Assembly (NCBI GenBank): GCA_021813125.1
Contig: JAKALT010000001.1
Span: 64,023 to 128,022 of the forward strand
Length of the DNA: 64,000 bases
From: a bacterium
GTDB lineage: Bacteria; Patescibacteriota; Microgenomatia; Curtissbacterales; GWA2-41-24
Direction: 5' to 3'
The notes beneath the pieces were generated by a model. The model was not told the origin of the DNA. It did not search any database and worked only from the letters and a program-made list of their open reading frames with translations. Numbering within the stretch: the stretch's first letter is position 1; each line of letters begins with the position of its first letter. The translations under genes were made by a program, and so were the position numbers. This document shows, in pieces, positions 1-64,000 of the stretch.

Positions 1-309
1 TTCCATGGCCAAACAGCCCACACAGATCCGTTAACCAAAGAACAGCTAGCCGCCAAAGACGTAATCATTCAGTTTGAAACCGAAAGAACCGCTGACGATG
101 GCTACCCGGACGGACATCAACTTTATGGCACAACAGGAACTGGCAACGCGCTTATCTTCCAGGACGGCACTGTCGTAAAAGGGAAGTGGGTCAAAACCTC
201 AAGGACTTCAAGAACCAAATATGTTGATGCTCAGGGCAAAGAAGTACAGTTAAATAGAGGCTTAATCTGGATACAAACTATTCAGGTAGGCAACAGTGTC
301 ACGTACTAA
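1..309 (+). CDS. 3' end of a CDS that starts outside the window (hypothetical protein C-terminal fragment)
   Basis: Open frame from window edge to TAA at 307-309; no family recognised. Confidence 0.4.
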   Translation, partial: FHGQTAHTDPLTKEQLAAKDVIIQFETERTADDGYPDGHQLYGTTGTGNALIFQDGTVVKGKWVKTSRTSRTKYVDAQGKEVQLNRGLIWIQTIQVGNSVTY

Positions 310-361
310 TTCTGCCTGCAAAATCTGCCCGTAAAAAGCAACGCCTGCCGAAAATAAAATT

Positions 362-940
362 ATGTTAGTTGATATTTTAATTTCAAAAGTTAGGGTCAAA
401 ATCTTTGAGCTCTTTTTGGGCAACCCGGGTCAGAGCTATCACGTGCGCGAAATAGTCAGAAGGGTAGACGAAGAAATTAACGCCGTCCGTCGCGAGTTGG
501 CCCGCTTGGAAAAAACAGGCTTTTTATCAAGTGAATGGAGAGCAAACAGAAGATATTACACTGTCAAGCGTGACTACGTCTTTTTCGGTGAATTCTTGTC
601 TATGGTCAACAAAAGCGTCGGTTTGGGCGGGGCCATCATCAAAAACAAGGCCAAACTGGGAAAAATTAGCTATGCAATGCTTTCCGGATCTTTTGTCCGG
701 GGTAAGCCCTATGCCCAAAATGAAGTAGACCTTTTCGTGGTCGGCACGATAGTTCTTCCCGAACTTTCCCAAATCATTAAAGACGAGGAAGCCAGAAGAA
801 ACCGCGAAATTAACTTTACACCAATGACCGACGAAGAATTTAACTTCCGTAAGTCGCGCCGTGACCCTTTTGTGCTGAGCATCCTTTCCAAGCCGCGTGT
901 TATGCTAATTGGCGACGAAGAAGAGATGGTTAAACTCTAG
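362..940 (+). CDS. Winged-helix DNA-binding domain fused to a minimal nucleotidyltransferase (MNT-like) domain protein
   Basis: N-terminal wHTH-like segment; C-terminal 'LSGSFVRGKPYAQNEVDLFVV' fits the hG[GS]x9-13Dh[DE]h minimal NTase motif. Confidence 0.5.
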   Translation: MLVDILISKVRVKIFELFLGNPGQSYHVREIVRRVDEEINAVRRELARLEKTGFLSSEWRANRRYYTVKRDYVFFGEFLSMVNKSVGLGGAIIKNKAKLGKISYAMLSGSFVRGKPYAQNEVDLFVVGTIVLPELSQIIKDEEARRNREINFTPMTDEEFNFRKSRRDPFVLSILSKPRVMLIGDEEEMVKL

Positions 941-943
941 ACC

Positions 944-2260
944 TTGCCCATGTCCAAAAAACCAAGATTACTGCTTGCCGTAATTATTCTTCTGACCATT
1001 GGCGCTCTTTATCTCGATATTCCCCAAATTACTCTCTTTGGCAAATCAATAATCCACCCCAAAATTAAAATAGGTCAATACATCAATAACCTTGAGCCAA
1101 AACTTGGCCTCGATCTGGCGGGTGGTGTTCAGCTCACTCTCTCTGCCGACATGACTAGTATCGCTCCTGCAGATCAGGCAAATGCCATCGAATCTGTCAA
1201 AAACATTGTCGAAAACCGGATTAACTCTTTAGGTGTAGCCGAACCGGTTGTGCAAACCGCGAAAACCCCCAGCCAGTACCGGCTGATTGTAGAAATTCCC
1301 GGCATCTCTGATGTTGATCAGGCAGTGGCAACCGTCAAAAAAGCCGCTCATCTGGAATTCATGCTTCTTAAACCCCAAATTCCTTTGGAATCATCGGAAG
1401 CGGCAAATCTGGCAAATTACGTTTCATCGGGCCTGACCGGAAGCGACCTTAAACGGGCTACTCCCCAGGCAAGTCGGGACCCCAACACCCCGGGCTATGT
1501 TGTAAGCCTTGAATTTAACGCCGAAGGCACCAAAAAACTGGCCAAAATCACTCAAGCCAATTTACAAAAACCAATGGCTATGTTTTTAGACGGTCAGCCA
1601 ATTTCCTGGCCGCCTCCCATAATCCAGGCGGTGATAATAGACGGCAATGCACAGATTTCCGGCAACTTCGATGCAAAAAGCGCCAAGGAGCTTTCTATCC
1701 AGCTTAACGCCGGTGCCCTGCCGGTACCTTTAAAAATCGAAAGCCAAAGCCGAGTTGGCCCGACAATCGGCGCAACAGCAATTGAAAAAAGCATCATAGC
1801 AACCATAATCGGCCTTGCTTCCGTTGCTATTTTCATGATCATCTACTACCGTTTCCTGGGATTTTTTGCAGTTATTGCCCTGGCAATTTACACTATTTTG
1901 GTTTTTGCGATCTTTAAAATTTTCCAGGTAACCTTAACCCTTGCCGGTATTGCCGGTTTTGTCCTTTCAATCGGTATGGCAGTAGATGCCAACATTTTAA
2001 TCTTTGAGCGCATCAAGGAAGAAAGGCGCTGGGGCAAACCGAAACTCGACGCGTTCTTTGCCGGTTTTGACAGGGCTTGGACATCAATTCGTGATTCCAA
2101 TGTTTCCTCACTTATAACTACTGCTATTCTTTTTAACTTTGGAACTGGCTCGATCCGCGGTTTTGCGCTAACTTTAGCTCTTGGTATTTTAATATCTATG
2201 TTTTCGGCAATCACAGTTTCCAGAACGCTTTTAAGGTTTTTCTGGGTAGGGAAGGTCTAA
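944..2260 (+). CDS. secD: Protein translocase subunit SecD
   Basis: 'LGLDLAGGVQLTL' SecD signature; C-terminal 6-TM SecD/SecF domain; immediately followed by secF. Confidence 0.9.
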   Translation: MPMSKKPRLLLAVIILLTIGALYLDIPQITLFGKSIIHPKIKIGQYINNLEPKLGLDLAGGVQLTLSADMTSIAPADQANAIESVKNIVENRINSLGVAEPVVQTAKTPSQYRLIVEIPGISDVDQAVATVKKAAHLEFMLLKPQIPLESSEAANLANYVSSGLTGSDLKRATPQASRDPNTPGYVVSLEFNAEGTKKLAKITQANLQKPMAMFLDGQPISWPPPIIQAVIIDGNAQISGNFDAKSAKELSIQLNAGALPVPLKIESQSRVGPTIGATAIEKSIIATIIGLASVAIFMIIYYRFLGFFAVIALAIYTILVFAIFKIFQVTLTLAGIAGFVLSIGMAVDANILIFERIKEERRWGKPKLDAFFAGFDRAWTSIRDSNVSSLITTAILFNFGTGSIRGFALTLALGILISMFSAITVSRTLLRFFWVGKV

Positions 2261-2261
2261 G

Positions 2262-3182
2262 ATGAATTTAATCAAATACCGAAATTGGTTTTTTGCTTTG
2301 TCGCTGGCAGTTATTATTCCGGGCGCTTTTGCGCTTTTCGCCTGGCATCTTAAAGTCGGCATCGACTTTTCCGGTGGAACGCTTTGGGAAGTAAAAATCG
2401 TTAACCCCAAGGTTTCCAAAGAGCAGCTGACACCTCAAAATTTCCAAGCGTATCTTAACTCCAAGGGCGCCGATGTTTCTCAAACTGCCCCAACAGCCGA
2501 GGACACTTTTTTGGTCAGAATGCGAATAACGGACGAAAAGCAAATTACAGATGTTAAAAAAAGTGTTGAGGACCAATACGGAAAAACCGAAAGCCTAAGA
2601 CAGGAGACAGTCGGCCCGACTATCTCCAAAGAACTAACCCAAAAAGCTGTTTTTGCGGTTGCCATTGCCATTATTGCCATTGTTCTTTATATAACCTGGT
2701 CTTTTAGAAAAGTCCCTAAGCCGGCATCATCTGTAGCTTTTGGCTTTTGTACCATCTTTGCCCTTGTCCATGATGTCATTGTCGTTGTGGGTATCTTTGC
2801 GATCCTTGGCCATTATTTCGATATAGAAGTCGACTCGCTTTTTATAACAGCCGTTCTAACAGTTATCGGTTTTTCCGTCCACGATACAATCGTCGTTTTC
2901 GACAGAATCCGAGAAAATCTTATTAAGCATCCCGGACATCCATTTGAAGAAGTTGTCAACCATTCGCTGCTTCAGACAATGGGAAGGTCGCTAAATACAT
3001 CACTAACAGCAGTTTTTGTGCTTCTGGCACTATTTCTTTTTGGTGGCGAATCGATAAAAAACTTTGTCTTGGCGCTTCTTATTGGCATAATTTCCGGTAC
3101 TTACTCCAGTATTTTCAACGCCTCGCCGCTTCTTGTTGTCTGGCAAAAATTTTCCCAAAGCCGCGCCAAAAGATCAGCCTGA
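2262..3182 (+). CDS. secF: Protein translocase subunit SecF
   Basis: 'GIDFSGGTLWEV' SecF signature; membrane domain; 1-nt spacing from secD. Confidence 0.9.
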   Translation: MNLIKYRNWFFALSLAVIIPGAFALFAWHLKVGIDFSGGTLWEVKIVNPKVSKEQLTPQNFQAYLNSKGADVSQTAPTAEDTFLVRMRITDEKQITDVKKSVEDQYGKTESLRQETVGPTISKELTQKAVFAVAIAIIAIVLYITWSFRKVPKPASSVAFGFCTIFALVHDVIVVVGIFAILGHYFDIEVDSLFITAVLTVIGFSVHDTIVVFDRIRENLIKHPGHPFEEVVNHSLLQTMGRSLNTSLTAVFVLLALFLFGGESIKNFVLALLIGIISGTYSSIFNASPLLVVWQKFSQSRAKRSA

Positions 3183-3193
3183 ATTAACTCTTT

Positions 3194-4057
3194 CTATTTT
3201 TGGGTAAAATAGTTATAAAGTAGCAAACCGATCTTCGACATCGTTGTATTTGCAGCGTTGTCCGAAGTAAAAATGTGGTTCTTTTCACCTTGCCCTTCCA
3301 TATAAATTGCCATAACAATCGTCCTTCTTCTTTTGGGATAAATTAGCGCCACATCGCTCGAATAGGTAAGGAAGTTATCCCTTTCGTAAACAATCGTTCC
3401 TGTTTTATTGCCTATTTTTATAATTTTCTGGCGCTTTACGCCTAAATTTGCCCATGTCGGCAATAGGCGCGGAATTTTGCCGTTATATTCCTGTTCACAG
3501 AGAATTTTTATGATTTTCTTCGTCATTTTTTCATCAAAAAGTTTAAAATTTTCAAGATCTATAAATGTCTTTGCCATATCGAATGCCGTTGTATTTGCCA
3601 TTTTTGTTTTTGCTCTTTTAAAGTTTGCCGGAAAATCGACTTTTTCGGTCAAAAGCCTTGTATTTGCAAGACCGATGCTTTTTATACATTTATTAATGTA
3701 GTCTTTTCCTAAATAATCAATGAGAACATTTGTTGCACTGTTATCGGAAACTATAATCATAAGAAGCGCAATATTATAAAGCGTGATTGGTTTGGAAAGA
3801 TCAAAATATTGCAAAATTCCGCTACCTTTGCCAATTTGTTTGGAAGCAATCTTTAATGGAGTATGAAGGCTGATTTTTTCATCTCCGATTTTTTTGAAAA
3901 GAGCAAGAAGGATTTGTAATTTTATTGTACTTGCCGATTCGAAAATACGATCAGAATTTAAGGTGAACTTTTTTCCGGTTTCCATGTCCTGGGCATAAAT
4001 TCCCCAAACCCTATTTTTTGCAGAAGTTAATTTATAAATTTTTTTATCTATATCCAC
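3194..4057 (-). CDS. Class A beta-lactamase-like serine hydrolase (no signal peptide)
   Basis: S-T-I-K (SxxK), 'SDN' and 'KTG' motifs in canonical order. Confidence 0.65.
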   Translation of the reverse strand: MDIDKKIYKLTSAKNRVWGIYAQDMETGKKFTLNSDRIFESASTIKLQILLALFKKIGDEKISLHTPLKIASKQIGKGSGILQYFDLSKPITLYNIALLMIIVSDNSATNVLIDYLGKDYINKCIKSIGLANTRLLTEKVDFPANFKRAKTKMANTTAFDMAKTFIDLENFKLFDEKMTKKIIKILCEQEYNGKIPRLLPTWANLGVKRQKIIKIGNKTGTIVYERDNFLTYSSDVALIYPKRRRTIVMAIYMEGQGEKNHIFTSDNAANTTMSKIGLLLYNYFTQK

Positions 4058-4126
4058 GAAATAATTATAGAAAATTATATTTTATATACAAGCTAAAAAT
4101 ACATTCGGGCCATTTTTTCTTCCAAT

Positions 4127-4155
4127 TTGACACTTCTAGCCTCAAATTCTAAAAT
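4127..4155 (+). promoter_or_regulatory. Sigma70-like promoter (TTGACA-N17-TAAAAT) upstream of the 4165 gene pair
   Basis: Exact -35 hexamer, 17-nt spacer and near-consensus -10, located 9 nt before the ATG. Confidence 0.45.
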
Positions 4156-4164
4156 TTACACCAT

Positions 4165-4467
4165 ATGGGCGAGCGGCATCAGGACCAAATGCTCGACGAG
4201 CTGCAAAATCAGGAGATTATTGCCCGAAACGATCGCCGCAGCTGGTTTGCCACAACCGCACTGTGTGCAGCGGGAACCTTTTCATCTATCCCCATTGCCT
4301 TGAATTCCGATGCCTCACCATGGCTAGTAGCCATATTTGCAACCGCTTGCGTTCTTGGTGCCAAATTTGGATCCGACCAAACCGCAAACACTAATGACCA
4401 GCTTCAAGAAATCAGAAGACAAATATATGAACATCAGTTCTTACTACGTTTAAATCAGCCAAGATAA
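4165..4467 (+). CDS. Hypothetical small membrane protein
   Basis: ORF with hydrophobic segments; stop/start junction TAAATG with the next gene. Confidence 0.35.
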   Translation: MGERHQDQMLDELQNQEIIARNDRRSWFATTALCAAGTFSSIPIALNSDASPWLVAIFATACVLGAKFGSDQTANTNDQLQEIRRQIYEHQFLLRLNQPR

Positions 4468-5367
4468 ATGTCAGAACACGAACCCCGCACCAAAATCGTT
4501 TACGATAATGCTCCGTCAACTAGGCCCCTACGGGAATTAATTCCTCACGGTCTATCTGTTCGTGTAGGAGATATGGTTTTCGGCAAAGATCTAACTCCCC
4601 AAGGTCATGTAGAGTTAAGAAGAACTCTTAGAAAAATGCTAAGAGCAGAACACGTAACACCTGGAGACGATATGTATCCAGCATATAAGGACGCAATAAA
4701 ATTTATAGTGGAAGGGCAAGAAAATATCCCCAAATCGGGTGCGACCTTATTTATAGGTAACCATGAAAAGAGCCCGCTTTTGGCAGGTATGGTTCATTTT
4801 ATCGAAGCGGCAAGAGTTACAAACGACATGCGAACAGAGGCGCCAGACGATGTAATGCGTGAAACTAGAATAATTATGCAAAGGGGGTTAAGTCGTCCGA
4901 TCAGGGTTTTTGGGAGGAAAGTAGGTGTTGTGACTATTCCTTTTTCTGAGCAGTTTTACCAACTGGCGACAGACGCTGCTAATTGGATTACGGTCGATCC
5001 GCCAAAGTATGATAAAAACGGCCAAATAATAAACAGGCAAGGGTTACCCAAGGGTTTGATGGAAGAATTTTATAAAGGTCAGGCAATATTTTGGTTTCCC
5101 CAGGGCAAACATGATAAACCCGGTAATCTCAAAATGCCCAACAAAGCCAATGATTTCGTTACAAAATCAAAAGATCATGACATTAACATAAATGGTTTAG
5201 TCTTTGAACAAGCAGATGACGGATTCCATATCACTTTCACACAAAGCGTCCATATCCAGGATTTTCCAAGAAATGAAGTCGGTGAGTTGGATGTAAATCT
5301 TTTTGCCCAACGTTTTATGGCTCCATGTCTAAGCGCAAACCGGCCGTTTGTTATATCTGCAAGATAA
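4468..5367 (+). CDS. Hypothetical protein (translationally coupled to upstream small ORF)
   Basis: 299-aa ORF with no recognisable motifs. Confidence 0.45.
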   Translation: MSEHEPRTKIVYDNAPSTRPLRELIPHGLSVRVGDMVFGKDLTPQGHVELRRTLRKMLRAEHVTPGDDMYPAYKDAIKFIVEGQENIPKSGATLFIGNHEKSPLLAGMVHFIEAARVTNDMRTEAPDDVMRETRIIMQRGLSRPIRVFGRKVGVVTIPFSEQFYQLATDAANWITVDPPKYDKNGQIINRQGLPKGLMEEFYKGQAIFWFPQGKHDKPGNLKMPNKANDFVTKSKDHDININGLVFEQADDGFHITFTQSVHIQDFPRNEVGELDVNLFAQRFMAPCLSANRPFVISAR

Positions 5368-5394
5368 GCTTTTCTGCTCTGGTATCATTATGTT

Positions 5395-5796
5395 ATGGAA
5401 AATAGTTACATGTGGTATCAGACACTTATCAAGCCTTCATGGGCTCCGCCTGCCTGGCTCTTTGGGCCGGCTTGGACAATTCTTTATTTTTTGATTGCTA
5501 TTTCTTTTGGAGCTGTATTTGTGAAGATCTACAGAAAAAAACTTAAGCCAAAATTTGCCCTGCCTTTTGTTTTAAATCTTATTTTTAATTTCGCCTTCAC
5601 CCCAATTCAATTCGGCCTCAAAAACAACATTTTGGCAGCAGTCGATGTTATTTTGGTTCTGGTAACTTTAATCTGGGCAACCCTGTTAATCTATCCCAAA
5701 GTTAAATGGATAGCATATATGCAAACCCCTTACCTTCTCTGGGTATCTTTTGCCACTGTTCTTCAGCTGACAATAACCTACTTAAACGTGTTATAA
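5395..5796 (+). CDS. tspO: TspO/MBR family tryptophan-rich sensory protein
   Basis: 'WYQTLIKPSWAPPAWLFGPAWTILY' TspO signature; 5-TM, about 133 aa. Confidence 0.75.
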   Translation: MENSYMWYQTLIKPSWAPPAWLFGPAWTILYFLIAISFGAVFVKIYRKKLKPKFALPFVLNLIFNFAFTPIQFGLKNNILAAVDVILVLVTLIWATLLIYPKVKWIAYMQTPYLLWVSFATVLQLTITYLNVL

Positions 5797-5825
5797 TTTA
5801 GTTTCGAAAAAGGAGGCTACTGCAT

Positions 5826-6488
5826 ATGAAATCTAGGATATTTTCCGGGTTTTATAAAATACTTTCGCTTTTTTCCCGTTTCCCAAAAAAGAACAAAGAG
5901 CGCTTTGTCTATGTGGCAATAGGTGATTCGTCCGTTGAAGGGGTCGGAGCTAGTCATCACACCAAATCATATCCTTCACTCATTTTTGAAAAAATAAAAT
6001 TAACTTACCCTAAAGGTGAATATCACAATCTGGGCAAAAGCGGCGACAGGATAGAGCATGTCGTTAAAAAACAGCTGCCGCAAGTTTTGGAGCTTAAACC
6101 AAACCTGGTAACAGTCAGCATCGGCGTGAACGACATCCGGGGCCGCGTAAAACTTTCCGATTTTGAAAAAGACCTTATGTATCTTGTAAGCACACTTCAA
6201 AACAAAACGGATGCCAAAATTATAATCAATAACATTCCCGATTTCTCCGCATTACCCACGTTGCCGATTTACATCCGGATCGCATCAAAGATTCTCATTC
6301 ACCGTTTCAACAGGTCAATTGAAAAAATATCCGACAACCTCAACATTACTTTGGTTGATATCTTTAAAGTTAGTAGGTATTTCTGCAAACAATGGAAAAA
6401 ATTCATTTCAAATGACGGTTTACACCCGTCCGATGCCGGCTACGCCCTCTGGGCGGAAACAATAATAGCTAACCTGACGTTCTTGTAA
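5826..6488 (+). CDS. SGNH/GDSL-family hydrolase
   Basis: 'AIGDSS' GDS(L) block I and C-terminal 'DGLHP' (DxxH) catalytic block; strong AAGGAGG RBS. Confidence 0.75.
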   Translation: MKSRIFSGFYKILSLFSRFPKKNKERFVYVAIGDSSVEGVGASHHTKSYPSLIFEKIKLTYPKGEYHNLGKSGDRIEHVVKKQLPQVLELKPNLVTVSIGVNDIRGRVKLSDFEKDLMYLVSTLQNKTDAKIIINNIPDFSALPTLPIYIRIASKILIHRFNRSIEKISDNLNITLVDIFKVSRYFCKQWKKFISNDGLHPSDAGYALWAETIIANLTFL

Positions 6489-7896
6489 GGAGTTGGGAAA
6501 GCCTTTTTGTTAAATAGTCTCTGGTATTTTTTGCCTTATCGTCCGCCACTTCTTCGAAAAGTTTTGAAAGGATCTCGCCGACTTTTGGTCCGGGTTTAAG
6601 ATCAAGAATTTTCATCACATCATTTCCATCAATAGCAAGATCGGCAACTGTGAACGGTTTTTTCAAAACTTCTTTGAGACGGGACCTAAAAAGTTTTAGT
6701 CTCCAAGACTCGGGCTGTTGAAGTCCGCCACCCAAACGATCGCCAATTCTAAGATCCATCATATCCTCAACATTTTCTAAACCGATATTTTTGATAAAAC
6801 GCCTAAGTGCCCTATCCGTTTGGTTTTCATTTACCGAAAACTGGTGCCAGCGCACCAAGCGAAATAGTTTGTCGCGCTCATCCCTCGAAAGGTGAAAACG
6901 CTCGGCAATTGCTACCGCCTGCCTTGCCCCAACTACCTCATGATTATGGAATGTCCGTACCCCTTCTTCTGTGACTTTGGCAACTTTCGCTTTGCCGATA
7001 TCATGAAGCATTGTGGCAAAGCGGGTAATTGTGTCTTTGGATGGGCAAGCATCAAGTGACATCACACAATGTGTTCCGACATCGTAAATATGGTGGCGTT
7101 TAGGGCTTTTCTGCTCGACGGCAAAACAAACCTCAAGTTCCGGTAAGATTACGGTTAATACGCTTAATTTTTTAGCCAAAAATATTCCGGAAGATGGAGT
7201 CGGGGAATCCACAATTTTAAAAACTTCATCGCGGATCCGCTCTCCGGAAATTTTGGAAATTAAACTCGCATTATCCTCAATTGCTTTGGCTGTCGCAGGG
7301 TCAATATCAAACCCCAGAGTTGTCGCAAACCTTATTGCCCGGAGCATCCTTAGTGCGTCCTCCCCAAACCGCTCGTTGGCATCACCAACAGTTTTTATAA
7401 GTTTATTTTTCAGGTCATCCTGTCCACCAAAAGGGTCAACCAAGTCCCAGTTACCAAGCTCAAGGCCAGGCCTTTGTCCAGAACCTTCTTCGTTAAGGCC
7501 TGGCCTTTCCCCACGTCTCAACGCCATGGCATTTATCGTAAAATCGCGGCGGGCTAAATCTTCCTGTAGCGTTTTTCCCCATTTGACTGTGTCCGGATGA
7601 CGAGTATCCGAGTAACCCTCCTCGGACCGATAAGTTGTGATCTCAACTATGTTCTCATCTTTGGTCTCTGGCTCCTGGCCACTGGAAACTGGCACCCCTA
7701 CTGTTCCAAACCTGTTATTATAAAATCCGTCAGGAAAAATCTTTAAAATTTCTTCCGGTTCTGCATTTGTTGTTAAATCCCAATCACCGACTTTGTTGCC
7801 CGACAAAATATCTCTTACCGCACCGCCGACAACTGCAGCTTCAAAACCCGCTTTTTCTAATTTTTCTAAAATATCAATAATCTTTTTGTCGACCAT
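6469..7896 (-). CDS. cca: CCA-adding tRNA nucleotidyltransferase with HD domain, carrying an in-frame repeat insertion
   Basis: 'GGAVRD...GDWDLTT' PolyA_pol head; 'RRDFTINAMA', 'DPFGG', 'ERFGEDALRMLRAIRF', 'HDIGK' HD motif; about 20 extra residues between NAMA and DPFGG. Confidence 0.85.
   Translation of the reverse strand: MVDKKIIDILEKLEKAGFEAAVVGGAVRDILSGNKVGDWDLTTNAEPEEILKIFPDGFYNNRFGTVGVPVSSGQEPETKDENIVEITTYRSEEGYSDTRHPDTVKWGKTLQEDLARRDFTINAMALRRGERPGLNEEGSGQRPGLELGNWDLVDPFGGQDDLKNKLIKTVGDANERFGEDALRMLRAIRFATTLGFDIDPATAKAIEDNASLISKISGERIRDEVFKIVDSPTPSSGIFLAKKLSVLTVILPELEVCFAVEQKSPKRHHIYDVGTHCVMSLDACPSKDTITRFATMLHDIGKAKVAKVTEEGVRTFHNHEVVGARQAVAIAERFHLSRDERDKLFRLVRWHQFSVNENQTDRALRRFIKNIGLENVEDMMDLRIGDRLGGGLQQPESWRLKLFRSRLKEVLKKPFTVADLAIDGNDVMKILDLKPGPKVGEILSKLFEEVADDKAKNTRDYLTKRLSQLLTRTSG
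7462..7509. repeat. Palindromic hairpin repeat copy (AAGGCCAGGCCTT-N19-AAGGCCTGGCCTT) embedded in-frame in cca
   Basis: Perfect 13-bp inverted repeat; encodes 'GERPGLNEEGSGQRPGLELG' in the cca reading frame. Confidence 0.7.
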
Positions 7897-7946
7897 ATAC
7901 CAATTATATTATCAACATACGATCAAAAAGAAATTTTTCTGCTAGA

Positions 7947-9581
7947 ATGGCACTACCAATGGAAAACATTTGGCGCATCAAAAACAAGGTAAGCGCTCCA
8001 AAAGGGGATTGGCTGGCACAAGTTTTAGCATCAAATCGCGGCCTTAATACTCCGACAAAGCTAAAACAGTTTCTGAATCCAACCTTCGATCAAATAACGT
8101 CTGTTAATATCGGCAAGACCGAAAAAGCAATAAGTCGTATCAAAACTGCAATTAAAAATAAGGAAAAAATAATCGTTTATTCCGACTACGATGCCGACGG
8201 CATCTCGGCAACTGCCATTATGTGGGAAACCCTAAACGATCTTGGTGCAAAAGTTATGCCATATGTCCCGCACCGTGTTTTAGAAGGTTACGGCCTTTAC
8301 ACTCCGGCGATTGAGGAATTAGCCAAAAATGGTATCAAACTTATAATCACTGTAGACCACGGGGTAACAGCAGTTGAGCAGGTTAAAGCAGCAAAAAAAC
8401 TGGGAATCGATGTCATAATAACCGACCACCATGTCCTTCCATCAAAAATTCCCGATTCATTTGCACTTGTGCACACCACCGAACTTTGCGGCGCAGGAGT
8501 TGCCTGGCGTTTTTGCTGGGACTTGATTAAAAACATAAAACCCGCTTACCAGGACCAACTTATTGAAAAACTGGAACTTGCAGCTATTGCGACTATTGCC
8601 GACCTAGTACCTCTCGTTGGGGCCAACCGGGCAATTGTCAAAATCGGCTTGGAAAAAATCCAAAAAACTACACGCTATGGCATCAAAAGTTTGATTTCTG
8701 CATCCGGCATAAACGGCAAAATAGGAACATACGAAATTGGCCACGTTTTGGCGCCAAGGATAAACGCCATGGGCCGAATCGAACACGGTCTGGATGCGCT
8801 AAGGCTGATCTGCTCCAGAAATAGAAGCCAGGCAGAGAGGTTAACCAAACTTCTAACCCAAACCAATAGCCGACGTCAGGATTTAACGACAAAAGCAATA
8901 AACCACGCGGCCGGGCTAGTTAACAATAATCATCTGGTAGGAGTTATTGCCCACGAAGACTGGCACGAGGGAGTGATTGGTCTTGTTGCTTCTAGGCTAG
9001 TGGAAATTCACCATCGGCCGATGATCATTATTGCTCGCGGAAAACAAAAATCCAAAGGGTCTGCAAGATCAATAGCCGGCTTTAATATAATCGAAGCAAT
9101 CCGCGCCTCCAGTGAATTTTTACTGGACGCAGGCGGCCACCCTATGGCGGCCGGGTTTTCCATAGAAACCAAATACATTGAGTCGTTTACCAAAAAGATC
9201 AACACATATGCCCAAACTGTAATCACCGAGGAAATTTTGGCTCCGGTAATTGAGGTTGAATGCCAAATGCCCAAAGATCAAATCACAAAGTATAATCTTG
9301 AAATTATCAAAGGTTTTGAACCCTACGGAGTGGCCAATCCTGTCCCTCTTTTCTTGACTAAAAATATGATGGTCGAAGACGTCAGGACAGTTGGCGCCGA
9401 CAACCGCCACTTAAAGCTGCAGGTAGACGGCTTTTCGGCAATTGGCTTTAGTCTTGGAAGCCAAAGAGCCAATATCAGACCAGGATATAAAGTTGATCTC
9501 GTTTACTCACTCGAACCGGATAACTTCAACGGCAAAGGCAGCCTCCAGCTAAAAATCAAAGACCTGGTAATTGTCAGCTAG
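7947..9581 (+). CDS. recJ: Single-stranded-DNA-specific exonuclease RecJ
   Basis: DHH motifs ('YSDYDADGISA', 'ITDHH'), DHHA1 domain, C-terminal OB-like region. Confidence 0.9.
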   Translation: MALPMENIWRIKNKVSAPKGDWLAQVLASNRGLNTPTKLKQFLNPTFDQITSVNIGKTEKAISRIKTAIKNKEKIIVYSDYDADGISATAIMWETLNDLGAKVMPYVPHRVLEGYGLYTPAIEELAKNGIKLIITVDHGVTAVEQVKAAKKLGIDVIITDHHVLPSKIPDSFALVHTTELCGAGVAWRFCWDLIKNIKPAYQDQLIEKLELAAIATIADLVPLVGANRAIVKIGLEKIQKTTRYGIKSLISASGINGKIGTYEIGHVLAPRINAMGRIEHGLDALRLICSRNRSQAERLTKLLTQTNSRRQDLTTKAINHAAGLVNNNHLVGVIAHEDWHEGVIGLVASRLVEIHHRPMIIIARGKQKSKGSARSIAGFNIIEAIRASSEFLLDAGGHPMAAGFSIETKYIESFTKKINTYAQTVITEEILAPVIEVECQMPKDQITKYNLEIIKGFEPYGVANPVPLFLTKNMMVEDVRTVGADNRHLKLQVDGFSAIGFSLGSQRANIRPGYKVDLVYSLEPDNFNGKGSLQLKIKDLVIVS

Positions 9582-9820
9582 TCACCCATGTGCGTTTGAT
9601 TTTGCGTGTGTTCGAACCAATCAATCCTCTCTCTGGGCGTCGGAAACCCGGCATTTCTCGTGGGAACATTTCCGTCGATTTGTGTGGCAGTATCAGCTGA
9701 TGCTGCCCTAGATTCACCAGCCGAACCAGCTTCAGGTCGTTCATGCCTTGAAGCACCAACACCAACCCACGGTCTTCCATCCCGCATTCTTAAATTTTGC
9801 GCTCCATCTATTCGTTCCAT
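9578..9820 (-). CDS. Small Gly/Arg/Ala/Pro-rich hypothetical protein (about 80 aa) with strong RBS
   Basis: AGGAGGTG 8 nt upstream of the ATG at 9820; GC-rich, low-complexity; stop overlaps the recJ stop (CTAG). Confidence 0.3.
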   Translation of the reverse strand: MERIDGAQNLRMRDGRPWVGVGASRHERPEAGSAGESRAASADTATQIDGNVPTRNAGFPTPRERIDWFEHTQNQTHMGD

Positions 9821-10013
9821 AATTTTCACCTCCTTTTTTTATTTTTTTTAGACAACATCTATTTGAAACAGCTCTCCTTCTCGTCTTCTTTTACTTGGGG
9901 GCTCTTTGGCAACTTCTGGCCAAATTGGACCATACTCTTTTTGCGGTTGCAATCTAGCGGCCTCTATCCTAGAAATCCTATCAACCGGACACCCAGCTTC
10001 TCCTCGCTCAATC

Positions 10014-10151
10014 ATGCAACCTTCCTCATATCAACTTCCCACCACTTATCCAACCCATCATTTGCTTCCATAACTCTTCCCACAATAAATCCGTGACCAC
10101 TAAACTTTTCATGAATCGTTGGGATATCCGTCAACAATATGTTGTTGTCTT
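10014..10151 (-). pseudogene. Out-of-frame 3' continuation of the methyltransferase (frameshift or phase-variation segment)
   Basis: Stop-free translation 'AKEVLDFFKYLKDNNILLTDIPTIHEKFSGHGFIVGRVMEANDGLDKWWEVDMRKVA' joined by a 1-nt change in the C8 tract. Confidence 0.5.
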
Positions 10152-10748
10152 TTAGGTACTTAAAAAAATCAAGCACTTCTTTTGCCCCCCCCGGCTCATT
10201 CTCTTGCGCCTTGAAATATCATCAAACTTCGCCGGGACTAAAGATGGGTGATGTAAATTTAGTAACAATTTACCACCAGGTTTAAGTACTCTTTGGGTTT
10301 CCTCGATTGCCTCTGGTGGCATAAAATCAATCGCCATGCTCGAGAGCGCGATATCGAAAACTCGATCACCAAACGGTAATTTAGAGCCGCTTGCTCTGAT
10401 ATGTGGGGCAAGTGATTTACAAAGTAAATTTCTAGCTGAAACGCAAGCTATATCTACCGAAACGAAATCTAGACCCTCCCTTCCATACGCCTGTATGTAC
10501 TCTCTCTCAAAAACTTGTCTTCCGGCACCCAGATCTAACACTCGCGCTGTGCCGGAAAGATTATGCAAAGCAGCGTTAAGCCTTCGTCTTAAAGAAACCC
10601 TGCTTTTGTTAGGGCTATCTTCCTTTTCATTTGCATAAAATCTAGTATAAAAACTAGACATTGTATTCTCCGTTCCTGGAGCAATTTTTGTTTCGACTCC
10701 CATTTTCCTCCAACAAAAAAACCTCCCGTTTGGGAGGTATTTTTTCAA
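10152..10748 (-). CDS. Class I SAM-dependent methyltransferase, N-terminal part, interrupted at a C8 homopolymer (probable true start near 10703)
   Basis: 'VLDLGAGRQ' motif I and 'LKPGGKLLLN' motif; the -1 frame stays open for 66 more codons to about 10014 after the poly-C tract at 10190-10197. Confidence 0.6.
   Translation of the reverse strand: MKKYLPNGRFFCWRKMGVETKIAPGTENTMSSFYTRFYANEKEDSPNKSRVSLRRRLNAALHNLSGTARVLDLGAGRQVFEREYIQAYGREGLDFVSVDIACVSARNLLCKSLAPHIRASGSKLPFGDRVFDIALSSMAIDFMPPEAIEETQRVLKPGGKLLLNLHHPSLVPAKFDDISRRKRMSRGGQKKCLIFLST
10722..10747. terminator. Terminator-like GC hairpin (CCTCCC-GTTT-GGGAGG) flanked by A/T runs on both strands
   Basis: 6-bp GC stem with 4-nt loop, preceded by A7 and followed by TATTTTTT; lies between the methyltransferase start and the aspS leader. 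Confidence 0.4.
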
Positions 10749-10886
10749 ATCTGGCTTTAAATTAAGCCAATACCCCCCTGGGCCTCTTGACGAGCAAGAG
10801 ACTTACTGTAATGAGGTTAAATTTGACAAAATTTAAATGCATCGTGAAAATTGTAAGTTCTCCGAGCTTTGCTTGTCAAGCCACCT

Positions 10887-10937
10887 AAAGGTCAGGCCTT
10901 TTTCTTGCACGTTCCATTTTTAAGGCCTGACCTTTTA
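10887..10937. repeat. Palindromic hairpin repeat copy (AAAGGTCAGGCCTT-N20-AAGGCCTGACCTTTT) in the aspS upstream region
   Basis: 13-bp perfect inverted repeat of the same family as 7462, 33680, 49216. Confidence 0.65.
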
Positions 10938-10980
10938 CAACTGCTGGCACAAGCAGCCGATTTGGTTTAGAATCTACTCT

Positions 10981-12357
10981 ATGCGGACATTGGCCGTTGA
11001 AGCAAACCATAAAATTGGCCAAAAAGTAACTCTTTTTGGTTGGGCAAATGTTGTCCGCGACCACGGAAAAATCACCTTTATAGACCTCCGCGACATGTCA
11101 GGGATAATCCAAGCTGTTGCCAAAAAAGATTACGGAGTCACCCCGGAAGATGTTATAAAAATCGAAGGAACTGTAAAAAAACGCCCCGAAAAACTCATAA
11201 ACCCAAATTTGCCGACTGGCGAAATAGAAATAGAAGTTGAAAATCTGGAAATTTTAAATAAAGCCAAAACGCCACCTTTTCCAATAGAAACAAACGGGTT
11301 GGATATCGAAGAAGCCTTGCGGCTTAAATACCGCTACTTAGATTTACGCAGGCCTCGCATGAGCCAGAACCTAAAACTCAGACATCAAATGATATCCCTC
11401 ATGCGTCAGTTTTTAACCGAGCGACATTTTACGGAAGTTGAAACTCCGATTTTAACTAAAACCACCCCGGAGGGTGCCCGTGATTTTCTGGTTCCGTCAC
11501 GTCTTCAGCCGGGCAGTTTCTATGCGCTTCCTCAGTCGCCACAACAGTACAAACAGCTTTTAATGGTGGCAGGGCTAGAACGTTACTTTCAAATCGCCCG
11601 TTGTTTCCGTGACGAAGACCCAAGAGCCGACCGGGCTTACGGCGAATTTACACAACTCGATATCGAAATGTCCTTTATTGAGCAGGATGATATTTTAAAA
11701 TTAACGGAGGAATTATTTAAGGAAATAACCGAAAAGGTTTTCAAAAAGAAAGTGCTTGAATATCCTTTTCCTAGAATACCCCACAAAGAAGCAATTAAAA
11801 AATATGGTGCGGACAAATTCGATCTTCGGCCTAAAAAAGATCCAAACGTTTTGGCTTTTGCCTTTGTTGTTGATTTCCCTCTCTTCACCGAGCAGACTAA
11901 AGAAGATTTTTACCATGGATCCGGCTCTGCCAAATTTGCGCCCTCCCACCATATGTTTACCGCTCCTCACCCGGAAGATATCAAACTTTTGGACACCGAC
12001 CCCCAAAAAGTCCGTGGCCTCCAACACGATTTAGTCTGTAATGGCTTCGAAGTAGGCGGCGGCAGCATCAGGATCCACAAACGGGAAATCCAGGAGAAAA
12101 TCTTCTCACTCATCGGTTTTTCCAAAGCCCAAAAAGAAGAGTTTAGCCACATGTTGGAAGCTTTTGAATACGGTGTTCCTCCGCATGGGGGAATCGCCCC
12201 AGGAATTGACCGGTTTTTAATGACAGCTCTTGCCGAACCCAGCGTTCGCGAAACAATTGCATTCCCCACATCGGCTTCCGGACAAACGGCAGTGATGGAT
12301 GCTCCAAGCCCGGTCGACGAAAAAACCCTAAAAGAGTTAAAACTCAAAAAACTGTGA
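10981..12357 (+). CDS. aspS: Aspartyl-tRNA synthetase (compact bacterial form lacking the large insertion domain)
   Basis: N-terminus 'MRT...TLFGWANVVRDHGKITFIDLRDMSG' OB-fold; class II motifs 'FRDEDPRADR', 'QLDIEMSF', 'GGGSIRIH'. Confidence 0.85.
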   Translation: MRTLAVEANHKIGQKVTLFGWANVVRDHGKITFIDLRDMSGIIQAVAKKDYGVTPEDVIKIEGTVKKRPEKLINPNLPTGEIEIEVENLEILNKAKTPPFPIETNGLDIEEALRLKYRYLDLRRPRMSQNLKLRHQMISLMRQFLTERHFTEVETPILTKTTPEGARDFLVPSRLQPGSFYALPQSPQQYKQLLMVAGLERYFQIARCFRDEDPRADRAYGEFTQLDIEMSFIEQDDILKLTEELFKEITEKVFKKKVLEYPFPRIPHKEAIKKYGADKFDLRPKKDPNVLAFAFVVDFPLFTEQTKEDFYHGSGSAKFAPSHHMFTAPHPEDIKLLDTDPQKVRGLQHDLVCNGFEVGGGSIRIHKREIQEKIFSLIGFSKAQKEEFSHMLEAFEYGVPPHGGIAPGIDRFLMTALAEPSVRETIAFPTSASGQTAVMDAPSPVDEKTLKELKLKKL

Positions 12358-13274
12358 TTTTCCGAATTGCTGTAATTTTTTTAATAATAATCTCTGCTCT
12401 GGCAGTTGTTTTTTTGCCCAAAGATCAGTTGAACCAAATAGCCCAGGGTACTGTCGCCAAAAAAGTTGAAGCAGGAACCATTGGACTGGAAGCTATCCAC
12501 CCTTCCCCAAGGAAAGATTTTTCCGAGGCTCCACAGGTGACTGCTACTTCGGCTGTTGTTATAGACAACAAAACCGGTACATCTATGTATGAAAAAAACT
12601 CCAACCTTCGCCACTTGCCGGCGTCAACTACAAAACTTATGACAGCCTTAGTTGCTCTTGAAAAATGCTCCCTTACTGATGTTATCGAAGTCAGGGATGT
12701 CGAAGGTGATGGCTCCCAAATGGGCCTTAAAGTAGGAGACAGAGTGACAGTCGAAAATTTGCTATATGGCCTCTTGATTCCTTCGGGCAACGATGCAGCG
12801 TTCGTTTTGGCCAAAAATTGTGGCGACTCTTATGGCCAATTTATTGCTGGAATGAATCAAAAAGCCAAAGATTTAAATATGCAAAACACCCATTTTGTAA
12901 ACCCCGCAGGTTACGACGATCCGCTTCAATACTCAACTGCCTCAGACCTAGCCCTTTTGGCGCGTGTTGCTGTTGCCAACCCGGCAATCGCCAAAATAGT
13001 CAAAATAAAAAGTACAGTTGTTACAGATGTGACAGGAACCAGGACGTATTATCTTGAAAACGTCAACAAACTTTTAGGAGTCGTACCCGGTGTTGAAGGT
13101 GTAAAAACTGGAGAAACAGACGGCGCTTTGGAAAACTTAGTCACAAAAACAACCAGGGGAGAAAATTCGATTTTAGTTGTTGTGCTTGGGTCACAGGACC
13201 GTTTTGGTGATTCCAAAAGCCTAATCGAATGGACTTTTCAAAATTACATCTGGCAAAACCAAAAAAATAGTTAA
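12354..13274 (+). CDS. D-alanyl-D-alanine carboxypeptidase (peptidase S11, PBP5-like), membrane-anchored
   Basis: 'ASTTK' SxxK, 'SGND' SxN and 'KTG' motifs; N-terminal TM helix. Confidence 0.75.
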   Translation: MIFRIAVIFLIIISALAVVFLPKDQLNQIAQGTVAKKVEAGTIGLEAIHPSPRKDFSEAPQVTATSAVVIDNKTGTSMYEKNSNLRHLPASTTKLMTALVALEKCSLTDVIEVRDVEGDGSQMGLKVGDRVTVENLLYGLLIPSGNDAAFVLAKNCGDSYGQFIAGMNQKAKDLNMQNTHFVNPAGYDDPLQYSTASDLALLARVAVANPAIAKIVKIKSTVVTDVTGTRTYYLENVNKLLGVVPGVEGVKTGETDGALENLVTKTTRGENSILVVVLGSQDRFGDSKSLIEWTFQNYIWQNQKNS

Positions 13275-14335
13275 AATTTACTGCTATTGGTTGTGTTAGG
13301 GGTTTGACTGGTAACAATCCAAGAATCATCAATAGCATTAACGCCAGCAAACAAGTCTTCATCGCTTTTAAATACATAAACTGGCTCAAGATAAGTCTGA
13401 GAAACACCGGTTTCCAAGTAAGCAAGATATACGCTCCTTATTGGAAAATCTGATCCGGTAAGAGCCTTATTATAAAAACCCTTACCTGCCTTTAAATCTT
13501 CGAAAGCTTTTTGAACACCTTTCAAGGGGTATGTTGAAAATTTATGTTTTTGGATGTTTTGCAATGAATCTTTTGCTGCAGCAACACCGTTTACCGAAAC
13601 CAAAACCCATAAATTTGGATTTTTAAAATTGGGATAAACAACGGGAACTTTGTTAACATCTGCTCGCCCAAAATTAACCTGAATTAAATTTGAAGCAGTA
13701 ATAGAGGGAACATCAGACAGTCTATTGCCGTCAACTTTCAGGTTAAAAGTTGTGGTATTAGCAGCCGGAAAATCCTGCTCAACCAATCCGAAACTATTAA
13801 TGTATTTTTTGGCGGCGAGAATAGCTTCGTCTTCTGTTTTAGGATGCCCGGAAAGTACCTTTTGATTGTTTAAATAGTCACTTGTTACATTAAAGTTTTT
13901 TGTTGTTGTATCGATGGTTAAAGTCGTTCCGGCGTTTGCATTTACAAATGTTGCCTTTGAGCCATAAGTTCCTACAGGCTGATCACTAAATCCGGCTGTT
14001 TGAGCAAGCCTCTTTGCTTGATCTAAATCACCAAAGGAGGGTAAGGATTTCTCGATGCCGAAAACTTCCACAATAGAGGGCAGGCTTGGCAAATTGCCGC
14101 TAATCGTCTCGATAGTGTAATTAACGTCACGAGGGGGGGTGATACCCTCAATAAAACTAACAGGTGGTAGTTTCCCAAATGCAGCAATTGCCACAACAGG
14201 TGGGGGAAATAGGGAATCTCGAAGCGAAGCGCTAAAAGTATATGCCAAAAAGCCGGCCAAAGATATTCCTAAAACGATCATAATCACAACGAAGGCTTTA
14301 CGGGAGAATTGGGCAGTGGCAGTTAAATTGGCCAT
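13271..14335 (-). CDS. Hypothetical secreted/membrane-anchored protein
   Basis: N-terminal TM anchor; no recognisable domain. Confidence 0.4.
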   Translation of the reverse strand: MANLTATAQFSRKAFVVIMIVLGISLAGFLAYTFSASLRDSLFPPPVVAIAAFGKLPPVSFIEGITPPRDVNYTIETISGNLPSLPSIVEVFGIEKSLPSFGDLDQAKRLAQTAGFSDQPVGTYGSKATFVNANAGTTLTIDTTTKNFNVTSDYLNNQKVLSGHPKTEDEAILAAKKYINSFGLVEQDFPAANTTTFNLKVDGNRLSDVPSITASNLIQVNFGRADVNKVPVVYPNFKNPNLWVLVSVNGVAAAKDSLQNIQKHKFSTYPLKGVQKAFEDLKAGKGFYNKALTGSDFPIRSVYLAYLETGVSQTYLEPVYVFKSDEDLFAGVNAIDDSWIVTSQTPNTTNSSKF

Positions 14336-14415
14336 GAATTAAATTGAGTAATACTTCTGTCGGTGATACAATTTTAACCTGAGGTACACCAGGGGTCAAT
14401 TGAGCTAAAGACTGT

Positions 14416-14465
14416 GTTAAGGCTAAGCCTTAACCTAAGCCTAGTTTAAAAAAAGACCTGGCCTT
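14416..14465. repeat. Degenerate copy of the palindromic hairpin repeat upstream of gltX
   Basis: 'AAGGCTAAGCCTT ... AAGACCTGGCCTTT'; 2-3 mismatches per arm to the family consensus. Confidence 0.35.
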
Positions 14466-14477
14466 TATCTCGCGAGC

Positions 14478-15758
14478 ATGCAAAAAGTTAGAGTCCGCTA
14501 CGGCCCATCCCCAACAGGAATTCCCCACATTGGAAACATAAGAACCGCTCTTTTTAACTTCCTTTTTGCCAAAAACCAAGAGGGAAAATTTTTTCTTAGA
14601 ATCGAAGACACGGATCAGGCACGGATTGTTCCGGGTGCAGTCGAAAAGATAAAAGAAAGCCTCAAGTCATTAAATCTTACCTGGGACGAAGATATCATCT
14701 TTCAGTCAAAACGCCTGGACATTTACCAAAAATATCTAAATGATCTCAAATCGAAGGGCTTTGCGTATGAAGACGAAGGTGCCTGGCGCTTTAAAATTCA
14801 AACAGAAAAGAAATCCGTAAGCTGGCAGGATGTTGTCCACGGACCTGTCGAATTCCCGACAAATGTCATAGAGGATTTCATAATCATAAAATCCGACGGT
14901 TTCCCTACGTATCATTTTGCATCGGTTGTTGACGATCACTTAATGGAAATCTCGCATGTTATGCGCGGCGACGAGTGGATTTCTTCAACACCTAAGCACC
15001 TACTTTTGTATGAGGCACTAGGTTGGCAGCATCCACAATTTGTTCATCTGCCACCCATTTTAGGGGCAGACCACAAAAAACTTTCTAAACGGGAAGGGGC
15101 AAAATCCGTTTTGGAATATATCGACGAGGGCTATCTTTCCGAAGCAATAGTCAATTTTCTGGCACTTTTGGGATGGTCACCCAAAGGCAATCAGGAAATT
15201 TTCTCACTCAACGAGCTCAAAGAAGAATTTTCGCTCGACCGCATCAACAAAAACAGCCCCATTTTCAATATCGAAAAATTAGGTTGGTTCAACCAGAAGA
15301 GGATTATTAAAATGACTACTGATGATTTAGCTCTAAAATTAAAAGACCTAAATTACAATCGACAATCAGAACATCTCAGAAAAAATAACAGATATTACAA
15401 AACCGATACGCTTTTTAAGCAAATCGTTGGCCTTTCGAAGGAAAGAATAGTGACCTTAAGAGAATTTTACGAACTTGCAGCTCCAATCTGGGAATATAAA
15501 CCTGTTTCCAGAACGGAACAAGATGTCGCTATAGCTAAAGATCTCGAAAAGAGCTTGCAACAGATACTAAATATCAATTGGACTACAGATAAAATTCTGG
15601 AAGAACTAAAAAAATTATTAGGAAGGCATAACGTTAAAATGAGTTCATGCTATCGTATAATCACAGGCAGGGAGAAAGGTTTACCTCTACCTGAGACGCT
15701 CGAAATTTTGGGCAAAGACGAAGTATTAAAAAGAATAAGTGACGCAATCAAAATCTAG
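14478..15758 (+). CDS. gltX: Glutamyl-tRNA synthetase
   Basis: 'PSPTGIPHIGN' HIGH motif and 'KLSKR' KMSKS motif. Confidence 0.9.
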   Translation: MQKVRVRYGPSPTGIPHIGNIRTALFNFLFAKNQEGKFFLRIEDTDQARIVPGAVEKIKESLKSLNLTWDEDIIFQSKRLDIYQKYLNDLKSKGFAYEDEGAWRFKIQTEKKSVSWQDVVHGPVEFPTNVIEDFIIIKSDGFPTYHFASVVDDHLMEISHVMRGDEWISSTPKHLLLYEALGWQHPQFVHLPPILGADHKKLSKREGAKSVLEYIDEGYLSEAIVNFLALLGWSPKGNQEIFSLNELKEEFSLDRINKNSPIFNIEKLGWFNQKRIIKMTTDDLALKLKDLNYNRQSEHLRKNNRYYKTDTLFKQIVGLSKERIVTLREFYELAAPIWEYKPVSRTEQDVAIAKDLEKSLQQILNINWTTDKILEELKKLLGRHNVKMSSCYRIITGREKGLPLPETLEILGKDEVLKRISDAIKI

Positions 15759-16401
15759 AAAAGCTGTTGTCGGCGTTTTCGCCCATCCGGACGACGAATC
15801 TTTTGGACCATCAGGTACTATTGCCAAGTTTGCCAAAACTCACGATGTTTATATTCTGTGTGCCACAAAGGGGGAGGAGGGAATGGGCCCAAAATCCAAC
15901 CTTGGCAAGATACGGGCCCAAGAACTTCAAAATTCGGCAAGAATTCTCGGGGTAAAAGCAGTTTACTTTTTAGGATTTTTAGACGGTACTCTTTCCAATA
16001 ACCTGTATCACAAATTAGCCTCCAAAATAGAAAAAAAACTTAAAATGCTAAAACCGGAAATTATAATTACCACAGAACCCAACGGAGTTTCCGGCCATAT
16101 AGACCACATTACTGTTTCCATGGTCACAACCTTTGTTTTTCGTAAACTGCCTTTTGCAAAAACTCTTATGTATTACTGTATAGACGAAAGATCGGCGGCC
16201 AAAATGAAAAATTATTTTATTTATTTTCCGCCGGGCTACAAACGCACTCAGGTCGACAAAATTATAAATACCGAAAAATATTGGCATCTTAAAAAACAGG
16301 CAATGATGGCACATAAATCGCAAGTAGAAGATGCCAAAAGAGTTTTGGCCAGAATGGAAAACTTGCCCAAGGAAGAGTATTTCTCAATAAAGAAGAAATG
16401 A
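15739..16401 (+). CDS. PIG-L/LmbE family N-acetylglucosaminyl deacetylase
   Basis: 'VGVFAHPDDESFGPSGT' PIG-L signature; conserved His/Asp residues. Confidence 0.75.
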   Translation: MTQSKSRKAVVGVFAHPDDESFGPSGTIAKFAKTHDVYILCATKGEEGMGPKSNLGKIRAQELQNSARILGVKAVYFLGFLDGTLSNNLYHKLASKIEKKLKMLKPEIIITTEPNGVSGHIDHITVSMVTTFVFRKLPFAKTLMYYCIDERSAAKMKNYFIYFPPGYKRTQVDKIINTEKYWHLKKQAMMAHKSQVEDAKRVLARMENLPKEEYFSIKKK

Positions 16402-17624
16402 AAATTTTCAACACTTTTTCCGGGAAAAAAGAGAAAATAAATCTTGGGGAAAGAATCGGAATTTACGTTTGTGGAATTACACCCGATGCTCCAGCACACT
16501 TAGGTCACGCTTTTCTGTTCGTAACTTACGATACCCTCATTCGCTATTTAAGGTTTTTAGGCGCAAAAGTTACATATGTCCAGAATGTAACGGACATTGA
16601 CGATGACATACTAATAAGGTCAAAAAAAGCCGGCCTTTCCTGGGAAGAAATGGGAAATATTCAAACAAAAAATTACATTAAGAATATGGATGCTTTAAAT
16701 GTTGTCCGTCCGGATTTTTATCCGAAAGCTACCGAAAATGTAGGGCAAATGATAACAATTATCAAAAAACTGGTTGCAAAAAAACTTGCTTATACCAAAA
16801 ATGGCTCCGTTTTAGGCCCGCAGTCCGAAAGACGAGGACCGCAGAGCTCTGTCTATTTTTCTGTTTTAAAAGACAAAAACTTCGGTAAGCTTTCAAAATA
16901 CGACTATCCGGCTATGCTGGAAATTGCAAATGAAAGAGGTAATTTTCCCGAAGACCCAATTAAAAATAACCCTTTAGATTTTGTCCTTTGGCAGGCCAAA
17001 AAAGAAGGGGAACCTTCATGGCCCTCACCATGGGGAAACGGTCGGCCGGGTTGGCATATAGAATGTTCGGTGATGTCAATGCGCTATCTTGGCCCGACGA
17101 TTACAATCCATGGCGGGGGATCGGATCTCATATTTCCTCACCACGAAGCAGAGATCGCTCAATCCCAAAACGTAACCGGCAAGAAATTCGTAAAAGCTTG
17201 GATGCACACTGCAATGGTTTTTTGCGAGGGCAAAAAGATGAGCAAAAGCCTTGGCAACATGATTTTTATCTCAGATCTAATTAAAAAATATTCACCCAAC
17301 ACGATTCGTATACTGCTTCTTTCGCACCACTACAGAAACCCCTGGAATTTTGATGAAGCGGAATTAGAAAAGGCCGAAAAAATTATAGCCACGTTCAAGC
17401 AAGCGCTAAAAGGTCAGGCCCTAGCATTAGCTCAGCATGGAAAAAGACCTGACCTTAAATATGCCCAAAAATATCTGCCTGCTTTTTTCAAATCCTTAGA
17501 CGACGACTTTAACACACCGGCCGCAATCAAGGTTTTAGAAAAAGCCGCAAAATCTAAAAAGCCCGAAACAAAAGCTGCCGTAATTTTAGCCGCATCACAA
17601 ATCTTTGGATTAAATCTTTCGTAA
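16398..17624 (+). CDS. cysS: Cysteinyl-tRNA synthetase (short form, 408 aa)
   Basis: N-terminus 'MKIFNTFSGKKE', 'YVCGITPDAPAHLGHAF', 'KMSKSLGN', 'DDDFNTP'; C-terminus shorter than E. coli CysRS. Confidence 0.8.
   Translation: MKIFNTFSGKKEKINLGERIGIYVCGITPDAPAHLGHAFLFVTYDTLIRYLRFLGAKVTYVQNVTDIDDDILIRSKKAGLSWEEMGNIQTKNYIKNMDALNVVRPDFYPKATENVGQMITIIKKLVAKKLAYTKNGSVLGPQSERRGPQSSVYFSVLKDKNFGKLSKYDYPAMLEIANERGNFPEDPIKNNPLDFVLWQAKKEGEPSWPSPWGNGRPGWHIECSVMSMRYLGPTITIHGGGSDLIFPHHEAEIAQSQNVTGKKFVKAWMHTAMVFCEGKKMSKSLGNMIFISDLIKKYSPNTIRILLLSHHYRNPWNFDEAELEKAEKIIATFKQALKGQALALAQHGKRPDLKYAQKYLPAFFKSLDDDFNTPAAIKVLEKAAKSKKPETKAAVILAASQIFGLNLS
17408..17457. repeat. Hairpin-repeat-like palindrome inside the cysS coding sequence (AAAGGTCAGGCCC-N22-AAAGACCTGACCTTA)
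   Basis: Imperfect copy (2 mismatches) of the family; translates in-frame as 'KGQALALAQHGKRPDLKY'. Confidence 0.4.
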
Positions 17625-17676
17625 TTTTGCTTGTTGATTTAACCCGAAAAGTCAGTTATTCTACACCAAGTTAAAA

Positions 17677-18126
17677 ATGCCGGCCAAAAAAGTTACAAAA
17701 GAAAAAAAGGAAAGCAGTTCTCTAAAAGTTTCTCCGGTTGCTCCGAAGAAACGAATTTCAATAAACTTTAAAACCGTAATTCTTACTCTGGCTTTTGTTT
17801 ACTTAATAATCTGGATTTTAATTGGTGCCTTTGTAGGGCTTGTAATAATCCAAAGCTTAAGGCAGGGCGCTTTTGCCGGTTTATTTGGATCAAGGCCCGC
17901 TCCAGCAGCGGATACATCTCAAGCGTCATCACAAACCATTATTCCTGGCATTGGGCTCGTGGACGTTGCCTGTGTTAAGCAGGCATTACCACAGGAAACA
18001 ATTCAAAAAATTGTCACCGCCCAAGATGCATCTGGTCTGACAGATGACGAAAAGAAAAAACTAGAACCCTGCGTCCTCCAAAAAGAAGCAGCATCTCCAA
18101 GCCCCAGCGCAAGCCCTTCTAAATAG
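17677..18126 (+). CDS. Hypothetical membrane-anchored protein
   Basis: Single TM helix followed by a low-complexity domain. Confidence 0.4.
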   Translation: MPAKKVTKEKKESSSLKVSPVAPKKRISINFKTVILTLAFVYLIIWILIGAFVGLVIIQSLRQGAFAGLFGSRPAPAADTSQASSQTIIPGIGLVDVACVKQALPQETIQKIVTAQDASGLTDDEKKKLEPCVLQKEAASPSPSASPSK

Positions 18127-18160
18127 ATTTTATATTTCCGGCTGTGATATAACTGAATTA

Positions 18161-18688
18161 GTGAGGAAACTGCCCGAACTACCGGTTTCTAAGTTCCTAT
18201 TCAAAAATGACCGTACAGCCATTTTTTGGCTTATTGTTAGGCTTTATGTAGGCTGGCAATGGCTTGAGGCTGGTTGGGAGAAAATAACAGGGCCTTCAAG
18301 TGCCAAATGGGTAGGAGACCAGGCAGGGGTTGCCGTTCAGGGATTTTTGACAGGAGCCCTTAAAAAAAGCTCCGGAGCTCACCCGGATGTTCAAAGCTGG
18401 TATGCGTCCTTCATAAGCACTTTTGCAATTCACCACACGGTGGCATTTTCCTATATGGTAGCTTTTGGCGAGTTTTTTGTCGGAGTCGGGTTAATTCTCG
18501 GCCTCTTCACCGGACTTGCAGCATTTTTTGGTGGGTTTATGAATGTGAACTATCTTTTTGCAGGAACAGTCAGCACAAACCCGCTTCTTCTGGTTTTGGA
18601 AATCCCTTTAATTCTTGCCTGGCGTGTTGCGGGGTTAATCGGTGTGGACCGCTACATTCTTCCACGCCTGTTTAAAAAAAAGCACTAA
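18161..18688 (+). CDS. DoxX-family membrane protein
   Basis: 'LRLYVGWQWLEAGWEK' typical DoxX N-terminal motif; 4 TM helices. Confidence 0.6.
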   Translation: MRKLPELPVSKFLFKNDRTAIFWLIVRLYVGWQWLEAGWEKITGPSSAKWVGDQAGVAVQGFLTGALKKSSGAHPDVQSWYASFISTFAIHHTVAFSYMVAFGEFFVGVGLILGLFTGLAAFFGGFMNVNYLFAGTVSTNPLLLVLEIPLILAWRVAGLIGVDRYILPRLFKKKH

Positions 18689-19627
18689 TCATTTAATAAC
18701 CAAAGCATTCGGCAGATTTCTTCCCGGTCCAACCCTGTATCCTCCGTTATAAAGCGCACTCGAACCGCCGCCGTCCAAATTCAATGCGTCCGTTGCCCCG
18801 AGAGCCTTGAAAATATTTACCATATCGCTCATATTGGCGCTTCTTGCAACAACCAGAAACAACTTACCGCCACCAAACCCTATTCCGGAACGAGTCCCTT
18901 TTGTAACCCTTAAATTATCAGTTAAGGAACCTTCGTCTAAAACCGTATTCCCGCCGGCAATAAGGGACGGGTAATTTACTATCCCGCCCGTGATATCGGA
19001 AGGTGCTCCGACGCAAGCTGCACAAGGGAAAAATTGAACCGACCCGGATCTAAACACCATCATCCCGCGCCCGTTCCAAAAAAGCGTATCGGATCTCATC
19101 CAGCGTTTTTTCCTATTATTCCAAACCGGAAAATCATACGTATTTATCTTGCCGCTACACCATCCATAATCCGGCGGACAAAAATATGTCCCGTTTATTC
19201 CGGCCTTGCCTCCATTTTCAGCAACATATTGTGCAAGCGGCTTTGCCGGGCAATTATTCGAACAGTCATCATCGTTGGCACTATCGGTAACAACGGTTGT
19301 TGCGCCAATATCAAAAGTTAATACAGTATAGTTTCCTCCGGTACTTATATTGCTCCCTGAAGAAGGAGTCATTGTCGGTAAAACTGGTTTAGGCGTGGGT
19401 GTTGGTGTGGGTGGGGCCTCTTTGGATTCAATTCTTTGCTGAATTTGAAAGGCGGGTGTTGCAGAAGGCGTCGGTGAATTCGCTGGTTTAGCACTGGGCG
19501 AGGTAGAAGGCGAAGCGAGTGAAACAACCGGTTCAGGATAAGGGGCAACGCGGCTATTCGGCTGTGAATAAAGAATAATAGAAGCGAGGCTCACAACAAT
19601 TATCGGGATAATTATAAGAAAAGGCAT
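18689..19627 (-). CDS. Secreted phosphodiester glycosidase family protein (DUF2233/NAGPA-like) with PT-rich linker
   Basis: 'NLDGGGSS' conserved block; N-terminal TM/signal; 'PTPTPTPKP' linker. Confidence 0.55.
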   Translation of the reverse strand: MPFLIIIPIIVVSLASIILYSQPNSRVAPYPEPVVSLASPSTSPSAKPANSPTPSATPAFQIQQRIESKEAPPTPTPTPKPVLPTMTPSSGSNISTGGNYTVLTFDIGATTVVTDSANDDDCSNNCPAKPLAQYVAENGGKAGINGTYFCPPDYGWCSGKINTYDFPVWNNRKKRWMRSDTLFWNGRGMMVFRSGSVQFFPCAACVGAPSDITGGIVNYPSLIAGGNTVLDEGSLTDNLRVTKGTRSGIGFGGGKLFLVVARSANMSDMVNIFKALGATDALNLDGGGSSALYNGGYRVGPGRNLPNALVIK

Positions 19628-19688
19628 TAACTATAACCATTGTACTAAATTACTATTGGGGCTTTTTACTCATACCTTTAAACTTAAA

Positions 19689-19850
19689 CTATTTAATGCC
19701 AACTTCTTTGAAGATAGTGTCAAATTCGTCGTTTTCTTTTACGCCCTGATGTGAATGGTCGCTTCTGTTTTGAGAAATATGGCTATCTGCATCCTCTCGG
19801 CTTTTGGCCACATAGCCGCATGCAGGGCATTTCCAATAATATTCTGCCAT
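19689..19850 (-). CDS. Small (53 aa) zinc-ribbon-like protein, absent from the ORF track (<60 aa)
   Basis: AAGGAGGTGA RBS 8 nt before the ATG; 'KCPACGY...HISQNRSDHSH' Cys/His ligand pattern. Confidence 0.45.
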   Translation of the reverse strand: MAEYYWKCPACGYVAKSREDADSHISQNRSDHSHQGVKENDEFDTIFKEVGIK

Positions 19851-19971
19851 TCTAATCACCTCCTTAAAGTATAAATATAGAAAAATTTTACGTGGTCACC
19901 ATAAAAAAAGTGTAATGATTAGGTAATAGATTTAATTTGAATTATGGCTAATAAGTGCTACAATTTGCGCC

Positions 19972-21168
19972 ATGGCGACTATAAATTCAAATTATGACAA
20001 GCTGCCTGCCACCTATCTTTTTAGTGAAATAGCAAAAAGAACCGCGGTTTTTGCTAAAAAAAATCCTGGTGTAGAGATCCTAAAACTTGGGATAGGCAAC
20101 ACAACAGAACCTATTGGACATGTAGTCATTTCGGGTTTAAAAAAAGGTGTCGAAAAACTTTCCAAATTATCAACCTATTCCGGCTACGGAGATGAGCAGG
20201 GCGATTCACGTTTAAGAGAAGCCTTATCAAACTGGTATAAAAAATCCAAAATTCAAATCGACCCTTTGGAAATTTTTGTTTCCGATGGAGCAAAAGCAGA
20301 TTCTGCCAACATTCAATCAATCTTTGACTCCGGAAACAAAATTGCTATCTGCGATCCGGTTTACCCCGTCTACAAAGACAGCAATATCCTAGCAGGCAGG
20401 GAAAATATCTATTACATGTCATGCACAGAAAAAAATGGCTTTTTCCCGGATATTCCAAAAAATAAAGTTGATTTAATCTATATTTGCAGTCCTAATAATC
20501 CGACTGGGGCAGTTGCTACTAAAGCTCAACTCAAAAGGTTTGTGGATTTTGCAATTAAAAACAAATCAATTATAATTTTTGACGCGGCTTATTTTGCCTA
20601 TATTTCCAATCCTAAACTCCCAAAAAGCATCTATGAAATTCCGGGTGCTAAAAAATGTGCGATAGAAATAAACAGTTTTTCCAAATGGGCAGGGTTTACC
20701 GGCGTACGCCTCGGCTGGACGGTTGTGCCAATGGATTTAATCTGCCAAAACTCAAAGCGCGGTAAGCTAAATTCTCTATGGAACAGAAGACAAACAACCA
20801 TGTTTAACGGCGCTTCCAACATTGCCCAAGAAGGTGGGTTAGCATCTCTTACAAGTGACGGTGTCAAGCAATGTCAGAAAGTTGTAAATTACTATATGCA
20901 AAACGCCAAACTCATAAGAATTACTCTGGAAAGGATGGGCCTTAAAGTTTATGGAGGCCAAAACGCCCCATATATTTGGCTTAAAGTACCTCTTGGCATG
21001 ACATCATGGGATTTTTTTGAAAAGCTTTTGTCAGAAGCTCATGTCGTTGGCACGCCGGGCTCGGGATTTGGGCCAAGCGGTGAAGGTTTTTTCAGGCTCA
21101 GCGCGTTCGGACACCGTCAAAATATAAAAAAAGCTCTTACCTCTATTGAGAAAAATCTAAAAATATGA
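19972..21168 (+). CDS. dapL: LL-diaminopimelate aminotransferase (DapL-type, class I/II aminotransferase)
   Basis: N-terminus 'NSNYDKLPATYLFSEIAKR' matches DapL 'NxNYxxLxAGYLFPEIARR'; PLP-lysine region; first gene of the DAP/lysine operon. Confidence 0.7.
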   Translation: MATINSNYDKLPATYLFSEIAKRTAVFAKKNPGVEILKLGIGNTTEPIGHVVISGLKKGVEKLSKLSTYSGYGDEQGDSRLREALSNWYKKSKIQIDPLEIFVSDGAKADSANIQSIFDSGNKIAICDPVYPVYKDSNILAGRENIYYMSCTEKNGFFPDIPKNKVDLIYICSPNNPTGAVATKAQLKRFVDFAIKNKSIIIFDAAYFAYISNPKLPKSIYEIPGAKKCAIEINSFSKWAGFTGVRLGWTVVPMDLICQNSKRGKLNSLWNRRQTTMFNGASNIAQEGGLASLTSDGVKQCQKVVNYYMQNAKLIRITLERMGLKVYGGQNAPYIWLKVPLGMTSWDFFEKLLSEAHVVGTPGSGFGPSGEGFFRLSAFGHRQNIKKALTSIEKNLKI

Positions 21169-22394
21169 CCAAAAAAACTTTGCCTTTCACAAAAACTCAA
21201 ATAAAAAAGATAATAAAAAGCTATCCTACGCCGTTTCATGTCTATGATGAAAAAGCCATTAGAAAAAACGCCAGAAATCTGCTTAAAACCTTTTCATGGA
21301 ATAAAGGATTTAAGGAATTTTTTGCAGTTAAAGCTTGTCCGAACCCATACATCTTAAAAATATTAAAAGAAGAAGGCTTTGGTGCGGATTGCAGTTCTCT
21401 GCCTGAACTTTTACTGGCGGAAAAAGCGGGCATTTTAGGTGAAAATATTATGTTTTCTTCAAACGAAACCCCGGCTCGCGAGTATAAAAAGGCAATGGAA
21501 CTGGGGGCAATTATCAATCTAGATGATATTACCCACTTAAAATATTTAGAAAAAAACGCCGGCTTGCCTAAACTTATTTGTTTTCGCTATAACCCGGGCC
21601 CACTAAGAAAAGGGAATGCCATAATCGGAAAACCCGAGGAAGCAAAATACGGTTTAACCAGAGAACAATTATTCAAAGCATACAAAATGGCAAAAGAAAA
21701 AGGCATAAAAAGATTTGGGATTCATACCATGGTGGCGTCAAACGAACTTAATCCTGATTACTTTGTCGAAACTGCCGGAATGCTTTTGGGTTTAACAATC
21801 GAAATCTCAAAGCTGCTTGGAATAAATTTTGAATTTATAAACATCGGAGGCGGAATTGGTATTCCATATATGCCTGACCAAACTGCCGTTAATTTAAACA
21901 AAGTTTCAAATGGTATAAAAAAGCTTTTTAAAAAATCGAAAGTGAAGCTTTTTATGGAAAACGGCAGAATGATAACAGGCCCATACGGCTACCTGGTCAC
22001 GACCGCCATTCACAAAAAGGACATTTACAAAAAATACATCGGTGTTGATGCCTGCATGGCTAATTTAATGAGGCCGGGAATGTATGGAGCTTATCATCAC
22101 ATCACTGTTTTGGGCAAAGAAAAAGCTCAAAACTCTCAAACGTACGATATTGTCGGGTCGCTTTGCGAAAACAACGACAAATTTGCAATCGATAGAAAGT
22201 TTCCAAAGATAGAAATAGGGGATATTTTAATAATCCACGATACAGGGGCCCATGGCTTTGCGATGGGCTTTAACTACAATGGAAAATTAAGATCCGCCGA
22301 ACTTCTTTTTAAGCCAAACGGGAAAGTAGAACAAATTAGAAGAGCAGAAACCGTTGAAGATTATTTTCAAACGCTAGATTTTTCAAAATTATAA
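21165..22394 (+). CDS. lysA: Diaminopimelate decarboxylase
   Basis: Fold-III PLP decarboxylase; 'FFAVKACPNPYILKIL' PLP-Lys region, 'GGGIGIPY', C-terminal beta domain; 4-nt overlap with dapL. Confidence 0.85.
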   Translation: MTKKTLPFTKTQIKKIIKSYPTPFHVYDEKAIRKNARNLLKTFSWNKGFKEFFAVKACPNPYILKILKEEGFGADCSSLPELLLAEKAGILGENIMFSSNETPAREYKKAMELGAIINLDDITHLKYLEKNAGLPKLICFRYNPGPLRKGNAIIGKPEEAKYGLTREQLFKAYKMAKEKGIKRFGIHTMVASNELNPDYFVETAGMLLGLTIEISKLLGINFEFINIGGGIGIPYMPDQTAVNLNKVSNGIKKLFKKSKVKLFMENGRMITGPYGYLVTTAIHKKDIYKKYIGVDACMANLMRPGMYGAYHHITVLGKEKAQNSQTYDIVGSLCENNDKFAIDRKFPKIEIGDILIIHDTGAHGFAMGFNYNGKLRSAELLFKPNGKVEQIRRAETVEDYFQTLDFSKL

Positions 22395-22395
22395 A

Positions 22396-23739
22396 ATGAT
22401 AGTTTCTAAATTTGGTGGCACATCGGTTTCAACCCCTCAAAAAATAACAAACCTCTGCCGGATTACCGAAAAGAGGTTAAAGAGGAATCCTATTGTTGTC
22501 GTTTCGGCAATAGCCGGTGTAACCGATTTACTTTTAGAAATTACCCAAACTCCAAAAGATTCCAAGAAGTCCCTAGAAAAGATTAAAAAAATCCACAGTG
22601 ATCTTGTCACTGGCATCTTTAAAGGCGATCAATTAAAAGAAGTTGCAAACTACATTGACCAAAAACTCCTAGATCTTTCAAAAATTGCGCGAAAACAAAC
22701 CTATGAAAAATCAGAAATAGATGAAATCCTCTCCTTTGGCGAAATAATGTCATCCTATATCGCCTACCAGGCTCTTGAGCAATTCGGAATCGCTGCCAAA
22801 CAGGTTATTGCAACGGAAATAATAGTTACCAACGACAATTTCAATTCTGCGGATTTTTTACCGGCACCGACAAAGCAGAAGGTAAAAAAAGTCCTTTTAC
22901 CAATCATTAGTGCAAAAATAGTGCCTGTTATTACCGGATTTATAGGATCTACAAAAGGCGGTAAAACGATTACTTTAGGACGCGGTGGTTCGGATTACAC
23001 TGCCGCGATTATCGGATTCAGCTTGAATGCCGAAGAGATAGAAATTTGGACCGATGTAGACGGGATTTTTACAACAGATCCGAAAATTGCCCCGAAAGCA
23101 AAATTGATCCGCCAAATTTCTTATAAGGAAGCCTCCGAACTTGCCGCATTTGGTGCAAAAGTCCTTCACCCAAGAACCATAAAACCCGCGGTAAAAGGAG
23201 GAATTGCGGTTAGGGTTTTAAACACCCAAGATATTAATTGTCAAGGAACTCTTATTTGCGATAAGCCGGATTTAAAAAATCCAATCACTGCGATTTCTTT
23301 CAAAAGAAGGGTTACGCTGGTAAATATCTACTCAACCGAAATGTTATTTTCAAAAGGATTTTTAGCCAAAATATTTAAAGTTTTTACAAAGCACAATATC
23401 TCAATCGACCTGGTAAGCGTTTCGGAGGTAACCGTTTCTGTTACATTGGAAAACCATGCCTCTCTCACGGAAGCTCTCGAAGAACTTTCAACGTTCTCTA
23501 CCGTGTCTACAAGCAGCAATTTTGGCATGGTTTCACTAATTGGAGAAGGTGTTGCTACATCAAGCAAAACCATCAGGAAAATTTTTGATATTTTAGATAA
23601 GAAAAAAATACTTGTTAAAATGATTTCTTTGGGAGCAAGTGATATTAACGTTAGCCTAGTGATACAATACGACCAAATAGAAGAAGCGGTTAAAATTTTG
23701 CACAATAAATTACTGATAAAAAACTTAAAAACAAAATGA
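22396..23739 (+). CDS. lysC: Aspartate kinase
   Basis: 'VSKFGGTSV' kinase N-terminus; amino-acid kinase fold; two C-terminal ACT domains. Confidence 0.85.
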   Translation: MIVSKFGGTSVSTPQKITNLCRITEKRLKRNPIVVVSAIAGVTDLLLEITQTPKDSKKSLEKIKKIHSDLVTGIFKGDQLKEVANYIDQKLLDLSKIARKQTYEKSEIDEILSFGEIMSSYIAYQALEQFGIAAKQVIATEIIVTNDNFNSADFLPAPTKQKVKKVLLPIISAKIVPVITGFIGSTKGGKTITLGRGGSDYTAAIIGFSLNAEEIEIWTDVDGIFTTDPKIAPKAKLIRQISYKEASELAAFGAKVLHPRTIKPAVKGGIAVRVLNTQDINCQGTLICDKPDLKNPITAISFKRRVTLVNIYSTEMLFSKGFLAKIFKVFTKHNISIDLVSVSEVTVSVTLENHASLTEALEELSTFSTVSTSSNFGMVSLIGEGVATSSKTIRKIFDILDKKKILVKMISLGASDINVSLVIQYDQIEEAVKILHNKLLIKNLKTK

Positions 23740-24473
23740 AAATAGCACTTGTCGGATACGGCAATATGGGCCGGGAAATCGAAAATTTAATAATGGATTA
23801 CCCTGCTTATTCCATCGTTTCCGTGAGCTACAAAAAAATAACCGACAAATTGGATAAAGCCGGTATAAAAAAAGCCGACGTTGTTATCGATTTCACGTCT
23901 CCCGAAATTATAGTAGACAATATAAAAGAAATTCTTGCAATGAAGAAAAAATTAGTTATCGGGACGACTGGTTGGTACGATAAGTTGGATGAAGTAAAAT
24001 CGACAGTAAAAAAATATAATGGTGGCCTAATTTACGCTAAAAATTTTTCCGTCGGAGCAAACATTTTTTTCAAAATAGTTACTCAAAGCTCTCAGCTTTT
24101 TAATAAATGTGAAGGCTATGATGTTTATGGTCTCGAAATCCATCATAGGGGTAAAAAAGACAGCCCCAGTGGCACTGCCAAAAAAATTTCTGACCTGATA
24201 GTAGGCTCTTATAAACAAAAAAAGACCGCTCAATTTGAAAAACTTGATCGCCAGATTGAAAAACAAGAAATCCATTTTGCCTCAGTTCGCGGAGGTAACA
24301 ACCCCGGTTATCACGAAGTGGTCTTTGATAGTCTGGCGGACGAAATCAAACTTTCACATCAGGCCCACAATAGGCGTGGCTTTGCTCAGGGCGCTTTGCT
24401 CGCAGCCAAGTTTATAATGAAAAACAAAGGCCTGTGGTCTTTCGAGGATTTATTTGAAAGGGGTAGAATTTGA
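23736..24473 (+). CDS. dapB: 4-hydroxy-tetrahydrodipicolinate reductase
   Basis: 'KIALVGYGNMGREI' Rossmann; 'EIHHRGKKDSPSGTA' DapB signature. Confidence 0.85.
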   Translation: MKIALVGYGNMGREIENLIMDYPAYSIVSVSYKKITDKLDKAGIKKADVVIDFTSPEIIVDNIKEILAMKKKLVIGTTGWYDKLDEVKSTVKKYNGGLIYAKNFSVGANIFFKIVTQSSQLFNKCEGYDVYGLEIHHRGKKDSPSGTAKKISDLIVGSYKQKKTAQFEKLDRQIEKQEIHFASVRGGNNPGYHEVVFDSLADEIKLSHQAHNRRGFAQGALLAAKFIMKNKGLWSFEDLFERGRI

Positions 24474-25363
24474 TGAAAATTAAAAAAATAGCGGGAACTA
24501 TTCCTGCAATGGTTACACCTTTTGATGACAAAAAAAATCTGGATATCCCGGCTCTTAAGAATCTGGTCAAATTTCTAATATCCGGCGGTATAGATGCCAT
24601 AGTCCCTTGTGGTTCAACCGGAGAAGCCGCAACTCTAAACCTTGAAGAATACGAAACGGTTATAAAAACTACAGTTGGCGAGGTTGCAGGCAAAATCCCT
24701 GTTATTGCCGGCGCTGGCAGTAATGACACCCAAAAAGCAGTCCATCTTTCGCAGATTGCCAAACGGGCAGGAGCGGATGTTCTTTTACACGTTTCGCCAT
24801 ATTATAACAAGCCGACAAACGAAGGATTGGTAGCTCATTTCAAGCAAATTGCCAAATCGGTGGACCTTCCCATCATAATCTATAACGTTCCCGGAAGAAC
24901 CGGGTCAAATATTTCTGCCGAAATCACACTACGAATAGCCAAAGACATTCCTCATGTAATTGGCATTAAAGAAGCATCCGGAAACATTGGCCAGATGATG
25001 GAAATCATAAAGGGTGCGCCAAAAGATTTTTCGGTTCTTTCCGGCGATGACGCAATCACGCTTCCTTTAATATCCGTCGGCGGTGTTGGAATAATATCTG
25101 TTGCCGCAAATGAAATTCCCAAAGAAATGACAAATATGGTTAACGCCGCCTTGGAGGGGAATTTTAAAAAGGCAGCAAAAATCCACTATGAAATTTTAGA
25201 TCTTATGAACGGAAACTTCATCGAAACAAATCCAATTCCTGTTAAAACAGCACTTTTTATGATGGGCAAAATTAAAGAAAATTTCAGGCTCCCCCTTGTT
25301 CCAATGGCAGCCAAAAACAAAGAAACATTATCCCAAATTCTCAAAAAGCTTTCCTTAATATGA
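24470..25363 (+). CDS. dapA: 4-hydroxy-tetrahydrodipicolinate synthase
   Basis: 'AMVTPFDD' and '[12 protein letters not shown]' DapA signatures; active-site Lys region. Confidence 0.9.
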
Positions 25364-26409
25364 AAAAAGTTAAAGTAGGAATACTTGGTGCAACTGGCGC
25401 AGTTGGCCAAAGATTTGTCCAGCTTCTCGAAAACCATCCATGGTTTGAAGTAACAGCACTTTGTGCTTCCGAAAAAAGCGCCGGAAAAAGTTATCAGGAA
25501 GCAGCTGCATGGAGAATGCCAACTGAAATCCCGGCAAAAATTAAAAACTTAAAGGTTAAACCCTGCGAGCCAGACTTCGAGGCCAAATTGGTTTTCTCAG
25601 GTCTCGATTCATCCGTTGCCGGTGAGATAGAAGACAACTTTGCAAATCGTGGATATATAGTAGTCAGTAATTCCAAAAACCATCGTATGGAAAAAGATGT
25701 CCCGCTTTTAATTCCAGAAATTAATCCGGACCATTTAGCACTTATCAAATCTCAACAAAAAAGGCGCAAAAGTAAAGGGTTTATAGTCACCAATCCAAAT
25801 TGCACAACTGTTGGCTTGGCCATAGTTCTAAAGCCCCTAGATGATGCTTTCAAAATCAAATCAGTTTTAGTTACGTCCATGCAAGCTTTATCTGGCGCCG
25901 GTTATCCGGGAGTAGCCTCGCTGGATGCTCTCGACAACGTCGTCCCTTTTATAAAAGATGAAGAGGAAAAGGTAGAAACAGAACCTCTAAAATTGCTTGG
26001 AACTCTCTCAAAAAATCATATAGCACTCTCACCTATAAAAATCAGTGCCTCTTGCAATAGGGTTTCCGTAAGAGACGGTCATACGGAATCTGTTGAATTA
26101 ACCTTTGCCCAAAAACCGCAGCCATCTCAAGTCATTAAAGTTTTAGCTCAATTTAAAGGGGTACCCCAAAAGATGGGTCTACCTTCGGCGCCTCGAAATC
26201 CAATTCTAGTCGCAGAAGATGAATCACGCCCGCAACCTGTTTTAGATCGTGACATTAATAATGGAATGTCTGTCACGGTTGGCAGAATCCGCAAGTCAAA
26301 TGTTGCGGACATTAAGCTCACTCTTTTAGTTCATAACACAATTCGTGGTGCTGCAGGCGCTGCCATTTTAAACGGCGAGCTGCTTAAAGCAAAAGAATTC
26401 CTCAGTTAG
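25360..26409 (+). CDS. asd: Aspartate-semialdehyde dehydrogenase
   Basis: '[14 protein letters not shown]' NAD(P) motif; 'NPNCTTV' catalytic Cys block. Confidence 0.9.
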
Positions 26410-26411
26410 TT

Positions 26412-26440
26412 TTGACAATCCTAATAGTCAAGGGTATAAT
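26412..26440 (+). promoter_or_regulatory. Perfect-consensus sigma70 promoter TTGACA-N17-TATAAT
   Basis: Exact hexamers at 26412-26417 and 26435-26440 with a 17-nt spacer, about 120 nt upstream of the 26559 gene. Confidence 0.55.
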
Positions 26441-26558
26441 TCTTTCTTCTGCCCACTAAATCGCAATATAGAATAAGGATAAGCTTACAAATTTATTACA
26501 CGATTTTCTTATTCTATTAACATAAAACCTTTAATGTCCCTAGAAAGGAATATTAACA

Positions 26559-27731
26559 ATGTCCAATATTAGAGAACGCATAGAACATCGCAGATTTTTA
26601 AACAGGCAAACGCTTCTAAGCGGAGCAATAGCAACAGGTATCAGTATTACGGCTGGGGCAAAAATTGAAAACAATATTCACCACGAAGCAATTTCAGCAA
26701 AAGTACCGGTGACGCGAGGAGTAGATCCTAATCATGAAGCCTACATGGCAACTGCAACCTTAACACCAGAGCCCACCGAAACGCCGGAATTAACTTCAAC
26801 CCCGACAGCACTTTCAACATCAACACCGGAATCATCCGCAACGGAAGAGTCAACGGAAACATCAACCGCAACAAGTACGCCGGTCTCAACACCATTCCCT
26901 GAATTTCCGGGCTGCGAAGACCAAACCGAGCCTGGTGATATTGCTCATTACGACACAGGCCTACATTGGATAGTTGGTGACGGGTTGCAGGAAGGAAGAG
27001 ATGACGTTTACAGTCTCGAAGACGGTGATGTCCTGCAGTGTTTTTGCCCGCCCCAAGATGAATTTGTAGAAGGGGACGAAGGTATCCAAACAAACTGGAT
27101 AAAGACCGATGAGGGCGATAAAGAAAAAATGCCGCCAGAAGTATTCGGTTTTTTCAGAGTTTGGGGTCCGGATTTTGGCCTGCAACAAAGGTGGTATTAC
27201 GCATCCGGTGCCGATAAACCTTCCCCAACAACGCCCAACTTTGACTGCAACCCTGAAGCCCCAACAGCGACCGCAACAGATACTGCTACTCCAACAGACA
27301 CACCTCAACCTACGGATACACCAATGCCTACAGACACTCCAACCGCAACGGACACGCCCCAGCCAACCGATACTCCCGAGCCAACGGACACCCCAACAAA
27401 TGTTCCTGAAACTGCAACACCCGTCTCTCACAAAGTAAAATCGGCAACCCCTACCAGAACAAAAACCAGTGTGCCACCAACAAAAACTCCAAAGCCCAAA
27501 CCGACTGAGGTTAAGATTCCTATGAATGTAGAAACTCCCCAGTCCAAACCTCCGATCGAAAAGGGTTTTCCAAATACCGGCAATCCTGACAATAAAAAAA
27601 CCAATTTAATCTATGCAGCTATGGCAGCAGTATCCGGACTTTCCCTAACAGGGGCCGGATTAAAATTTGGAAGAGGAAGATCACAAGATACACGAACCAG
27701 AATAGCAGCAGCCCTGGCAAGAAGAAAATAA
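26559..27731 (+). CDS. Surface protein with Tat-type signal peptide, Thr-Pro-Asp-rich repeats and a C-terminal LPXTG-like (FPNTG) sortase sorting signal
   Basis: 'HRRFLNRQ' twin-arginine motif plus hydrophobic region; 'TDTPQPTDTPMPTDTP...' repeats; 'FPNTG' + hydrophobic stretch + 'RGRSQDTRTRIAAALARRK' basic tail. Confidence 0.5.
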   Translation: MSNIRERIEHRRFLNRQTLLSGAIATGISITAGAKIENNIHHEAISAKVPVTRGVDPNHEAYMATATLTPEPTETPELTSTPTALSTSTPESSATEESTETSTATSTPVSTPFPEFPGCEDQTEPGDIAHYDTGLHWIVGDGLQEGRDDVYSLEDGDVLQCFCPPQDEFVEGDEGIQTNWIKTDEGDKEKMPPEVFGFFRVWGPDFGLQQRWYYASGADKPSPTTPNFDCNPEAPTATATDTATPTDTPQPTDTPMPTDTPTATDTPQPTDTPEPTDTPTNVPETATPVSHKVKSATPTRTKTSVPPTKTPKPKPTEVKIPMNVETPQSKPPIEKGFPNTGNPDNKKTNLIYAAMAAVSGLSLTGAGLKFGRGRSQDTRTRIAAALARRK

Positions 27732-27795
27732 GCCAACCTTACACCTCCGTTTAGTCTATATAGTTGTCTGCATAAAACTATATAATGTAATTAGT

Positions 27796-28179
27796 ATGAA
27801 AGGCTTCGTCGGGAACATCGAAGAAAAAACAGTTGAAAATACCTATTTTAGGCAAGTAGTCTATACCGGTCAGCATGCTCAATTGGTATTGATGTCACTT
27901 GAACCGAACGAAGAAATTGGTATGGAAGTTCATGACGTTACAGACCAGTTTCTAAGAATCGAACAAGGCGAAGGCAAGGTTATCATGGATGGGGAAGAGA
28001 GGGAAGTTAAAAATGGCGATGCAGTAATTGTTCCTGCTGGTACCCAACACAACGTAATGAACACCTCCTCCGAAAATCGGCTAAAGATTTATACAATCTA
28101 CTCGCCGCCGCATCACAAAGACGGAACTGTCCACAAAACTAAAGCAGATGCCCAAAAGGATTCAGCAGACCACCTTTAA
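27796..28179 (+). CDS. Cupin-domain protein
   Basis: Two-His cupin motif pattern ('HDVTDQF...', 'VIVPAGTQHNVMN'); about 127 aa. Confidence 0.6.
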   Translation: MKGFVGNIEEKTVENTYFRQVVYTGQHAQLVLMSLEPNEEIGMEVHDVTDQFLRIEQGEGKVIMDGEEREVKNGDAVIVPAGTQHNVMNTSSENRLKIYTIYSPPHHKDGTVHKTKADAQKDSADHL

Positions 28180-28304
28180 CGCCGCTTTATTTGACAGCCC
28201 ACATCAACTTATTAGTAACTATTCAGGATTTTCATTACACCAAAAAGGGTGATAAAATTAGCTTCGCATTGCGGCAAGTCAAACTTGTATGCAATGTACG
28301 ACGT

Positions 28305-28375
28305 TGCGGGATCGTCTAATGGTAGGACGACGGATTCTGGATCCGTCTATCTAGGTTCGAATCCTAGTCCCGCAG
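28305..28375 (+). tRNA. tRNA-Gln (anticodon CUG)
   Basis: Cloverleaf: acceptor TGCGGGA/TCCCGCA (U1:A72 as in bacterial tRNA-Gln), anticodon stem-loop ACGGA-TTCTGGA-TCCGT, T-arm CTAGG-TTCGAAT-CCTAG, discriminator G; CCA not encoded. Confidence 0.8.
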
Positions 28376-28532
28376 CAAAGTTAACTTTTCAAGAAATTGG
28401 TAAAAAATGAAGCTAATAGGTTCCAGAATATATTTATTCCCCTGTAGTTTTAGCCTTGCAGCGGAATTGGAGTAGAACCCAAACTAATAAATAGTTTATT
28501 ACGATTTGAAAATAACACATTTTAGGCGTCTC

Positions 28533-28571
28533 TTGACATAGTACATAGTACACTGTATACTATGTACTATG
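28533..28571 (+). promoter_or_regulatory. Consensus promoter (TTGACA-N17-TATACT) overlapping a perfect 14-bp inverted repeat operator (CATAGTACATAGTA-N7-TACTATGTACTATG)
   Basis: -35 at 28533-28538, -10 at 28556-28561, IR arms 28537-28550 and 28558-28571; ATG at 28573, so an essentially leaderless transcript. Confidence 0.55.
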
Positions 28572-28572
28572 T

Positions 28573-29580
28573 ATGAAGACTGATACTGCTGAAAAAATTA
28601 TTGGATATATTGCAATCAACAAACAGGCTCGTGCGCATGATATTGGAAGAATATTTAATATTGGCCAGCCTGCTGTTCATAGACAGCTAAAAAAGCTTGT
28701 AGAACAAGGCACACTTCAAAAAGTAGGCAAACCCCCACTTGTTTTTTACATACTGGCTCCAAAAAACCAAACTGAAAATATTTTGGGTAAGGCATCTATT
28801 TTGGGCAGAAATACAGTTGATTACATAGATAAAAATTATTTGTACATTACTCCTCAGGGAGAATTGCTCTATGGGCTTGAAGGATTTAAGCAGTGGGCTA
28901 AATCTATAAAAGAAGAATCACGCCTTGTGCCTCTGTCGGAAGAATACGTAAAAATGCACACTCAGGCAGAAGTAAGCAGATCTTCCGAAGGATGGATTGA
29001 TGCAACGCATAAAATCAAAACTACTTTTTTTGAAAATGCTATAACAAAACTATTTTATGGTGATTTTTACAGTATTCCAAAATTTGGAAAAACAAAGTTG
29101 GGTAATTTAGTTTTGTATTCTAAACAATCTCAAAACAGAGAACTTATTGATAAAGCAGTGGAGGAAGTAAAACCAATTATTGATCAAATAATTGCAATGT
29201 ATAACATTGACACTATTGCCTTTGCCCCTCCAAGCTTACCTCGGAAACTGCAATTCATGCAGGAATTTGCTGATAGGCTTAATATAAATCTACCTAAAAT
29301 TCACTTGGTAAAGTTATACAAGGGAAATATTATTGTTGCTCAAAAATCACTCGCTGGCCTTGAAGAAAGAATAACGAATGCTAGGGATACAATTTATCTG
29401 AAGTCGCAGGTTCCCATAAACGCCCGAAATATCCTGTTAATTGATGACGCGGTAGGATCTGGAGCAACTTTAAATGAGATTGCAAAGAAGCTTCAAGCCA
29501 GCAATACTAATAAAAAAACAATTATCGGGTTTGCAATTGTTGGAAGTGTAAAAGGATTTGAAGTTATCAGAGAAATCTAA
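28573..29580 (+). CDS. ComF-family phosphoribosyltransferase-domain protein with N-terminal winged-helix DNA-binding domain
   Basis: N-terminal wHTH ('HDIGRIFNIGQPAVHRQLKKLVEQG'); C-terminal PRTase motif 'ILLIDDAVGSGATL' with ComF-like upstream blocks ('IDTIAFAPPS', 'RxxQF'). Confidence 0.55.
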   Translation: MKTDTAEKIIGYIAINKQARAHDIGRIFNIGQPAVHRQLKKLVEQGTLQKVGKPPLVFYILAPKNQTENILGKASILGRNTVDYIDKNYLYITPQGELLYGLEGFKQWAKSIKEESRLVPLSEEYVKMHTQAEVSRSSEGWIDATHKIKTTFFENAITKLFYGDFYSIPKFGKTKLGNLVLYSKQSQNRELIDKAVEEVKPIIDQIIAMYNIDTIAFAPPSLPRKLQFMQEFADRLNINLPKIHLVKLYKGNIIVAQKSLAGLEERITNARDTIYLKSQVPINARNILLIDDAVGSGATLNEIAKKLQASNTNKKTIIGFAIVGSVKGFEVIREI

Positions 29581-29677
29581 ACACTACAATATTTTAAAGA
29601 TATTCAATCCGTATTGTAATTTTTTATGGAAACCTTCTTTTAAGAAAAAGTCGGATAAATGAATTTTTTTAAAAAAA

Positions 29678-29848
29678 CTACTTGGCATTTATATCTTCCC
29701 TTTCTGGTAAGATTATGGAGTCAGAAGTCTTATCACAGATAAAGCCAAGTTTCCTGAGTTTTTCATAAGTGTTGAGGAGACTGGGTTCAATGAGGTTCCA
29801 CCTGCGGGCAACTGTGTCAGCAAGGTTAAATAGTATGTTTACTAAAAA
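29678..29848 (-). pseudogene. Start-less C-terminal remnant resembling a DDE transposase (IS4/IS5-like 'RWxIE...YEKL' region)
   Basis: Open frame '...FNLADTVARRWNLIEPSLLNTYEKLRKLGFICDK...' has no Met or RBS and is truncated against the next gene; similarity to IS transposase C-termini is from motif recall only. Confidence 0.3.
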
Positions 29849-30253
29849 ATGAACATATTGGAAACAATTATTATTACGGTATCAAGTGGTTTAATTGGTG
29901 GTTTTATTAGTTATTATTTCACTGAAAAAACTGAAAATTATAAATTTGAATTACTTAAAAAGGAACAGGCAGTAAAAGTCGCCGAATTGTTTGCGTTTTG
30001 GCTAACATGCGACGATGAGACTTTAGCAAAGTTTACTGAAAAAGAAAGAAAGGATCATTGCGAAAAATTAAACAGACTTACTTGGGAATTGGTAATTTGG
30101 ATTCCCGATGAAGATTTGGTAAAAGATATAATGGATAAACTTAGCCATAGCTCAAGAAAAGACATTAAAGAAATAATATTAAACATTAGGAAGCAGATTC
30201 AGAAGAAAAAGGACAGTAAATTAAAGTGGCAAGATTTAGTAAGTTTTAAATAA
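29849..30253 (+). CDS. Hypothetical protein with N-terminal TM helix
   Basis: 134-aa ORF; TM segment 'ILETIIITVSSGLIGGFISYYF'; Lys/Glu-rich soluble domain. Confidence 0.4.
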   Translation: MNILETIIITVSSGLIGGFISYYFTEKTENYKFELLKKEQAVKVAELFAFWLTCDDETLAKFTEKERKDHCEKLNRLTWELVIWIPDEDLVKDIMDKLSHSSRKDIKEIILNIRKQIQKKKDSKLKWQDLVSFK

Positions 30254-30323
30254 GGAGTACTACAAAGCCTAAATAGGTCTTGACCAACATGCTCAGCAAG
30301 CACGTGCATTTGAGCTAAACTTT

Positions 30324-30986
30324 ATGGACAGTATTGATTACTCCGAACTGAAAGAATTATTTGTAAAATATAAATACAAATTTTCAAATCAATTTTCTCT
30401 TTTGGAAAAAGATCTTTCCGATGAGCTTTTTAATAAGCTAGTCGATCTGGATGATATCAGTCAAGAAATTATAGAGATTGTAGATGAGCTACTCCCTAAA
30501 AATAGAATTGTTCCTGGAAAAAATGGGACAGATATTGTAAATATTGGACCATTCTCACTAACTCTTAAGAGGGCTGATCCGAATGTGCCAATCCAACTCG
30601 ATAATTCGACTGTGGGCTATTCGCGTACCAAAGGAAGTGCATTCTCTACTAAGGAATCAAGGAAAAAAGAGAGAAGGCTTGAAAGGTTATCTTTTGAATT
30701 CTACCGGACAGCAGACAGAATATCTCATATAACTGAAAAATTACCAGGTTTAAAATCATTTAAATGTAATAAGACTAGAATAATAAGAAACCACTTGCTT
30801 GAGCATCCTGAGAGCAAAGATAGTGGAATTACCTATGACTCCTTTGCATACAGTATAAGTGAGGGGCCGTATATTAAAGGTTCAAGGGTAGGAGAACATA
30901 CTCATTTTATGGATGACGGATTCAGAATCAATAGCTTGGATTTTATATCTAATTTAACGAAAACGATTCAAAAAACCCTGGTTTGA
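30324..30986 (+). CDS. Hypothetical protein
   Basis: 220-aa ORF, no recognisable motif. Confidence 0.4.
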   Translation: MDSIDYSELKELFVKYKYKFSNQFSLLEKDLSDELFNKLVDLDDISQEIIEIVDELLPKNRIVPGKNGTDIVNIGPFSLTLKRADPNVPIQLDNSTVGYSRTKGSAFSTKESRKKERRLERLSFEFYRTADRISHITEKLPGLKSFKCNKTRIIRNHLLEHPESKDSGITYDSFAYSISEGPYIKGSRVGEHTHFMDDGFRINSLDFISNLTKTIQKTLV

Positions 30987-31044
30987 CTAAAAGGGTGCAA
31001 CGGATCCATGCTGGTACGCTTAGCAAAGGTATAAACCTCCTAAT

Positions 31045-31626
31045 TTATACGTAACTCAACAAGTGAGCCAGCTTGTCCTTTTTAGTTCTTAAATAGCTCC
31101 TGTTGACTTCATTTGGAACAACTTCTATTCTCATTCTTTTTACAATTTCTATACCATTTTTAATCAGCTGGTTTTCTTTGTCTGGGTTGTTTGTTAACAA
31201 ATAAATTTTTGTTATTTGTAAATCGCGCAGTATTTCGGCAGCGACTTGATAATCTCGCGCATCAACGGGAAGCCCCAAAAGTTCGTTTGCTTCTATAGTG
31301 TCAAAGCCTTTTTCTTGCAAAGCATAAGCTTTAATTTTGTTAGTGAGGCCGATGCCTCTGCCTTCCTGGTTTAAATAAAGAATAACCCCGCTTCCATTTT
31401 TTTGAATTTCTTCCATACTTTGGGCCAATTGCTCTCCGCAATCGCACTTTAGGGAAGAAAATATGTCGCCGGTTACACAAGAAGAGTGAATTCTGGCAAG
31501 CATTGGATTCTGCACTTGGCCTCTGACAAGCGCAACATGCTCAAGTCCTTTTGAGGATTTATAAACACTCATTCGAAACACTCCGAATTTTGTTGGCAAA
31601 TTAGCACTTGCTGTTTTTCTTATCAT
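31045..31626 (-). CDS. ribA: GTP cyclohydrolase II
   Basis: 'RIHSSCVTGDIFSSLKCDCGEQL' zinc-binding motif; 'NQEGRGIGL'. Confidence 0.85.
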   Translation of the reverse strand: MIRKTASANLPTKFGVFRMSVYKSSKGLEHVALVRGQVQNPMLARIHSSCVTGDIFSSLKCDCGEQLAQSMEEIQKNGSGVILYLNQEGRGIGLTNKIKAYALQEKGFDTIEANELLGLPVDARDYQVAAEILRDLQITKIYLLTNNPDKENQLIKNGIEIVKRMRIEVVPNEVNRSYLRTKKDKLAHLLSYV

Positions 31627-31628
31627 AT

Positions 31629-32348
31629 TTATTTGTATTCTCCGTAGTCTTCCGATTTTATAAAAAGTGAATCTACACCCATTGATGCCAGAAGTTCTGA
31701 CATTGCACTGACCATGCCGGTCGGCCCCGCAAGATAAAACAAAGTCTCTCCAATTTTCGGCACGTACTTTTTCACTGCTTCCTCAGAAATGTAACCCAGT
31801 TCACCTTGCCATGTGCTCAATTTTTCCTGGGTTATAAACGGAATGAAATTAAAGTTTTCGTTCTCTTTTGCAAGCTGTCTTAAGTCCGCCAAAAATGCCG
31901 TTTGTGCAACAGTTCTATTTGAATAAAAAAGGAATATTTTCTGAGCACTTTTTTCGTAACTTGCCTGTCTGATCATGGACATAAACGGTGTTATCCCAAT
32001 TCCTCCGGCTAAAAAAACAAGAGGACGCCGCAAATCTTGGGGAAGAACCATTGAACCTCTGGGATTTTTGATATCGATTTCCAAACCCAAACCTGCACCT
32101 TTTAAATTTCGCTTGAACGCACTGTCCCGCATACGTGATGCAAATCCAACCTCATTACCCGAAGGAATAGTTATAAAAGAAAACGTTCTGCTATCTCCTT
32201 CTGCATCCGTTTCCTTTGGCTTAGCAATTTGAAAAGTCGCATGCTGGCCGGCGACGAAGCTAAAATCTTTGGGTTTTTCCAAATAAAACGCCATGGTCCC
32301 TTCTGCAATTTGCTTTTTTCTAACAAGCTTAGATTTAAAATCAGACAT
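31629..32348 (-). CDS. FAD/NAD(P)-binding oxidoreductase (ferredoxin-NADP reductase-like)
   Basis: 'RTFSF' FAD-binding RxYS-like motif; 'LAGGIGITPFMSM' NAD(P) motif. Confidence 0.65.
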   Translation of the reverse strand: MSDFKSKLVRKKQIAEGTMAFYLEKPKDFSFVAGQHATFQIAKPKETDAEGDSRTFSFITIPSGNEVGFASRMRDSAFKRNLKGAGLGLEIDIKNPRGSMVLPQDLRRPLVFLAGGIGITPFMSMIRQASYEKSAQKIFLFYSNRTVAQTAFLADLRQLAKENENFNFIPFITQEKLSTWQGELGYISEEAVKKYVPKIGETLFYLAGPTGMVSAMSELLASMGVDSLFIKSEDYGEYK

Positions 32349-32350
32349 AG

Positions 32351-32683
32351 CTATCTCCTTTGTTCTTTTAAAATTGTTTTTACAATAGACATTACAATTG
32401 GATCGTCTTTTTTAATTCTGTAATAAACCGTTTGGGCGATTTTTTCTCTGCTGACTAAACCGGATTGCTCTAGAATTTTCAGCTGCTGGGAAATTGCGGG
32501 AAGAGTCATACTCATAATATGAGCAATATCGGATACTTTTACGTCTCCACGGGTTACCATCAAAAGCCGAAAAATTCGGCACCTCGTCGGATCGCTCACG
32601 GCGTTAAAAAGGATAGGCAACCTGTCTTGGCCTGTTACAATAGTTTTTTTAATTATTCTTATTTGTTGGTTTGTTAAAGGCAT
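32351..32683 (-). CDS. ArsR/SmtB family transcriptional regulator
   Basis: 'CRIFRLL...VSDIAHIMSMTLPAISQQLKILEQSGLV' ArsR HTH. Confidence 0.8.
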   Translation of the reverse strand: MPLTNQQIRIIKKTIVTGQDRLPILFNAVSDPTRCRIFRLLMVTRGDVKVSDIAHIMSMTLPAISQQLKILEQSGLVSREKIAQTVYYRIKKDDPIVMSIVKTILKEQRR

Positions 32684-32741
32684 AATTTAAATGTTAATTA
32701 GTTAAGCAACTACTGAATTATAGAAGACAGAAGTTATTATG

Positions 32742-32765
32742 TCAACAGTTAATGCGTACTGTTGA
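32742..32765. promoter_or_regulatory. 8-bp perfect inverted repeat (TCAACAGT-N8-ACTGTTGA), candidate ArsR-family operator in the divergent intergenic region
   Basis: Palindrome between the arsR start (32683, -) and the small ORF (32798, +). Confidence 0.35.
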
Positions 32766-32797
32766 AACAGTTTGCATTTAGTGCTATATACTAAATT

Positions 32798-32989
32798 ATG
32801 GCAAAAGAATGGAAAGGGGCAGGCGGTAGTGCAGGCGGCGGAGCCGTTTATGGTTTAGGATTAATCGGCGCAATTATTTACTACCTCCAGCACGCCACAA
32901 CTTTTTCTCAAGGCTTACTCGGAATCGTAAAAGCCATTTTCTGGCCGGCTTTTTTTGTTTACAAAATCTTCGAATTCTTAAAACTCTAA
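32798..32989 (+). CDS. Small hypothetical membrane protein
   Basis: 63-aa ORF; Gly-rich N-terminus and one TM helix. Confidence 0.35.
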   Translation: MAKEWKGAGGSAGGGAVYGLGLIGAIIYYLQHATTFSQGLLGIVKAIFWPAFFVYKIFEFLKL

Positions 32990-33040
32990 GATTTTCAAAA
33001 AACTTGACCGTAAGTGCTAAAAGTGGGATTATAACTTCCA

Positions 33041-33637
33041 ATGGACGAGCAAATCCAACCACCACAATCTCAATCGCTACCTCAGCCACAACCTCAGCCG
33101 GAGCCTCAACCTCAACCCCAAAATCAATTACCGCCAAAAGGGGGTAACCGTAAAATTGTAGTTGCCGCAATTTTAATTATCCTAATTGCAGCAGGTGCCA
33201 TTATCTATTATTTTGTTTTCAGCAAAAAACTCCAAAAAGCACCTAAACAAGAATTAAACCAAACAACTCAGCAGAACGGTTCCGAATCCGCAAGGATCCA
33301 TGGTCCGGAAATCACAAATTTAGTCATGACCAAAATTGACTCCCAAAAAGGCGCCTATTTAATAGACAAAAAGGGTATGACATTATACGTTTTCGACAAA
33401 GACCAGCTTGGTAAAAGCACCTGCAGTGATACTTGCCTTACCAATTGGCCAATTTTCGAATCTCCTAAACCTGCGCCCGAAAATCTAGAAGGAGAAATCG
33501 GCATCACCAAAGCCACAAACGGAAAATATATGTACACTTACAAAGGAAAGCCGCTTTATTATTACGCCCAGGACAAACTATCCGGAGACACAAAAGGCGA
33601 TGGTGTCAGCGGCGTCTGGCACCTGGCCAAACCGTAA
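33041..33637 (+). CDS. Membrane-anchored secreted-repeat protein (Lipoprotein_15/COG4315-like) with N-terminal PQ-repeat
   Basis: '(PQ)n' low-complexity N-terminus, TM helix, C-terminal 'LYVF..D...S.C...C...WP' and 'LYYY..D' repeat units. Confidence 0.5.
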   Translation: MDEQIQPPQSQSLPQPQPQPEPQPQPQNQLPPKGGNRKIVVAAILIILIAAGAIIYYFVFSKKLQKAPKQELNQTTQQNGSESARIHGPEITNLVMTKIDSQKGAYLIDKKGMTLYVFDKDQLGKSTCSDTCLTNWPIFESPKPAPENLEGEIGITKATNGKYMYTYKGKPLYYYAQDKLSGDTKGDGVSGVWHLAKP

Positions 33638-33679
33638 AGGATAATCTAACATTTCCAAAATCGACAATAGGCGAAACGA

Positions 33680-33731
33680 CAAAGGCCAGGCCTTGGCCTA
33701 GGCCGACACTCAGAAAAAGGCCTGACCTTAA
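33680..33731. repeat. Palindromic hairpin repeat copy (AAAGGCCAGGCCTT-N21-AAAGGCCTGACCTTA) at the 3' end of the 33041 gene
   Basis: Same arm consensus as 10887 and 49216; loop contains GGCCTAGGCC. Confidence 0.6.
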
Positions 33732-33779
33732 CCCAAACGCCTTGACAAAAGATTTCGCCCTCTCTAAACTTTCCAGGCT

Positions 33780-34196
33780 ATGCAAAACAGGAAAAAATCA
33801 ATTGCAATTGTCGCAACAAGCTTTCACAAAAAGCATATAGACGTGATGCTGGCGGCAGCCAAAAAAGTTGCAGCGCAAAAAAATCTCAAAATCAAAAAGG
33901 AAGTTTGGGTTCCAGGGTCACTCGAAACCCCACTTACCCTTCAAAAAATCCTCAAATTAAAAGAAGTAGACGGCGCAGTAGTCTTAGGCCTTATTGAGCG
34001 TGGTCAGACAAAACACGGCCTTGTTATGGGTATGGCGGTAATCTCTGCCATAATCGATATCCAAATCAAACTGGAAAAACCAATCGGTGTAGGTATTCTC
34101 GGACCGGAAATCCTGCCAACCCAAATAAAACCTCGTCTAAGACGCTATGCCGAGGATGCTGTCATAGCAGTTTGGGAAATGCTAAACCTCAAGTAA
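33780..34196 (+). CDS. ribH: 6,7-dimethyl-8-ribityllumazine synthase
   Basis: 'IAIVATSFHKKHIDVMLAAAKKV' and 'DGAVVLGLIERGQTKHGLV' lumazine synthase signatures. Confidence 0.85.
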   Translation: MQNRKKSIAIVATSFHKKHIDVMLAAAKKVAAQKNLKIKKEVWVPGSLETPLTLQKILKLKEVDGAVVLGLIERGQTKHGLVMGMAVISAIIDIQIKLEKPIGVGILGPEILPTQIKPRLRRYAEDAVIAVWEMLNLK

Positions 34197-34199
34197 TTT

Positions 34200-34565
34200 A
34201 TGCACCAGAAAATTCTCAGGGGAAAAGTCATAAAAGGTAAAAACAGAGGAACAGATCTTGGATTTCCGACGGCAAATATCAACCTCCATCGAAGAATCTC
34301 TGAAGGCATTTACATCTCAAGTTCTAAGGTCGGATCAAAAAGCTATCCGTCACTTACCTTTATCGGCACTGCCAAAACTTTCGGGGAAAAAGAAGTCCGC
34401 GCCGAAACTTATTTTTTGTCTAAAGTCGGCAATATTTATGGTAAGTGGCTAAGCGTAAAACTTATTAAAAAAATCAGGAATAACCAAAAATTCAATTCGG
34501 AAAAAGATTTAGTTGTGCAAATGGAAAAAGACAAAATTGAAGCGCAAAAATATTTTAAAATATAG
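34200..34565 (+). CDS. Riboflavin kinase (stand-alone flavokinase domain)
   Basis: 'GKVIKGKNRGTDLGFPTANINL' flavokinase signature; 121 aa. Confidence 0.75.
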   Translation: MHQKILRGKVIKGKNRGTDLGFPTANINLHRRISEGIYISSSKVGSKSYPSLTFIGTAKTFGEKEVRAETYFLSKVGNIYGKWLSVKLIKKIRNNQKFNSEKDLVVQMEKDKIEAQKYFKI

Positions 34566-34567
34566 CT

Positions 34568-35152
34568 ATGTTTAGCGGAATAGTCGAACAAACAGCAAAA
34601 GCAGACAACATCAAAAAAGAAAAAGGCGGTCTCAGGCTTTTTTTTAAAAGCTCCAAAAGTTTTAAAGTTAAAGTTGGGGAGAGCGTTTCTGCAGACGGTG
34701 TCTGCTCAACCGTCGAAAAAGCAAGCGGAGCCACTCTCAGCTTTTTTTACATGCCCGAAACGCTAAAAAAGACAACATTTTCCAATCTGCCAAATTCCCA
34801 TCAGTTCAACCTCGAAAGACCCTTAAAACTCCAAGACCTTGTCAGCGGACATTTAGTCAGTGGCCACATTGACACAACTGCCCAAGTATCCTCTGTTAAA
34901 AAAGGAAAAGATTCAACTATTCTAAAGTTCAAAATTGCACCAAAATTTACCAAATACATAATCTACAAAGGTTCAATTGCCGTAAACGGAGTAAGTTTAA
35001 CGGTAGTGTCCGTAAATAAAAATCAGTTTTCCGTATCTCTCATTCCATACACTCTTTCACACACAAATCTCGGTCAGCTGAAAGTGGGAAATAGGGTCAA
35101 TATCGAAATTGATCAAGTTGCCAAGTACCTCGAAAAGCTAATCAATAAATAA
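34568..35152 (+). CDS. ribE: Riboflavin synthase alpha subunit
   Basis: 'MFSGIVE' start and duplicated 'GESVSADGVCSTV' / 'GSIAVNGVSLTV' lumazine-binding repeats. Confidence 0.85.
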   Translation: MFSGIVEQTAKADNIKKEKGGLRLFFKSSKSFKVKVGESVSADGVCSTVEKASGATLSFFYMPETLKKTTFSNLPNSHQFNLERPLKLQDLVSGHLVSGHIDTTAQVSSVKKGKDSTILKFKIAPKFTKYIIYKGSIAVNGVSLTVVSVNKNQFSVSLIPYTLSHTNLGQLKVGNRVNIEIDQVAKYLEKLINK

Positions 35153-35204
35153 AAGCAGACCCAATTTTCATTTGCTATAATGTATAGCTTCAAGGAAGTA
35201 TTAT

Positions 35205-35987
35205 ATGCCCGAACGACTTCAAACAACTGCCGAGTCCCCCAACCCAAAAGGTATAGAATTCTTTGGTTTTAATCCAAGACAGAAATCTTTAGTCAGGGAG
35301 GGTGTGGAAGATATTGGAATGCCGACCGACAATATCAGAAGCTTCACTTCAAAAAAACCAAAAAAAGGAGAGGAGAACATAAGGGGAGTTTATGACCCCG
35401 AGGCCCAGGACGTCGGATTATTTGAACCACCCGAAGGTGAACCCCCTATAGCCCAGCAAAAAACTCTTGTTCATGAAATTTCTCATAGCAACAGCCCATT
35501 TAACCCTAGAAACGAGGGTATCTATGGAGGCCAGCGGGAACAGGCAGAAGCCAGGATGCATGTGATCTCAATAGCAAAACAATCAATCACAACCAGAAAA
35601 TATTTAAATGGATACCAAGCGTACTTGCATCAGCTACTAGAAAGAAAAGAAATAGATTTCGTCCGCTTCGTTGAGGAGACCCATGCGATTATGGTCGAGC
35701 TAAGATTTACAAATCCAAACCATTTAATGGAGATAGAAAAAGCTCAATTTGACGAAATTAGGAGAATAAATGGCAGAAAGCCAAATGCAGGAATTCGCCC
35801 GGTTGCCATTTTAACAAGTGACATTGACGCCAAGAAGGGCAATCTTGTGGGCGTCGACAGGACCATATCAAGGCTCATTCCTAAGTTAAAAACAAGAAAG
35901 GATATTGACAATCATGTTGCAAGTGTAAGGCAGAAATTCCTAGAACGAGGGCCAATTTTTTCAAATCAGTTAAGGAAAGCAGCTTAA
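35205..35987 (+). CDS. Hypothetical protein with HExxH motif (possible metallopeptidase-like)
   Basis: 'LVHEISHSNSPF' HExxH; no other recognisable features. Confidence 0.4.
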   Translation: MPERLQTTAESPNPKGIEFFGFNPRQKSLVREGVEDIGMPTDNIRSFTSKKPKKGEENIRGVYDPEAQDVGLFEPPEGEPPIAQQKTLVHEISHSNSPFNPRNEGIYGGQREQAEARMHVISIAKQSITTRKYLNGYQAYLHQLLERKEIDFVRFVEETHAIMVELRFTNPNHLMEIEKAQFDEIRRINGRKPNAGIRPVAILTSDIDAKKGNLVGVDRTISRLIPKLKTRKDIDNHVASVRQKFLERGPIFSNQLRKAA

Positions 35988-36527
35988 ATGGAACGTGAAC
36001 CCCAGCCGCAGCCACCGATTGTAAGGTACACCGAAGCTGCCAAAGAGTATGCGGCTAAAGAGGCCGAAAATAGTCCTCAATTTAAAATGGCGGTTGCAGA
36101 AATTGGCAGGAATCTTGGTTCGGACCAAAATCCCAAGGCTAAAGAAGCCGCCGAAAACTTAATCAAACAGGGGATCGGCATGATTACGCATAAAATCAGC
36201 ATGCTGCCAGCATTCGCTAATCCCGAAAACCGCGCCCAAATAATGGAAAAGCTTAAAAAAGACAAAGTTGAAGGTGCCTGGATAGACATTTTAAACAACT
36301 GGGATATCAACAGGGATCGTTATGGGGTCAATGTCCTCCAAAGATGTAAAGATGCCGATCTCGAAGAACTTATGGCAAAAGCACGAAGCGAAAAAGACCC
36401 AAACAAGAAAAAACAAATCGAAATCCAGGCAAAAGCGATAGAAAAAGGACAAGATCTGATAATCAACTTCTATATTGCCCGGACAAACGAAGAACCGTCT
36501 CAAAGGCCGCTCTTAATGGCTGCCTAA
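35988..36527 (+). CDS. Hypothetical protein (translationally abutting the upstream HExxH protein)
   Basis: 179-aa ORF; start immediately follows the upstream stop. Confidence 0.4.
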   Translation: MEREPQPQPPIVRYTEAAKEYAAKEAENSPQFKMAVAEIGRNLGSDQNPKAKEAAENLIKQGIGMITHKISMLPAFANPENRAQIMEKLKKDKVEGAWIDILNNWDINRDRYGVNVLQRCKDADLEELMAKARSEKDPNKKKQIEIQAKAIEKGQDLIINFYIARTNEEPSQRPLLMAA

Positions 36528-37249
36528 ATTAAGCGCGTAATTCCAAAAATAAAAAGTATTCCCGCTAAAGTGAGCCCAATCATCCTATAAGAACTGTGTT
36601 TGCTGTGTGCTTCCGGCAACATATCGCTTGCACCGATATAAAGTAGGAAACCGGCAAAAAACCCAAGATAAAGTACAAGCGTTTTTTCGGAGATTGTAAA
36701 AAGTAAAGTTGAAAGCGCGCCGGCAATTGGAGCCACAGCGTCTAAAACCAGAAACTTCAGTGCTTTTTCCCTTGTATTCTTATGTGTAAGCATCAAAGTA
36801 ACCGTATTTAAACCGTCCGAAAAATCATGTGAAATTACCGCTATTGCAATTAGAAACCCTACCTGTTGGCTCACATGAAACCCAAGGCCGATCCCGACTC
36901 CGTCTAAAAAGCTATGGACAGCCAGTCCGCTCGCTCCCACAAGTCCGACGGTCGGATGCTTATGGATTGCGTATTCTTCTTCATGTCCGTGATGGATTAG
37001 AATTGTTTTTTCAAGTACATGGAATGCAATAAACCCACCCACTATCGCTATTGTAAATGGCGTGATGCTTAAATTATTTTCGGAAATAATTTTGAATGCT
37101 TCCGGCAAAATGTCAAAAAAACAAACTGCAAGAAGGACTCCTGCCGTAAAACTCATCACATAATGAAGTCTGTGGTGGTTTTTTAGTGCAAAAATCCCGC
37201 CAAAAGCCGTTGAAACAAAAGTCAAAAATGAAAATAGAATAGCTTCCAC
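36524..37249 (-). CDS. zupT: ZIP-family zinc/metal transporter
   Basis: His-rich loop 'HHGHEEEYAIHKHP'; 'HDFSDGL' and 'HSFLDGVGIGL' ZIP motifs; 8 TM. Confidence 0.8.
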   Translation of the reverse strand: MEAILFSFLTFVSTAFGGIFALKNHHRLHYVMSFTAGVLLAVCFFDILPEAFKIISENNLSITPFTIAIVGGFIAFHVLEKTILIHHGHEEEYAIHKHPTVGLVGASGLAVHSFLDGVGIGLGFHVSQQVGFLIAIAVISHDFSDGLNTVTLMLTHKNTREKALKFLVLDAVAPIAGALSTLLFTISEKTLVLYLGFFAGFLLYIGASDMLPEAHSKHSSYRMIGLTLAGILFIFGITRLI

Positions 37250-37316
37250 TTCACGCTCATTCTTGCAAATACAAACTTTTGTGTCAAATAATACGCGGCT
37301 TTGATAGAATGAGAAA

Positions 37317-37784
37317 GTGGATGTGTTTGTAGTTCTCAGCGCAAAATATTTGTATCTTTTGATAATTTTAATTGCAGTAGGGTGGGTCTATTTTAGGGAA
37401 AAAGACAAAATCATAAACATTGCAAAACTTGTTGCAACTTCTTTCCCAATAGCATACATTGTTGCCAAAATTATCGGCCACTTTTACTACAACGCTCGTC
37501 CTTTTGTAGTTGAAAATGTTAAACCCTTAATAGACCATGCGGCAAACAACGGCTTTCCTTCGGACCACACCTTGCTTTCTACAACTATCTCTGCAGTCGT
37601 TTTCGTATATAACCGGAAACTGGGAATTTTACTGGTAGTACTTTCACTGGCAACAGGTTATGCCAGAGTTGCAGCCAGAATTCATCATCAAATAGATATT
37701 CTTGCAGCAGCAACAATCGCAATATGTGCAGTATATTTGTCAGTTAAAATTTTAAAAAAATTAGGAGTTAAATTTGGCGGATAA
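37317..37784 (+). CDS. PAP2-superfamily phosphatase
   Basis: 'PSDHT' and 'RIHHQID' PAP2 catalytic motifs. Confidence 0.7.
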   Translation: MDVFVVLSAKYLYLLIILIAVGWVYFREKDKIINIAKLVATSFPIAYIVAKIIGHFYYNARPFVVENVKPLIDHAANNGFPSDHTLLSTTISAVVFVYNRKLGILLVVLSLATGYARVAARIHHQIDILAAATIAICAVYLSVKILKKLGVKFGG

Positions 37785-38496
37785 CGAAGAATTACAAAAT
37801 CACCTAAGAAAAAACATTTTCCTGGTAAAAAGCGCCCTAGACTGGACGGTTGAATATGCTATATCAGCAGGCCAAAAGAGCGAAACGTTTGCATATATAC
37901 CAAAAATTTGGGAGGATGATGCATTTTTAATTAAAAAAGACCAGGAAGAAGCGGAAAATATAACCGTTTCACCAAAAACAGCCCAGGTTTTTATCCCGCT
38001 TTCCCAAATCGACAACCTGCATGATCTTTTGCATGAGTCAATTCATCGCTTAGGCATTTTGCAAATAAATGTACGGGGAAATCTTCTTTTGCCGCAGATT
38101 GCCGAAACTTTTGATCTTCAGCTTGTTCTAAAGGATAGCAAAAATATAAACCCGGATTCGTTTGACTTGGTTCTTCCATCCCCGGGCGATTATCAAACCG
38201 CAAAAAATCATCTCGTAAATGTTTACGAACGGCTGCTTGAAGGAATTACGGAATGGTTAACCCAGTTTACAAACACGCTCTCTCGCGAACATGGGTACGC
38301 CTTATTTGAGGATTTATCTCAAAAGTATTCAAAAGAAGTAGAGCTTATTGAAAAAATTAAAAGTGGACTTAGCCAAAAAGCCTTGTCCGACCAGCACGCC
38401 AATGCAATCTTGATCGCCTTTTCCCTAACCGGCGATGCCGAGGCGTTGCAATCTAAATTGTCGGGAGACTTTTTAAAATTTTTGAACGAATTTTAA
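37774..38496 (+). CDS. Hypothetical protein
   Basis: 240-aa ORF with no recognised motifs. Confidence 0.4.
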   Translation: MADNEELQNHLRKNIFLVKSALDWTVEYAISAGQKSETFAYIPKIWEDDAFLIKKDQEEAENITVSPKTAQVFIPLSQIDNLHDLLHESIHRLGILQINVRGNLLLPQIAETFDLQLVLKDSKNINPDSFDLVLPSPGDYQTAKNHLVNVYERLLEGITEWLTQFTNTLSREHGYALFEDLSQKYSKEVELIEKIKSGLSQKALSDQHANAILIAFSLTGDAEALQSKLSGDFLKFLNEF

Positions 38497-38497
38497 C

Positions 38498-39016
38498 CTA
38501 ACTTCCAAAGAATATTTTGTAAACTAGAGAAGTAATTGGGTCAATATCCTGCCCATGCGCAATTATTCCGCCTAAAGCACCGAGAAGAAGCATTATTAAA
38601 AGGCCCAGTAATGCCAAAACAACAATCAAATGTTTTCTAAAAATTACGTTATCAACTATTCCTGTGACTTTGCTTACCAAACTCGAAAGTGCTCCTAGCC
38701 TGTTGACAAAAGTATTGTTTTTACCTACAACCTCCACAAGGTAGAAAAAGCCGACAAAAGCAAAGTTAACAATAGCCAATTTTGCAAAAGCCGAATGTAC
38801 TTCAACTACCCTATTAAGATCCTCGAATTGTCTTGCAATTATTTCCCCGCTTGCATAAGCTGGCAAAAGTGAAAGTGAGCCTAAAATGGCAAATGCTGCT
38901 TTCACCCAAAAAAAGATCTGGCTTTCCAAAAATTTTCTAAATCTTAGAACTTCGAGAATACAATAGACGGTTAGCAAGGCAACCGGAAAGTGGACTATAA
39001 GAGGGTGAAAATTCAT
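38498..39016 (-). CDS. Hypothetical integral membrane protein
   Basis: 4 predicted TM helices; 'HPLIVHFPVALL' N-terminus. Confidence 0.4.
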   Translation of the reverse strand: MNFHPLIVHFPVALLTVYCILEVLRFRKFLESQIFFWVKAAFAILGSLSLLPAYASGEIIARQFEDLNRVVEVHSAFAKLAIVNFAFVGFFYLVEVVGKNNTFVNRLGALSSLVSKVTGIVDNVIFRKHLIVVLALLGLLIMLLLGALGGIIAHGQDIDPITSLVYKIFFGS

Positions 39017-39020
39017 CTCA

Positions 39021-39482
39021 TCAACCTTTTTTGGATTTTACCGCTTTAGACAAATTTACCAAAAGTTCAAGCTGTTTTTGCATTTGTTTATCTTGCTCCG
39101 ATAAATGCAGAAGTATTTGTTCAATATCCGTGTAGCTGGAAATCGTCGTTTTATACTCTTCTTCAGCCCTTACTTCAGCATGCCTTCCCTGAAGATTTTG
39201 GCCAACCATAATAAGCGGCATCAGAAGCAACTGGACGATATTTCCCAAAAAAAGCAGAAAGGCAAATGGGAACGGATCAAAAGGTTTATGGGCAAAGAAC
39301 GTTTGCCAAAGCATCCAGCCCGACATAAAAACAAGGAAAAAATATACGGCGTACATCGTGCCGACAATTTTTGTCGTGTAAAGCGCAATTTTATCCTGAA
39401 CGTTAAAAGTTTCCCGATGTTTTACGTTGACATTCTCGGGTTTGTGCCTTTGTCTTAAATAATCGCTGAAATTACGATCCAT
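39021..39482 (-). CDS. DUF1003-like membrane protein
   Basis: Two TM helices followed by a coiled-coil C-terminus; resemblance to DUF1003 from recall. Confidence 0.4.
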   Translation of the reverse strand: MDRNFSDYLRQRHKPENVNVKHRETFNVQDKIALYTTKIVGTMYAVYFFLVFMSGWMLWQTFFAHKPFDPFPFAFLLFLGNIVQLLLMPLIMVGQNLQGRHAEVRAEEEYKTTISSYTDIEQILLHLSEQDKQMQKQLELLVNLSKAVKSKKG

Positions 39483-39483
39483 T

Positions 39484-41136
39484 TTACCAAGATACCCTTA
39501 CGTGTTTCATAGCATAATCTAAACTGCCGTCAACTTTTTTATGCGGATTAAAAATTCCTTGCGGATCAAAAATATCTTTTGTTTCGGAAAACAAATTCAC
39601 AACTTTTTCTCCATACATTTGTTTTAAATATGGGGTACGGATCAAACCGTCATTGTGCTCTGCTGTGATAGAGCCCTTGTACTTTATGATAATTGAATAA
39701 ACTTCATTTGCAATTTGCGGGATAAGCTCTCTGACTTTGGGTTTTGTGATATCAACAAGAGGAATAATATGGAAATTGCCATCTCCAACGTGTCCCGCTA
39801 CAGTAAAAATAAATTCAGGATGTTTGCTTAGGATATCTGTAACCTGTGGTATCACTTCGGAAATATATTCTGGTTTGATATCAAAGTCGTCAATAAATGG
39901 GGCAGTGTGCTTGTCCCTGATCTTTTTCCTTAACAAGTTAAAACTCTCTCTCCTTACAAGCCAGTACCTTTTTTCAGCCGAATCTTCGGCAATTTGGGTT
40001 TGTGGATGTAGTGGTTTTAATTTTTCGCGAAGCTTTTTTACTTTATCTTCAACCTCACTTACGTCATCGCTTGTAAAGTCGACTTGCAGAACAAGTTTGG
40101 GCAGTTTTCTTCCCGTAAACAAATCAAAAAACGCAGGAAAAAACGCCAACCCTGCTTCAACCATTCCCAATGGCCCTAGCTGTTTTGCGAATTCCGGAAA
40201 ATATCTTAGCGCAAGTTTTAACGTGTTATCGTCATAAGATTCAAAACTTTCAGGTTTAAGCTCCAGCACCTCATTTATAATTTGCCCCAAATGCGACATG
40301 TCATGAAGAAAAATAATCAGCATTTCGCGGTGTTTGTGAACAGGCACAAGCTCAAGATTCCCCTCTAAAAATAACCCTAAAGTTCCCTGCGCACCAACCC
40401 AGAGTTTAGTCAAGTCAAAAATTTTGGTTTCTTTGTCGTATACATTCCAAAGATAATAACCTGCTGAATTTTTGGAAACATCGGGTTTTGCCTTTTGTAA
40501 TATTTCGTAGTTAGAATCTACAAGATCAAACATTCTTTTATAAATATTCCCTTCAAAATCACCTTTTTTAATTTTTGCTTTAAGCCCCTTTTCGTCCAGA
40601 GCTTTTATGTCGTACGCTTTACCGTCAGCAAGAACGGCCCTCACCCTTTTTACATATTTTTCTGTTTTTCCATACTGCAGCGATTTTTCGCCGCCGGAAT
40701 TGTTGTTAAAAATTCCACCCATTGCGCACAGTTCGCGTGATGCCGGGTAAGAAGGAAAAATCAAATTTTGCTTTAGGGTTTCAACCTCCAGGTCACGGTA
40801 GTAAACACCGCTCTGGCATGTAACAACGTTTCCGGAAACCGTAGGGGTTTCATTAAAATATTTCATAAAGGAAACGACGATAGAATCTCCAATCGCTCCA
40901 CCCGACATGTCTGTTCCTGCAGACCTGCCGGTTAACGAAAGTTCGGGGTTATTTTTTTTGTTTTTGGCAACATATGATACCAGGGCCTCGACATCCTCCT
41001 CATCTTTTGGAAAAACTACAACTTGGGGTTTTATTTCAAACAAGCTGGCGTCATGGCTAAACTGTGTAAGGGTATCGGAATCCTCGATAACATCACCTTT
41101 AATAATTTTGGAAAGATCCTGGGCAAGATTTGTCAT
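39484..41136 (-). CDS. FAD-linked oxidase (GlcD/D-lactate dehydrogenase-like)
   Basis: N-terminal FAD_binding_4 region ('PELSLTGRSAGTDMSGGAIGDS'), C-terminal FAD-oxidase_C domain. Confidence 0.7.
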   Translation of the reverse strand: MTNLAQDLSKIIKGDVIEDSDTLTQFSHDASLFEIKPQVVVFPKDEEDVEALVSYVAKNKKNNPELSLTGRSAGTDMSGGAIGDSIVVSFMKYFNETPTVSGNVVTCQSGVYYRDLEVETLKQNLIFPSYPASRELCAMGGIFNNNSGGEKSLQYGKTEKYVKRVRAVLADGKAYDIKALDEKGLKAKIKKGDFEGNIYKRMFDLVDSNYEILQKAKPDVSKNSAGYYLWNVYDKETKIFDLTKLWVGAQGTLGLFLEGNLELVPVHKHREMLIIFLHDMSHLGQIINEVLELKPESFESYDDNTLKLALRYFPEFAKQLGPLGMVEAGLAFFPAFFDLFTGRKLPKLVLQVDFTSDDVSEVEDKVKKLREKLKPLHPQTQIAEDSAEKRYWLVRRESFNLLRKKIRDKHTAPFIDDFDIKPEYISEVIPQVTDILSKHPEFIFTVAGHVGDGNFHIIPLVDITKPKVRELIPQIANEVYSIIIKYKGSITAEHNDGLIRTPYLKQMYGEKVVNLFSETKDIFDPQGIFNPHKKVDGSLDYAMKHVRVSW

Positions 41137-42153
41137 TCAGGAAGTTTTTCTGGCGATAACTTTTTTGACAGCAGCAGCAATAGCACCTTTGTCCATTTTG
41201 TATTTTTCCAAAAGTTCCTGCGGCTTGCCGGATTCAGCAAATGTGTCCTGAAGGCCAATAAACTCAATAGGCGTGGGTTTGTGTTTTGCCAAAGTTTCAG
41301 AAATTGCACCACCCAAGCCTCCCATAACTTGGTGGTCTTCCACGGTAACTGCCGCGCCCGATTTATTAACCATATTTACAACCGCTTCCACATCAAGCAG
41401 CTTGATGGTTGAGACATTGACAACTTCAACATCTATTTTTTCCTCTTTAAGCTGCTTGGCTGCCAAAAGTGCGTGATACAGCATGTAACCAGTTGCAAAA
41501 ATTGTTGCTTCCGGTGATTCAGTTTCCCAGTAAACGTCAATTTTTCCAGGCTCAAAAGGAGTTTTTTCACTTGTCATAACGGCAGTCTTGTCTCTTGTGA
41601 AACGGATATAAACAGGCCCCTTAATCTTTGAAGCTGCCAAGGTAGCCTTTTTTGCCTGGTTTGAATCGCACGGAATAAATATCGTCACATTTGGAAGCGC
41701 CCTCATTATTGCAATATCCTCCGTCGCCTGGTGGGTTGCACCATCCGGCCCGGTAACAATCCCCGAATGATGGCCTGCAATTTTGACATTTGCATCGTTG
41801 TAAACAATCGTCGTTCTTACGGTTTCCCAATTTTTCCCGGGCGAAAACGTTGCGTAAGATGCTATAAAAGGAATCTTCCCGGAAACTGCCAGCCCCGCGG
41901 CAACAGAAGCCATGTTTTGCTCGGCAACTCCGCATTGGATAAAACGTTCCGGAAATTCCTTCGCAAATTTATGGCAATGGGTTGATTCAGTAAGGTCTGC
42001 AGAAAGGGCAACGACATTTTTTTCCAGTTTTCCTGCTTCAAGTAGACCTTCCCCAAAACCCAAACGCGTTGTCTGCATCTCACAGTCGGAACCAAAAATT
42101 TTCTCGCTCAATTTTAGTTTAGGGTTTAACATGCTAGTTAAGTTCCTCCTCAA
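41137..42153 (-). CDS. Transketolase, C-terminal subunit (pyrimidine-binding + C-terminal domains)
   Basis: 'FIQCGVAEQNMASVAAGLA' transketolase Pyr-domain signature; split-gene architecture with the upstream partner. Confidence 0.85.
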   Translation of the reverse strand: MRRNLTSMLNPKLKLSEKIFGSDCEMQTTRLGFGEGLLEAGKLEKNVVALSADLTESTHCHKFAKEFPERFIQCGVAEQNMASVAAGLAVSGKIPFIASYATFSPGKNWETVRTTIVYNDANVKIAGHHSGIVTGPDGATHQATEDIAIMRALPNVTIFIPCDSNQAKKATLAASKIKGPVYIRFTRDKTAVMTSEKTPFEPGKIDVYWETESPEATIFATGYMLYHALLAAKQLKEEKIDVEVVNVSTIKLLDVEAVVNMVNKSGAAVTVEDHQVMGGLGGAISETLAKHKPTPIEFIGLQDTFAESGKPQELLEKYKMDKGAIAAAVKKVIARKTS

Positions 42154-43012
42154 TCTTTTTTAAATCCGAAAGGGCAACTTTTACTTGTTCATCTTTTGAC
42201 GGAGCACCTGCTACATCAGCGATTCCGGGCGGATTTCCGTGCCACAGATAATTATTTTCCATATAAGAAACGCCCTTTCCCGGAATTATATGAGCAACTA
42301 CAGCAGTTGGTTTGTTGTGTGTCGCCTGCGCCTGAGAAATTGCATCAACAAAGGCTCTAATGTTATGACCGTCAACCTCGATTGTTTCCCACCCGAAAGA
42401 CCGGTATTTCGAAACGACCGGTTCAAGTGGCATAACATTTTCAGTGTCACCATCTATTTGTATGTTGTTTCTGTCCAAAATTAAGGTTAAGTTATCCAGT
42501 TTATATTTTGGTGCGAGCATCAAGGCTTCCCATGTATTACCCTCCTGGTGCTCCCCGTCTGAAGCTATACAGTAAATTCTGTGTGTTTTACCATCCATCT
42601 TTGCGGCAATCGCCATACCAATTGACTGGGAAAGCCCTTCACCAAGTGGCCCGGAAGTGGTTTCAACTCCTGGCAAGGCACTTCTGTGCGGATGCCCCTG
42701 CAACCTTGAGTTTATTTTACGAAGAGTCATAAGCTCCTCTTGCGGAAAATATCCGGCAAGAGCCATAGCAGCGTAACGCACCGGGCATATATGACCATTA
42801 GAAAGAACAAGCCTGTCTCGGTCGTCGGAATCGGGCTTTTTGGGTTCATGATTTAATATATGGAAATAAAAAGCGGAAAAGATATCGGCCATCCCTAACG
42901 GGCCTGCAGAGTGGCCCGATTTTGCTTCAGCCAGCATTTCGATTATCATTTGACGGATTTTGTTGGCTTTTCTCTCCAGATCCCTAATTTTGTCTTCGTC
43001 AAGGTCTTTCAT
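42134..43012 (-). CDS. Transketolase, N-terminal subunit (TPP-binding)
   Basis: 'GHSAGPLGMADI', 'GDGEHQEGNTWEA' TPP/metal-binding motifs. Confidence 0.85.
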   Translation of the reverse strand: MKDLDEDKIRDLERKANKIRQMIIEMLAEAKSGHSAGPLGMADIFSAFYFHILNHEPKKPDSDDRDRLVLSNGHICPVRYAAMALAGYFPQEELMTLRKINSRLQGHPHRSALPGVETTSGPLGEGLSQSIGMAIAAKMDGKTHRIYCIASDGEHQEGNTWEALMLAPKYKLDNLTLILDRNNIQIDGDTENVMPLEPVVSKYRSFGWETIEVDGHNIRAFVDAISQAQATHNKPTAVVAHIIPGKGVSYMENNYLWHGNPPGIADVAGAPSKDEQVKVALSDLKKIEEELN

Positions 43013-43014
43013 TA

Positions 43015-44289
43015 CTATTTCAGAACCACCATTAAATCAGAAACATTAGAAGGTAGCCTACCTGTCAGTATAGCATCGCCGATAGATTCAAAAAAAGCAA
43101 AACTGTCGTTTTCACCCAAGAATTTTTGAAGATCCAAACCTGCGGCTTTCGCTTTCCTGACAGTTTCCAGATCGCCGATTGCCCCGGCCGCCTCACTGTT
43201 GTCCCAGCCGTCTGAATCAAAAGAGGCAATTATAACTCCTTCGGTTATGCTGGAAAGGGCAGACAAAACAAGCTGCTGGTTACGCCCGCCTTTTCCACTG
43301 CCCGTAACTCTAACTGACGTTTCGCCTCCAACCAAAAGGATAGTTCCGGTTTGCGTTGCCTCGATTAAATTCTTCCCTGCCATATTTGCATCGTCCTGAA
43401 AACTATTTGTGGCAATAATGGCTTTTTGTCCCAGCTCCTCCGCCCGTTTTTGCATTGCCGAAAGAGCAGTATCGTTACTTAAAAATAAAATATTGTCGAC
43501 ATTTTCGAAATATTTTTCTTCTTTTGGGCTTTCGATAAAACTACTCTCAATTGCACCAAGCTTCTCGCCTAAATTATATTTCTTGACGACGCCCTCAGCG
43601 TCTTCCTGTGTAGATTCATCCTTAACTGTAGGCCCGGATGCAATAACTGAAAAATTATTTCCCGGAACGTCTGAGAAAATTAAATTGACTATTTTGGCCG
43701 GGAAAAGTATTTGTGCCAGCCCTCCACCTTTTACAACGTCAAGATGTTTTCTTACTGCATTCATTTCCCTAATATCCGCCCCGCAATGTAAAAGTTCCGT
43801 ATTAACTTGAATCATCTGGTCGAGTGTCAGGTTATGCGGCGACTCAAGCATAACTGAGCCTCCGCCACAGGTAACAATAATTACTAAGTCACGTTGCGAC
43901 AAATTATTCAGTTTAGCAATAATTTTTTTTGTAAATTCTAAATTCTGGGGGGATGGTAGGGGATGAGTGCCTAGTGTAAATTCTACCTTTGAAAATTTCT
44001 CCTCCGTGACGTCAATCACATAGCCTGCAGTTAAACTTTCCCCAAGTACAGGCTCTATAAGTTTGCAGTTTCCAGCGGAGCCCTTTCCGTATCCCAATAA
44101 AAATACACGGTCAAAATCCGATAGATTATACGATTTACTTTGAATTCTCAAAACTCCGTTTTGAATCGACAAATTCTCCCTGAAAACTTCTTCCGGCTGA
44201 ATTGAAGCTATAGCAGCCTCAACAAGTTCAAGCAAAATTTTACGCCTGCCGTCTGTTGCTAGTTGCTGGTAGTTTTTTATAAAACCCAC
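43015..44289 (-). CDS. Glycerate kinase (MOFRL/glycerate-2-kinase family)
   Basis: DUF4147 N-terminal and MOFRL C-terminal organisation; 'LLVGGETSVRVTGSGKGGRNQ' conserved block. Confidence 0.7.
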   Translation of the reverse strand: MGFIKNYQQLATDGRRKILLELVEAAIASIQPEEVFRENLSIQNGVLRIQSKSYNLSDFDRVFLLGYGKGSAGNCKLIEPVLGESLTAGYVIDVTEEKFSKVEFTLGTHPLPSPQNLEFTKKIIAKLNNLSQRDLVIIVTCGGGSVMLESPHNLTLDQMIQVNTELLHCGADIREMNAVRKHLDVVKGGGLAQILFPAKIVNLIFSDVPGNNFSVIASGPTVKDESTQEDAEGVVKKYNLGEKLGAIESSFIESPKEEKYFENVDNILFLSNDTALSAMQKRAEELGQKAIIATNSFQDDANMAGKNLIEATQTGTILLVGGETSVRVTGSGKGGRNQQLVLSALSSITEGVIIASFDSDGWDNSEAAGAIGDLETVRKAKAAGLDLQKFLGENDSFAFFESIGDAILTGRLPSNVSDLMVVLK

Positions 44290-44328
44290 TTATTTTCATT
44301 ATACAAAGATAATGGAAGGTAAATCTAA

Positions 44329-44889
44329 TCAGCTTTTAGCTAAAACGCCCGAATTAGTAACCACAAAATTCATCCTTAAATCATGTGGTTTAGCGGGCAG
44401 ATAGTCAACGATCTGAAAATCATAGGCAAGGCCGACCATTAGTGCCCTGGAGTCAGAAAGCAGGCGATCATAAACACCGTTTCCGTAACCAAGCCGAATT
44501 AGACTTTTGGAAAACCCAACTGCCGGAATGATTGCCAAATCCAAACCACCTTCAATTGTGTCTCCATATTTTGGCTGTAATGTTCCAAAAGGTCCGGCTA
44601 TTAAATCTGTTTCTTGAACGAATTTTAAACACAGCCATTGTCCATCAAAATATCCCGGTAAATATATTTCTGCACCCATATTTTTGAAATAAGCCAATAT
44701 CTCAGCCGTTTCGACCTCATTATTTATAGGAAGATACAAAAGCACTCTTTTTTTTGTAGCAATTGCATCGATTTTTAGTAGGTTTTTAAAAATTTTTGAG
44801 CTTTTTTGGGAAATTTCATCGCCCGATAGGCTTTTTCTTCCTTTTATTAAAGTTTTCCGGATGGAGTCTTTACTTACAAGTTTCGTCAT
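44329..44889 (-). CDS. 5-formyltetrahydrofolate cyclo-ligase
   Basis: About 186 aa; 'LDLAIIPAVGFSKSLIRLGYGNGVYDR' conserved C-terminal block. Confidence 0.7.
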   Translation of the reverse strand: MTKLVSKDSIRKTLIKGRKSLSGDEISQKSSKIFKNLLKIDAIATKKRVLLYLPINNEVETAEILAYFKNMGAEIYLPGYFDGQWLCLKFVQETDLIAGPFGTLQPKYGDTIEGGLDLAIIPAVGFSKSLIRLGYGNGVYDRLLSDSRALMVGLAYDFQIVDYLPAKPHDLRMNFVVTNSGVLAKS

Positions 44890-44945
44890 GGGTAAAAAAA
44901 CACTACATGAGCTAAAAATTAACTCAAATTAATTTTGCAGACTGG

Positions 44946-45347
44946 CTATTTATTCTTTTTCAGAAGCTTATCGGAATATTTATCAATGCCAAAGTCCAAA
45001 AGAGAAACAAGGATGGCAACAATAATTACGAAAATAACACTAGAGATACCCAGCCCTGTCAGAACAGATAGCCTCTTCACAAGCCAAATCCCAATAACAA
45101 GTGCAATAAAATCCAAAACAATCCACACCCTTGAATCTTTAACCGTTATTTCTGCTTTTTCGGCAGCCACCGGGACTAAAAAGAAAACAATTGTTACCAG
45201 AAAAGCCGAAAAAACCGAGGCGAGCCCCTTGGAAAGGACTGCATTACCCAAAACGACAGACGAACTAAAAATTTGCGATAAAACAGCAAGCAAAATGCTG
45301 TTTACAACCCAGATAGCTAAAAACTTAATAAGCCTTGTTTGCTCCAT
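44946..45347 (-). CDS. Hypothetical 4-TM membrane protein
   Basis: 133-aa ORF with four hydrophobic helices. Confidence 0.35.
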   Translation of the reverse strand: MEQTRLIKFLAIWVVNSILLAVLSQIFSSSVVLGNAVLSKGLASVFSAFLVTIVFFLVPVAAEKAEITVKDSRVWIVLDFIALVIGIWLVKRLSVLTGLGISSVIFVIIVAILVSLLDFGIDKYSDKLLKKNK

Positions 45348-45437
45348 CCAACCTCACATCCAAAGAATAAATCAAGCAGAATCCCAAGTCAATACTAAAT
45401 TGACTTAGCTTCGATTGTATAGTAGAGTAAATACTGC

Positions 45438-45740
45438 ATGTTAAGCCAGGAAACCATAATTGAAAAGCTCAGGGAGTGTCTAGACCCGGAGTTAGGCATA
45501 AACATTGTTGATCTCGGCCTTGTTTACAGCATCAACATTGAAGACTCAAACATTGGTGTTCAAATGACCCTGACCACACCCGGTTGCCCGCTTGATTCCT
45601 ATTTCGTTAAAGATGTTACCTCCAAGTTAAAAACCATCAAAGGGGTCAAAGATGTTATGGTGGAAATGACGTTTGACCCTCCTTGGAACCCCTCAAAAAT
45701 GACTGAGGAATCAAAAGATCTGCTCGGCTTTGTCAATTAA
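45438..45740 (+). CDS. DUF59/MIP18-family Fe-S cluster assembly protein
   Basis: 'DPELGINIVDLGLVY...TPGCP' signature with conserved Cys. Confidence 0.7.
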   Translation: MLSQETIIEKLRECLDPELGINIVDLGLVYSINIEDSNIGVQMTLTTPGCPLDSYFVKDVTSKLKTIKGVKDVMVEMTFDPPWNPSKMTEESKDLLGFVN

Positions 45741-45882
45741 TTTCCGATACTGCCCTAACTGCCCCAAAACAACCTTGACTTTCGGGTTATATTCGGGTAA
45801 GCTATTAACCATTAACGATTTACGATTAACATTTTTTGGGGTATTGACAAGGACAAGATTTAGTGTCTAATCTGGAATTAGA

Positions 45883-45898
45883 CCACAATATATTGTGC
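45883..45898. promoter_or_regulatory. NrdR box (CCACAATATATTGTGC) just downstream of a putative TTGACA-N17-TAATCT promoter
   Basis: 14-bp perfect palindrome CACAATATATTGTG matching the NrdR-box consensus acaCwAtATaTwGtgt; about 90 nt upstream of nrdR. Confidence 0.6.
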
Positions 45899-45986
45899 TT
45901 TTGGGAAAAGTGTGAAACATTAGCCTGCAAAACCAAAAGCAACATTTTCAAATCAGGGCAGCTATATATAAAGATAGGGGAGTGAA

Positions 45987-46448
45987 GTGATTTGTCCTTT
46001 TTGTGCCAACGAGGCAACTAAAGTATTAGACAAGCGAGAAGGTGATTTTGGGAAAGTAACCAGAAGACGTCGGGAGTGTCAAAAATGTGGTCGCAGGTTT
46101 ACAACTTTCGAAAGAGCCGAAACTTTAGATCTTTTAATAGTTAAAAAAGACGGAAAAAGAGAAATATTCGACAGGGCCAAACTTAGAAGCGGAATCATCA
46201 AAGCTTGCGAGAAAAGGCCGGTTTCCGCAGAAAGCATCGAGAAGGTTATAGACGAAATCGAAGCGGACTTAAGAAAAAGCAGCGCCAGCGAAGTACCAAG
46301 CAAAACAGTAGGCGAACAAGTGACAAAAAAGCTCAAAAAGTTGGATAAGGTTGCCTACATAAGGTTTGCGTCGGTTTACAGGCAGTTTGCCGATATAAGT
46401 GATTTTGAAAACGAATTGGCCAAACTGTCAAAGAGGTTTAAAAAATGA
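45987..46448 (+). CDS. nrdR: Transcriptional repressor NrdR
   Basis: 'MICPFC...ECQKCGRRFTTFE' zinc ribbon followed by an ATP-cone. Confidence 0.9.
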   Translation: MICPFCANEATKVLDKREGDFGKVTRRRRECQKCGRRFTTFERAETLDLLIVKKDGKREIFDRAKLRSGIIKACEKRPVSAESIEKVIDEIEADLRKSSASEVPSKTVGEQVTKKLKKLDKVAYIRFASVYRQFADISDFENELAKLSKRFKK

Positions 46449-49207
46449 AGACTCAAATTAAAGTTAAAGTAGATTTAAGAACAGCCCAGCGCGAAGCGGC
46501 CCGAAAAGTCGGCAGAAAAATTCTGTCAGCCCCCAAAGACCTTCCCGAACCCAACCTTTCCGAAAACGCCGCTTATATTGCCAAAACCAGATATGCATTT
46601 AGAAATGAAAAGGGCGAGCCGGTTGAAACACCAAGAGAACTTTTTTGGCGCGTTGCTTACTATATTGCCTCGGCAGACCGTATTTATACAGGAAAAGGTG
46701 ATGACGCAAAAACCCACGAAAAAACAGCCCGCGAGTTCTACGGCTTAATGTCCGCCCAGAAATTTATTCCCAATACACCAACTTTGGTCAACTCCGGCAA
46801 AACCGGCCAGTCATTGTCTGCATGTTTTGTCCTGCCGGTAGATGATGACCTCGAGGCTATTTTAAAAACGATGCGCAATATGGCCATGATCCACAAAATG
46901 GGCGGCGGCACAGGATTTTCCTTTTCGCGCCTAAGGCCCAAGGACGATGTTATCGGCACATCAAAAGGCAAAACAACTGGTCCGGTAGCTTTCTTGCAGG
47001 CTTACAACGATGTCACCTCCCAAATCCGCCAAGGGGGAGTCCGCCGTGGTGCCAATATGGGAATTCTCCATTACACCCACCCGGATGTTTTACGCTTTGC
47101 CGTTCACAAAGTCGATGAATTTTCTCTAACCAATTTCAATATTTCTGTAACTGTTGACGAAAAATTTATGGAAAAGGTCAAAACCGACGCCCAATTTACC
47201 CAGGGCGAAATGGAAACAGACGAAATAATCGGAGATCTTAAAGAAGCCTACGCTATTCGCGACTTGGATCTTAAAAACGTTAGGATAGAGGAGGCTGTGA
47301 AAAGGCTCTACGACCTGTGTGAGGCCAAAGAAGAAGGCGAGGGTTACAATCTTATAAATCCCCGAACAAAAGAAGTCACCGGTCGTCTTAACGCCAAAAA
47401 GGTTTTTGATCTTATCACAAAACTTGCCTGGCAGTACGGCGATCCGGGAATGATTCTAATCGACCGCGTCAATAATTCGCGGGCAAACCCAACTCCGGCA
47501 ATCGGCATGATCGAGGCCACAAACCCCTGCGCCGAACAGCCGCTTCTCCCTTACGATGCTTGCACCCTAGGATCGATAAACCTTTCCAAATTCGCTGATG
47601 CCAAAACCAAAGAAATAGGCTGGGAAGACCTCAAACAATCAATTCACACGGCAGTGCACTTTTTAGACAATGTTCTTGATATGAACGAATACCCTGTTGA
47701 CGAAATCGACGAAATGACTTCGCGTATCCGTCGCATTGGCCTCGGCGTCATGGGATGGGCGGACATGCTGGTTAAACTTGGCATCGCATACAACACCCAG
47801 GAAGGATTTGATTTAGCAGAGCGTGTCATGGAATTCGTCCAAAACGAGGCGGATATGGCATCGGTCGAGCTTGCCAAAATCCGGGGCGCCTTTCCGGCTT
47901 TTAAAGACTCAATCTACAATAAAAAAGGTGGTTTCAAGCCCCGAAACGGCGCCAGGACTACGATCGCGCCAACCGGCACCATCTCGCTTCTTGCAGACTG
48001 CTCTTCTGGAATTGAACCTCATTTTGCCTTAACTTTTGCCAAAAACACTATAGAAGGAAAGCGCCTTTTTACTACTAATCCATACTTTCTTGAGGCTCTA
48101 AAATCACAAGGCTTAGAAAGCGACGAGCTCCTTTCCAAGGTTGAAGAAGGTAGAGGATCAATCCAAAAAATTGACGAAATTCCCCAAGACCTTAGAAAAG
48201 TTTTCGTAGTTGCTGGCGATATAGTTCCCAAGGATCATGTCCGAATGGCCGCTGCCTTCCAGAAATTTACCGACAACGGCATTTCAAAAACTATAAACTT
48301 TCCGAACGAAGCAACAGTTGAAGACGTCCGTGAAGCGTATTGGCTAAGTTACGAGTTAGGCTGCAACATGATAACCATTTACCGCGACGGATCCAGGGTA
48401 AAACAAGTTTTGGAGGTCAAAAAAGGTAAATCATATTATGACCAGATGACAGGTAAGAGAATCAGCCAGGAAACACAAGAAGAAATCCCTTACACCCCAA
48501 CCAAACGCCCGACACCCCAGGAAGCCTGGGGTATGCGGATCCGCAAAAAAGCCGACGTCGGCCCGGTTTACACGTCGGTCTTTCGTGATGCCGACGGTGC
48601 GCCTGTTGAAGTCTTTGTCACAATCGGCAAAACCGGCGGATACGTTGCCGGCGCTGCCGAAGTAACAGGCCGTTTGGCATCCCGCGCTCTCAAATACGGT
48701 GCTTCACTTGAGGAAATCGCAACCGATTTGGTTGGCATTTCTTGCGGCACGCCTTACGGTTTGGGCCAGGAATCTGTCCTTTCGGCATTTGATGCGGTTG
48801 GCAAATCACTTTTGGAAATTGCCCGAGCCAAACAGCTCCAGTTGCCGGTTGTAGAAGAAACTCAGCCAGCTCAAATTCAAACCCAAGAAGAAGCAACCAT
48901 CGAGCAAAGAATTCGCATCGCTTCCAATGGTCACACCAACGGACACACATTATCAAATGGCCATTCGAATGGGTTGTCAAACGGTCATTCGAATGGCCAT
49001 ACAAAGCCGCAAACAGCCGACGATAACCAATTAGCTCTCAGCTCGACAATAGCTCCGCAACAAGGTCAAATGATGACGGTTTATCACGAAGAAAAAGCTA
49101 TCGAATCCAAATTCACATCCTGCCCGGACTGCGGCTCGCCGGTAACCTACGCCGAAGGCTGCCGCAAATGTATAAACCCAACTTGCGGTTGGTCCAAGTG
49201 CAGTTAA
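46445..49207 (+). CDS. nrdJ: Adenosylcobalamin-dependent (class II) ribonucleotide reductase
   Basis: 'NPCAEQPLLPYDACTLGSINL' active-site block; C-terminal CxxC...CxxC zinc ribbon; low-complexity 'NGHTNGHTLSNGHSNGLSNGHSNGHT' before the C-terminus. Confidence 0.85.
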   Translation: MKTQIKVKVDLRTAQREAARKVGRKILSAPKDLPEPNLSENAAYIAKTRYAFRNEKGEPVETPRELFWRVAYYIASADRIYTGKGDDAKTHEKTAREFYGLMSAQKFIPNTPTLVNSGKTGQSLSACFVLPVDDDLEAILKTMRNMAMIHKMGGGTGFSFSRLRPKDDVIGTSKGKTTGPVAFLQAYNDVTSQIRQGGVRRGANMGILHYTHPDVLRFAVHKVDEFSLTNFNISVTVDEKFMEKVKTDAQFTQGEMETDEIIGDLKEAYAIRDLDLKNVRIEEAVKRLYDLCEAKEEGEGYNLINPRTKEVTGRLNAKKVFDLITKLAWQYGDPGMILIDRVNNSRANPTPAIGMIEATNPCAEQPLLPYDACTLGSINLSKFADAKTKEIGWEDLKQSIHTAVHFLDNVLDMNEYPVDEIDEMTSRIRRIGLGVMGWADMLVKLGIAYNTQEGFDLAERVMEFVQNEADMASVELAKIRGAFPAFKDSIYNKKGGFKPRNGARTTIAPTGTISLLADCSSGIEPHFALTFAKNTIEGKRLFTTNPYFLEALKSQGLESDELLSKVEEGRGSIQKIDEIPQDLRKVFVVAGDIVPKDHVRMAAAFQKFTDNGISKTINFPNEATVEDVREAYWLSYELGCNMITIYRDGSRVKQVLEVKKGKSYYDQMTGKRISQETQEEIPYTPTKRPTPQEAWGMRIRKKADVGPVYTSVFRDADGAPVEVFVTIGKTGGYVAGAAEVTGRLASRALKYGASLEEIATDLVGISCGTPYGLGQESVLSAFDAVGKSLLEIARAKQLQLPVVEETQPAQIQTQEEATIEQRIRIASNGHTNGHTLSNGHSNGLSNGHSNGHTKPQTADDNQLALSSTIAPQQGQMMTVYHEEKAIESKFTSCPDCGSPVTYAEGCRKCINPTCGWSKCS

Positions 49208-49215
49208 AGCAAGAC

Positions 49216-49269
49216 AAAAGGTCAGGTCTTAAGCTTGGCTCTTGCTGCAAGAAAAAGGCCTGACCTTAA
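49216..49269. repeat. Palindromic hairpin repeat copy (AAAGGTCAGGTCTT-N23-AAAGGCCTGACCTTA) at the nrdJ 3' end
   Basis: Same family; begins 9 nt after the nrdJ stop, so a terminator-like position. Confidence 0.6.
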
Positions 49270-49347
49270 CTCAGGTCATTTCAAAATTCTTGACGTGGGT
49301 GCTCCTCTGATATATATTTTCGCTTTGCTCTAATATATAATTCCCTC

Positions 49348-49764
49348 ATGAAAAAACCGTCTGTCAAAGATGCAAAAAGGTATGTTTTGACGCTAATCTC
49401 CGAAGAAGATACACAAATCTCTGGCCAAAACCAGGCTATAACAAGGGAGCAGACCCAAGAACTGGAATTTTTTATTAACAACGGTCACTGGGAAGTACTT
49501 TTAACAAATTCGGTTTTCCGCTCGCTTGCGCCACAAGGCCAAATCCATACCCTTTCCAACACGCTTGATAACCGGGCCAAAGAGTTAAGATCAACGCTCA
49601 CACCGCTTGGAAGATCAGACAAAACCCGAGATGCCTACATTCAAATCCTCAACCATATTCACGATTTGGAGCGTCTAAAAGAGGAAATATTGGAAGAATT
49701 TTACGCAAAAGGCGGCAAGCGCCAAATCGCCGAAAAGTCCAAAGGCCAAAAAATCGACTTCTGA
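49348..49764 (+). CDS. Hypothetical protein
   Basis: 138-aa ORF; no recognisable motifs. Confidence 0.4.
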   Translation: MKKPSVKDAKRYVLTLISEEDTQISGQNQAITREQTQELEFFINNGHWEVLLTNSVFRSLAPQGQIHTLSNTLDNRAKELRSTLTPLGRSDKTRDAYIQILNHIHDLERLKEEILEEFYAKGGKRQIAEKSKGQKIDF

Positions 49765-50490
49765 ATGTCACCTGTTCGAATCAATAAATACTTAGCTTCT
49801 CTTGGTGTTGCATCGCGACGGAAAATCGACGAGATGATAGGTGAGGGAAGAGTCCAAATCAACAATAAAATTGCCAAGCTCGGTGATCAAATAAACCCAT
49901 CCGTCGATCAAGTCGCAATTGACGGTAAAAAAATAGGGGAAAGGGGAGAGGAAAAGGTTTACATAATCTTAAATAAGCCGGTAGGTTACACATCAACATC
50001 CGCCAAAATCAAAGGCGAAAAAAATGTATTAGAACTTGTACCGTCAAATGTCCGTCTTTACCCGGTCGGAAGGTTGGATCGCGATTCAACCGGTCTAATT
50101 TTATTAACAAACGACGGTGAGCTGGCACAAAAGTTAACCCACCCAAAATATCACGTGCCCAAAACGTACGAGGCCAAAGTGCTGGGGGATGTCAACAAAG
50201 CTCAGTTAGAAATGATAAGAAAAGGTATTAAGCTTGAAGAGGGGATAACAAAACCGGCAAAAGTCCAAATTAAATCCCAATCTCTCCCTCACCATAGCAT
50301 TTTGAAAATCACACTTTACGAAGGTAAAAAACGCCAGATCCGCCGGATGCTAGCAATTCTGCACCTGCATATTTTGGAACTAAAACGGATTTCGGTTGGC
50401 TCGATAAAACTAGGTGATTTACCAACGGGGAAATTTAGGAATTTAACAAATGAAGAAATAACTAAACTACAAAATTCTCACCAGACTTGA
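49765..50490 (+). CDS. rRNA pseudouridine synthase (RsuA/RluB family) with N-terminal S4 domain
   Basis: S4 domain 'INKYLASLGVASRRK'; 'VGRLDRDSTGLILLTNDGELA' catalytic Asp block. Confidence 0.8.
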   Translation: MSPVRINKYLASLGVASRRKIDEMIGEGRVQINNKIAKLGDQINPSVDQVAIDGKKIGERGEEKVYIILNKPVGYTSTSAKIKGEKNVLELVPSNVRLYPVGRLDRDSTGLILLTNDGELAQKLTHPKYHVPKTYEAKVLGDVNKAQLEMIRKGIKLEEGITKPAKVQIKSQSLPHHSILKITLYEGKKRQIRRMLAILHLHILELKRISVGSIKLGDLPTGKFRNLTNEEITKLQNSHQT

Positions 50491-51142
50491 AAATCTTCGG
50501 CTCTTGACCCTTTTTAAAAACTTTTGCCTTGCCCTTACCACGAACCTTGATATCTTTTCCGTTTATCTCAATCAAGGTCTTTTCTTCAATGGCAACAACC
50601 GGCTGGCTGTTAAAAACTAAATGCTCCAAAATTCGCTCGTCTCTAGTTTCACCCGAAAAAACTGCTTTATCATGAGGCTCGATATAATGAGGATTAATAT
50701 TAAATTTCACGAGCTCGAGTCCTTTAAAGTTTGTTCCGCCAACAACATTCCAATCATTGGCAGTTAAAATAGTCAAACCTGCAATGTTTGCACCCGCACT
50801 TATTCCGATATACTTTGCACCATTTCGAACTTTGGCTTGAATCTTATCAATTAGTTTGTATTTTTGAAGATTGTTAAGCAAATTGTAAGTATTGCCGCCG
50901 CCGACAAGAAAGATTTCTGTCTTTTCAATTAAATCTTCGGGATTTTTATCAAGCTCTAGGTGTTTAACCTTTATTTCAAGGGCATTTAATTTCTCTTTGA
51001 CTATTTTAAAATATTGACTAGTACTATAAACCGTAGCCGCTGAAACAAAAGTCACATCTTTTCCGTCCACAAAGCGCATCAACTCATCTTCCAGCCATTC
51101 ATAAAAAGGTTCACCGGAATTACTGGCCAAAAGTAATTTCAC
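50462..51142 (-). CDS. Peptidase S51 family (dipeptidase E-like)
   Basis: 'FLVGGGNTYNLL' and 'YIGISAGANIAG' S51 motifs. Confidence 0.65.
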   Translation of the reverse strand: MKLLLASNSGEPFYEWLEDELMRFVDGKDVTFVSAATVYSTSQYFKIVKEKLNALEIKVKHLELDKNPEDLIEKTEIFLVGGGNTYNLLNNLQKYKLIDKIQAKVRNGAKYIGISAGANIAGLTILTANDWNVVGGTNFKGLELVKFNINPHYIEPHDKAVFSGETRDERILEHLVFNSQPVVAIEEKTLIEINGKDIKVRGKGKAKVFKKGQEPKIFKSGENFVV

Positions 51143-51687
51143 TTACCTCGACCTTTCCAGGGAATTTCTCTGATACCATCTATTTTATTTGCGTATCTTG
51201 CCAAAACGAAAAGCCAATCGGAAAGCCTATTGATGTAAACTTGGGCATTTTTATTGATTTTTTCCTGTGCCGATAAATCAACAATCACTCTTTCGGCGCG
51301 TCTTGCCACAGTCCTTGCCAAATGGAGTTTTGACCCAACCTTTCCACCGCCCGGCAGAATGAAGTTCCGCAAAGCCGGCAGATTTTTATCTAAGATATCA
51401 ATTTCTTTCTCAAGCCGCGTAACATACGATTTTGTAATTCTTGGAACTTTGACTTTAACATCTACGGGCGATGAAAGATCTGCCCCTAAAACGAATAGCT
51501 CCTCCTGGACCCGGAGCAATTTTTTCAAAACGTCGGCAGATAGCTCGCTTGCAACGATTACTCCAATTAAGGAATTCAGCTCATCAACACAACCGTAAGC
51601 ATGTATGCGGCGAGAAGTCTTATCGACTCTTTTCCCGCCGAAAAGGGAAGTTGTTCCGCCGTCGCCCGTTTTCGTGTATATCTTCAC
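51139..51687 (-). CDS. PduO-type ATP:cob(I)alamin adenosyltransferase
   Basis: 'IYTKTGDGGTTSL' PduO/MMAB signature; about 180 aa. Confidence 0.85.
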   Translation of the reverse strand: MKIYTKTGDGGTTSLFGGKRVDKTSRRIHAYGCVDELNSLIGVIVASELSADVLKKLLRVQEELFVLGADLSSPVDVKVKVPRITKSYVTRLEKEIDILDKNLPALRNFILPGGGKVGSKLHLARTVARRAERVIVDLSAQEKINKNAQVYINRLSDWLFVLARYANKIDGIREIPWKGRGK

Positions 51688-51749
51688 GCAACAATTATAG
51701 CTCTTAAAAGCTTCAGATCAAGCTAAAACTGTCCTCTACCCTGCCGAAC

Positions 51750-51777
51750 TTGACATAACCCTACCCTGGGGGGTAGG
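51750..51777. promoter_or_regulatory. Putative csoR promoter with GC-rich inverted repeat CCTACCC-N4-GGGTAGG (CsoR-type operator)
   Basis: TTGACA at 51750-51755; palindrome 51760-51777 resembles the known CsoR operator architecture; 8 nt upstream of the csoR ATG. Confidence 0.5.
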
Positions 51778-51785
51778 ATATACCT

Positions 51786-52052
51786 ATGCAAAAGGCAGTT
51801 AAGGAAGAAGCCATAAGAAGATTGCGTACTGCCAGGGGACACCTGGACCACGTAATTTCTCAGGTTGAGGCCGAAAAGTACTGCACAGACATTTTGCAGC
51901 AATCCCTTGCAGTACAATCTGCCCTAAAGGCAGTTGATCACATTATTCTAAAAGGCCATCTTGAGGAACATGTCTCGGAAGCAATGAAGGGAAAGCATAA
52001 AGATAAAGCCATCGAAGAAGTGATGGAAGTTTTTGACATAGTCAGAAAGTGA
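51786..52052 (+). CDS. csoR: CsoR/RcnR-family metal-sensing repressor
   Basis: 'RLRTARGHLDHV...CTDILQQSLAVQSALKAVDHIIL' with the conserved C-H-C ligand pattern. Confidence 0.8.
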   Translation: MQKAVKEEAIRRLRTARGHLDHVISQVEAEKYCTDILQQSLAVQSALKAVDHIILKGHLEEHVSEAMKGKHKDKAIEEVMEVFDIVRK

Positions 52053-52064
52053 GGTGAGTTAGAT

Positions 52065-52286
52065 TTGATGTACTGGAGATATGGTCCGCAAGCATCCCCG
52101 CCTGCTGGCTCTGACAATGGATATTATTGGTCTGGCCACCCCATGATGGGCTGGTTTGGAAATAGTAATGCCTCTTGGGTTGTAGGTAGTGTTTTTTGGC
52201 TTATTACCTGGCTACTTATAATAGCTGTCCTTGTTGCACTGGTCAGATGGCTTTGGAAAAAAGGTGATAGCGAAAAAAGGAGGTGA
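52065..52286 (+). CDS. Small membrane protein (Met/Trp-rich N-terminus)
   Basis: 73-aa ORF with one TM helix; sits between csoR and the copper ATPase. Confidence 0.35.
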   Translation: MMYWRYGPQASPPAGSDNGYYWSGHPMMGWFGNSNASWVVGSVFWLITWLLIIAVLVALVRWLWKKGDSEKRR

Positions 52287-52556
52287 GTGAGGATGCTAAA
52301 TTCGGTGGCTTTTGCAAACGCCTTAACGGCAGTTAGCTTAGTAGTTTACATAGTTTGCAGGGCACTAGCCCAAGTTGCGCCGGGGTTTCTTTTTTCAATT
52401 GCGCAAAGCTGGTTCCATACCTTTGATTTGACCTCAAGAGGCCAGTCGGGTATGAGTACTGGTTCATTTATTTTTGGCGCAGTTATCCTTGCAATTCTTT
52501 CTTGGGCTTTTGGATACCTGTTAATAGAGATTTATAACCGCTTCGCTAAAAAATAA
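52287..52556 (+). CDS. Small 2-TM membrane protein
   Basis: 89-aa ORF; abuts the upstream ORF. Confidence 0.35.
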   Translation: MRMLNSVAFANALTAVSLVVYIVCRALAQVAPGFLFSIAQSWFHTFDLTSRGQSGMSTGSFIFGAVILAILSWAFGYLLIEIYNRFAKK

Positions 52557-52609
52557 AAGGCGAAGATAGTTAATAACTTAAATCCATTTATCAGGGAGAA
52601 TAAGTTTTT

Positions 52610-53194
52610 ATGAAAAAAGAGGAAAAGTTGGAAGACAAAACAGAAGAAACTAAGCCGGAAGGCCCGAAAAGCCACAAACTATTCTATCTTGTGGTTTTAA
52701 TTTTTTTGCTTTCTTTGGGTTGGTTTTCATGGGCTGTGTGGGAAAAAGTCATCCCGCACGAAAAACTCCATTATCATGCAGGCTTTATTGTTGTAAAGGA
52801 CAATCAAATCGTTGATTTTTCCAAGCCCGAATTTATGTCTTTTACATCTTGTGCTGTAGCAGGCGCCAAAGAAGAGGAAACACCGGAGCAGTTGCAAATC
52901 GAAAAAGCCCACCTTCACGATGAAATCGGCGATGTAATACACGTTGAAGAAGCAGGTGCCAAATGGGGGGATTTATTCACCAATCTTAACTATCCGATAA
53001 ACTACAACGAAGTCGCAGCCTACATTAATGGCAAAAAAGTCAAAAGCATCCAAAACATGCCAATCAAGCGCTATCAAAGCGCCATAATTTTTATGGGAAA
53101 CAATCAAGACACTCAAAAGTTCCTAAGCCAAGCTGTTACCAAAGAACATATCGAAGAAACAGCCGCAAAAAGTAAGGATTGCGGCTCACATTAA
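52610..53194 (+). CDS. Hypothetical membrane-anchored, His-containing extracytoplasmic protein
   Basis: N-terminal TM; His-rich patches ('HEKLHYHAG', 'KAHLHDE'); immediately upstream of the copper ATPase. Confidence 0.4.
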   Translation: MKKEEKLEDKTEETKPEGPKSHKLFYLVVLIFLLSLGWFSWAVWEKVIPHEKLHYHAGFIVVKDNQIVDFSKPEFMSFTSCAVAGAKEEETPEQLQIEKAHLHDEIGDVIHVEEAGAKWGDLFTNLNYPINYNEVAAYINGKKVKSIQNMPIKRYQSAIIFMGNNQDTQKFLSQAVTKEHIEETAAKSKDCGSH

Positions 53195-53195
53195 T

Positions 53196-55277
53196 ATGAA
53201 GGAAACGATGTACACATGTCCGATGGACCCGGACATTATCAAAGACGAACCAGGCAATTGCCCCAAATGCGGCATGACACTCGTGCCCATATTAGCGGAA
53301 AATCATGAACATGGAAACCACGGAGGAAACAACAGTATGGAAGGCGATTTTAAAAAACGCTTCTTCATTACCCTGCCGTTTACGATTGCAACTATGTTGC
53401 TTTCGCAAAATATTCAAAAATGGCTCGGATTTCAAATTACTTTTCCGGGTGCTGACGCTGCAGTTTTACTAATTGGATCATTTATCTTCTTTTTTGGAGG
53501 CATACCCTTTTTTAAAGGTGCCAAAGGTGAGCTAAAAAGCAAAAATCCTCAAATGATGACATTAGTTGCCACGGCAATTACTGTAGGCTACTTGTTTTCC
53601 ATTGCTTCAACCTTTTTCTTCCGCGGCGAGACTTTATGGTGGGAAATCTCAACACTTATTTCCGTCTTTCTTCTTGGCCACTGGCTTGAAATGCGCTCAG
53701 TCCGGGGTGCGACGGGAGCACTTTCCGAGCTTGCCAAGCTTATTCCCCTAACAGCACATAAAATAGGTTCAAAAGGAGAAATTTTAGATATCAAAACCTC
53801 AGAAGTCGAAGTAGGCAATAAACTACTTGTAAAACCTGGGGAAAAAATCCCAATAGATGGAATTGTTGAAGATGGTGAAAGTTCCGTTGACGAGTCAATG
53901 ATAAGCGGCGAATCGGTCCCTGTTGCCAAAACAAAAGGTGACAAAGTAATAGGCGGAACTATAAACCAGGACGGCGCACTTACTATAAAAGTAACCAAGA
54001 CCGGATCCGATACTACAGTCTCACAAATCATCAAACTTATCCGCAACGCCCAAGCCTCAAAGCCTAACGTTCAGCTTTTGGCAGACAAAGCAGCGGGCTT
54101 GTTATTTTATGTTGCGGTTTTAATTGGGATATTAACCTTTATTACCTGGTTTTTTGTCCTCCCTCAAGGTATTATTTTTGCAGCTACTGCAGCGGTTGCT
54201 GTTGTGGTTGTCGCTTGCCCTCACGCTTTGGGGCTGGCGATTCCAACCGTGACAACCATAACTTCAACACTTGGCGCCCAAAACGGCATTCTTATAAAGG
54301 AAATGAAGGGTTTAGAAATTGCCCGTAAGGTAGATTACGTAGTTTTCGACAAAACTGGTACCCTTACTCAAGGCAAATTTGGTGTAGAGCAAATTCAAAA
54401 ATCTCCCCAAACGAAACTTTCCGAAACTGAAATATTAGCTCTGGCAGCAGCCATTGAGCAAAAGTCACAACACTCAATTGCCCGAGGAATAGTGGTTGAG
54501 GCTAAAAAGAAAAACATCAAAATCCCCCAAGCTTCCGACTTTAAATCTTTTCCCGGTAAAGGAGCGGTTGGCAAAATCGCAGGCAAACAAATAATAGTCG
54601 GAAACGCACTTCTGCTTCAAAATTTTAAAGTTGAAATTGCAAAGTTGCCTGACCCACAAAAAGGTTGGACGGCTATTTATGTCGCAGAAGAAAAAGAATT
54701 TTTAGGAACAATCTATATAGCAGATACAGTAAGGCCGGAATCCAAAGAAGCTATCAATAAACTTCATCAAATAGGTATAAAATCTGCAATGCTCACCGGC
54801 GATTCAAAAGAAGTTGCGCAAGTTGTTGGAGAATCAATTGGCGTAGACACAATATTTGCTCAAGTTCTTCCGGACGAAAAGGTTACAAAAGTTCGCGAAC
54901 TTCAAAATCAGAGGCACATTGTTGCAATGGTTGGAGATGGTGTAAACGATGCTCCGTCACTTACCCAAGCCCATGTAGGAATTGCGATAGGAGCCGGAAC
55001 TGACGTCGCTGTAGAATCGGCAGATATTGTTCTTATGAAAAACAATCCCCAAGATGTCGTCAAAGCGATTACTCTAAGCCGCAAAACAAACTCAAAAATG
55101 GTCCAAAATCTAATTTGGGCCACAGGGTACAACGTTTTTGCAATCCCGCTAGCGGCAGGACTCCTTTATCCCGCCCTAAAAGTTATGCTTCGACCGGAAT
55201 GGGCAGCTATTCTCATGAGCGCCTCATCGGTCATTGTTGTATTTAACGCTTTACTTTTGAGAAAGGAGGCGCTTTAA
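53196..55277 (+). CDS. copB: Copper-translocating P1B-type ATPase (CPH motif, CopB-like) with N-terminal CxxC...CPKCGM heavy-metal-binding domain
   Basis: 'CPMDP...CPKCGMTL' N-terminal domain; 'CPH' in TM6; 'DKTGTLT' phosphorylation site; 'GDGVNDAP' hinge. Confidence 0.85.
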   Translation: MKETMYTCPMDPDIIKDEPGNCPKCGMTLVPILAENHEHGNHGGNNSMEGDFKKRFFITLPFTIATMLLSQNIQKWLGFQITFPGADAAVLLIGSFIFFFGGIPFFKGAKGELKSKNPQMMTLVATAITVGYLFSIASTFFFRGETLWWEISTLISVFLLGHWLEMRSVRGATGALSELAKLIPLTAHKIGSKGEILDIKTSEVEVGNKLLVKPGEKIPIDGIVEDGESSVDESMISGESVPVAKTKGDKVIGGTINQDGALTIKVTKTGSDTTVSQIIKLIRNAQASKPNVQLLADKAAGLLFYVAVLIGILTFITWFFVLPQGIIFAATAAVAVVVVACPHALGLAIPTVTTITSTLGAQNGILIKEMKGLEIARKVDYVVFDKTGTLTQGKFGVEQIQKSPQTKLSETEILALAAAIEQKSQHSIARGIVVEAKKKNIKIPQASDFKSFPGKGAVGKIAGKQIIVGNALLLQNFKVEIAKLPDPQKGWTAIYVAEEKEFLGTIYIADTVRPESKEAINKLHQIGIKSAMLTGDSKEVAQVVGESIGVDTIFAQVLPDEKVTKVRELQNQRHIVAMVGDGVNDAPSLTQAHVGIAIGAGTDVAVESADIVLMKNNPQDVVKAITLSRKTNSKMVQNLIWATGYNVFAIPLAAGLLYPALKVMLRPEWAAILMSASSVIVVFNALLLRKEAL

Positions 55278-55278
55278 G

Positions 55279-55449
55279 TTGATTAGTCTTTTTAAAAAAT
55301 CCGAAAAAGCCGCAGATCCGGTTTGTCTTATGAAAGTTGACAAAAAAACTGCCAAGTTTCAGCAAACTTTTGAAGAAAAAACATACTATTTCTGTTCGGG
55401 TCACTGTGTCGAATCCTTCAAAAAGGAACCGAAAAGCTATATAGATTAA
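55279..55449 (+). CDS. YHS/TRASH-domain small metal-binding protein (56 aa; TTG start), absent from the ORF track
   Basis: 'DPVCLMKVD...YYFCSGHCVESF' YHS pattern; GGAGG 10 nt upstream of the TTG; sits between the ATPase and the ccdA-like gene. Confidence 0.55.
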   Translation: MISLFKKSEKAADPVCLMKVDKKTAKFQQTFEEKTYYFCSGHCVESFKKEPKSYID

Positions 55450-55450
55450 C

Positions 55451-56341
55451 ATGGAACTTTTGGCAAGTGCATCGTTTATTGCATCATTTTTCGCAGGAGT
55501 CGCCGCTCTTTTTGCTCCATGCTGCGTTACCGTGCTTTTACCCACGTATTTTGCCTCAATTTTCAAGCTCAAATCTACGGTGTTTTTAATGACCTTTATT
55601 TATTTTTTAGGCTTACTGGTTGTATTTTTACCAATAGGGCTGGGAGCTTCTGCCTTAACCCAAATCTTTAGCGCTTACCATAATTACATTTTTACATTTG
55701 GGGCTATATTTCTGATCCTTCTTGGTTTAACTTTAGTTTCTGGTTTTCAATTTTCCTTGCCTGCAATTGTTCATCCGCAGTTAAAAAAAACAGGTTTTCT
55801 TTCAATTTTCACTTTAGGTATATTTTCCGGAATTGCCACAACTTGCTGTGCCCCGGTTTTGGCAGGGGTATTAACTTTGGCAGCAATGCCGGGATCATTC
55901 CTATTGGGCGGTATCTACACTTTAGCTTACGTACTTGGAATGGTAATCCCGCTTTTTATCATAAGTGCCTTTTTGGACCAGAAAAAATTCACCCAAAGGT
56001 TTTTTGTTTTCAGAAAAACCGTTTCATACAGTCTTTTTGGCAAAAAGATACGTTTGACCCTTTCCAATCTTTTTTCCGGAATTATGTTTCTGGTCTTAGG
56101 TTTTTTTATCTCTTATTTGGCCCTTACAAATAACCTTATCACCCACGCATCTTACCAGGTAAGTTTAAATATTTACTTAACAGAGGTAATCGATTTTGTC
56201 GGAAAGTACACCAAGATTTTCCCTGAATGGGTCTGGGCAATAATATTCTTTCTGTTTTTCCTTGGAATTTGCATCAAAGCTTTTTCTGAGCTAATAAAAC
56301 AAAAATCCAATTCCCGGAAAGAGGGTGATGACAGTAAATGA
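55451..56341 (+). CDS. CcdA/DsbD-family transmembrane thiol-disulfide electron transfer protein
   Basis: Multi-TM protein with paired Cys in TM1 ('FAPCCV') and a second Cys pair ('TTCCAP'). Confidence 0.55.
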   Translation: MELLASASFIASFFAGVAALFAPCCVTVLLPTYFASIFKLKSTVFLMTFIYFLGLLVVFLPIGLGASALTQIFSAYHNYIFTFGAIFLILLGLTLVSGFQFSLPAIVHPQLKKTGFLSIFTLGIFSGIATTCCAPVLAGVLTLAAMPGSFLLGGIYTLAYVLGMVIPLFIISAFLDQKKFTQRFFVFRKTVSYSLFGKKIRLTLSNLFSGIMFLVLGFFISYLALTNNLITHASYQVSLNIYLTEVIDFVGKYTKIFPEWVWAIIFFLFFLGICIKAFSELIKQKSNSRKEGDDSK

Positions 56342-56961
56342 AAAAACAAAAACTTGTTGTTATTTTGGCGATTTTAAGCTTTGTATTAGTTGTCGTAGGC
56401 GCGTCTATACTCTTATCCAAAAATCAGGGTCAGCAAAACGCAAACTCACAGGATCATCACATGGGTCAGCTTAAAGAATCGGAAGAAAAGCTTAATGCCT
56501 TAGTTGGGAAAAATGCGCCGGACTTCACTTTATACAGCTATGACAATAAAAAAGTAACCCTTTCGGAATATAAAGGTAAAAAAGTAGTTCTGTTTTTCAC
56601 AGAAGGAGTGATGTGTTATCCGGCTTGCTGGAATCAAATTGCCGCCTTCGGCAAAGACGACATATTTAAAAAGGAAGACACAGCTGTCTTAACAGTTGTT
56701 GTTGACACAAAAGGAGAATGGGACAGGGCAGTTAAAAAGATGCCTGAACTCTTATCATCGGAGGTCCTTTTTGATGCCTCAAAACAAGTATCAGAAGAAT
56801 ACGGCGTTCTTGCACTCCCTTCGTCAATGCATAAAGGTCAATTCCCTGGCCATACTTATCTCGTATTGGATAAGGAAGGGATCGTCAAATACGTATATGA
56901 TGACCCGGCAATGGCGGTAAGAAACAACGAGCTAAAGGCAGAATTGGAAAAACTAGATTAA
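56338..56961 (+). CDS. TlpA/ResA-like membrane-anchored thioredoxin-fold protein
   Basis: N-terminal TM; 'GKNAPDF' and 'KVVLFF...CYPAC' CxxxC redoxin motif. Confidence 0.7.
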   Translation: MKKQKLVVILAILSFVLVVVGASILLSKNQGQQNANSQDHHMGQLKESEEKLNALVGKNAPDFTLYSYDNKKVTLSEYKGKKVVLFFTEGVMCYPACWNQIAAFGKDDIFKKEDTAVLTVVVDTKGEWDRAVKKMPELLSSEVLFDASKQVSEEYGVLALPSSMHKGQFPGHTYLVLDKEGIVKYVYDDPAMAVRNNELKAELEKLD

Positions 56962-57404
56962 TATTCAACAGCAAACGGTTCTCCAAGGCTGCTAAACTCG
57001 CCTATTGTAAGCTGGTGTTTCCAAAACGGCGGATTGCCAAACTCACCGTCCCTCTTGCTTTGAAAATTACCACAAACTCTTCCTAAAACAGATTTTGTAA
57101 CCGTATTTGAAGTGTTAAAAATAAAACTATGGCCGATGTTATTTACAAGCCATGCAGACCCCTCGTATCTGCTTCCCGAAACATCTGTTTTTATAAAAGA
57201 GGAGTTGTTTCCCTCAGTCACATATCCTTTGGTACAAACGTTTTTGCCATCGTAAAAACTGGCAAAAGTGATAAGGTTTACAAGCTCGACATTTTCATAA
57301 CCGCGCCTTCCCCAGAAAGTTCCATATCTTTGCCAATTTAAAAGCTCATATGCAACAATTATCGAGATGGCAACTAAAACTATAAGGAGTGAAATGATTT
57401 TCAT
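56958..57404 (-). CDS. Hypothetical secreted protein
   Basis: N-terminal signal/TM; no recognisable domain. Confidence 0.4.
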   Translation of the reverse strand: MKIISLLIVLVAISIIVAYELLNWQRYGTFWGRRGYENVELVNLITFASFYDGKNVCTKGYVTEGNNSSFIKTDVSGSRYEGSAWLVNNIGHSFIFNTSNTVTKSVLGRVCGNFQSKRDGEFGNPPFWKHQLTIGEFSSLGEPFAVEY

Positions 57405-57409
57405 TTGCT

Positions 57410-58060
57410 ATGTCTGAAAGTAAGCTAAAATATATCTCAATTCTAATTATAGTACTTATTCCTCTGACAATTGTTTTGTCAAACGTGACTTATTTGGCAA
57501 CAAATTACAATTTTTATATTAAAATTTACCAAAACAAAAATATCTATAGCGATTTCTCGGATGATCAAATTCTTAAATCCGAAACGCAAAATTTATTAGG
57601 TTACTATAGAGGCGAAAATATACTCGATCAAAATTTTTATTCAGATAAGGCAGTAAGGCACTTAAAAGACGTAAGAAGTTTACTCATAATCACAAAATTT
57701 CTAAGTTTTGGCTTCTTAATACTAATTTTAGTACTCTCAACTTTACTTTACTTCAGTAAAGCAAAGAAAAAATTAATTAACGCTTGCTTAAGAGGGTCGT
57801 TAACAGCAGTGGTTTTAACGGCAGCAATCTGCGTCCTTTTATTACTAAGTTTTCAACAGTTGTTTTTAGATTTCCATCTAATCTTTTTCAGGAACAGCGA
57901 CTGGTTGTTTGAACCGACGGACAATTTAATAAGAATGTTTCCTCAAGAATTCTTTATTTCCTTTGCCTTTTATCTTGCAACCAATATAATAGCCTCAGCA
58001 CTTTTTATTTCCCTTTTAGCTTTAATCGTAAAAAAAATAAATGATAAACCCAACATTTAA
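57410..58060 (+). CDS. DUF1461/TIGR01906-like integral membrane protein (possible lipoprotein intramolecular transacylase Lit-like)
   Basis: 4-TM topology, conserved 'HLKDV' block and 'FRNSDWLF...FPQEFF' region recalled from DUF1461; 20-nt overlap with lgt. Confidence 0.4.
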   Translation: MSESKLKYISILIIVLIPLTIVLSNVTYLATNYNFYIKIYQNKNIYSDFSDDQILKSETQNLLGYYRGENILDQNFYSDKAVRHLKDVRSLLIITKFLSFGFLILILVLSTLLYFSKAKKKLINACLRGSLTAVVLTAAICVLLLLSFQQLFLDFHLIFFRNSDWLFEPTDNLIRMFPQEFFISFAFYLATNIIASALFISLLALIVKKINDKPNI

Positions 58061-58799
58061 TATTGGACCAGTAACTATTCACTACTATGGAATAACCATT
58101 GCATTTGCCACATTTCTCGGATGGGCGCTTGCAAAAAGGAGAGCTCCAAAATACAAAATTCCACAGGAGATATTTGACGAACTGCAAATTTTACTGGTCA
58201 TCGCACTCGCCCTGGTTGGTGCTCGGATTTATCATGTTTTAGATTACTGGAAATACTACAGCCAAAATTTAATTTCGATTTTTTACATTACAAACGGTGG
58301 AATTGGGATTTGGGGAGCACTATTTGGGGGGCTTTTCGGTTTGTATATCTTCACAAAAATTAAAAAAATTCCCCTGCTGGTTGCGCTAGACTTAACAGTA
58401 CCGTCACTGATCTTGGCGCAGGCAATTGGAAGGATTGGGAATTACATAAACCAGGAAGGTTTCGGCCCCCCAACCCGGATGCCATGGGGCGTATATATTG
58501 ACCCGTCAAAACGCCCCACGCAGTATCTTGCCAATTCTTACTTTCACCCGACATTTTTTTACGAAGCTGCAATAGATCTTGCTATCTTTATAGCCCTTAT
58601 CTACTTTGCCAAAAGGACTCAAACATCGGGGAAAGTATTTGCTCTTTACCTCATTTTATATTCGGCAAGCCGTTTCTTTGTCGAATTTTTAAGAATCGAT
58701 ACTTGGACTATTGGAACGATAAAAATTGCTCAAGTCATAGCAATTCTAACTTTCTTTTTTGGACTAAATTTACTAATAAATCGCAAAAAGGCTTCTTGA
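58041..58799 (+). CDS. lgt: Prolipoprotein diacylglyceryl transferase
   Basis: 'GRIGNYINQEGFGPPTRMPWGV' Lgt signature; multi-TM. Confidence 0.85.
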   Translation: MINPTFNIGPVTIHYYGITIAFATFLGWALAKRRAPKYKIPQEIFDELQILLVIALALVGARIYHVLDYWKYYSQNLISIFYITNGGIGIWGALFGGLFGLYIFTKIKKIPLLVALDLTVPSLILAQAIGRIGNYINQEGFGPPTRMPWGVYIDPSKRPTQYLANSYFHPTFFYEAAIDLAIFIALIYFAKRTQTSGKVFALYLILYSASRFFVEFLRIDTWTIGTIKIAQVIAILTFFFGLNLLINRKKAS

Positions 58800-58805
58800 C
58801 ATAAA

Positions 58806-58833
58806 TTAGCACTCATGGTATTCTGTCTGCTAA
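58806..58833. promoter_or_regulatory. CIRCE-like element (TTAGCACTC-N10-GTCTGCTAA) upstream of lon
   Basis: Left half matches the HrcA/CIRCE consensus 9/9, right half 7/9; spacer is 10 rather than 9; TATAAT at 58845-58850. Confidence 0.35.
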
Positions 58834-58871
58834 TAAGCGATGCGGTATAATGTTAGTTCGCAAGAGAAAGG

Positions 58872-61289
58872 ATGGCGATATTTTTGGACCAACAAAAACC
58901 TAGACTAAGAAACGAAATACCGATAGTACCTCTAAGAGACACCGTAGTTTTCCCTTCTTCTATGGTTCCGATTACCGTTGGAAGACCGAAGGTGAAATTA
59001 GGCTTGGACAGCGCTTGGGCAAATGACAGGCTGGCTGTTTTTGTTGCCCAGAAAAACCCCAGAATCGAAAATCCGGCCCCGAACGACATATATTCTGTGG
59101 GAACGGTTGGTTTAATCAGAAGGCTTTGGAAAGTTGATAACGAATACAACCTGGCAGTTGAGGGTTTAACACGAGTCTATCTTAAGGAGTTTAGCCAAAT
59201 CGACCCATACGTTGCCGTAAAAGTTGAAGAAATCCCCGAACTTTCCCAAAAAACCGAAGAAACAGAAGCCTTATTCAGAAACACACTGGCCAAAATTAAA
59301 AGGTATGGAGAGCTTGGCGGGGTTCTTACTCTGGAATCGTCAATTCACATCTTTTCGACGGATGATCCTAACCAGTTGGTAAACATTGTTGCGGCTTCAA
59401 TTGACCTTAAAACGGGTGACAAGCAACAGATTCTGGAAATGGTAGACACAAAAGCCAGGCTCCAAAGGCTTTCGGAACTGTTAACACGCGAAATCAGGAT
59501 TTTGGAAATTTCATCTAAAATCGACACCGAAACCCAGGAACGCGTCGGTAAAGTTACCAAGGAAGCTATTTTGCGCGAGAAAATGAAATCAATCGAAAAA
59601 GAATTGGGTGAAGATGAAGACACGAGAGAAATCGCCGAATTCAGGAAGAAAATTCGTGAAGCAGGCATGCCCGATGAAGTTAGAGAAAAAGCCGACAGGG
59701 AACTTTCCCGTCTTGCCAAGATGTCCTCATACAACCCTGAATCTTCGTACATCAGAACCTACCTTGAATGGCTGGTTGACCTTCCTTGGAAAATCAAAGA
59801 CCAGAAAAAGGCCGACGTAGATTTTGCAGCCAAAGTTTTAGACGAAGACCATTACGGTTTGCCAAAAGTTAAGGAGAGAATTCTCGAATATCTTGCAGTC
59901 CATAAATTAGTTGGAAAAATTCGCGGCCCGATTCTCTGTTTTTACGGTCCGCCCGGGGTTGGCAAAACCTCAATTGGCAAATCCATCGCCCGCTCACTAG
60001 GTCGCAAATTTATCCGAGTTTCTCTAGGTGGAATTCATGACGAAGCCGAAATTCGCGGCCACAGAAGAACTTACGTTGGTGCACTTCCGGGAAGAATTAT
60101 CCAGGGTGTTAAAAACGCCGGAACCAAAAACCCTGTTTTTATGCTCGACGAAATTGACAAAATCGGTACGGACTTCCGTGGCGATCCTTCATCAGCACTG
60201 CTTGAAGCCCTAGATCCCGAACAAAATAACCAGTTCTCAGACCACTATCTCGAAGTTCCTTACGACCTCTCCGACGTCATGTTCATAACAACTGCAAATG
60301 TCCTTGACACTATTCCCCCGGCGCTTCGTGACCGCATGGAAATTATAAATTTTGCCGGCTACACAGACGAGGAGAAATTCCAGATCGCCAAGAAGTTTTT
60401 AGTTCCAAAACAAATTGAAGCCCACGGTCTTACCAAAAACAATGTAGAAATTTCAGACGCGGCCGTACGAGATATTGTATCCAAATATACCAGAGAAGCT
60501 GGTGTCCGTGAATTGGAGCGCGAAATAGCGGCAGTACTTCGAAAAGTTGCCAAAAAAGTTGCAGCCAAGGGCAAAGAAAGGAAAATAAAAATTAGCCCCA
60601 AAATGCTGCAGTCATATTTGGGACCTCAGAAATTTACCAAAGCAATCGCTGAAACAAAAGACGAAGTTGGAATGTCCACGGGCCTTGCCGTTACAGGTGC
60701 CGGTGGTGAAATTCTCTTTATAGAAGTCACCCTAATGCCGGGCAAGGGTCAGTTAATTCTCACCGGCCAGTTGGGTGAAGTTATGAAGGAATCGGCACAA
60801 GCTGCGCTGTCTTATGTTAAATCACGTGCCAAAATGCTCGGATTGCCGGAAAACTTTGCGCAAAAAACCGACATCCATATCCATGTACCGGAAGGCGCGG
60901 TTCCCAAAGATGGTCCTTCGGCCGGTATTGCCATAACTACGGCGCTTGTTTCGGCAATCACCAAAATCCCAACCCGAAAAGAAGTTGGCATGACAGGTGA
61001 AGTCACTCTGCGCGGCCGCGTTTTGGAGATTGGTGGCCTAAAAGAAAAAGTTTTAGCTGCTCACAGAGCAGGTATCTCAACGGTAATTTTTCCAAAAGCA
61101 AATAAAAAAGACGTTGATGACATTCCAAAAAACGTGCGACGAGACATGCAATTTATTTTAGCGGAGCACATGGACGAGGTCTTAAAAGTTGCATTAACAA
61201 AAGCACTGCCAAAAGAGAAGTCTTCCGAAAAAGCTTCAAAAGAAAAGAAGACCCCCGAACAATTCCCAATTTCCCAACCGGCTGTTTAA
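58872..61289 (+). CDS. lon: ATP-dependent Lon protease
   Basis: LON N-domain, Walker A 'GPPGVGKTS', protease 'DGPSAGIAITTALVSA' catalytic Ser and 'K...T' dyad. Confidence 0.9.
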   Translation: MAIFLDQQKPRLRNEIPIVPLRDTVVFPSSMVPITVGRPKVKLGLDSAWANDRLAVFVAQKNPRIENPAPNDIYSVGTVGLIRRLWKVDNEYNLAVEGLTRVYLKEFSQIDPYVAVKVEEIPELSQKTEETEALFRNTLAKIKRYGELGGVLTLESSIHIFSTDDPNQLVNIVAASIDLKTGDKQQILEMVDTKARLQRLSELLTREIRILEISSKIDTETQERVGKVTKEAILREKMKSIEKELGEDEDTREIAEFRKKIREAGMPDEVREKADRELSRLAKMSSYNPESSYIRTYLEWLVDLPWKIKDQKKADVDFAAKVLDEDHYGLPKVKERILEYLAVHKLVGKIRGPILCFYGPPGVGKTSIGKSIARSLGRKFIRVSLGGIHDEAEIRGHRRTYVGALPGRIIQGVKNAGTKNPVFMLDEIDKIGTDFRGDPSSALLEALDPEQNNQFSDHYLEVPYDLSDVMFITTANVLDTIPPALRDRMEIINFAGYTDEEKFQIAKKFLVPKQIEAHGLTKNNVEISDAAVRDIVSKYTREAGVRELEREIAAVLRKVAKKVAAKGKERKIKISPKMLQSYLGPQKFTKAIAETKDEVGMSTGLAVTGAGGEILFIEVTLMPGKGQLILTGQLGEVMKESAQAALSYVKSRAKMLGLPENFAQKTDIHIHVPEGAVPKDGPSAGIAITTALVSAITKIPTRKEVGMTGEVTLRGRVLEIGGLKEKVLAAHRAGISTVIFPKANKKDVDDIPKNVRRDMQFILAEHMDEVLKVALTKALPKEKSSEKASKEKKTPEQFPISQPAV

Positions 61290-61344
61290 CTTCCCGGACT
61301 GTTGCAAATTGCCAGAAAAGTTTGTATGATTTCCAACTGTCACT

Positions 61345-63360
61345 GTGAACATATCAAATCTTAACCCAGAACTGGCTCTACCATTCGCGCTTGCCGCTTC
61401 GGTTGCGGCGATTTTGTACGGCGTCATAACTTCTTTTCGAATTATTTCACTGGATTCTGGCACGCCAAAGATGCGCAAAATTGCAGATGCCATTGCAGAA
61501 GGTGCGTCTGCATATCTGACACGGCAGTACTCTGTAATTGCAGCTGTTGCAGTTGTAATTTTTGCGGCTATAACATATCTAATTTCCATCCAAACAGCAA
61601 TCGGTTTTGCAATCGGTGCCATTGCCTCGGGCGCATCGGGTTTTATTGGTATGAACATCTCAGTTCGGGCAAACGTCAGAACCACGGAAGCGGCAAGATC
61701 CGGGCTAGCAAAGGCTCTCGCTGTTGCCTTCTCGGGTGGGTCCGTAACAGGCATGCTTGTTGTTGGTCTAGCACTTCTTTCTGTAGCCGGTTATTACGGC
61801 GCAACAGGGGATGTACAGGGCTTGGTAGGACTTGGTTTTGGTGGATCTTTAATCTCAATTTTTGCAAGACTCGGCGGCGGTATTTACACCAAAGGCGCGG
61901 ATGTAGGCGCGGATTTAGTTGGTAAAACCGAAGCCGGTATTCCCGAAGATGATCCGAGAAACCCGGCTGTTATTGCAGATAATGTTGGTGACAACGTCGG
62001 CGATTGTGCCGGAATGGCTGCCGATTTGTTTGAAACCTATGCTGTCACCGTTGTTGCAGCAATGCTTTTGGGATCTTTAATCTTTCCAAACTCCTTAAGC
62101 GCTATTTTGTACCCTATCGCCCTTGGAGGGGTAGCCATTGTTGCCTCAATAATTGCCACCTTCTTTGTTAAATTACCCAAAAACAAAAGTATTATGGGTG
62201 CCCTTTACGTCGGCTTGATTGTCGCTGCAGCTCTTTCTGCTCTTGGTTTTTACCCGGCAACAGTCATAATGATGAACGCAAACGGCCTTTATAACCCGAT
62301 CAACCTTTATTTTTCATCATTAGTAGGTATTTTGGTTACTATTTTTATAGTTCTTATTACCGAATATTACACTGCAACCAAATTCGGCCCGGTCAAAGGA
62401 ATAGCTAAAGCTTCAACCACGGGCCATGCCACAAATATTATTGCCGGTCTTGCAACCGGAATGAGATCAACTTTTTGGCCAATTATCGTCATTTGCGGCG
62501 GCATCTTAGTAGCATTTTCGCTGGCTGGTCTTTACGGAATTGCAGTTGCTGCGGTTTCGCTCCTTTCTTTAACCGGAATTGTTGTAGCAATAGATGCATA
62601 TGGTCCGATAACAGATAACGCTGGAGGAATTGCCGAAATGGCTAATTTGCCCAAAGAAATCCGCGATGTAACAGATCCGCTGGATGCGGTTGGGAATACC
62701 ACAAAAGCAGTCACAAAAGGCTACGCAATCGCGTCAGCTGCCCTGGCAGCACTAGTGCTTTTTTCTGCTTACTCGCAGGAGTTGGTTGCAAAAGGTGCGT
62801 CGGTTGAATTTTCACTGGCCGACCCCAAGGTATTAATAGGTCTTTTTGTCGGGGCATCTTTGCCCTTTCTGTTTGCATCTTTTGCGCTGGAAGCTGTTCA
62901 AGCTGCAGGCGGCGCGGTTGTGGAAGAGGTCAGAAGACAGTTTAAAGAAATACCTGGAATTTTGCAGGGTAAAAGTAAGCCTCAGTATGACAAGGCGGTC
63001 GATATTGTAACCAAAAAGGCCCTTAAACTTATGATTGTTCCCGCTGTTATTCCTGTTGTCGCCCCGATTGTTGTCGGAATTGCTCTCGGCCCCAAAGCCT
63101 TAGGTGGGCTTTTAATAGGAACCGTAGTTTCCGGAGTCTTCGTGGCAATTTCTATGACAACGGGAGGTGCAGCCTGGGATAATGCCAAAAAATACATCGA
63201 AACCGGCGAATTTGGCGGAAAAGGTTCCGATGCCCACAAAGCAGCAGTTACAGGGGATACAGTAGGGGATCCATACAAAGATACCGCAGGCCCGGCAATA
63301 AATCCGATGATCAAAATCATCAATATCGTTGCGTTACTGCTTATCCCGTTCTTGATTTAG
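61345..63360 (+). CDS. hppA: Membrane-bound proton/sodium-translocating pyrophosphatase
   Basis: '[18 protein letters not shown]' and '[10 protein letters not shown]' H+-PPase signatures; about 16 TM. Confidence 0.9.
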
Positions 63361-63364
63361 AAAG

Positions 63365-63946
63365 CTAATATATAATTCTTCGAGGTTTGTAAGTAGTAGT
63401 TGCTTCAGGTGGTGTTGGTTCTGGGGTTGGCTCTGCAATCATGTCAGCGCCACTACTTGCTTCAATAGTTTTTGTAATCTCAAACCGGTTTTTTACTCCT
63501 AGTTTGATTTTATCAATCTCCAGCACTAAATCCTTAAACGAATCTACTGCCTGCGAAAAGTTCTCTTCAAAAGCCGGATCACTCTCCGGGCGCATCGCGT
63601 AAATCGTAAAAAGAAGCCTTTCCTGAAATCTTAGTGCATCTGCCATAGCCGAAACTGTTGGCTCAACCGCCTGGTTTTGAGCTCTGGATTTTTCAATCTG
63701 CGAAATTACGTTTTCATTACGTTTGGCATACCTGCTTAAATTAAAACTCGCTCTTTTCCCATCACCCCTCTTTAAAAGTAAGTATGATTCCTTTAACCTT
63801 TTCCCCGAAACGGCAAAATCAAATTTAGAACGCTCTACAGCTGAAGGTTGAAAAAATCTACTAACCGACTCCTTTATCAAAATAAAAAAGTATAAAGGGT
63901 TCCCAGGCAAAAACCTCACCGGCACTGTTGCCTGCAAGGCCTCCAT
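63365..63946 (-). CDS. Hypothetical protein with PT-rich C-terminus (start may lie beyond the window edge)
   Basis: 193-aa ORF; 'EPTPEPTPPEATTT' linker. Confidence 0.35.
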   Translation of the reverse strand: MEALQATVPVRFLPGNPLYFFILIKESVSRFFQPSAVERSKFDFAVSGKRLKESYLLLKRGDGKRASFNLSRYAKRNENVISQIEKSRAQNQAVEPTVSAMADALRFQERLLFTIYAMRPESDPAFEENFSQAVDSFKDLVLEIDKIKLGVKNRFEITKTIEASSGADMIAEPTPEPTPPEATTTYKPRRIIY

Positions 63947-64000
63947 AACTTCACCATTAGTAGGTTTTGGAAAGTCGAAATTTTTAGCGGCAAAAACTGG

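What the first reader, a model, noticed from the sequence alone, without database searches (positions are those of the whole stretch)
7462..7509. Palindromic hairpin repeat inserted in-frame into the CCA-adding enzyme gene (RPE-like behaviour)
A perfect 13-bp inverted repeat, AAGGCCAGGCCTT-N19-AAGGCCTGGCCTT, lies inside the cca ORF. It belongs to the same family as intergenic copies at 10887, 33680 and 49216. It reads through in-frame as 'GERPGLNEEGSGQRPGLELG', giving a duplicated RPGL peptide. It sits exactly where CCA enzymes normally have a short loop between 'TINAMA' and 'DPFGG' (about 8 aa in B. subtilis, 28 aa here). In-frame insertion of selfish palindromic elements into loops of essential proteins is classically described for Rickettsia palindromic elements; finding it in this CPR-like genome would be new.
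Basis: seen in the sequence. Interest (0 to 1): 0.75.

Follow-up and report, generated by a model that had tools for sequence, protein, structure and literature searches.

The report
Hairpin repeat translated inside essential genes
A 46-base hairpin-forming repeat that is scattered through this Curtissbacteria (CPR) genome sits in-frame inside the CCA-adding enzyme gene and many other housekeeping genes, adding a floppy 15-residue loop; this resembles the Rickettsia palindromic elements and I found no earlier report of it in CPR bacteria.

Summary
AAGGCCAGGCCTT (7462-7474) and its exact reverse complement (7495-7507) lie 20 nt apart (not 19) inside cca. They read through as RPGLNEEGSGQRPGL.

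The element belongs to a repeat family with six copies in the window. About 138 copies were found in related CPR genomes.

Syntenic orthologues at about 75% identity lack exactly these 15 aa (Cca) and 16 aa (CysRS). Closer relatives keep the element at the same codons, with conserved arms and a diverged spacer.

About 22% of copies lie in-frame in long ORFs: SufC-like ATPase, FolD, AspRS, LepA, RecF, ligase, Obg, PriA, DnaE, S2, ThyX. Both orientations and several frames are used. Arm position 5 covaries with its partner (C-G, T-A, G-C, A-T), so pairing between the arms is constrained.

In an AlphaFold model the insert is a low-confidence loop at a beta-hairpin tip.

A second, unrelated family (CACCTCSGAGGTG) occupies the same Cca loop in another lineage, and about 60% of its copies are intragenic.

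Best reading: a REPIN/RPE-like hairpin repeat that is, or was, mobile and is tolerated in protein loops. The transposition machinery was not found. I rate it a new variant of a known kind.

The parts
7462..7507 (-). 46-nt palindromic repeat element inside cca. Arms 7462-7474 and 7495-7507, spacer 7475-7494. Translated on the minus strand as (E)RPGLNEEGSGQRPGL, Cca residues about 130-145.
   Evidence: RNA hairpin -29.1 kcal/mol, z = -3.6. Identical in 3 other assemblies.
6469..7896 (-). cca gene (class II CCA-adding enzyme / PolyA_pol head + HD domain), 475 aa; host of the element.
   Evidence: PDB 1MIV match is split exactly at the insertion. AF2 model mean pLDDT 84.6.
17410..17456 (+). Second in-frame copy, inside the CysRS gene. 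Arms AAGGTCAGGCCCT / AAGACCTGACCTT (2 stem mismatches, decaying). Translated as KGQALALAQHGKRPDL.
   Evidence: The 16-aa segment is absent from orthologues L007/L008 and present in L001/L003. Pfam tRNA-synt_1e.
16398..17624 (+). CysRS gene, 408 aa; host of the second in-frame copy.
10887..10935 (.). Intergenic copy (14-nt perfect arms, 21-nt spacer) between divergent genes, upstream of AspRS (10981..12357).
   Evidence: I17. Absent from the orthologous spacer of L007; two copies in L001.
14419..14465 (.). Degenerate intergenic copy (AAGGCTAAGCCTT / AAGACCTGGCCTT) upstream of GluRS (14478..15758).
   Evidence: Orthologous copy in L001 at 3324-3372.
33682..33729 (.). Intergenic copy, 22-nt spacer, between co-directional genes.
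49218..49267 (.). Intergenic copy, 24-nt spacer, 11 nt after the stop codon of the 920-aa ORF 46445..49207.
   Evidence: (I5).

Best explanation
The 46-nt sequence is one copy of a dispersed, hairpin-forming repeat family: two 13-nt inverted arms AAGGNCAGGCCTT / AAGGCCTGNCCTT around a 20-24-nt, less conserved spacer.

Shown: the family has spread through the genomes of this Curtissbacteria lineage and occurs in several other CPR lineages. Copies lie in intergenic DNA and, in-frame, in protein-coding genes.

Shown by comparison: the cca copy is an old insertion of exactly 45 nt at the tip of a surface beta-hairpin of the head domain, between motif B (RRDFTINA) and DPFGG. It arose before the window, WY3.bin73 and L003 lineages split, and after their split from the L007/L008 clade.

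Inferred: it is transcribed and translated with the gene, giving a 15-residue flexible Gly/Pro/Ser/charged loop that the enzyme tolerates. Only insertions that keep the frame, contain no stop codon and land in loops survive selection, which explains why they sit in loops of essential proteins.

Inferred by analogy with REPIN/RAYT and IS200/IS605 systems: spread goes through a single-stranded hairpin intermediate recognised by a protein acting in trans, not through a DDE-transposase MITE mechanism. That protein was not identified.
For: Family and non-randomness: 72 loci, chance expectation below 0.1; 138 non-redundant copies, spacer mode 20-23 nt.

Precise indels against syntenic orthologues: Cca 15 aa, CysRS 16 aa, AspRS-upstream spacer.

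Orthologous copies: arms about 91% identical between window and L001 (cca 26/26), against spacers of 40-57% and a genome average of about 76% nt.

Pairing constraint: 95% Watson-Crick pairing between arms. Position 5 and its partner 9' occur as C-G 63, T-A 50, G-C 14, A-T 1, with only 10 non-pairs (chi-square p about 5e-54). The orthologous AspRS-upstream copies differ by a compensated T-A versus C-G change.

Subfamilies and arrays: subfamily-specific spacer consensus, and arrays that share arms.

Intragenic copies: about 30 of 138 in ORFs of at least 200 codons. Pfam confirms an ABC ATPase (SufC-like by my reading), FolD, AspRS, an EF-G/LepA-type GTPase, RecF, ATP-dependent DNA ligase, Obg, PriA, DnaE, S2, ThyX, Mur ligase, RecJ and CysRS. 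In several (FolD, the GAD domain of AspRS, Obg, ThyX) the profile match comes in two stretches.

Both orientations are used (13 same as the gene, 9 opposite) and several frames. No copy splits a gene.

Structure: insert residues 132-144 have pLDDT below 50 and lie between strands 125-128 and 150-153. The 1MIV alignment has 5 aa there against 25 here.

A different palindromic family occupies the same Cca loop in L081 and is itself mostly intragenic.
Against: No transposase or RAYT was found. A phmmer search with an IS200 TnpA sequence recalled from memory found nothing in about 700 kb (a weak test). Ten ORFs flanked by elements are ordinary genes.

No target-site duplication or robust flank signal was seen.

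No filled/empty polymorphism between close strains was available, so mobility rests on distribution alone.

The arms are conserved across deep divergence, and the same 13-mer occurs in several CPR phyla. This could instead reflect a host function (a protein-binding site) or gene conversion between copies.

The element was absent from 2.9 million viral contigs, so no vector for horizontal spread is known.

Translation of the insert is inferred, not observed.
Confidence: 0.72

Rival explanations
1. The paired 13-mers are functional cis-elements, binding sites of a conserved CPR protein such as a nucleoid, partition or repair factor, or a regulatory RNA hairpin. They are kept by selection; they are not selfish DNA. 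The copies in genes are sites that happen to be tolerated.
For: The arms are far better conserved than the spacers or the genome average between orthologous copies. The same arm sequence occurs in Curtissbacteria, Gottesmanbacteria, Collierbacteria, Saccharibacteria and Paceibacteria MAGs. Each arm is itself nearly palindromic (AAGGCC-W-GGCCTT), as sites for dimeric proteins are. No transposase was found.
Against: Copies appear as discrete 45-48-nt insertions relative to orthologues, not as sites built by point mutation. The G-C/C-G subtype breaks the palindromy within each arm but keeps the pairing between arms. Some orthologous copies decay: window CysRS, L003, L005, L006. Copies form arrays and subfamilies like REPIN populations. 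There is no positional bias towards promoters or 3' ends.
Confidence: 0.15
2. It is a miniature inverted-repeat transposable element moved by a DDE transposase that recognises the 13-bp terminal inverted repeats in double-stranded DNA.
For: Terminal inverted repeats, small size, dispersed copies, and in-frame intragenic copies as reported for RPEs and other MITEs (review PMC10969869).
Against: No target-site duplication was seen. No longer element with the same ends was seen in the DNA held. Compensated changes between the two arms are expected for a hairpin substrate, not for two independently bound ends. At 46 nt it is far below usual MITE sizes.
Confidence: 0.08
3. It is a transcription terminator or mRNA-stabilising hairpin family, and the cca copy is incidental.
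For: Stable hairpins of -23 to -29 kcal/mol. Some copies sit just after stop codons: 49218 is 11 nt after a stop, and the median distance is 30 nt.
Against: The distribution over tandem, divergent and convergent spacers (46/13/10) matches the background (331/53/67), with no depletion in divergent promoter regions. There is no consistent T-run. 22% of copies are inside genes. There is no Rfam match.
Confidence: 0.03
4. It is a DNA-uptake signal sequence for natural competence, arranged as inverted pairs.
For: The motif is over-represented, short, shared across lineages and present in both coding and non-coding DNA. CPR bacteria depend on imported nucleotides (my own knowledge).
Against: From my own knowledge, uptake sequences accumulate by point substitution and do not create indels. 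Here every intragenic copy is an extra 45-48 nt. Density of about 1 per 10-30 kb is far below that of known uptake sequences. The fixed pairing with a family-specific spacer is not expected.
Confidence: 0.02

Closest known systems
Rickettsia palindromic elements (RPE; Ogata et al. 2000/2002, as summarised in PMC10969869)
   Same: A dispersed palindromic repeat family in a small, reduced genome. A large share of copies is inserted in-frame in unrelated housekeeping genes. The insertions sit in positions that appear compatible with the protein fold. Several families coexist.
   Different: RPEs are about 100-150 bp and each family encodes one conserved peptide in one reading frame. This element is 46 nt and is read in either orientation and in at least three frame combinations (RPGL, KGQAL, KARPL, KGLAL). 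The host is a CPR bacterium, not an alphaproteobacterium. There is no sequence similarity.
REPINs (REP doublets forming hairpins) mobilised by RAYT transposases (PMC3116915)
   Same: Two highly conserved short sequences in inverted orientation, separated by a less conserved spacer. Predicted hairpin. Compensatory changes between arms. Doublets dominate over singlets. Higher-order arrays occur. The population persists over long times.
   Different: REPINs are extragenic, 70-110 bp from centre to centre, and carry GTAG/CGTC-type tags (PMC3733652). They flank a single-copy RAYT gene. Here 22% of copies are intragenic, arm spacing is about 34 nt, there is no GTAG/CGTC tag and no RAYT was found.
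Coding palindromes and hairpin elements in mitochondrial genes (e.g. Nematomorpha, PMC6649704)
   Same: Inverted repeats embedded in protein-coding sequence, with both arms translated.
   Different: An organellar setting, much longer arms (up to 284 bp), and not a dispersed family that also occupies intergenic DNA.

Membership tests
RPE-like in-frame palindromic repeats | Dispersed repeat family with palindromic (hairpin-forming) structure | tested here: met
RPE-like in-frame palindromic repeats | A copy is an insertion relative to orthologous proteins and keeps the reading frame | tested here: met
   Cca +15 aa; CysRS +16 aa; many other hosts
RPE-like in-frame palindromic repeats | Each family encodes one conserved peptide in one frame; element about 100-150 bp | tested here: not met
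   46 nt; both orientations and several frames are translated
RPE-like in-frame palindromic repeats | Insertion lies at a surface or loop position compatible with the fold | tested here: met
   AF2 model: pLDDT below 50 for 132-144 at a beta-hairpin tip, rest of head domain confident; PDB alignment breaks there
REP/REPIN-RAYT system | Inverted doublet of conserved short sequences with a less conserved spacer, forming a hairpin with compensatory changes | tested here: met
   compare PMC3116915
REP/REPIN-RAYT system | Restricted to extragenic space | tested here: not met
   About 30 of 138 copies inside ORFs of at least 200 codons
REP/REPIN-RAYT system | Cognate RAYT (Y1/HUH transposase) gene flanked by the repeats | tested here: inconclusive
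   No hit with an IS200 TnpA sequence recalled from memory in about 700 kb. Ten element-flanked ORFs are ordinary genes. Whole genomes could not be scanned.
REP/REPIN-RAYT system | GTAG or CGTC tetranucleotide at one end of the palindrome | tested here: not met
   Arms begin AAGG and end CCTT; no such tag in the consensus or flanks
MITE (DDE-transposase dependent) | Terminal inverted repeats flanked by target-site duplications | tested here: not met
   Terminal inverted repeats are present, but flanks show no direct repeats or consistent signal
MITE (DDE-transposase dependent) | Parent insertion sequence with the same ends in the genome | not tested
   Only windows of up to 8 kb around copies were available; no whole-genome scan was possible

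The most novel reading that the evidence does not exclude
CPR (Patescibacteria) genomes harbour several unrelated families of ultra-short (about 35-50 nt) paired-palindrome elements. These routinely colonise loops of essential proteins: 22% of copies of the AAGGYCAGGCCTT family and about 60% of copies of the CACCTCSGAGGTG family are intragenic and in-frame. This would make them a major, so far undescribed source of the lineage-specific insertions seen in CPR proteins. The near-identity of the arms across CPR phyla would reflect a dedicated, conserved trans-acting machinery (a domesticated nuclease or transposase) still to be discovered.
Probability: 0.4. Interest if true: 0.85.

Novelty: new variant of a known kind. 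Interest (0 to 1): 0.7.

Why it matters
In-frame colonisation of essential genes by selfish palindromes has been treated as a speciality of Rickettsia.

Finding the same behaviour in CPR bacteria, with much smaller elements, several families, and hosts such as Cca, aminoacyl-tRNA synthetases, DnaE, FolD and ribosomal protein S2, points to a general outcome in small, gene-dense genomes. With little intergenic room, the surviving copies of a repeat are the ones that land in tolerant protein loops.

It gives a concrete DNA-level origin for many lineage-specific loop insertions in CPR proteins.

It warns annotators and structure predictors that such segments are repeat-derived.

It also defines a recognisable motif for hunting the unknown mobilising or binding protein.

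Tried and rejected
Rfam: gathering search on the whole window and an E-value search on 7300-17600 found no family at any copy.

Transposase hunt: phmmer with an IS200 TnpA recalled from memory gave no hit in about 700 kb. Pfam on 10 ORFs flanked by copies found only ordinary genes.

Target-site duplication or extended flank palindromes: only a weak GTT/AAC tendency next to arm 1, not robust.

Intron or translational-bypass reading: I deleted each 'non-coding' copy in silico to see whether split genes would fuse. The few candidates are simply copies in short spacers between co-directional genes, some of which supply the upstream stop codon.

Terminator reading: no bias towards 3' ends or against divergent spacers.

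Phage vector: 0 hits in viral contigs.

Chance or loop slippage: rejected by copy statistics and family membership.

The window-only 14-aa CysRS insertion (16809-16850) was tested as another repeat family. It has no other copy in the window.

The taxon labels 'Gammaproteobacteria' on two element-rich MAGs were checked and look wrong. Their SufC and FolD proteins are 63-80% identical to those of the Curtissbacteria-like WY3.bin73 and carry the same insertions.

Full report
**Observation.**
The sequence is as described, with small corrections. AAGGCCAGGCCTT lies at 7462-7474 and its exact reverse complement AAGGCCTGGCCTT at 7495-7507. They are separated by 20 nt, not 19. The element lies inside ORF 6469..7896 on the minus strand. 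This is a 475-aa class II CCA-adding enzyme with PolyA_pol, PolyA_pol_RNAbd, HD and tRNA_NucTran2_2 domains. It is read through as ...RRGERPGLNEEGSGQRPGLELG.... The 13-mer with up to 1 mismatch occurs 11 times in the window against 0.11 expected. The degenerate arm AAGGYCWGRYCTT gives 23 matches against 1.15 expected. The identical 46 nt are present in three independently assembled contigs, so it is not an assembly artefact.

**Copies in the window.**
There are six paired copies with arm-to-arm spacers of 20-24 nt:
- 7462-7507, in cca
- 10888-10934 and 14419-14465, in divergent intergenic spacers upstream of AspRS and GluRS
- 17410-17456
- 33682-33729 and 49218-49267, between co-directional genes

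It lies inside the CysRS gene (16398..17624, Pfam tRNA-synt_1e) and is translated as KGQALALAQHGKRPDL. The copies fold into hairpins of -16 to -29 kcal/mol; for the four copies with intact stems (cca, 10888, 33682, 49218) the values are -21 to -29 and z = -3.4 to -5.2. No Rfam family matches any copy.

**Organism.**
The closest Cca homologues are from Candidatus Curtissbacteria (CPR/Patescibacteria). The window has about 42% G+C.

**Is the cca segment an insertion?**
Yes. In an alignment of 120 Curtissbacteria Cca proteins, the stretch from FTINAMA to DPFGG is 23-25 residues in many lineages, and that stretch is hypervariable. I fetched syntenic loci.
- The orthologues at 75% identity (L007, L008) read ALRFANGKLSMTPVDP. 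The window reads ALRRGE[RPGLNEEGSGQRPGL]ELGNWDLVDP. The difference is exactly 15 aa (45 nt), which is the element.
- Relatives at 88% (L001, MAG WY3.bin73) and 82% (L003) carry the element at the same codons.
- L005 (81%) keeps one arm. L006 (80%) has a decayed right arm.

The same pattern holds for CysRS. The 16-aa segment is present in the window, L001 and L003 and precisely absent in L007 and L008. It also holds for the AspRS-upstream spacer: no element block in L007, one copy in the window, two in L001, and two decayed copies in L003. L007 and L008 contain no arm motif at all in 21 kb each.

**Conservation pattern.**
Window and WY3.bin73 share only about 76% nucleotide identity over the syntenic region. 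Yet the cca arms are 26/26 identical, including all eight third-codon positions, while the spacers match at only 8/20. Over the four orthologous copies the arms are about 91% identical and the spacers 40-57%. The window and L001 copies upstream of AspRS differ by a compensated change: T-A against C-G at arm position 5 and its partner. Other orthologous copies are decaying (window CysRS copy, L003, L005, L006). The arms are therefore either under selection or homogenised against other copies, but not in every lineage.

**The family elsewhere.**
An exact-pattern scan of one genome per prokaryotic species (chance expectation below 0.1, my estimate from the number of specified bases) returned 72 loci.
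- About 32 copies are in WY3.bin73 (1.13 Mb).
- About a dozen each are in a Gottesmanbacteria MAG and in a MAG labelled 'Gammaproteobacteria'. That MAG and a second one with the same label are in fact Curtissbacteria-like: SufC is 75-80% identical to WY3.bin73 and carries the same insertion.
- Further copies are in Collierbacteria, Saccharibacteria, Paceibacteria and other Patescibacteria MAGs.
- A few singletons occur elsewhere and may be chance.
- None was found in 2.9 million viral contigs.

Relaxing the pattern gave 138 non-redundant copies. Spacer length peaks at 20-23 nt. The spacers have subfamily consensus sequences: AACCTNRG...TCC..GAAA/ACA in the Curtissbacteria type and AAAACGGCTTGGCCNCGNCAGNG in the Gottesmanbacteria type. 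Arrays of three or four arms that share arms occur, for example L052 1521-1623.

**Pairing.**
Across the 138 copies, 95% of inter-arm positions are Watson-Crick pairs. Arm position 5 and its partner occur as C-G (63), T-A (50), G-C (14) and A-T (1), with 10 non-pairs. The search pattern did not force this. The G-C type breaks the palindromy within each arm but keeps the pairing between arms, so the constrained feature is the long hairpin. This covariation is partly inherited within subfamilies, so it represents a few events rather than 138.

**Intragenic copies.**
About 30 of the 138 copies lie in ORFs of at least 200 codons. Pfam identifies the hosts as:
- an ABC ATPase, which I read as SufC-like (same site in three genomes), and FolD (same loop in three genomes, with one to three tandem copies)
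- AspRS, CysRS, an EF-G/LepA-type GTPase, Obg and ribosomal protein S2
- RecF, an ATP-dependent DNA ligase, PriA, RecJ and DnaE
- ThyX and a Mur ligase

For FolD, the GAD domain of AspRS, Obg and ThyX the Pfam match comes in two stretches. Two very large ORFs that I read as surface proteins (1,652 and 1,853 codons; not checked against Pfam) also carry copies. Both orientations are used (13 the same as the gene, 9 opposite) and several frames, giving RPGL, KGQAL, KARPL or KGLAL peptides. No copy splits a gene. In-silico removal of 'non-coding' copies revealed only copies in short spacers between co-directional genes. Intergenic copies are spread over tandem, divergent and convergent spacers like the background: 46/13/10 against 331/53/67. 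This argues against a terminator role.

**Structure.**
An AlphaFold2 model built with 48 homologues has mean pLDDT 84.6. Residues 132-144 fall below 50 and lie between strands 125-128 and 150-153. The insert is therefore a flexible extension at the tip of a beta-hairpin in the head domain. The alignment to the solved Geobacillus enzyme 1MIV breaks exactly there: 5 residues in 1MIV against 25 here.

**A second family at the same site.**
In another Curtissbacteria lineage (L081, P0041) the same Cca loop contains three arms of a different palindrome: CACCTCGGAGG, CACCTCCGAGGTG and CCTCGGAGGTG. Of 113 copies on contigs below 50% G+C, 68 lie well inside ORFs of at least 200 codons. Hosts include M1 peptidase, an epimerase, Pol IV, another Cca (in a different loop), topoisomerase I, a carbamoyltransferase, UvrD and LeuRS. 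The behaviour is therefore not peculiar to one element.

**Mechanism.**
- Shown: a dispersed family, precise in-frame indels, a pairing constraint, placement in a loop, and tolerance in essential genes.
- Inferred: the element spreads, or once spread, as a hairpin-forming unit like a REPIN. REPINs also consist of two conserved inverted sequences around a looser spacer, show compensatory changes, and form clusters (PMC3116915). Selection then removes all genic insertions except in-frame, stop-free ones in loops.
- Not found: a transposase (both weak tests), target-site duplications and insertion polymorphism.

The strong conservation of the arms, and their sharing across CPR phyla, leaves room for a host-function reading, a protein-binding site, which I rate at about 0.15.

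**Comparison and novelty.**
The closest known behaviour is that of the Rickettsia palindromic elements (summarised in PMC10969869). This element differs from them: it is about a third of the length, has no single encoded peptide, is used in both orientations, and sits in a different phylum. It resembles REPINs in architecture but fails the extragenic and GTAG/CGTC criteria, and no RAYT was found. Full-text searches for MITE, REP, RPE-like or palindromic elements in CPR/Patescibacteria returned nothing relevant. I rate it a new variant of a known kind, with interest 0.7.

Noticed in passing
L081 3365-3445; loci L084-L203: A second, unrelated paired-palindrome family (arms CACCTCSGAGGTG, which contain the anti-Shine-Dalgarno and Shine-Dalgarno sequences) occupies the same Cca loop in another Curtissbacteria lineage. 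It is widespread in low-GC metagenome contigs, with about 60% of copies in-frame inside genes such as TopA, UvrD, LeuRS, Pol IV and Cca.
   Followed up: partly
window 16809-16850: A 14-aa insertion found only in the window (VLGPQSERRGPQSS) in CysRS, absent even from the closest syntenic relative in hand (L001/WY3.bin73; CysRS 78% identical). It contains a direct repeat GGNCCGCAG but has no other copy in the window.
   Followed up: partly
window 48957-49000: Perfect 15-nt inverted repeat ATGGCCATTCGAATG / CATTCGAATGGCCAT inside the 920-aa ORF 46445..49207. The DNA is a tandem palindromic unit that encodes a (S/T)NGH repeat linker ahead of the C-terminal Cys-rich tail. This is another coding palindrome of a different kind.
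   Followed up: partly
window 28536-28573: An 18-nt, 94% complementary inverted repeat (ACATAGTACATAGTACAC / GTATACTATGTACTATGT) about 160 nt downstream of the tRNA gene at 28305-28375 and abutting the start of ORF 28573..29580. Possibly an operator or an attachment-like site.
   Followed up: no
L003 about 212-330 (CysRS gene 44-1309, minus strand): L003 CysRS has an extra insertion of about 20 aa (SPQGKRANLNADRFQQGSALVYQP) directly next to the element copy. It may be a second, decayed copy.
   Followed up: no
L009, L012, L031, L032, L044, L049, L060, L063, L065, L079, L080 (CAYTEJ01) and L015, L017, L033, L043, L051 (CAZEDQ01): Two MAGs deposited as 'uncultured Gammaproteobacteria' carry this CPR element. 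Their SufC and FolD proteins are 63-80% identical to those of the Curtissbacteria-like MAG WY3.bin73, so the taxon label appears wrong.
   Followed up: partly
window 7650-7700 (Cca residues about 71-80): A second low-confidence, variable loop in Cca (SGQEPETKDE; pLDDT below 50 at residues 74-79). In L121 the equivalent loop of another Cca carries a copy of the CACCTCSGAGGTG family.
   Followed up: no
window arms; all loci: The common arm polymorphisms (C/T at positions 5 and 10, G/A at the partner positions) all fall on the first C of a GGCC. That is the position a HaeIII-type m5C methylase would modify (from my own knowledge), so deamination may drive arm variation.
   Followed up: no

Follow-up and report, generated by a model that had tools for sequence, protein, structure and literature searches.

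Small hairpin repeats in Curtissbacteria-like CPR genomes, a probable REPIN/RPE-like family

Six copies of a hairpin repeat in the window

The DNA analysed here (the window) is a 64,000-nt stretch from a bacterium whose CCA-adding enzyme has its nearest named homologues in Candidatus Curtissbacteria, at 66-68% identity. The host is an uncultured, ultra-small Curtissbacteria-like CPR (Patescibacteria) bacterium, and the window sequence has exact matches among metagenome contigs. In the spacer between a methyltransferase gene and the divergent asnS, the window carries at 10887-10935, on the minus strand, a hairpin element whose two 14-nt arms (10887-10900 and 10922-10935) are 100% complementary and lie 21 nt apart, which gives a perfect 14-bp stem around a 21-nt loop. 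The element is flanked by two promoter-like sites, one for the minus strand (11/12 match, 10879-10850) and one for asnS (9/12 match, 10944-10973); these and the promoter-like site named below are consensus matches only. The same spacer holds a canonical bidirectional terminator hairpin with T-tracts at 10721-10738. A block at 10719-10860, downstream of the 11/12 minus-strand promoter match, is common to the window and its relatives WY3.bin73 and L077 and contains a short possible peptide ORF; in Rfam it shows a weak Phe_leader match only (E 0.94), and it could be a small RNA or leader.

The window contains six copies of this ~50-nt hairpin-forming element and no more. Two are in frame in genes: one at 7462-7507 (minus strand; arms 7462-7474 and 7495-7507, a perfect 13-bp stem) encodes ERPGLNEEGSGQRPGL inside a ~23-aa insertion in cca (ORF 6469-7896, minus strand), and a degenerate one at 17410-17456 (plus strand) encodes KGQALALAQHGKRPDL in cysS (ORF 16398-17624), between the catalytic and DALR domains of the protein. 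Two lie in divergent promoter or 5'-UTR spacers: the copy beside asnS, and a copy at 14419-14465 (plus strand) with degenerate arms AAGGCTAAGCCTT / AAGACCTGGCCTT in the putative gltX 5' UTR, with a promoter-like site (14344-14372) on one side and the ATG at 14478 on the other. The remaining two are intergenic, on the plus strand, and follow stop codons. One, at 33682-33729, has a single C/A mismatch in its stem and begins 45 nt past the stop of ORF 33041-33637, with ribH 50 nt further on; the other, at 49218-49267, has one T/G pair in its stem, begins 11 nt past the nrdJ stop (46445-49207) and precedes an orphan ORF at 49348-49764. The first-pass annotation had placed intergenic copies 10-45 nt from a stop codon, which these two distances confirm, but its statement that copies sit mostly at gene 3' ends applies to only two of the six. 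By Pfam, the hosts and neighbours are the CCA-adding enzyme, RecJ, the methyltransferase, AsnRS, GluRS, CysRS, lumazine synthase and the class II ribonucleotide reductase.

Several other features of the window deserve mention in their own right. The orphan ORF, of 138 aa and with no Pfam or NCBIfam match, sits with the neighbouring repeat copy between nrdJ and an S4/pseudouridine synthase gene; in the relatives L079, L080 and L084 the synthase gene lies directly 3' of nrdJ with no element, so ORF and element look like a lineage-specific insertion. The ORF contains an H-I-H triplet, and it was considered as an HUH enzyme and rejected, the position and context of the triplet being unlike HUH and no family matching. 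Within cysS, at 16812-16853, lies a 42-nt in-frame insertion (LGPQSERRGPQSSV) that is unique in the window, is missing from the WY3.bin73 and L077 orthologues and from E. coli CysRS, and includes two copies, 21 nt apart, of the direct repeat GGMCCGCAG. The nrdJ coding region has a perfect 15-nt inverted repeat, ATGGCCATTCGAATG / CATTCGAATGGCCAT, 14 nt apart at 48957-49000. ORF 28573-29580 is immediately preceded by an 18-nt, 94% palindrome (28536-28573) made of the repeat ACATAGTAC; the palindrome lies downstream of tRNA-Gln (28305-28376) and looks like an operator.

The repeat unit consists of inverted 13-nt arms, AAGGYCAGGCCTT / AAGGCCTGRCCTT, that flank a loop of 20-24 nt in the window copies, and each arm is nearly palindromic in itself (AAGGCCnGGCCTT). 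Searching both strands for the arm motif AAGGCCTGRCCTT with up to two mismatches yields 21 matches against 2.9 expected, a count that 0 of 100 shuffles reach, and all but one of these matches (5075) belong to the six paired sites. A covariance model built from the six window copies recovers all of them in the 64 kb, each at E < 1e-17, with no further match better than E = 0.1. A family of ~50-nt hairpin repeats, with copies at 7462, 10887, 33680 and 49216 and degenerate ones at 14416 and 17408, is what the first-pass annotation had proposed, and that proposal holds. Folding energies are -21 to -26 kcal/mol for the four good copies (z -2.9 to -6.5), and the two degenerate ones fold weakly (z -2.5 and -1.0). 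Stems are 13-14 bp long, and neither strand has a U-tract or T-run beside them, in agreement with the earlier description of 13-bp stems lacking U-tracts. No Rfam 15 family covers any copy, at the gathering score or at E up to 5, and a test for restriction-site avoidance finds no depletion of GGCC, AGGCCT or CCWGG outside the elements.

The element has a weak polarity, which comes from its loop and flanks (AAAAGGYCAGGCCTTAA ... RGAAAAAGGCCTGRCCTTWA). The copies at 7462 and 10887 are oriented opposite to the other four, and flipping them raises the mean column identity from 62% to 68%. The loop is partly conserved (AAC...GAAA), and the flank consensus is A/T-rich (..g.a/AAGG ... CCTT/.a.c). As read from the sequence, just one reading frame of the arms contains a stop codon, the TGA in AAGGCCTGACCTT.

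Distribution among genomes and conservation of the stem

A scan with the exact pattern over one genome per species gives 73 loci, nearly all in CPR assemblies, and a profile search of these loci together with the window (0.52 Mb, about 15 CPR assemblies) finds 141 non-redundant copies. The assemblies that bear the element are of Curtiss-, Gottesman-, Collier-, Sacchari- and Paceibacteria types, and viral contigs give 0 pattern matches. The closest sequenced relative, WY3.bin73 (GCA_021813945.1; JAKAJD01), is syntenic with the window at ~77% nucleotide identity and has 71 copies in 183 kb of fetched loci, drawn from three contigs of 640, 306 and 183 kb; copy densities of this kind are biased upward because loci were picked by exact pattern match. 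Several "binchicken" assemblies with copies (CAYTEJ01, CAZEDQ01, CAYHFH01 and CAZRER01; L003-L075) are labelled uncultured Gammaproteobacteria or Bdellovibrionales, and these labels look wrong, because their syntenic blocks are 66-87% identical to WY3.bin73 or to the window.

The family is patchy. A 21-kb syntenic locus from another Curtissbacteria-like genome (L077, with a CCA enzyme 75% identical) keeps the gene order and has zero copies across a stretch in which the window holds four and WY3.bin73 at least five, and the arm is likewise missing, with one mismatch allowed, from 80 related nrdJ loci (518,581 nt; NrdJ 50-87% identical). Presence and absence also differ between WY3.bin73 and CAYTEJ01. 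Copies beyond the window, a dense relative and polymorphism between relatives are as expected of the dispersed, genome-wide element that the first-pass annotation had suggested.

By a simple ORF heuristic, under which 87.5% of the sequence is coding, 78 of the 141 copies are intergenic, 16 overlap a gene end, 38 lie inside an ORF and 9 fall at a locus edge. With about 55% of copies between genes and 27% within ORFs in sequence that is ~87% coding, copies are enriched between genes, and they are not tied to any function: those of WY3.bin73 separate ordinary genes, for example the cistrons of the ATP synthase operon, mreB and sugar-metabolism genes. Among well-oriented copies, orientation with respect to genes is unbiased (21 sense and 18 antisense between co-directional genes, 17 and 8 in ORFs). 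A sense-strand bias was considered, as the six window copies at first seemed to be all sense to a neighbouring gene; it failed on the 141 copies. Adjacent pairs of copies occur in every relative orientation.

The search also turned up variant forms. In one, which recurs in three genomes (at L033 7170-7250, L047 4117-4200 and L009 2588-2645) and in frame in the WY3.bin73 cysS copy, the left arm is doubled (arm, ~7 nt, arm, loop, arm). A short form with a 10-nt loop occurs at L028 6151, L021 2167 and L007 6954. Loci of the Gottesman-, Sacchari- and Paceibacteria types contain single 13-mers centred in longer palindromes that differ from copy to copy (L017 958; L035 2661 and 3854; L058 6585 and 7112; L004 5806-5966), one example being tagcttcgc-AAGGCCTGGCCTT-gcgaagcta; several are flanked by GCGAAGC.

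The stem is the conserved part of the unit. Spacers measure 20-23 nt in 108 of 140 copies, and 84% of arm matches are in doublets, with 16% outside detected doublets. Over 13 orthologous pairs, from genomes that are 65-80% identical, the arms agree at 313 of 338 positions (92.6%), against 53.7% for the loops and 64.6% for the 80-nt flanks. Nearly all arm differences fall at position 5, where T:A, C:G and G:C alternate, and in eight orthologous pairs the switch is fully compensated in both arms; the copy beside asnS is one such case, with T:A in the window and C:G in its WY3.bin73 orthologue. Over all copies the position-5 pair is TA in 49, CG in 58, GC in 16 and non-Watson-Crick in 4, and in WY3.bin73 alone 60 of 62 copies have a Watson-Crick pair there, where shuffling gives a mean of 20.4. 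Polarity shows at the central pair, with A on the 5' arm in 120 copies versus 1. Constraint on the stem is thus both sequence-specific and structure-specific, and it is symmetric between the DNA strands.

Could RNA be what is kept paired? Mismatches on the mRNA strand are G-U-compatible in 14 cases and A-C in 13, which is no preference for G-U. Together with the unbiased orientation and the position of the 10887 copy between divergent promoter-like sites, this places the signature at the DNA level and not at the RNA level. Quasi-palindrome template switching could, with no selection, be a source of the paired changes, but as a full account it fails to explain the invariance of the other twelve arm positions. 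Loops are nearly unrelated between copies within one genome of the window's clade (median identity 52-57%), so there is no sign of recent bursts in that clade; identical copies at different loci are found in a Gottesmanbacteria-type genome only.

Inserted units and the search for what moves them

Comparison of genes that contain a copy with their homologues, made for cca, cysS and sufC, shows that the repeat units are added DNA and not sites that evolved in place. Aligned with CCA enzymes in the PDB, the window's enzyme departs at residues ~127-151, where it has ~23 extra amino acids (RRGERPGLNEEGSGQRPGLELGN) that include ERPGL and QRPGL, the translated arms. Homologues at 80-88% identity share the insert, those at 75-79% have a short turn, RFAQGKLSMTPVDP, in its place, and one relative is left with a single arm, as deletion between the two nearly identical arms would produce. 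At the same loop, other Curtissbacteria carry different inserts, 10-45 residues long, and in some of these the arm-derived GQAL appears. This loop (residues ~127-151; 7444-7518) is an insertion hot spot across Curtissbacteria, with inserts of 0 to ~45 residues whose sequences are unrelated between lineages. The AlphaFold model of the enzyme has a mean pLDDT of 82 and drops below 50 at residues 131-146, which link strands 125-128 and 150-153; the insert is therefore predicted to be a floppy loop in an otherwise confident fold, and the in-frame copy appears from the model to be tolerated as such.

The other cases are similar. CysS is 9-16 aa longer at the element than its L077 orthologue, and the WY3.bin73 orthologue has an additional left arm. 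SufC of WY3.bin73, CAZEDQ01 and CAYTEJ01 contains an in-frame copy and is 10 aa longer there than Thermus SufC. Outside coding sequence, the gltX copy is part of a ~73-nt block that stands between conserved upstream sequence and the start codon; L077 lacks this block, and its ATG adjoins the conserved sequence. Among the relatives compared, none offers an empty site near enough in sequence to fix exact insertion boundaries, and downstream of nrdJ the boundary is unreadable because gene order differs in all of them.

What might move these units? A phmmer search of 2,342 ORFs from the window and the 73 loci, with two seed sequences, IS200 and RAYT, returned a spurious ABC ATPase match only, and Pfam searches of 10 lineage-shared gene families, 10 copy-bracketed genes and 10 window ORFs returned housekeeping functions only. 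The associated transposase, for example an IS200/IS605-type TnpA, that the first-pass annotation had proposed looking for was thus not found, nor was a RAYT or any other HUH or other transposase, in ~0.6 Mb of partial genomes searched at low sensitivity; the mobilising enzyme is consequently one that we infer. The same ~0.6 Mb contains no longer element or parent IS with these ends, and no pair of arms in the loci encloses a transposase-like gene. Target-site duplications, the other check it had named, are absent as well: no 3-6-nt direct repeat occurs at any offset. The flanking dinucleotide is identical in 20 of 115 copies versus 9.5 expected, an excess explained by the A/T-rich palindromic extension of the stem.

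Because the architecture matches that of REPINs and the in-frame insertions match those of RPEs, we think it probable that these are small non-coding hairpin repeats of a REPIN/RPE-like family, spread by insertion and recognised through the stem. Whole units would insert into the chromosome with no target-site duplication, and copies would persist where they are harmless, in intergenic and intercistronic positions, in promoter and 5'-UTR spacers and, in frame, in protein surface loops. Recognition and maintenance would act on the 13-bp stem, leaving loops and flanks to drift. A trans-acting enzyme may read the folded single-stranded DNA hairpin and mobilise it, by analogy with RAYT for REPINs and IS200/IS605 TnpA for its ends, and the complementarity of the arms would be kept afterwards by hairpin-templated correction or by selection.

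Not everything sits easily with a REPIN/RPE-like family. The loci searched have yielded no transposase of any kind, the diverged loops leave no trace of recent bursts in the window's clade, and the REP hallmark 5' GTAG/GTGG is absent. Nor would a purely selfish, decaying repeat be predicted to keep its arms conserved over the long term at orthologous loci; a host-level role or drive fits such conservation equally well. The most interesting alternative is that the 13-mer is a double-stranded recognition site maintained in the host by selection or uptake-driven drive and not by transposition, for example one bound by gyrase, by a DNA-uptake receptor or by a protein that organises the nucleoid or chromosome. 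Arms 93% conserved at orthologous loci with 54-65% around them would follow from this, as would a near-palindromic arm, as in dimer binding sites, one 13-mer shared by several CPR classes amid varied loops and contexts (solo sites included), the independence of orientation from genes, and the failure to find a transposase or target duplication. It is nevertheless unlikely. Position 5 covaries between the arms, something that a hairpin reader requires and a duplex-binding dimer does not, and neither the polar central base nor the fixed-spacing doublets that hold 84% of arms suit such a site. The units, moreover, are inserted, and the patchy distribution, in which 518 kb of related nrdJ loci and the syntenic L077 lack the arm altogether, means that any host role is not conserved in the group.

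In a more novel reading, a CPR-specific protein, neither a RAYT nor an IS transposase, reads the conserved 13-bp stem AAGGCCWGGCCTT, and doublets are kept because the host uses them; candidate readers are a domesticated nuclease or recombinase, a chromosome-organising factor and a DNA-uptake component. This would explain why arms have stayed 93% identical and strictly paired while their surroundings diverged to ~65%, and why the same 13-mer recurs in different contexts in several CPR classes, and we regard it as unlikely.

A role in RNA at gene ends, as U-tract-less terminators or blocks to 3' exonucleases, is what very stable stems 11 and 45 nt past stop codons bring to mind, all the more as WY3.bin73 has copies at many gene boundaries and also within operons, like E. 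coli REPs. Such a role is quite improbable for the family as a whole. Four of the six window copies are away from 3' ends, one of them between a promoter-like site and the gltX start codon, and copies lie within cca, cysS and sufC, where termination would be lethal. No T-run stands on either side and a terminator scan misses the full stems, yet the genome does have a canonical T-tract terminator (10721-10738). Orientation is random with respect to transcription, the mRNA strand shows no G-U bias, and relatives with the same gene order are wholly devoid of copies. That the repeat is not a canonical terminator, as the first-pass annotation had held, is thus upheld by the copies in essential genes and the missing U-tract, and individual copies may secondarily have been co-opted as terminators or stabilisers.

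The arms could also be read as the terminal inverted repeats of a MITE, an internally deleted IS moved by a DDE transposase that duplicates its target, and sub-families with diagnostic flanks and varying presence among relatives would fit. With neither a target-site duplication nor, in ~0.6 Mb, a longer element with the same ends or a transposase, with loops much more diverged than arms and with solo arms centred in unrelated palindromes in other lineages, this origin is very improbable. Of the label REP/MITE-like, under which the repeat was first annotated, the REP half survives, better put as REPIN-like with an RPE-like in-frame habit; the MITE half is unsupported, with no target duplication and, in the loci searched, no parent IS.

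That the hairpin is a conserved small RNA or cis-regulatory motif, as its stability, the strong covariation at one pair and the partly conserved loop (AAC...GAAA) might suggest, is extremely improbable given freely diverging loops, no Rfam match even at E up to 5, both orientations equally common with respect to genes, copies within ORFs and in a probably untranscribed spacer, and close relatives that lack the element. TIGR-Tas arrays were dismissed since the window elements are isolated doublets and not arrays beside a Tas gene, and integron attC sites were dismissed from the sequence, which has no R''/R' core sites and has housekeeping genes as neighbours.

Meaning and comparison with known systems

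A full-text literature search found no description of a dispersed palindromic repeat family, REP, MITE or RAYT in CPR, and none of the four arm sequences. The family is a new one of a known kind of element, with nothing mechanistically new demonstrated. CPR/Patescibacteria genomes, of ~1 Mb, are regarded as streamlined, and a repeat family is unexpected in them. If the REPIN/RPE-like reading is true, some Curtissbacteria-like lineages hold about a hundred or more hairpin repeats, locally up to about one per gene boundary, which reshape promoters and 5' UTRs, and the peptides added to the CCA-adding enzyme, CysRS and SufC would be a second, independent case after Rickettsia. Repeats of this kind can break up metagenome assemblies or join them wrongly and can give conserved proteins a false look of length variation, and they can serve as a marker for lineage tracking. 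The strictly kept stem offers a 13-bp bait for an enzyme or binding protein, and finding its partner would show whether REPIN-like systems exist outside Proteobacteria.

Several known systems share features with the family. Neisseria DNA uptake sequences are mostly single, have evolved in place and occur throughout the family that uses them. They too are short over-represented motifs that frequently stand as inverted pairs behind genes, are tolerated in coding regions and have "dialects" in related taxa, whereas the unit described here is an inserted doublet of patchy distribution. Bacterial MITEs, among them the Neisseria Correia elements and cyanobacterial Nezha, duplicate a TA or other target and can be traced to a parent IS family. 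The present units are likewise small and non-autonomous, have inverted repeats as their boundaries and occasionally insert in frame or alter a promoter; they differ in that neither a target duplication nor a parent IS is seen.

Rickettsia palindromic elements (RPEs), said to have been described by Ogata and colleagues in 2000 (Science 290:347), reportedly lie in frame in housekeeping genes. RPEs measure ~100-150 bp and are confined to Rickettsia; the peptide sits in a tolerated surface loop, and insertions are common to related species. Here, too, a palindromic repeat in a reduced genome lies in frame in housekeeping genes (cca, cysS and sufC), but the unit is ~50 nt long, its host is a CPR bacterium and most copies are intergenic. 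Judged by description, the two appear to have no sequence relationship.

REPINs, which are REPs arranged as inverted doublets, owe their mobility in Pseudomonas and Enterobacteria to RAYT transposases (PMC3116915, PMC3337134, PMC5581495); they are described as conserved inverted REPs around a less conserved spacer of fixed length, with common compensatory changes and doublets over-represented (PMC3116915). Unlike REPINs, the present units come with no RAYT or other HUH gene in the partial genomes at hand and no GTAG/GTGG 5' motif, are not strictly extragenic (about a quarter of copies are in frame in genes) and are much smaller (13-nt arms, ~50 nt overall), in a host with a ~1-Mb CPR genome. 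REP sequences are usually lineage-specific, whereas the same arm sequence occurs here across several distantly related CPR lineages. In their architecture the two agree closely: both are inverted doublets of a short near-palindromic unit, with conserved arms, a spacer conserved in length but not in sequence, and a long hairpin with frequent compensatory changes and no target duplication. They also agree in habit, as doublets far outnumber singlets, copies form adjacent pairs or clusters, most lie between genes, within operons included, and they persist for a long time at orthologous loci.

What the first reader, a model, noticed from the sequence alone, without database searches (positions are those of the whole stretch)
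28533..29580. wHTH-ComF/PRTase fusion gene under a consensus promoter overlapped by a perfect 14-bp palindrome; leaderless
The protein joins an N-terminal winged-helix DNA-binding domain to a ComF-type phosphoribosyltransferase domain ('ILLIDDAVGSGATL'). Canonical ComFC has an N-terminal zinc finger instead. Directly upstream, TTGACA-N17-TATACT overlaps CATAGTACATAGTA-N7-TACTATGTACTATG, itself built from tandem CATAGTA heptamers. The ATG is only about 5 nt after the predicted start site. This looks like a tight autoregulatory operator, presumably bound by the gene's own wHTH, on a competence-type protein, immediately after a tRNA gene.
Basis: partly seen in the sequence, partly recalled or inferred. 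Interest (0 to 1): 0.55.

Follow-up and report, generated by a model that had tools for sequence, protein, structure and literature searches.

The report
Self-repressed wHTH–PRTase gene with conserved operator
This is a real, stand-alone gene for a DNA-binding domain fused to a PRPP-binding enzyme domain; it sits under a palindromic operator that hundreds of ultra-small (CPR) and some other bacteria keep at the same place, so it almost certainly switches itself off, and its nearest relatives are anti-phage/toxin enzymes rather than the DNA-uptake protein ComFC.

Summary
ORF 28573-29580 (335 aa) sits under TTGACA-N17-TATACT. A 37-bp palindrome (18-nt arms, one mismatch) overlaps that promoter and ends 1 nt before the ATG.

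The protein has a winged helix (residues 1-62), a linker, a 'hood' domain (79-152) and a type-I PRTase domain (153-335) with an intact PRPP loop.

It belongs to a large unnamed family: 302 clusters at 50% identity, and relatives in at least 487 species genomes, mostly Patescibacteria. In 73 of 81 loci the same operator lies on the gene's own promoter. The operator is five AYWRT pentamers spaced every 7 bp. In 33 loci its last ATG is the start codon, and the −10 to ATG distance is most often 7 nt, which implies a leaderless mRNA. So autoregulation is strongly supported.

The 'competence protein' reading is not supported. The protein has no Cys and so no zinc finger, and it scores 25 bits against a ComF cut-off of 233. 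Its best profile match is the C-terminal half of the PsyrT/RqlH toxin (61 of 62 members), followed by ShosT and retron III-A PRTases. No partner gene is conserved next to it, and it is usually lower in GC than its flanks.

Best reading: a self-repressed, single-gene PRPP-using effector or sensor. Its biochemical output is unknown. I rate it a new variant of a known kind.

The parts
28533..28538 (+). -35 hexamer TTGACA. Its last 3 nt are already inside the palindrome.
   Evidence: 11/12 promoter. T-T-G-a-c precedes the operator in most relatives (logo positions -4..0).
28536..28572 (.). 37-bp palindromic operator (18-nt arms, one mismatched pair). The core 33-mer, 28538-28570, is five pentamers every 7 bp: ATAGT, ATAGT, ACTGT, ACTAT, ACTAT.
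   Evidence: The same 33-mer pattern scores >=22/28 upstream of 73 of 81 family genes, while random windows reach at most 20, except one window (27) that overlaps a second operator site. 29 of 38 operator-like sites in metagenomes abut a family gene.
28556..28561 (+). -10 hexamer TATACT, inside the right half of the palindrome.
   Evidence: 60 of 73 relatives have a >=9/12 promoter placed the same way.
28569..28571 (+). Out-of-frame ATG at the palindrome's end. This is where most relatives have their start codon. Here it would give only M-Y-E-D-stop.
   Evidence: in 33 loci the palindrome's last ATG is the start codon. The window and L001 carry 4 extra nt.
28573..28758 (+). Winged helix-turn-helix, residues 1-62. 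Recognition helix is 32-44 (AVHRQLKKL); wing is GKPPLVFY with P55 and Y59 invariant.
28759..28806 (+). Variable linker predicted to be disordered, residues 63-78.
   Evidence: pLDDT <50 for 64-75. The alignment has gaps and variation here.
28807..29028 (+). Middle 'hood' domain, residues 79-152 (IDxNYLYISPxGExLxGxxGFxxW). No family assignment.
   Evidence: G96, G101, F105, W108 nearly invariant. Covered by the PsyrT profile match.
29029..29577 (+). Type-I PRTase domain of the ComF/PsyrT/ShosT clade, residues 153-335. Invariant residues: K184, R224, Q257, K258, R266, N269, D291.
29428..29472 (+). PRPP-binding loop NILLIDDAVGSGATL, residues 286-300.
   Evidence: Aligns in pattern with H. pylori ComFC 157-DDIITTGTTL-166 (PMC9005727).
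28305..28376 (+). tRNA-Gln(CTG). This is context only, at the edge of the low-GC stretch 28400-31000.

Best explanation
The locus is a self-contained, self-repressing single-gene module.

**Regulatory half (well supported).** The protein's N-terminal winged helix binds a 33-37 bp operator made of five AYWRT pentamers spaced 7 bp apart. The operator covers the gene's own promoter from -35 to +1, so accumulated protein blocks RNA polymerase (autorepression). The transcript starts at or within about 4 nt of the ATG, so it is leaderless or nearly so.

**Output half (inferred).** The C-terminal domain is a PRPP-binding type-I PRTase of the ComF/PsyrT/ShosT/retron-III-A clade (Pfam 'PRTase-CE', conflict effector). 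Its residues are conserved in the way an enzyme's are. I therefore take it to be the output of the module: a PRPP-consuming or nucleotide/DNA-directed phosphoribosyl-transfer activity like that of its toxin and defence relatives, kept at a low set-point by autorepression. PRPP or nucleotide binding may also feed back on DNA binding, as it does in PurR.

**What is shown:** the architecture, the fold, the conservation of the operator and its position, and the lack of a partner gene.

**What is inferred:** that the gene's own wHTH is the binder, that binding represses, and that the PRTase is catalytically active.

**What is unknown:** the substrate and the trigger.

The confidence of 0.45 refers to the whole statement including the enzymatic-output part; for the autoregulatory operator alone I would give about 0.8.
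For: - **Architecture.** The AF2 model has pLDDT 86.4 and shows a wHTH, a disordered linker, a hood and a PRTase.
- **Operator.** It is present on the gene's own promoter in 73 of 81 loci from many Patescibacteria classes plus MAGs labelled Bdellovibrionota and Omnitrophota. The null maximum score is 20, against >=22 observed.
- **Reverse test.** 21 of 25 metagenomic sites with 4/4 ATAGT-type pentamers, and 8 of 13 with 3/4, abut a family gene.
- **Promoter overlap in two arrangements.** Either -35 is fused to the left arm, or TTGACA sits in the palindrome's centre. In both cases the start codon falls about 7 nt after the -10 hexamer: 38 of 60 loci have 5-8 nt, mode 7.
- **Co-variation.** Recognition-helix residue 36 co-varies with the heptad's variable dinucleotide: Phe goes with TG/TC, His with the others (odds ratio 32, p = 1.6e-7, not corrected for phylogeny).
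- **PRTase clade.** The PsyrT model matches residues 6-323 to profile positions 367-682 of 689 (E = 5e-17) and hits 61 of 62 members. ShosT hits 47 of 62, retron PRTase_III-A 54 of 62, comF 57 of 62, HGPRTase only 6 of 62.
- **Conservation.** 7 of the 9 invariant columns lie in the PRTase domain, including the flexible-loop motif QK..L....R..NA and D291 of the PRPP loop.
- **Relatives act through PRPP.** ShosT needs PRPP binding for toxicity (PMC12961424, PMC11961720). RqlH toxicity needs the PRPP pocket (PMC4670107). [quoted passage not shown]
- **Solitary accessory gene.** No neighbour is conserved. The gene is lower in GC than its flanks in 89% of 65 loci, and it lies in the lowest-GC 2.6 kb of this window.
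Against: - There is no experimental datum for any member of the family.
- The antitoxin-type partner of the known toxins (DprA-like PsyrA/RqlI/ShosA) is absent next to the gene, and no trigger can be proposed.
- Immediate neighbours are mostly housekeeping or envelope genes. Only about 7% are TA or defence genes, and no relative was found in IMG/VR viral contigs. So a 'defence island' context is weak.
- A conserved PRPP pocket is equally expected for a pure ligand sensor, as in PurR.
- A few operator-like sites lie next to other genes. That fits a transcription factor with a small regulon.
- The co-variation may reflect phylogeny.
- The match to PsyrT is profile-level only; I could not obtain a PsyrT sequence to check the N-terminal half residue by residue.
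Confidence: 0.45

Rival explanations
1. PurR-like sensor-regulator. The protein is primarily a transcription factor. The PRTase-like domain no longer catalyses anything and only senses PRPP or nucleotides, which tune binding of the wHTH to the operator. Besides its own promoter it controls a small regulon elsewhere in the genome, possibly envelope-glycan genes.
For: - It has the same domain order as B. subtilis PurR (N-terminal winged helix, C-terminal PRT domain). PRPP lowers PurR's operator affinity, as summarised in PMC9005727.
- The operator covers the promoter.
- Extra operator-like sites lie away from the family gene: L011 4036-4068, which has its own TTGAC; L065; and 9 orphan sites (3-4 of 4 ATAGT-type pentamers) in metagenomes. 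Three of these are next to RGP-like, GDP-mannose dehydratase and Wzy_C genes, and one (L083) is followed directly by an unrelated ORF.
- Patescibacteria depend on salvage, so a PRPP or nucleotide sensor would make sense (general knowledge).
Against: - There is no PuR_N or PurR match in Pfam, NCBIfam or the Foldseek top 50.
- The only strong site in the 64-kb window is the gene's own. Only 2 extra sites were found in about 0.66 Mb of flanks.
- No regulated neighbour is conserved.
- The PRTase residues are conserved more strictly than the wHTH, including the flexible-loop motif shared with ComF and the toxins.
- The patchy distribution and low GC fit an accessory gene better than a core regulator.
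Confidence: 0.3
2. Variant ComFC. This would be the DNA-uptake protein of these organisms, with a winged helix replacing the zinc finger. It would handle incoming DNA together with ComEC and DprA.
For: - The top Foldseek PDB hit is H. pylori ComF.
- comF TIGR00201 is the commonest NCBIfam hit (57 of 62).
- The weak tblastn hits are to annotated ComF genes.
- The motifs PPSxPR...QF and QK.L....R..NA..TIF...LLIDDA.GSGAT parallel ComF motifs (sequence; my recollection of the ComF consensus).
Against: - No Cys, so no 4-Cys finger, which PMC9005727 reports as highly conserved and required for ComFC function.
- 25 bits against a 233-bit cut-off.
- The PsyrT and ShosT models score far better.
- No competence genes are adjacent in 80 loci.
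- A sequence-specific operator on its own promoter is not a ComFC feature.
- The family is present in only a subset of genomes, and with low GC.
Confidence: 0.08
3. The palindrome is not an operator of this protein. It would be a chance AT-rich repeat, a cruciform or hairpin element, a terminator of the upstream gene, or the site of some other factor.
For: - It is a near-perfect 37-bp palindrome with almost no spacer and could extrude as a cruciform.
- Unrelated tandem heptamer arrays with similar pentamers exist in metagenomes.
- No binding experiment exists.
Against: - It has been kept at the same position relative to -35, -10 and the ATG across very different upstream genes and phyla, whereas null windows never reach its score.
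- It is largely upstream of the predicted transcription start, so it is not an RNA structure.
- There is no T-run (0 terminators).
- It has a reciprocal association with the family gene.
- It co-varies with the recognition helix.
Confidence: 0.04

Closest known systems
PsyrT / RqlH (RecQ-like helicase-PRTase toxin of the PsyrTA/RqlHI system)
   Same: The whole 335-aa protein aligns co-linearly with the C-terminal half of the PADLOC PsyrT model: residues 6-323 to profile positions 367-682 of 689, E = 5e-17, with 61 of 62 family members matching. The PRPP-pocket aspartates that RqlH needs for genotoxicity have equivalents here (D291, D292). RqlH also often occurs without its partner (PMC4670107).
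   Different: There is no helicase half and no adjacent DprA-like PsyrA/RqlI. It has its own promoter-operator. The homology of the N-terminal half rests on one profile alignment that I could not inspect.
ShosT (ShosTA) and retron type III-A PRTase effectors (e.g. Retron-Eco11)
   Same: Same PRTase clade: ShosT E = 6e-10 over residues 152-322, PRTase_III-A E = 5e-7, and ShosT 8zvc among the Foldseek hits. Retron III-A effectors also combine a PRTase with a winged-helix DNA-binding domain, fused in subtypes A3-A5 (PMC7736814, PMC12746101). Their PRPP motif is essential.
   Different: ShosT has an N-terminal pyrophosphatase domain and a ShosA partner. Retron effectors have the winged helix at the C-terminus and need an RT and ncRNA. 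None of these was seen here, and no neighbour family is shared by more than 8 of 80 loci. The retron motif Gx14PNNxP was not looked for.
ComFC / ComF family (TIGR00201, COG1040)
   Same: The PRT fold is the best PDB match (7p0h), comF is the commonest NCBIfam hit, and the flexible-loop and PRPP-loop motifs are similar.
   Different: There is no 4-Cys zinc finger, the score is far below the family cut-off, there is no competence context, and the protein has a wHTH and a 75-residue hood instead.
Bacillus subtilis PurR (and PyrR): PRT domains co-opted for gene regulation
   Same: N-terminal winged helix plus C-terminal PRT domain in one chain, and the operator lies on its own promoter. PRPP as the effector is the natural analogy. 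PyrR structures are among the Foldseek hits.
   Different: No sequence or profile match to PuR_N/PurR. The PRT domain belongs to a different clade. The operator is unrelated to the PurBox (from memory). No purine genes are nearby.
wHTH autoregulators of conflict systems (AbiEi, BrxR, Csa3/CasR)
   Same: A winged helix binds inverted repeats over its own promoter. The wHTH gives weak hits to Csa3 (31 of 62), CasR and AbiEi models.
   Different: Those are separate regulator or antitoxin proteins. Here the wHTH is fused to the putative effector itself.

Membership tests
ComFC / ComF family | N-terminal 4-Cys zinc finger (C3, C6, C15, C18 in H. pylori; highly conserved and required for function, PMC9005727) | tested here: not met
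   The window protein has 0 Cys. 58 of 62 diverse members have no Cys in the first 80 residues.
ComFC / ComF family | Score at or above the curated cut-off of TIGR00201 (233.55 bits) or GntX NF008616 (304 bits) | tested here: not met
   25.2 and 20 bits, local match to residues 255-311 only. The best family member reaches E = 2e-11.
ComFC / ComF family | Type-I PRT core with PRPP loop, PPi loop and flexible loop | tested here: met
   Foldseek top hit is 7p0h_A. The loop NILLIDDAVGSGATL is present, and R224, Q257, K258, R266, N269 are invariant.
ComFC / ComF family | Competence context or function (comFA/comEC/dprA; role in transformation) | tested here: inconclusive
   No conserved neighbour in 80 loci. 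Whole genomes were not available, and function cannot be tested here.
PsyrT / RqlH | C-terminal PRTase region homologous to the family model | tested here: met
   PDLC03928 E = 4.7e-17, residues 6-323 to profile positions 367-682 of 689. 61 of 62 members match, best E = 1e-18.
PsyrT / RqlH | N-terminal RecQ-like helicase domain | tested here: not met
   The protein is 335 aa and starts with the wHTH. Profile positions 1-366 are unmatched. All of the top 150 cluster representatives are about 330 aa or shorter fragments.
PsyrT / RqlH | Downstream DprA-like partner (PsyrA/RqlI) | tested here: not met
   No neighbour family is shared by more than 8 of 80 loci, and none is DprA-like among the top families. 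Note that RqlH itself often lacks RqlI (PMC4670107).
ShosT (ShosTA) | N-terminal HAD-type pyrophosphatase domain plus PRTase, with a ShosA partner | tested here: not met
   Only the PRTase part matches (residues 152-322). The N-terminus is a wHTH. There is no partner.
Retron type III-A effector | Adjacent retron RT and ncRNA; PRTase N-terminal to the winged helix | tested here: not met
   Domain order is reversed. No conserved neighbour. No Rfam match other than tRNA in 27500-31200.
Pfam PRTase-CE (PF24390) | Score at or above the gathering threshold (27 bits) | tested here: inconclusive
   The window protein scores 23.5 bits (E = 6e-5), below the cut-off. 22 of 62 members hit at E <= 1e-3, and many relatives carry a precomputed PF24390 hit.
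PurR (B. subtilis type) | PuR_N winged helix (PF09182) plus PRT domain; PRPP-modulated binding to a PurBox | tested here: not met
   No PuR_N or PurR hit in Pfam or NCBIfam. The ligand effect cannot be tested here.
Winged-helix DNA-binding domains (MarR/ArsR/HTH_24-like) | α1-α2-α3-β-β fold with a recognition helix and a wing | tested here: met
   Helices 5-16, 21-27 and 32-44, strands 48-53 and 56-61, pLDDT 85-89. HTH_24 hits 31 of 62 members, best E = 3e-9. BFVD HTH matches reach rmsd 1-3 Å. The profile hits AdcR and Z-alpha at E about 2e-3.

The most novel reading that the evidence does not exclude
This is a one-protein immune or stress module in which the protein's own operator DNA acts both as the transcriptional brake and as the 'leash' of a toxic PRTase. 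The winged helices of an oligomer sit on the five-heptad palindrome. Heptads 1+4 and 2+5 are 21 bp apart, which is two helical turns, so each pair faces the same side of the DNA. This would be analogous to retron msDNA holding the type III-A PRTase-wHTH effector. Loss or distortion of that DNA contact (phage nucleases or helicases, supercoiling change, cruciform extrusion) would at once derepress the gene and free the enzyme to drain PRPP or to phosphoribosylate nucleobases or DNA. That would amount to a fused regulator-sensor-effector needing no antitoxin, spread by horizontal transfer among ultra-small and predatory bacteria.
Probability: 0.12. Interest if true: 0.8.

Novelty: new variant of a known kind. 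Interest (0 to 1): 0.5.

Why it matters
- **An unstudied family gets a concrete prediction.** The family is large (302 clusters at 50% identity, relatives in at least 487 species genomes) and concentrated in Patescibacteria, where very few regulators or operators are known. The comparative data here give a ready-made, precisely delimited promoter-operator-start-codon unit and its predicted binder.
- **It is directly testable.** The tests are EMSA, a reporter assay, and the effect of PRPP on binding.
- **It extends a recurring pairing.** PRTase plus winged helix is already seen in the defence-associated PRTase clade (PsyrT/RqlH, ShosT, retron III-A). This would be a stand-alone, self-regulated form of it. 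That could help answer the open question of what ComF-type PRTase domains actually do with PRPP.
- **The operator geometry is unusual.** Five pentamers at 7-bp spacing, with the start codon inside the palindrome, is an uncommon arrangement worth structural study.

Tried and rejected
- **PsyrT/RqlH sequence:** I could not obtain one for a residue-level check. tblastn of the protein against plasmids gave only weak ComF and DeoR-HTH hits. The paper that defines PRTase-CE (Nicastro et al., NAR 2023) is not held, and 'PRTase-CE' occurs in no held paper.
- **Viral contigs:** no relative found.
- **Conserved partner gene:** all-against-all clustering of 1,624 ORFs from the 80 loci, plus Pfam and PADLOC scans of 114 immediate neighbours, found none. 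The window's two downstream ORFs have no homologue in any other fetched locus.
- **Metagenome scan with the degenerate operator:** most hits were unrelated ACAGTnn/ACTGTnn tandem heptamer arrays (I recall similar cyanobacterial STRR repeats), next to no common gene. These were set aside by requiring ATAGT-type pentamers.
- **RNA element:** rejected. Rfam finds only the tRNA, and the palindrome lies upstream of the predicted transcription start.
- **Terminator:** rejected.
- **Transposon ends:** rejected. There is a single copy, only on the 5' side, in a fixed register with the promoter.
- **Z-DNA binding:** the wHTH resembles Z-alpha domains in a profile search. I rejected this as a working idea because the Tyr177 equivalent is Lys and most operators (the ATAGTTT type) do not alternate purine and pyrimidine.
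- **comEC/comEA/dprA:** not checked genome-wide, because only 64 kb is available.
Full report
**1. The observation**

ORF 28573-29580 (+) encodes 335 aa.

TTGACA (28533-28538), a 17-nt spacer and TATACT (28556-28561) form an 11/12 σ70-type promoter, the best in 27700-30400.

CATAGTACATAGTA (28537-28550) and its reverse complement (28558-28571) are the only perfect copies in the 64-kb window. The palindrome is longer than reported: the arms are 28536-28553 and 28555-28572, 18 nt each, 94% complementary, 1 nt apart.

Read in heptads it is ATAGTAC ATAGTAC ACTGTAT ACTATGT ACTAT (28538-28570).

It ends 1 nt before the ATG. The ATG is 11 nt after the -10 hexamer, so a leader of a few nucleotides is expected.

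tRNA-Gln(CTG) lies at 28305-28376, 196 nt before the ATG.

**2. The protein**

An AlphaFold2 model built on 36 homologues has mean pLDDT 86.4. It shows:
- a canonical winged helix (helices 5-16, 21-27, 32-44; strands 48-53, 56-61);
- a disordered linker (64-75);
- a helix/hairpin domain (79-152);
- a Rossmann-like PRTase core (153-325).

The wHTH is backed by sub-threshold MarR_2, HTH_5, TrmB and HTH_24 hits for the window protein. Relatives reach E down to 3e-9. It also superposes at 1-3 Å on viral HTH proteins.

For the C-terminal domain the top Foldseek PDB hit is H. pylori ComF (7p0h), followed by HGPRTs, PyrR and ShosT 8zvc.

The PRPP loop NILLIDDAVGSGATL is intact. Across 62 members sharing 30-52% identity the invariant residues are P55 and Y59 (wing), K184, R224, Q257, K258, R266, N269 and D291. 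Seven of the nine are therefore in the PRTase domain, including the flexible-loop motif QK..L....R..NA that ComF-type proteins also carry.

**3. The family**

The word-indexed search gave 2,621 relatives, nearly all full length at about 330 aa. The few source names are generic, for example 'winged helix-turn-helix transcriptional regulator [Candidatus Roizmanbacteria]'.

The exhaustive profile search found 302 clusters (50% identity) at E <= 1e-30 and 1,518 at E <= 1e-3. The top 150 all have this architecture or are fragments of it.

The titles are mostly Patescibacteria (Roizman-, Collier-, Gottesman-, Shapiro-, Woese-, Levy-, Moran-, Magasanik-, Peregrini-, Gracili- and Dojkabacteria). Some MAGs are labelled Bdellovibrionota or Omnitrophota, and others carry uninformative labels.

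**4. The palindrome is the family's operator**

I located the start codon in 80 loci and scored a 33-mer pattern (ATAGTWNAYAGTWNACNGTNWACTRTNWACTAT; 28 informative positions) in the 130 nt upstream.
- 73 of 81 loci (80 plus the window) score >=22.
- 1,464 random 130-nt windows from the same loci score <=20, except one that turned out to be a second site.

The logo shows five pentamers AYWRT at exact 7-bp spacing. A is invariant at positions 1, 8, 15, 22 and 29, and T is invariant at positions 5, 12, 19, 26 and 33.

The position is fixed relative to the promoter, in two arrangements:
- (i) TTGAC is fused to the left arm, the -10 lies inside the right arm, and the palindrome's terminal ATG serves as the start codon. 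The site starts at -31 in 33 loci. The window and L001 have 4 extra nt.
- (ii) TTGACA sits in the centre of the palindrome and the -10 immediately follows it.

60 of 73 loci have a >=9/12 promoter, and in 38 of those the -10 hexamer ends 5-8 nt (mode 7) before the start codon. This implies leaderless mRNAs. Only 2 of 81 have an SD-like 4-mer, but SD-like motifs are rare in these genomes anyway (13 of 61 ORFs in the window).

The reverse test also holds. A metagenome scan for the degenerate pattern gave sites that abut a family gene in 21 of 25 cases when all four outer pentamers are ATAGT-type, and in 8 of 13 when three are. The many ACAGT-only hits are unrelated tandem heptamer arrays.

Within a site the variable dinucleotide of the heptad usually agrees among the heptads. 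It also tracks recognition-helix residue 36: Phe with TG/TC, His otherwise (odds ratio 32, p = 1.6e-7, uncorrected for phylogeny).

Because the upstream genes differ from locus to locus, the element belongs to this gene. Because it spans -35 to +1, binding should repress. That the binder is the gene's own wHTH is an inference, but the reciprocal association and the co-variation make it the economical one.

**5. What kind of PRTase**

| Model | Result |
|---|---|
| PADLOC PsyrT | E = 4.7e-17; residues 6-323 to profile 367-682 of 689; 61 of 62 members |
| PADLOC ShosT | E = 6e-10 over residues 152-322; 47 of 62 members |
| PADLOC retron PRTase_III-A | E = 5e-7; 54 of 62 members |
| Pfam PRTase-CE | 23.5 bits (cut-off 27); 22 of 62 members |
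| NCBIfam comF TIGR00201 | 57 of 62 members (best 2e-11); window protein 25 bits vs cut-off 233 |
| NCBIfam HGPRTase | 6 of 62 members |

'CE' in PRTase-CE stands for conflict effector (PMC12871103).

So the domain belongs to the ComF/PsyrT/ShosT super-clade, not to salvage enzymes.

It is not a ComFC, however. It has no Cys at all, whereas the 4-Cys finger is required for ComFC function (PMC9005727).

What is known of the relatives:
- RqlH/PsyrT toxicity maps to the PRTase domain and its PRPP pocket, and RqlH often occurs without RqlI (PMC4670107).
- ShosT needs PRPP binding and perturbs purine metabolism (PMC11961720, PMC12961424).
- Retron III-A effectors combine a PRTase with a winged helix, and Retron-Eco11 depletes PRPP when triggered (PMC7736814, PMC12746101).
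- PurR and PyrR show that PRT domains can instead be pure sensors (PMC9005727).

**6. Context**

- No neighbour is conserved. The largest neighbour family occurs in 8 of 80 loci.
- The 114 immediate neighbours are a mixture of housekeeping genes (Sua5, SmpB, TrmD, EF-Tu), envelope-glycan genes (Wzy_C ×3, GT2 ×2, and others) and a few TA/defence genes (AbiEii ×2, Fic ×2, DUF4143 ×2, RmuC ×2).
- No relative was found in IMG/VR viral contigs.
- The gene is lower in GC than its flanks in 89% of 65 loci (median -0.033).
- In the window, 28400-31000 (this gene plus two orphan ORFs) is the lowest-GC 2.6 kb of the 64 kb (0.338 against a median of 0.411).
- A tRNA or tmRNA gene lies within about 150 nt in 10 of 51 loci.

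Together this points to an accessory, horizontally mobile single-gene cassette that travels with its own promoter-operator.

**7. Extra operator sites**

The window has no second site. In about 0.66 Mb of flanks there are two:
- L011 4036-4068, with its own TTGAC, about 180 nt before a split RGP-like gene;
- L065 7651-7683, between convergent genes.

Searches cover these. In the metagenome data, orphan sites lie next to a GDP-mannose dehydratase gene (L099), a Wzy_C gene (L124), and an unrelated ORF that starts 1 nt after the site (L083). These keep a small-regulon model alive.

**8. Mechanism and verdict**

- *Shown:* the domain architecture, the clade of the PRTase, the conserved operator over the promoter, the near-leaderless layout, and the solitary accessory context.
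- *Inferred:* the wHTH binds the operator and represses; the PRTase domain binds PRPP.
- *Open:* whether the PRTase is the enzymatic output (my preference, 0.45, given enzyme-like conservation and toxin/defence relatives) or a PRPP/nucleotide sensor in a PurR-like regulator (0.3).

A geometric note (inference only): pentamers 1+4 and 2+5 are inverted pairs 21 bp apart, which is two helical turns. Two dimers on different faces would therefore fit the 7-bp register.

The finding is real and richer than reported, but it is a variant within a known clade and not a new kind of system. Interest is about 0.5.

Noticed in passing
window 28400-31000: This is the lowest-GC 2.6-kb stretch of the whole 64-kb window (0.338 against a median of 0.411; rank 1 of 307). 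It starts just after tRNA-Gln and holds the target gene plus two ORFs (29849-30253, 134 aa; 30324-30986, 220 aa). Those two ORFs have no Pfam family above the gathering cut-off and no homologue in any other fetched locus. It looks like a small acquired islet.
   Followed up: partly
window 28569-28571: An out-of-frame ATG (it would give M-Y-E-D-stop) sits exactly where most relatives have their start codon, at the last 3 nt of the palindrome. The window and its relative L001 have 4 extra nt, which moves the real ATG to 11 nt after the -10 hexamer. If transcription starts at 28569, a leaderless mini-ORF would compete with the gene.
   Followed up: partly
L011 4036-4068; L065 7651-7683; L083 798-830; L099 1570-1602; L124 3574-3606: Operator-like sites that are not on a family gene. 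In L011 the site has its own TTGAC and precedes a split RGP-like glycosyltransferase gene. L099 lies next to a GDP-mannose 4,6-dehydratase gene and L124 next to a Wzy_C gene. In L083 an unrelated ORF starts 1 nt after the site. L065 lies between a ParE/RHH pair and a convergent gene. This may be a small regulon, possibly of envelope glycan genes, or these may be relics.
   Followed up: partly
L012, L014, L016, L029, L035, L043, L045, L057, L078 (around 5800-7350) and window 28305-28376: A tRNA or tmRNA gene lies within about 150 nt of the family gene in 10 of 51 loci. Several genes are sandwiched between tRNA-Arg(CCT), tRNA-Arg(CCG) and tRNA-Pro(CGG). By my rough estimate this is about ten times what chance would give. 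I have no explanation for it.
   Followed up: partly
window 28573-28758 (residues 1-62): In a profile search of PDB sequences the nearest matches of the wHTH include Z-alpha (Z-DNA-binding) domains (CyHV-3 ORF112, PKZ, ADAR1; E = 0.002-0.03). The wing GKPPLVFY resembles the Z-alpha GTPPLW, but the position of the key Tyr177 is Lys here.
   Followed up: partly
window 26559-27731: A 390-aa Pro/Thr-rich repetitive protein (PTDTPxPTDTP repeats) with an N-terminal hydrophobic segment. Its C-terminal 'FPNTG' followed by a hydrophobic stretch and a basic tail resembles a sortase sorting signal. It has no Pfam hit.
   Followed up: no
L082-L200 (e.g. L109 8225-8257, L130 604-643, L151 1169-1201): The degenerate heptad pattern also picks up long tandem heptamer arrays of the type (ACAGTNN)n switching to (ACTGTNN)n, for example CAACAGT repeats. 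They are next to unrelated genes. They resemble cyanobacterial STRR repeats (from memory) and are unrelated to this family.
   Followed up: partly
window 29849-30250: The 134-aa ORF downstream gives weak, sub-threshold hits to two families from conflict-system surveys: YLATT (E = 0.004) and wHTH-Calcineurin_assc (E = 0.01). These are too weak to interpret.
   Followed up: no
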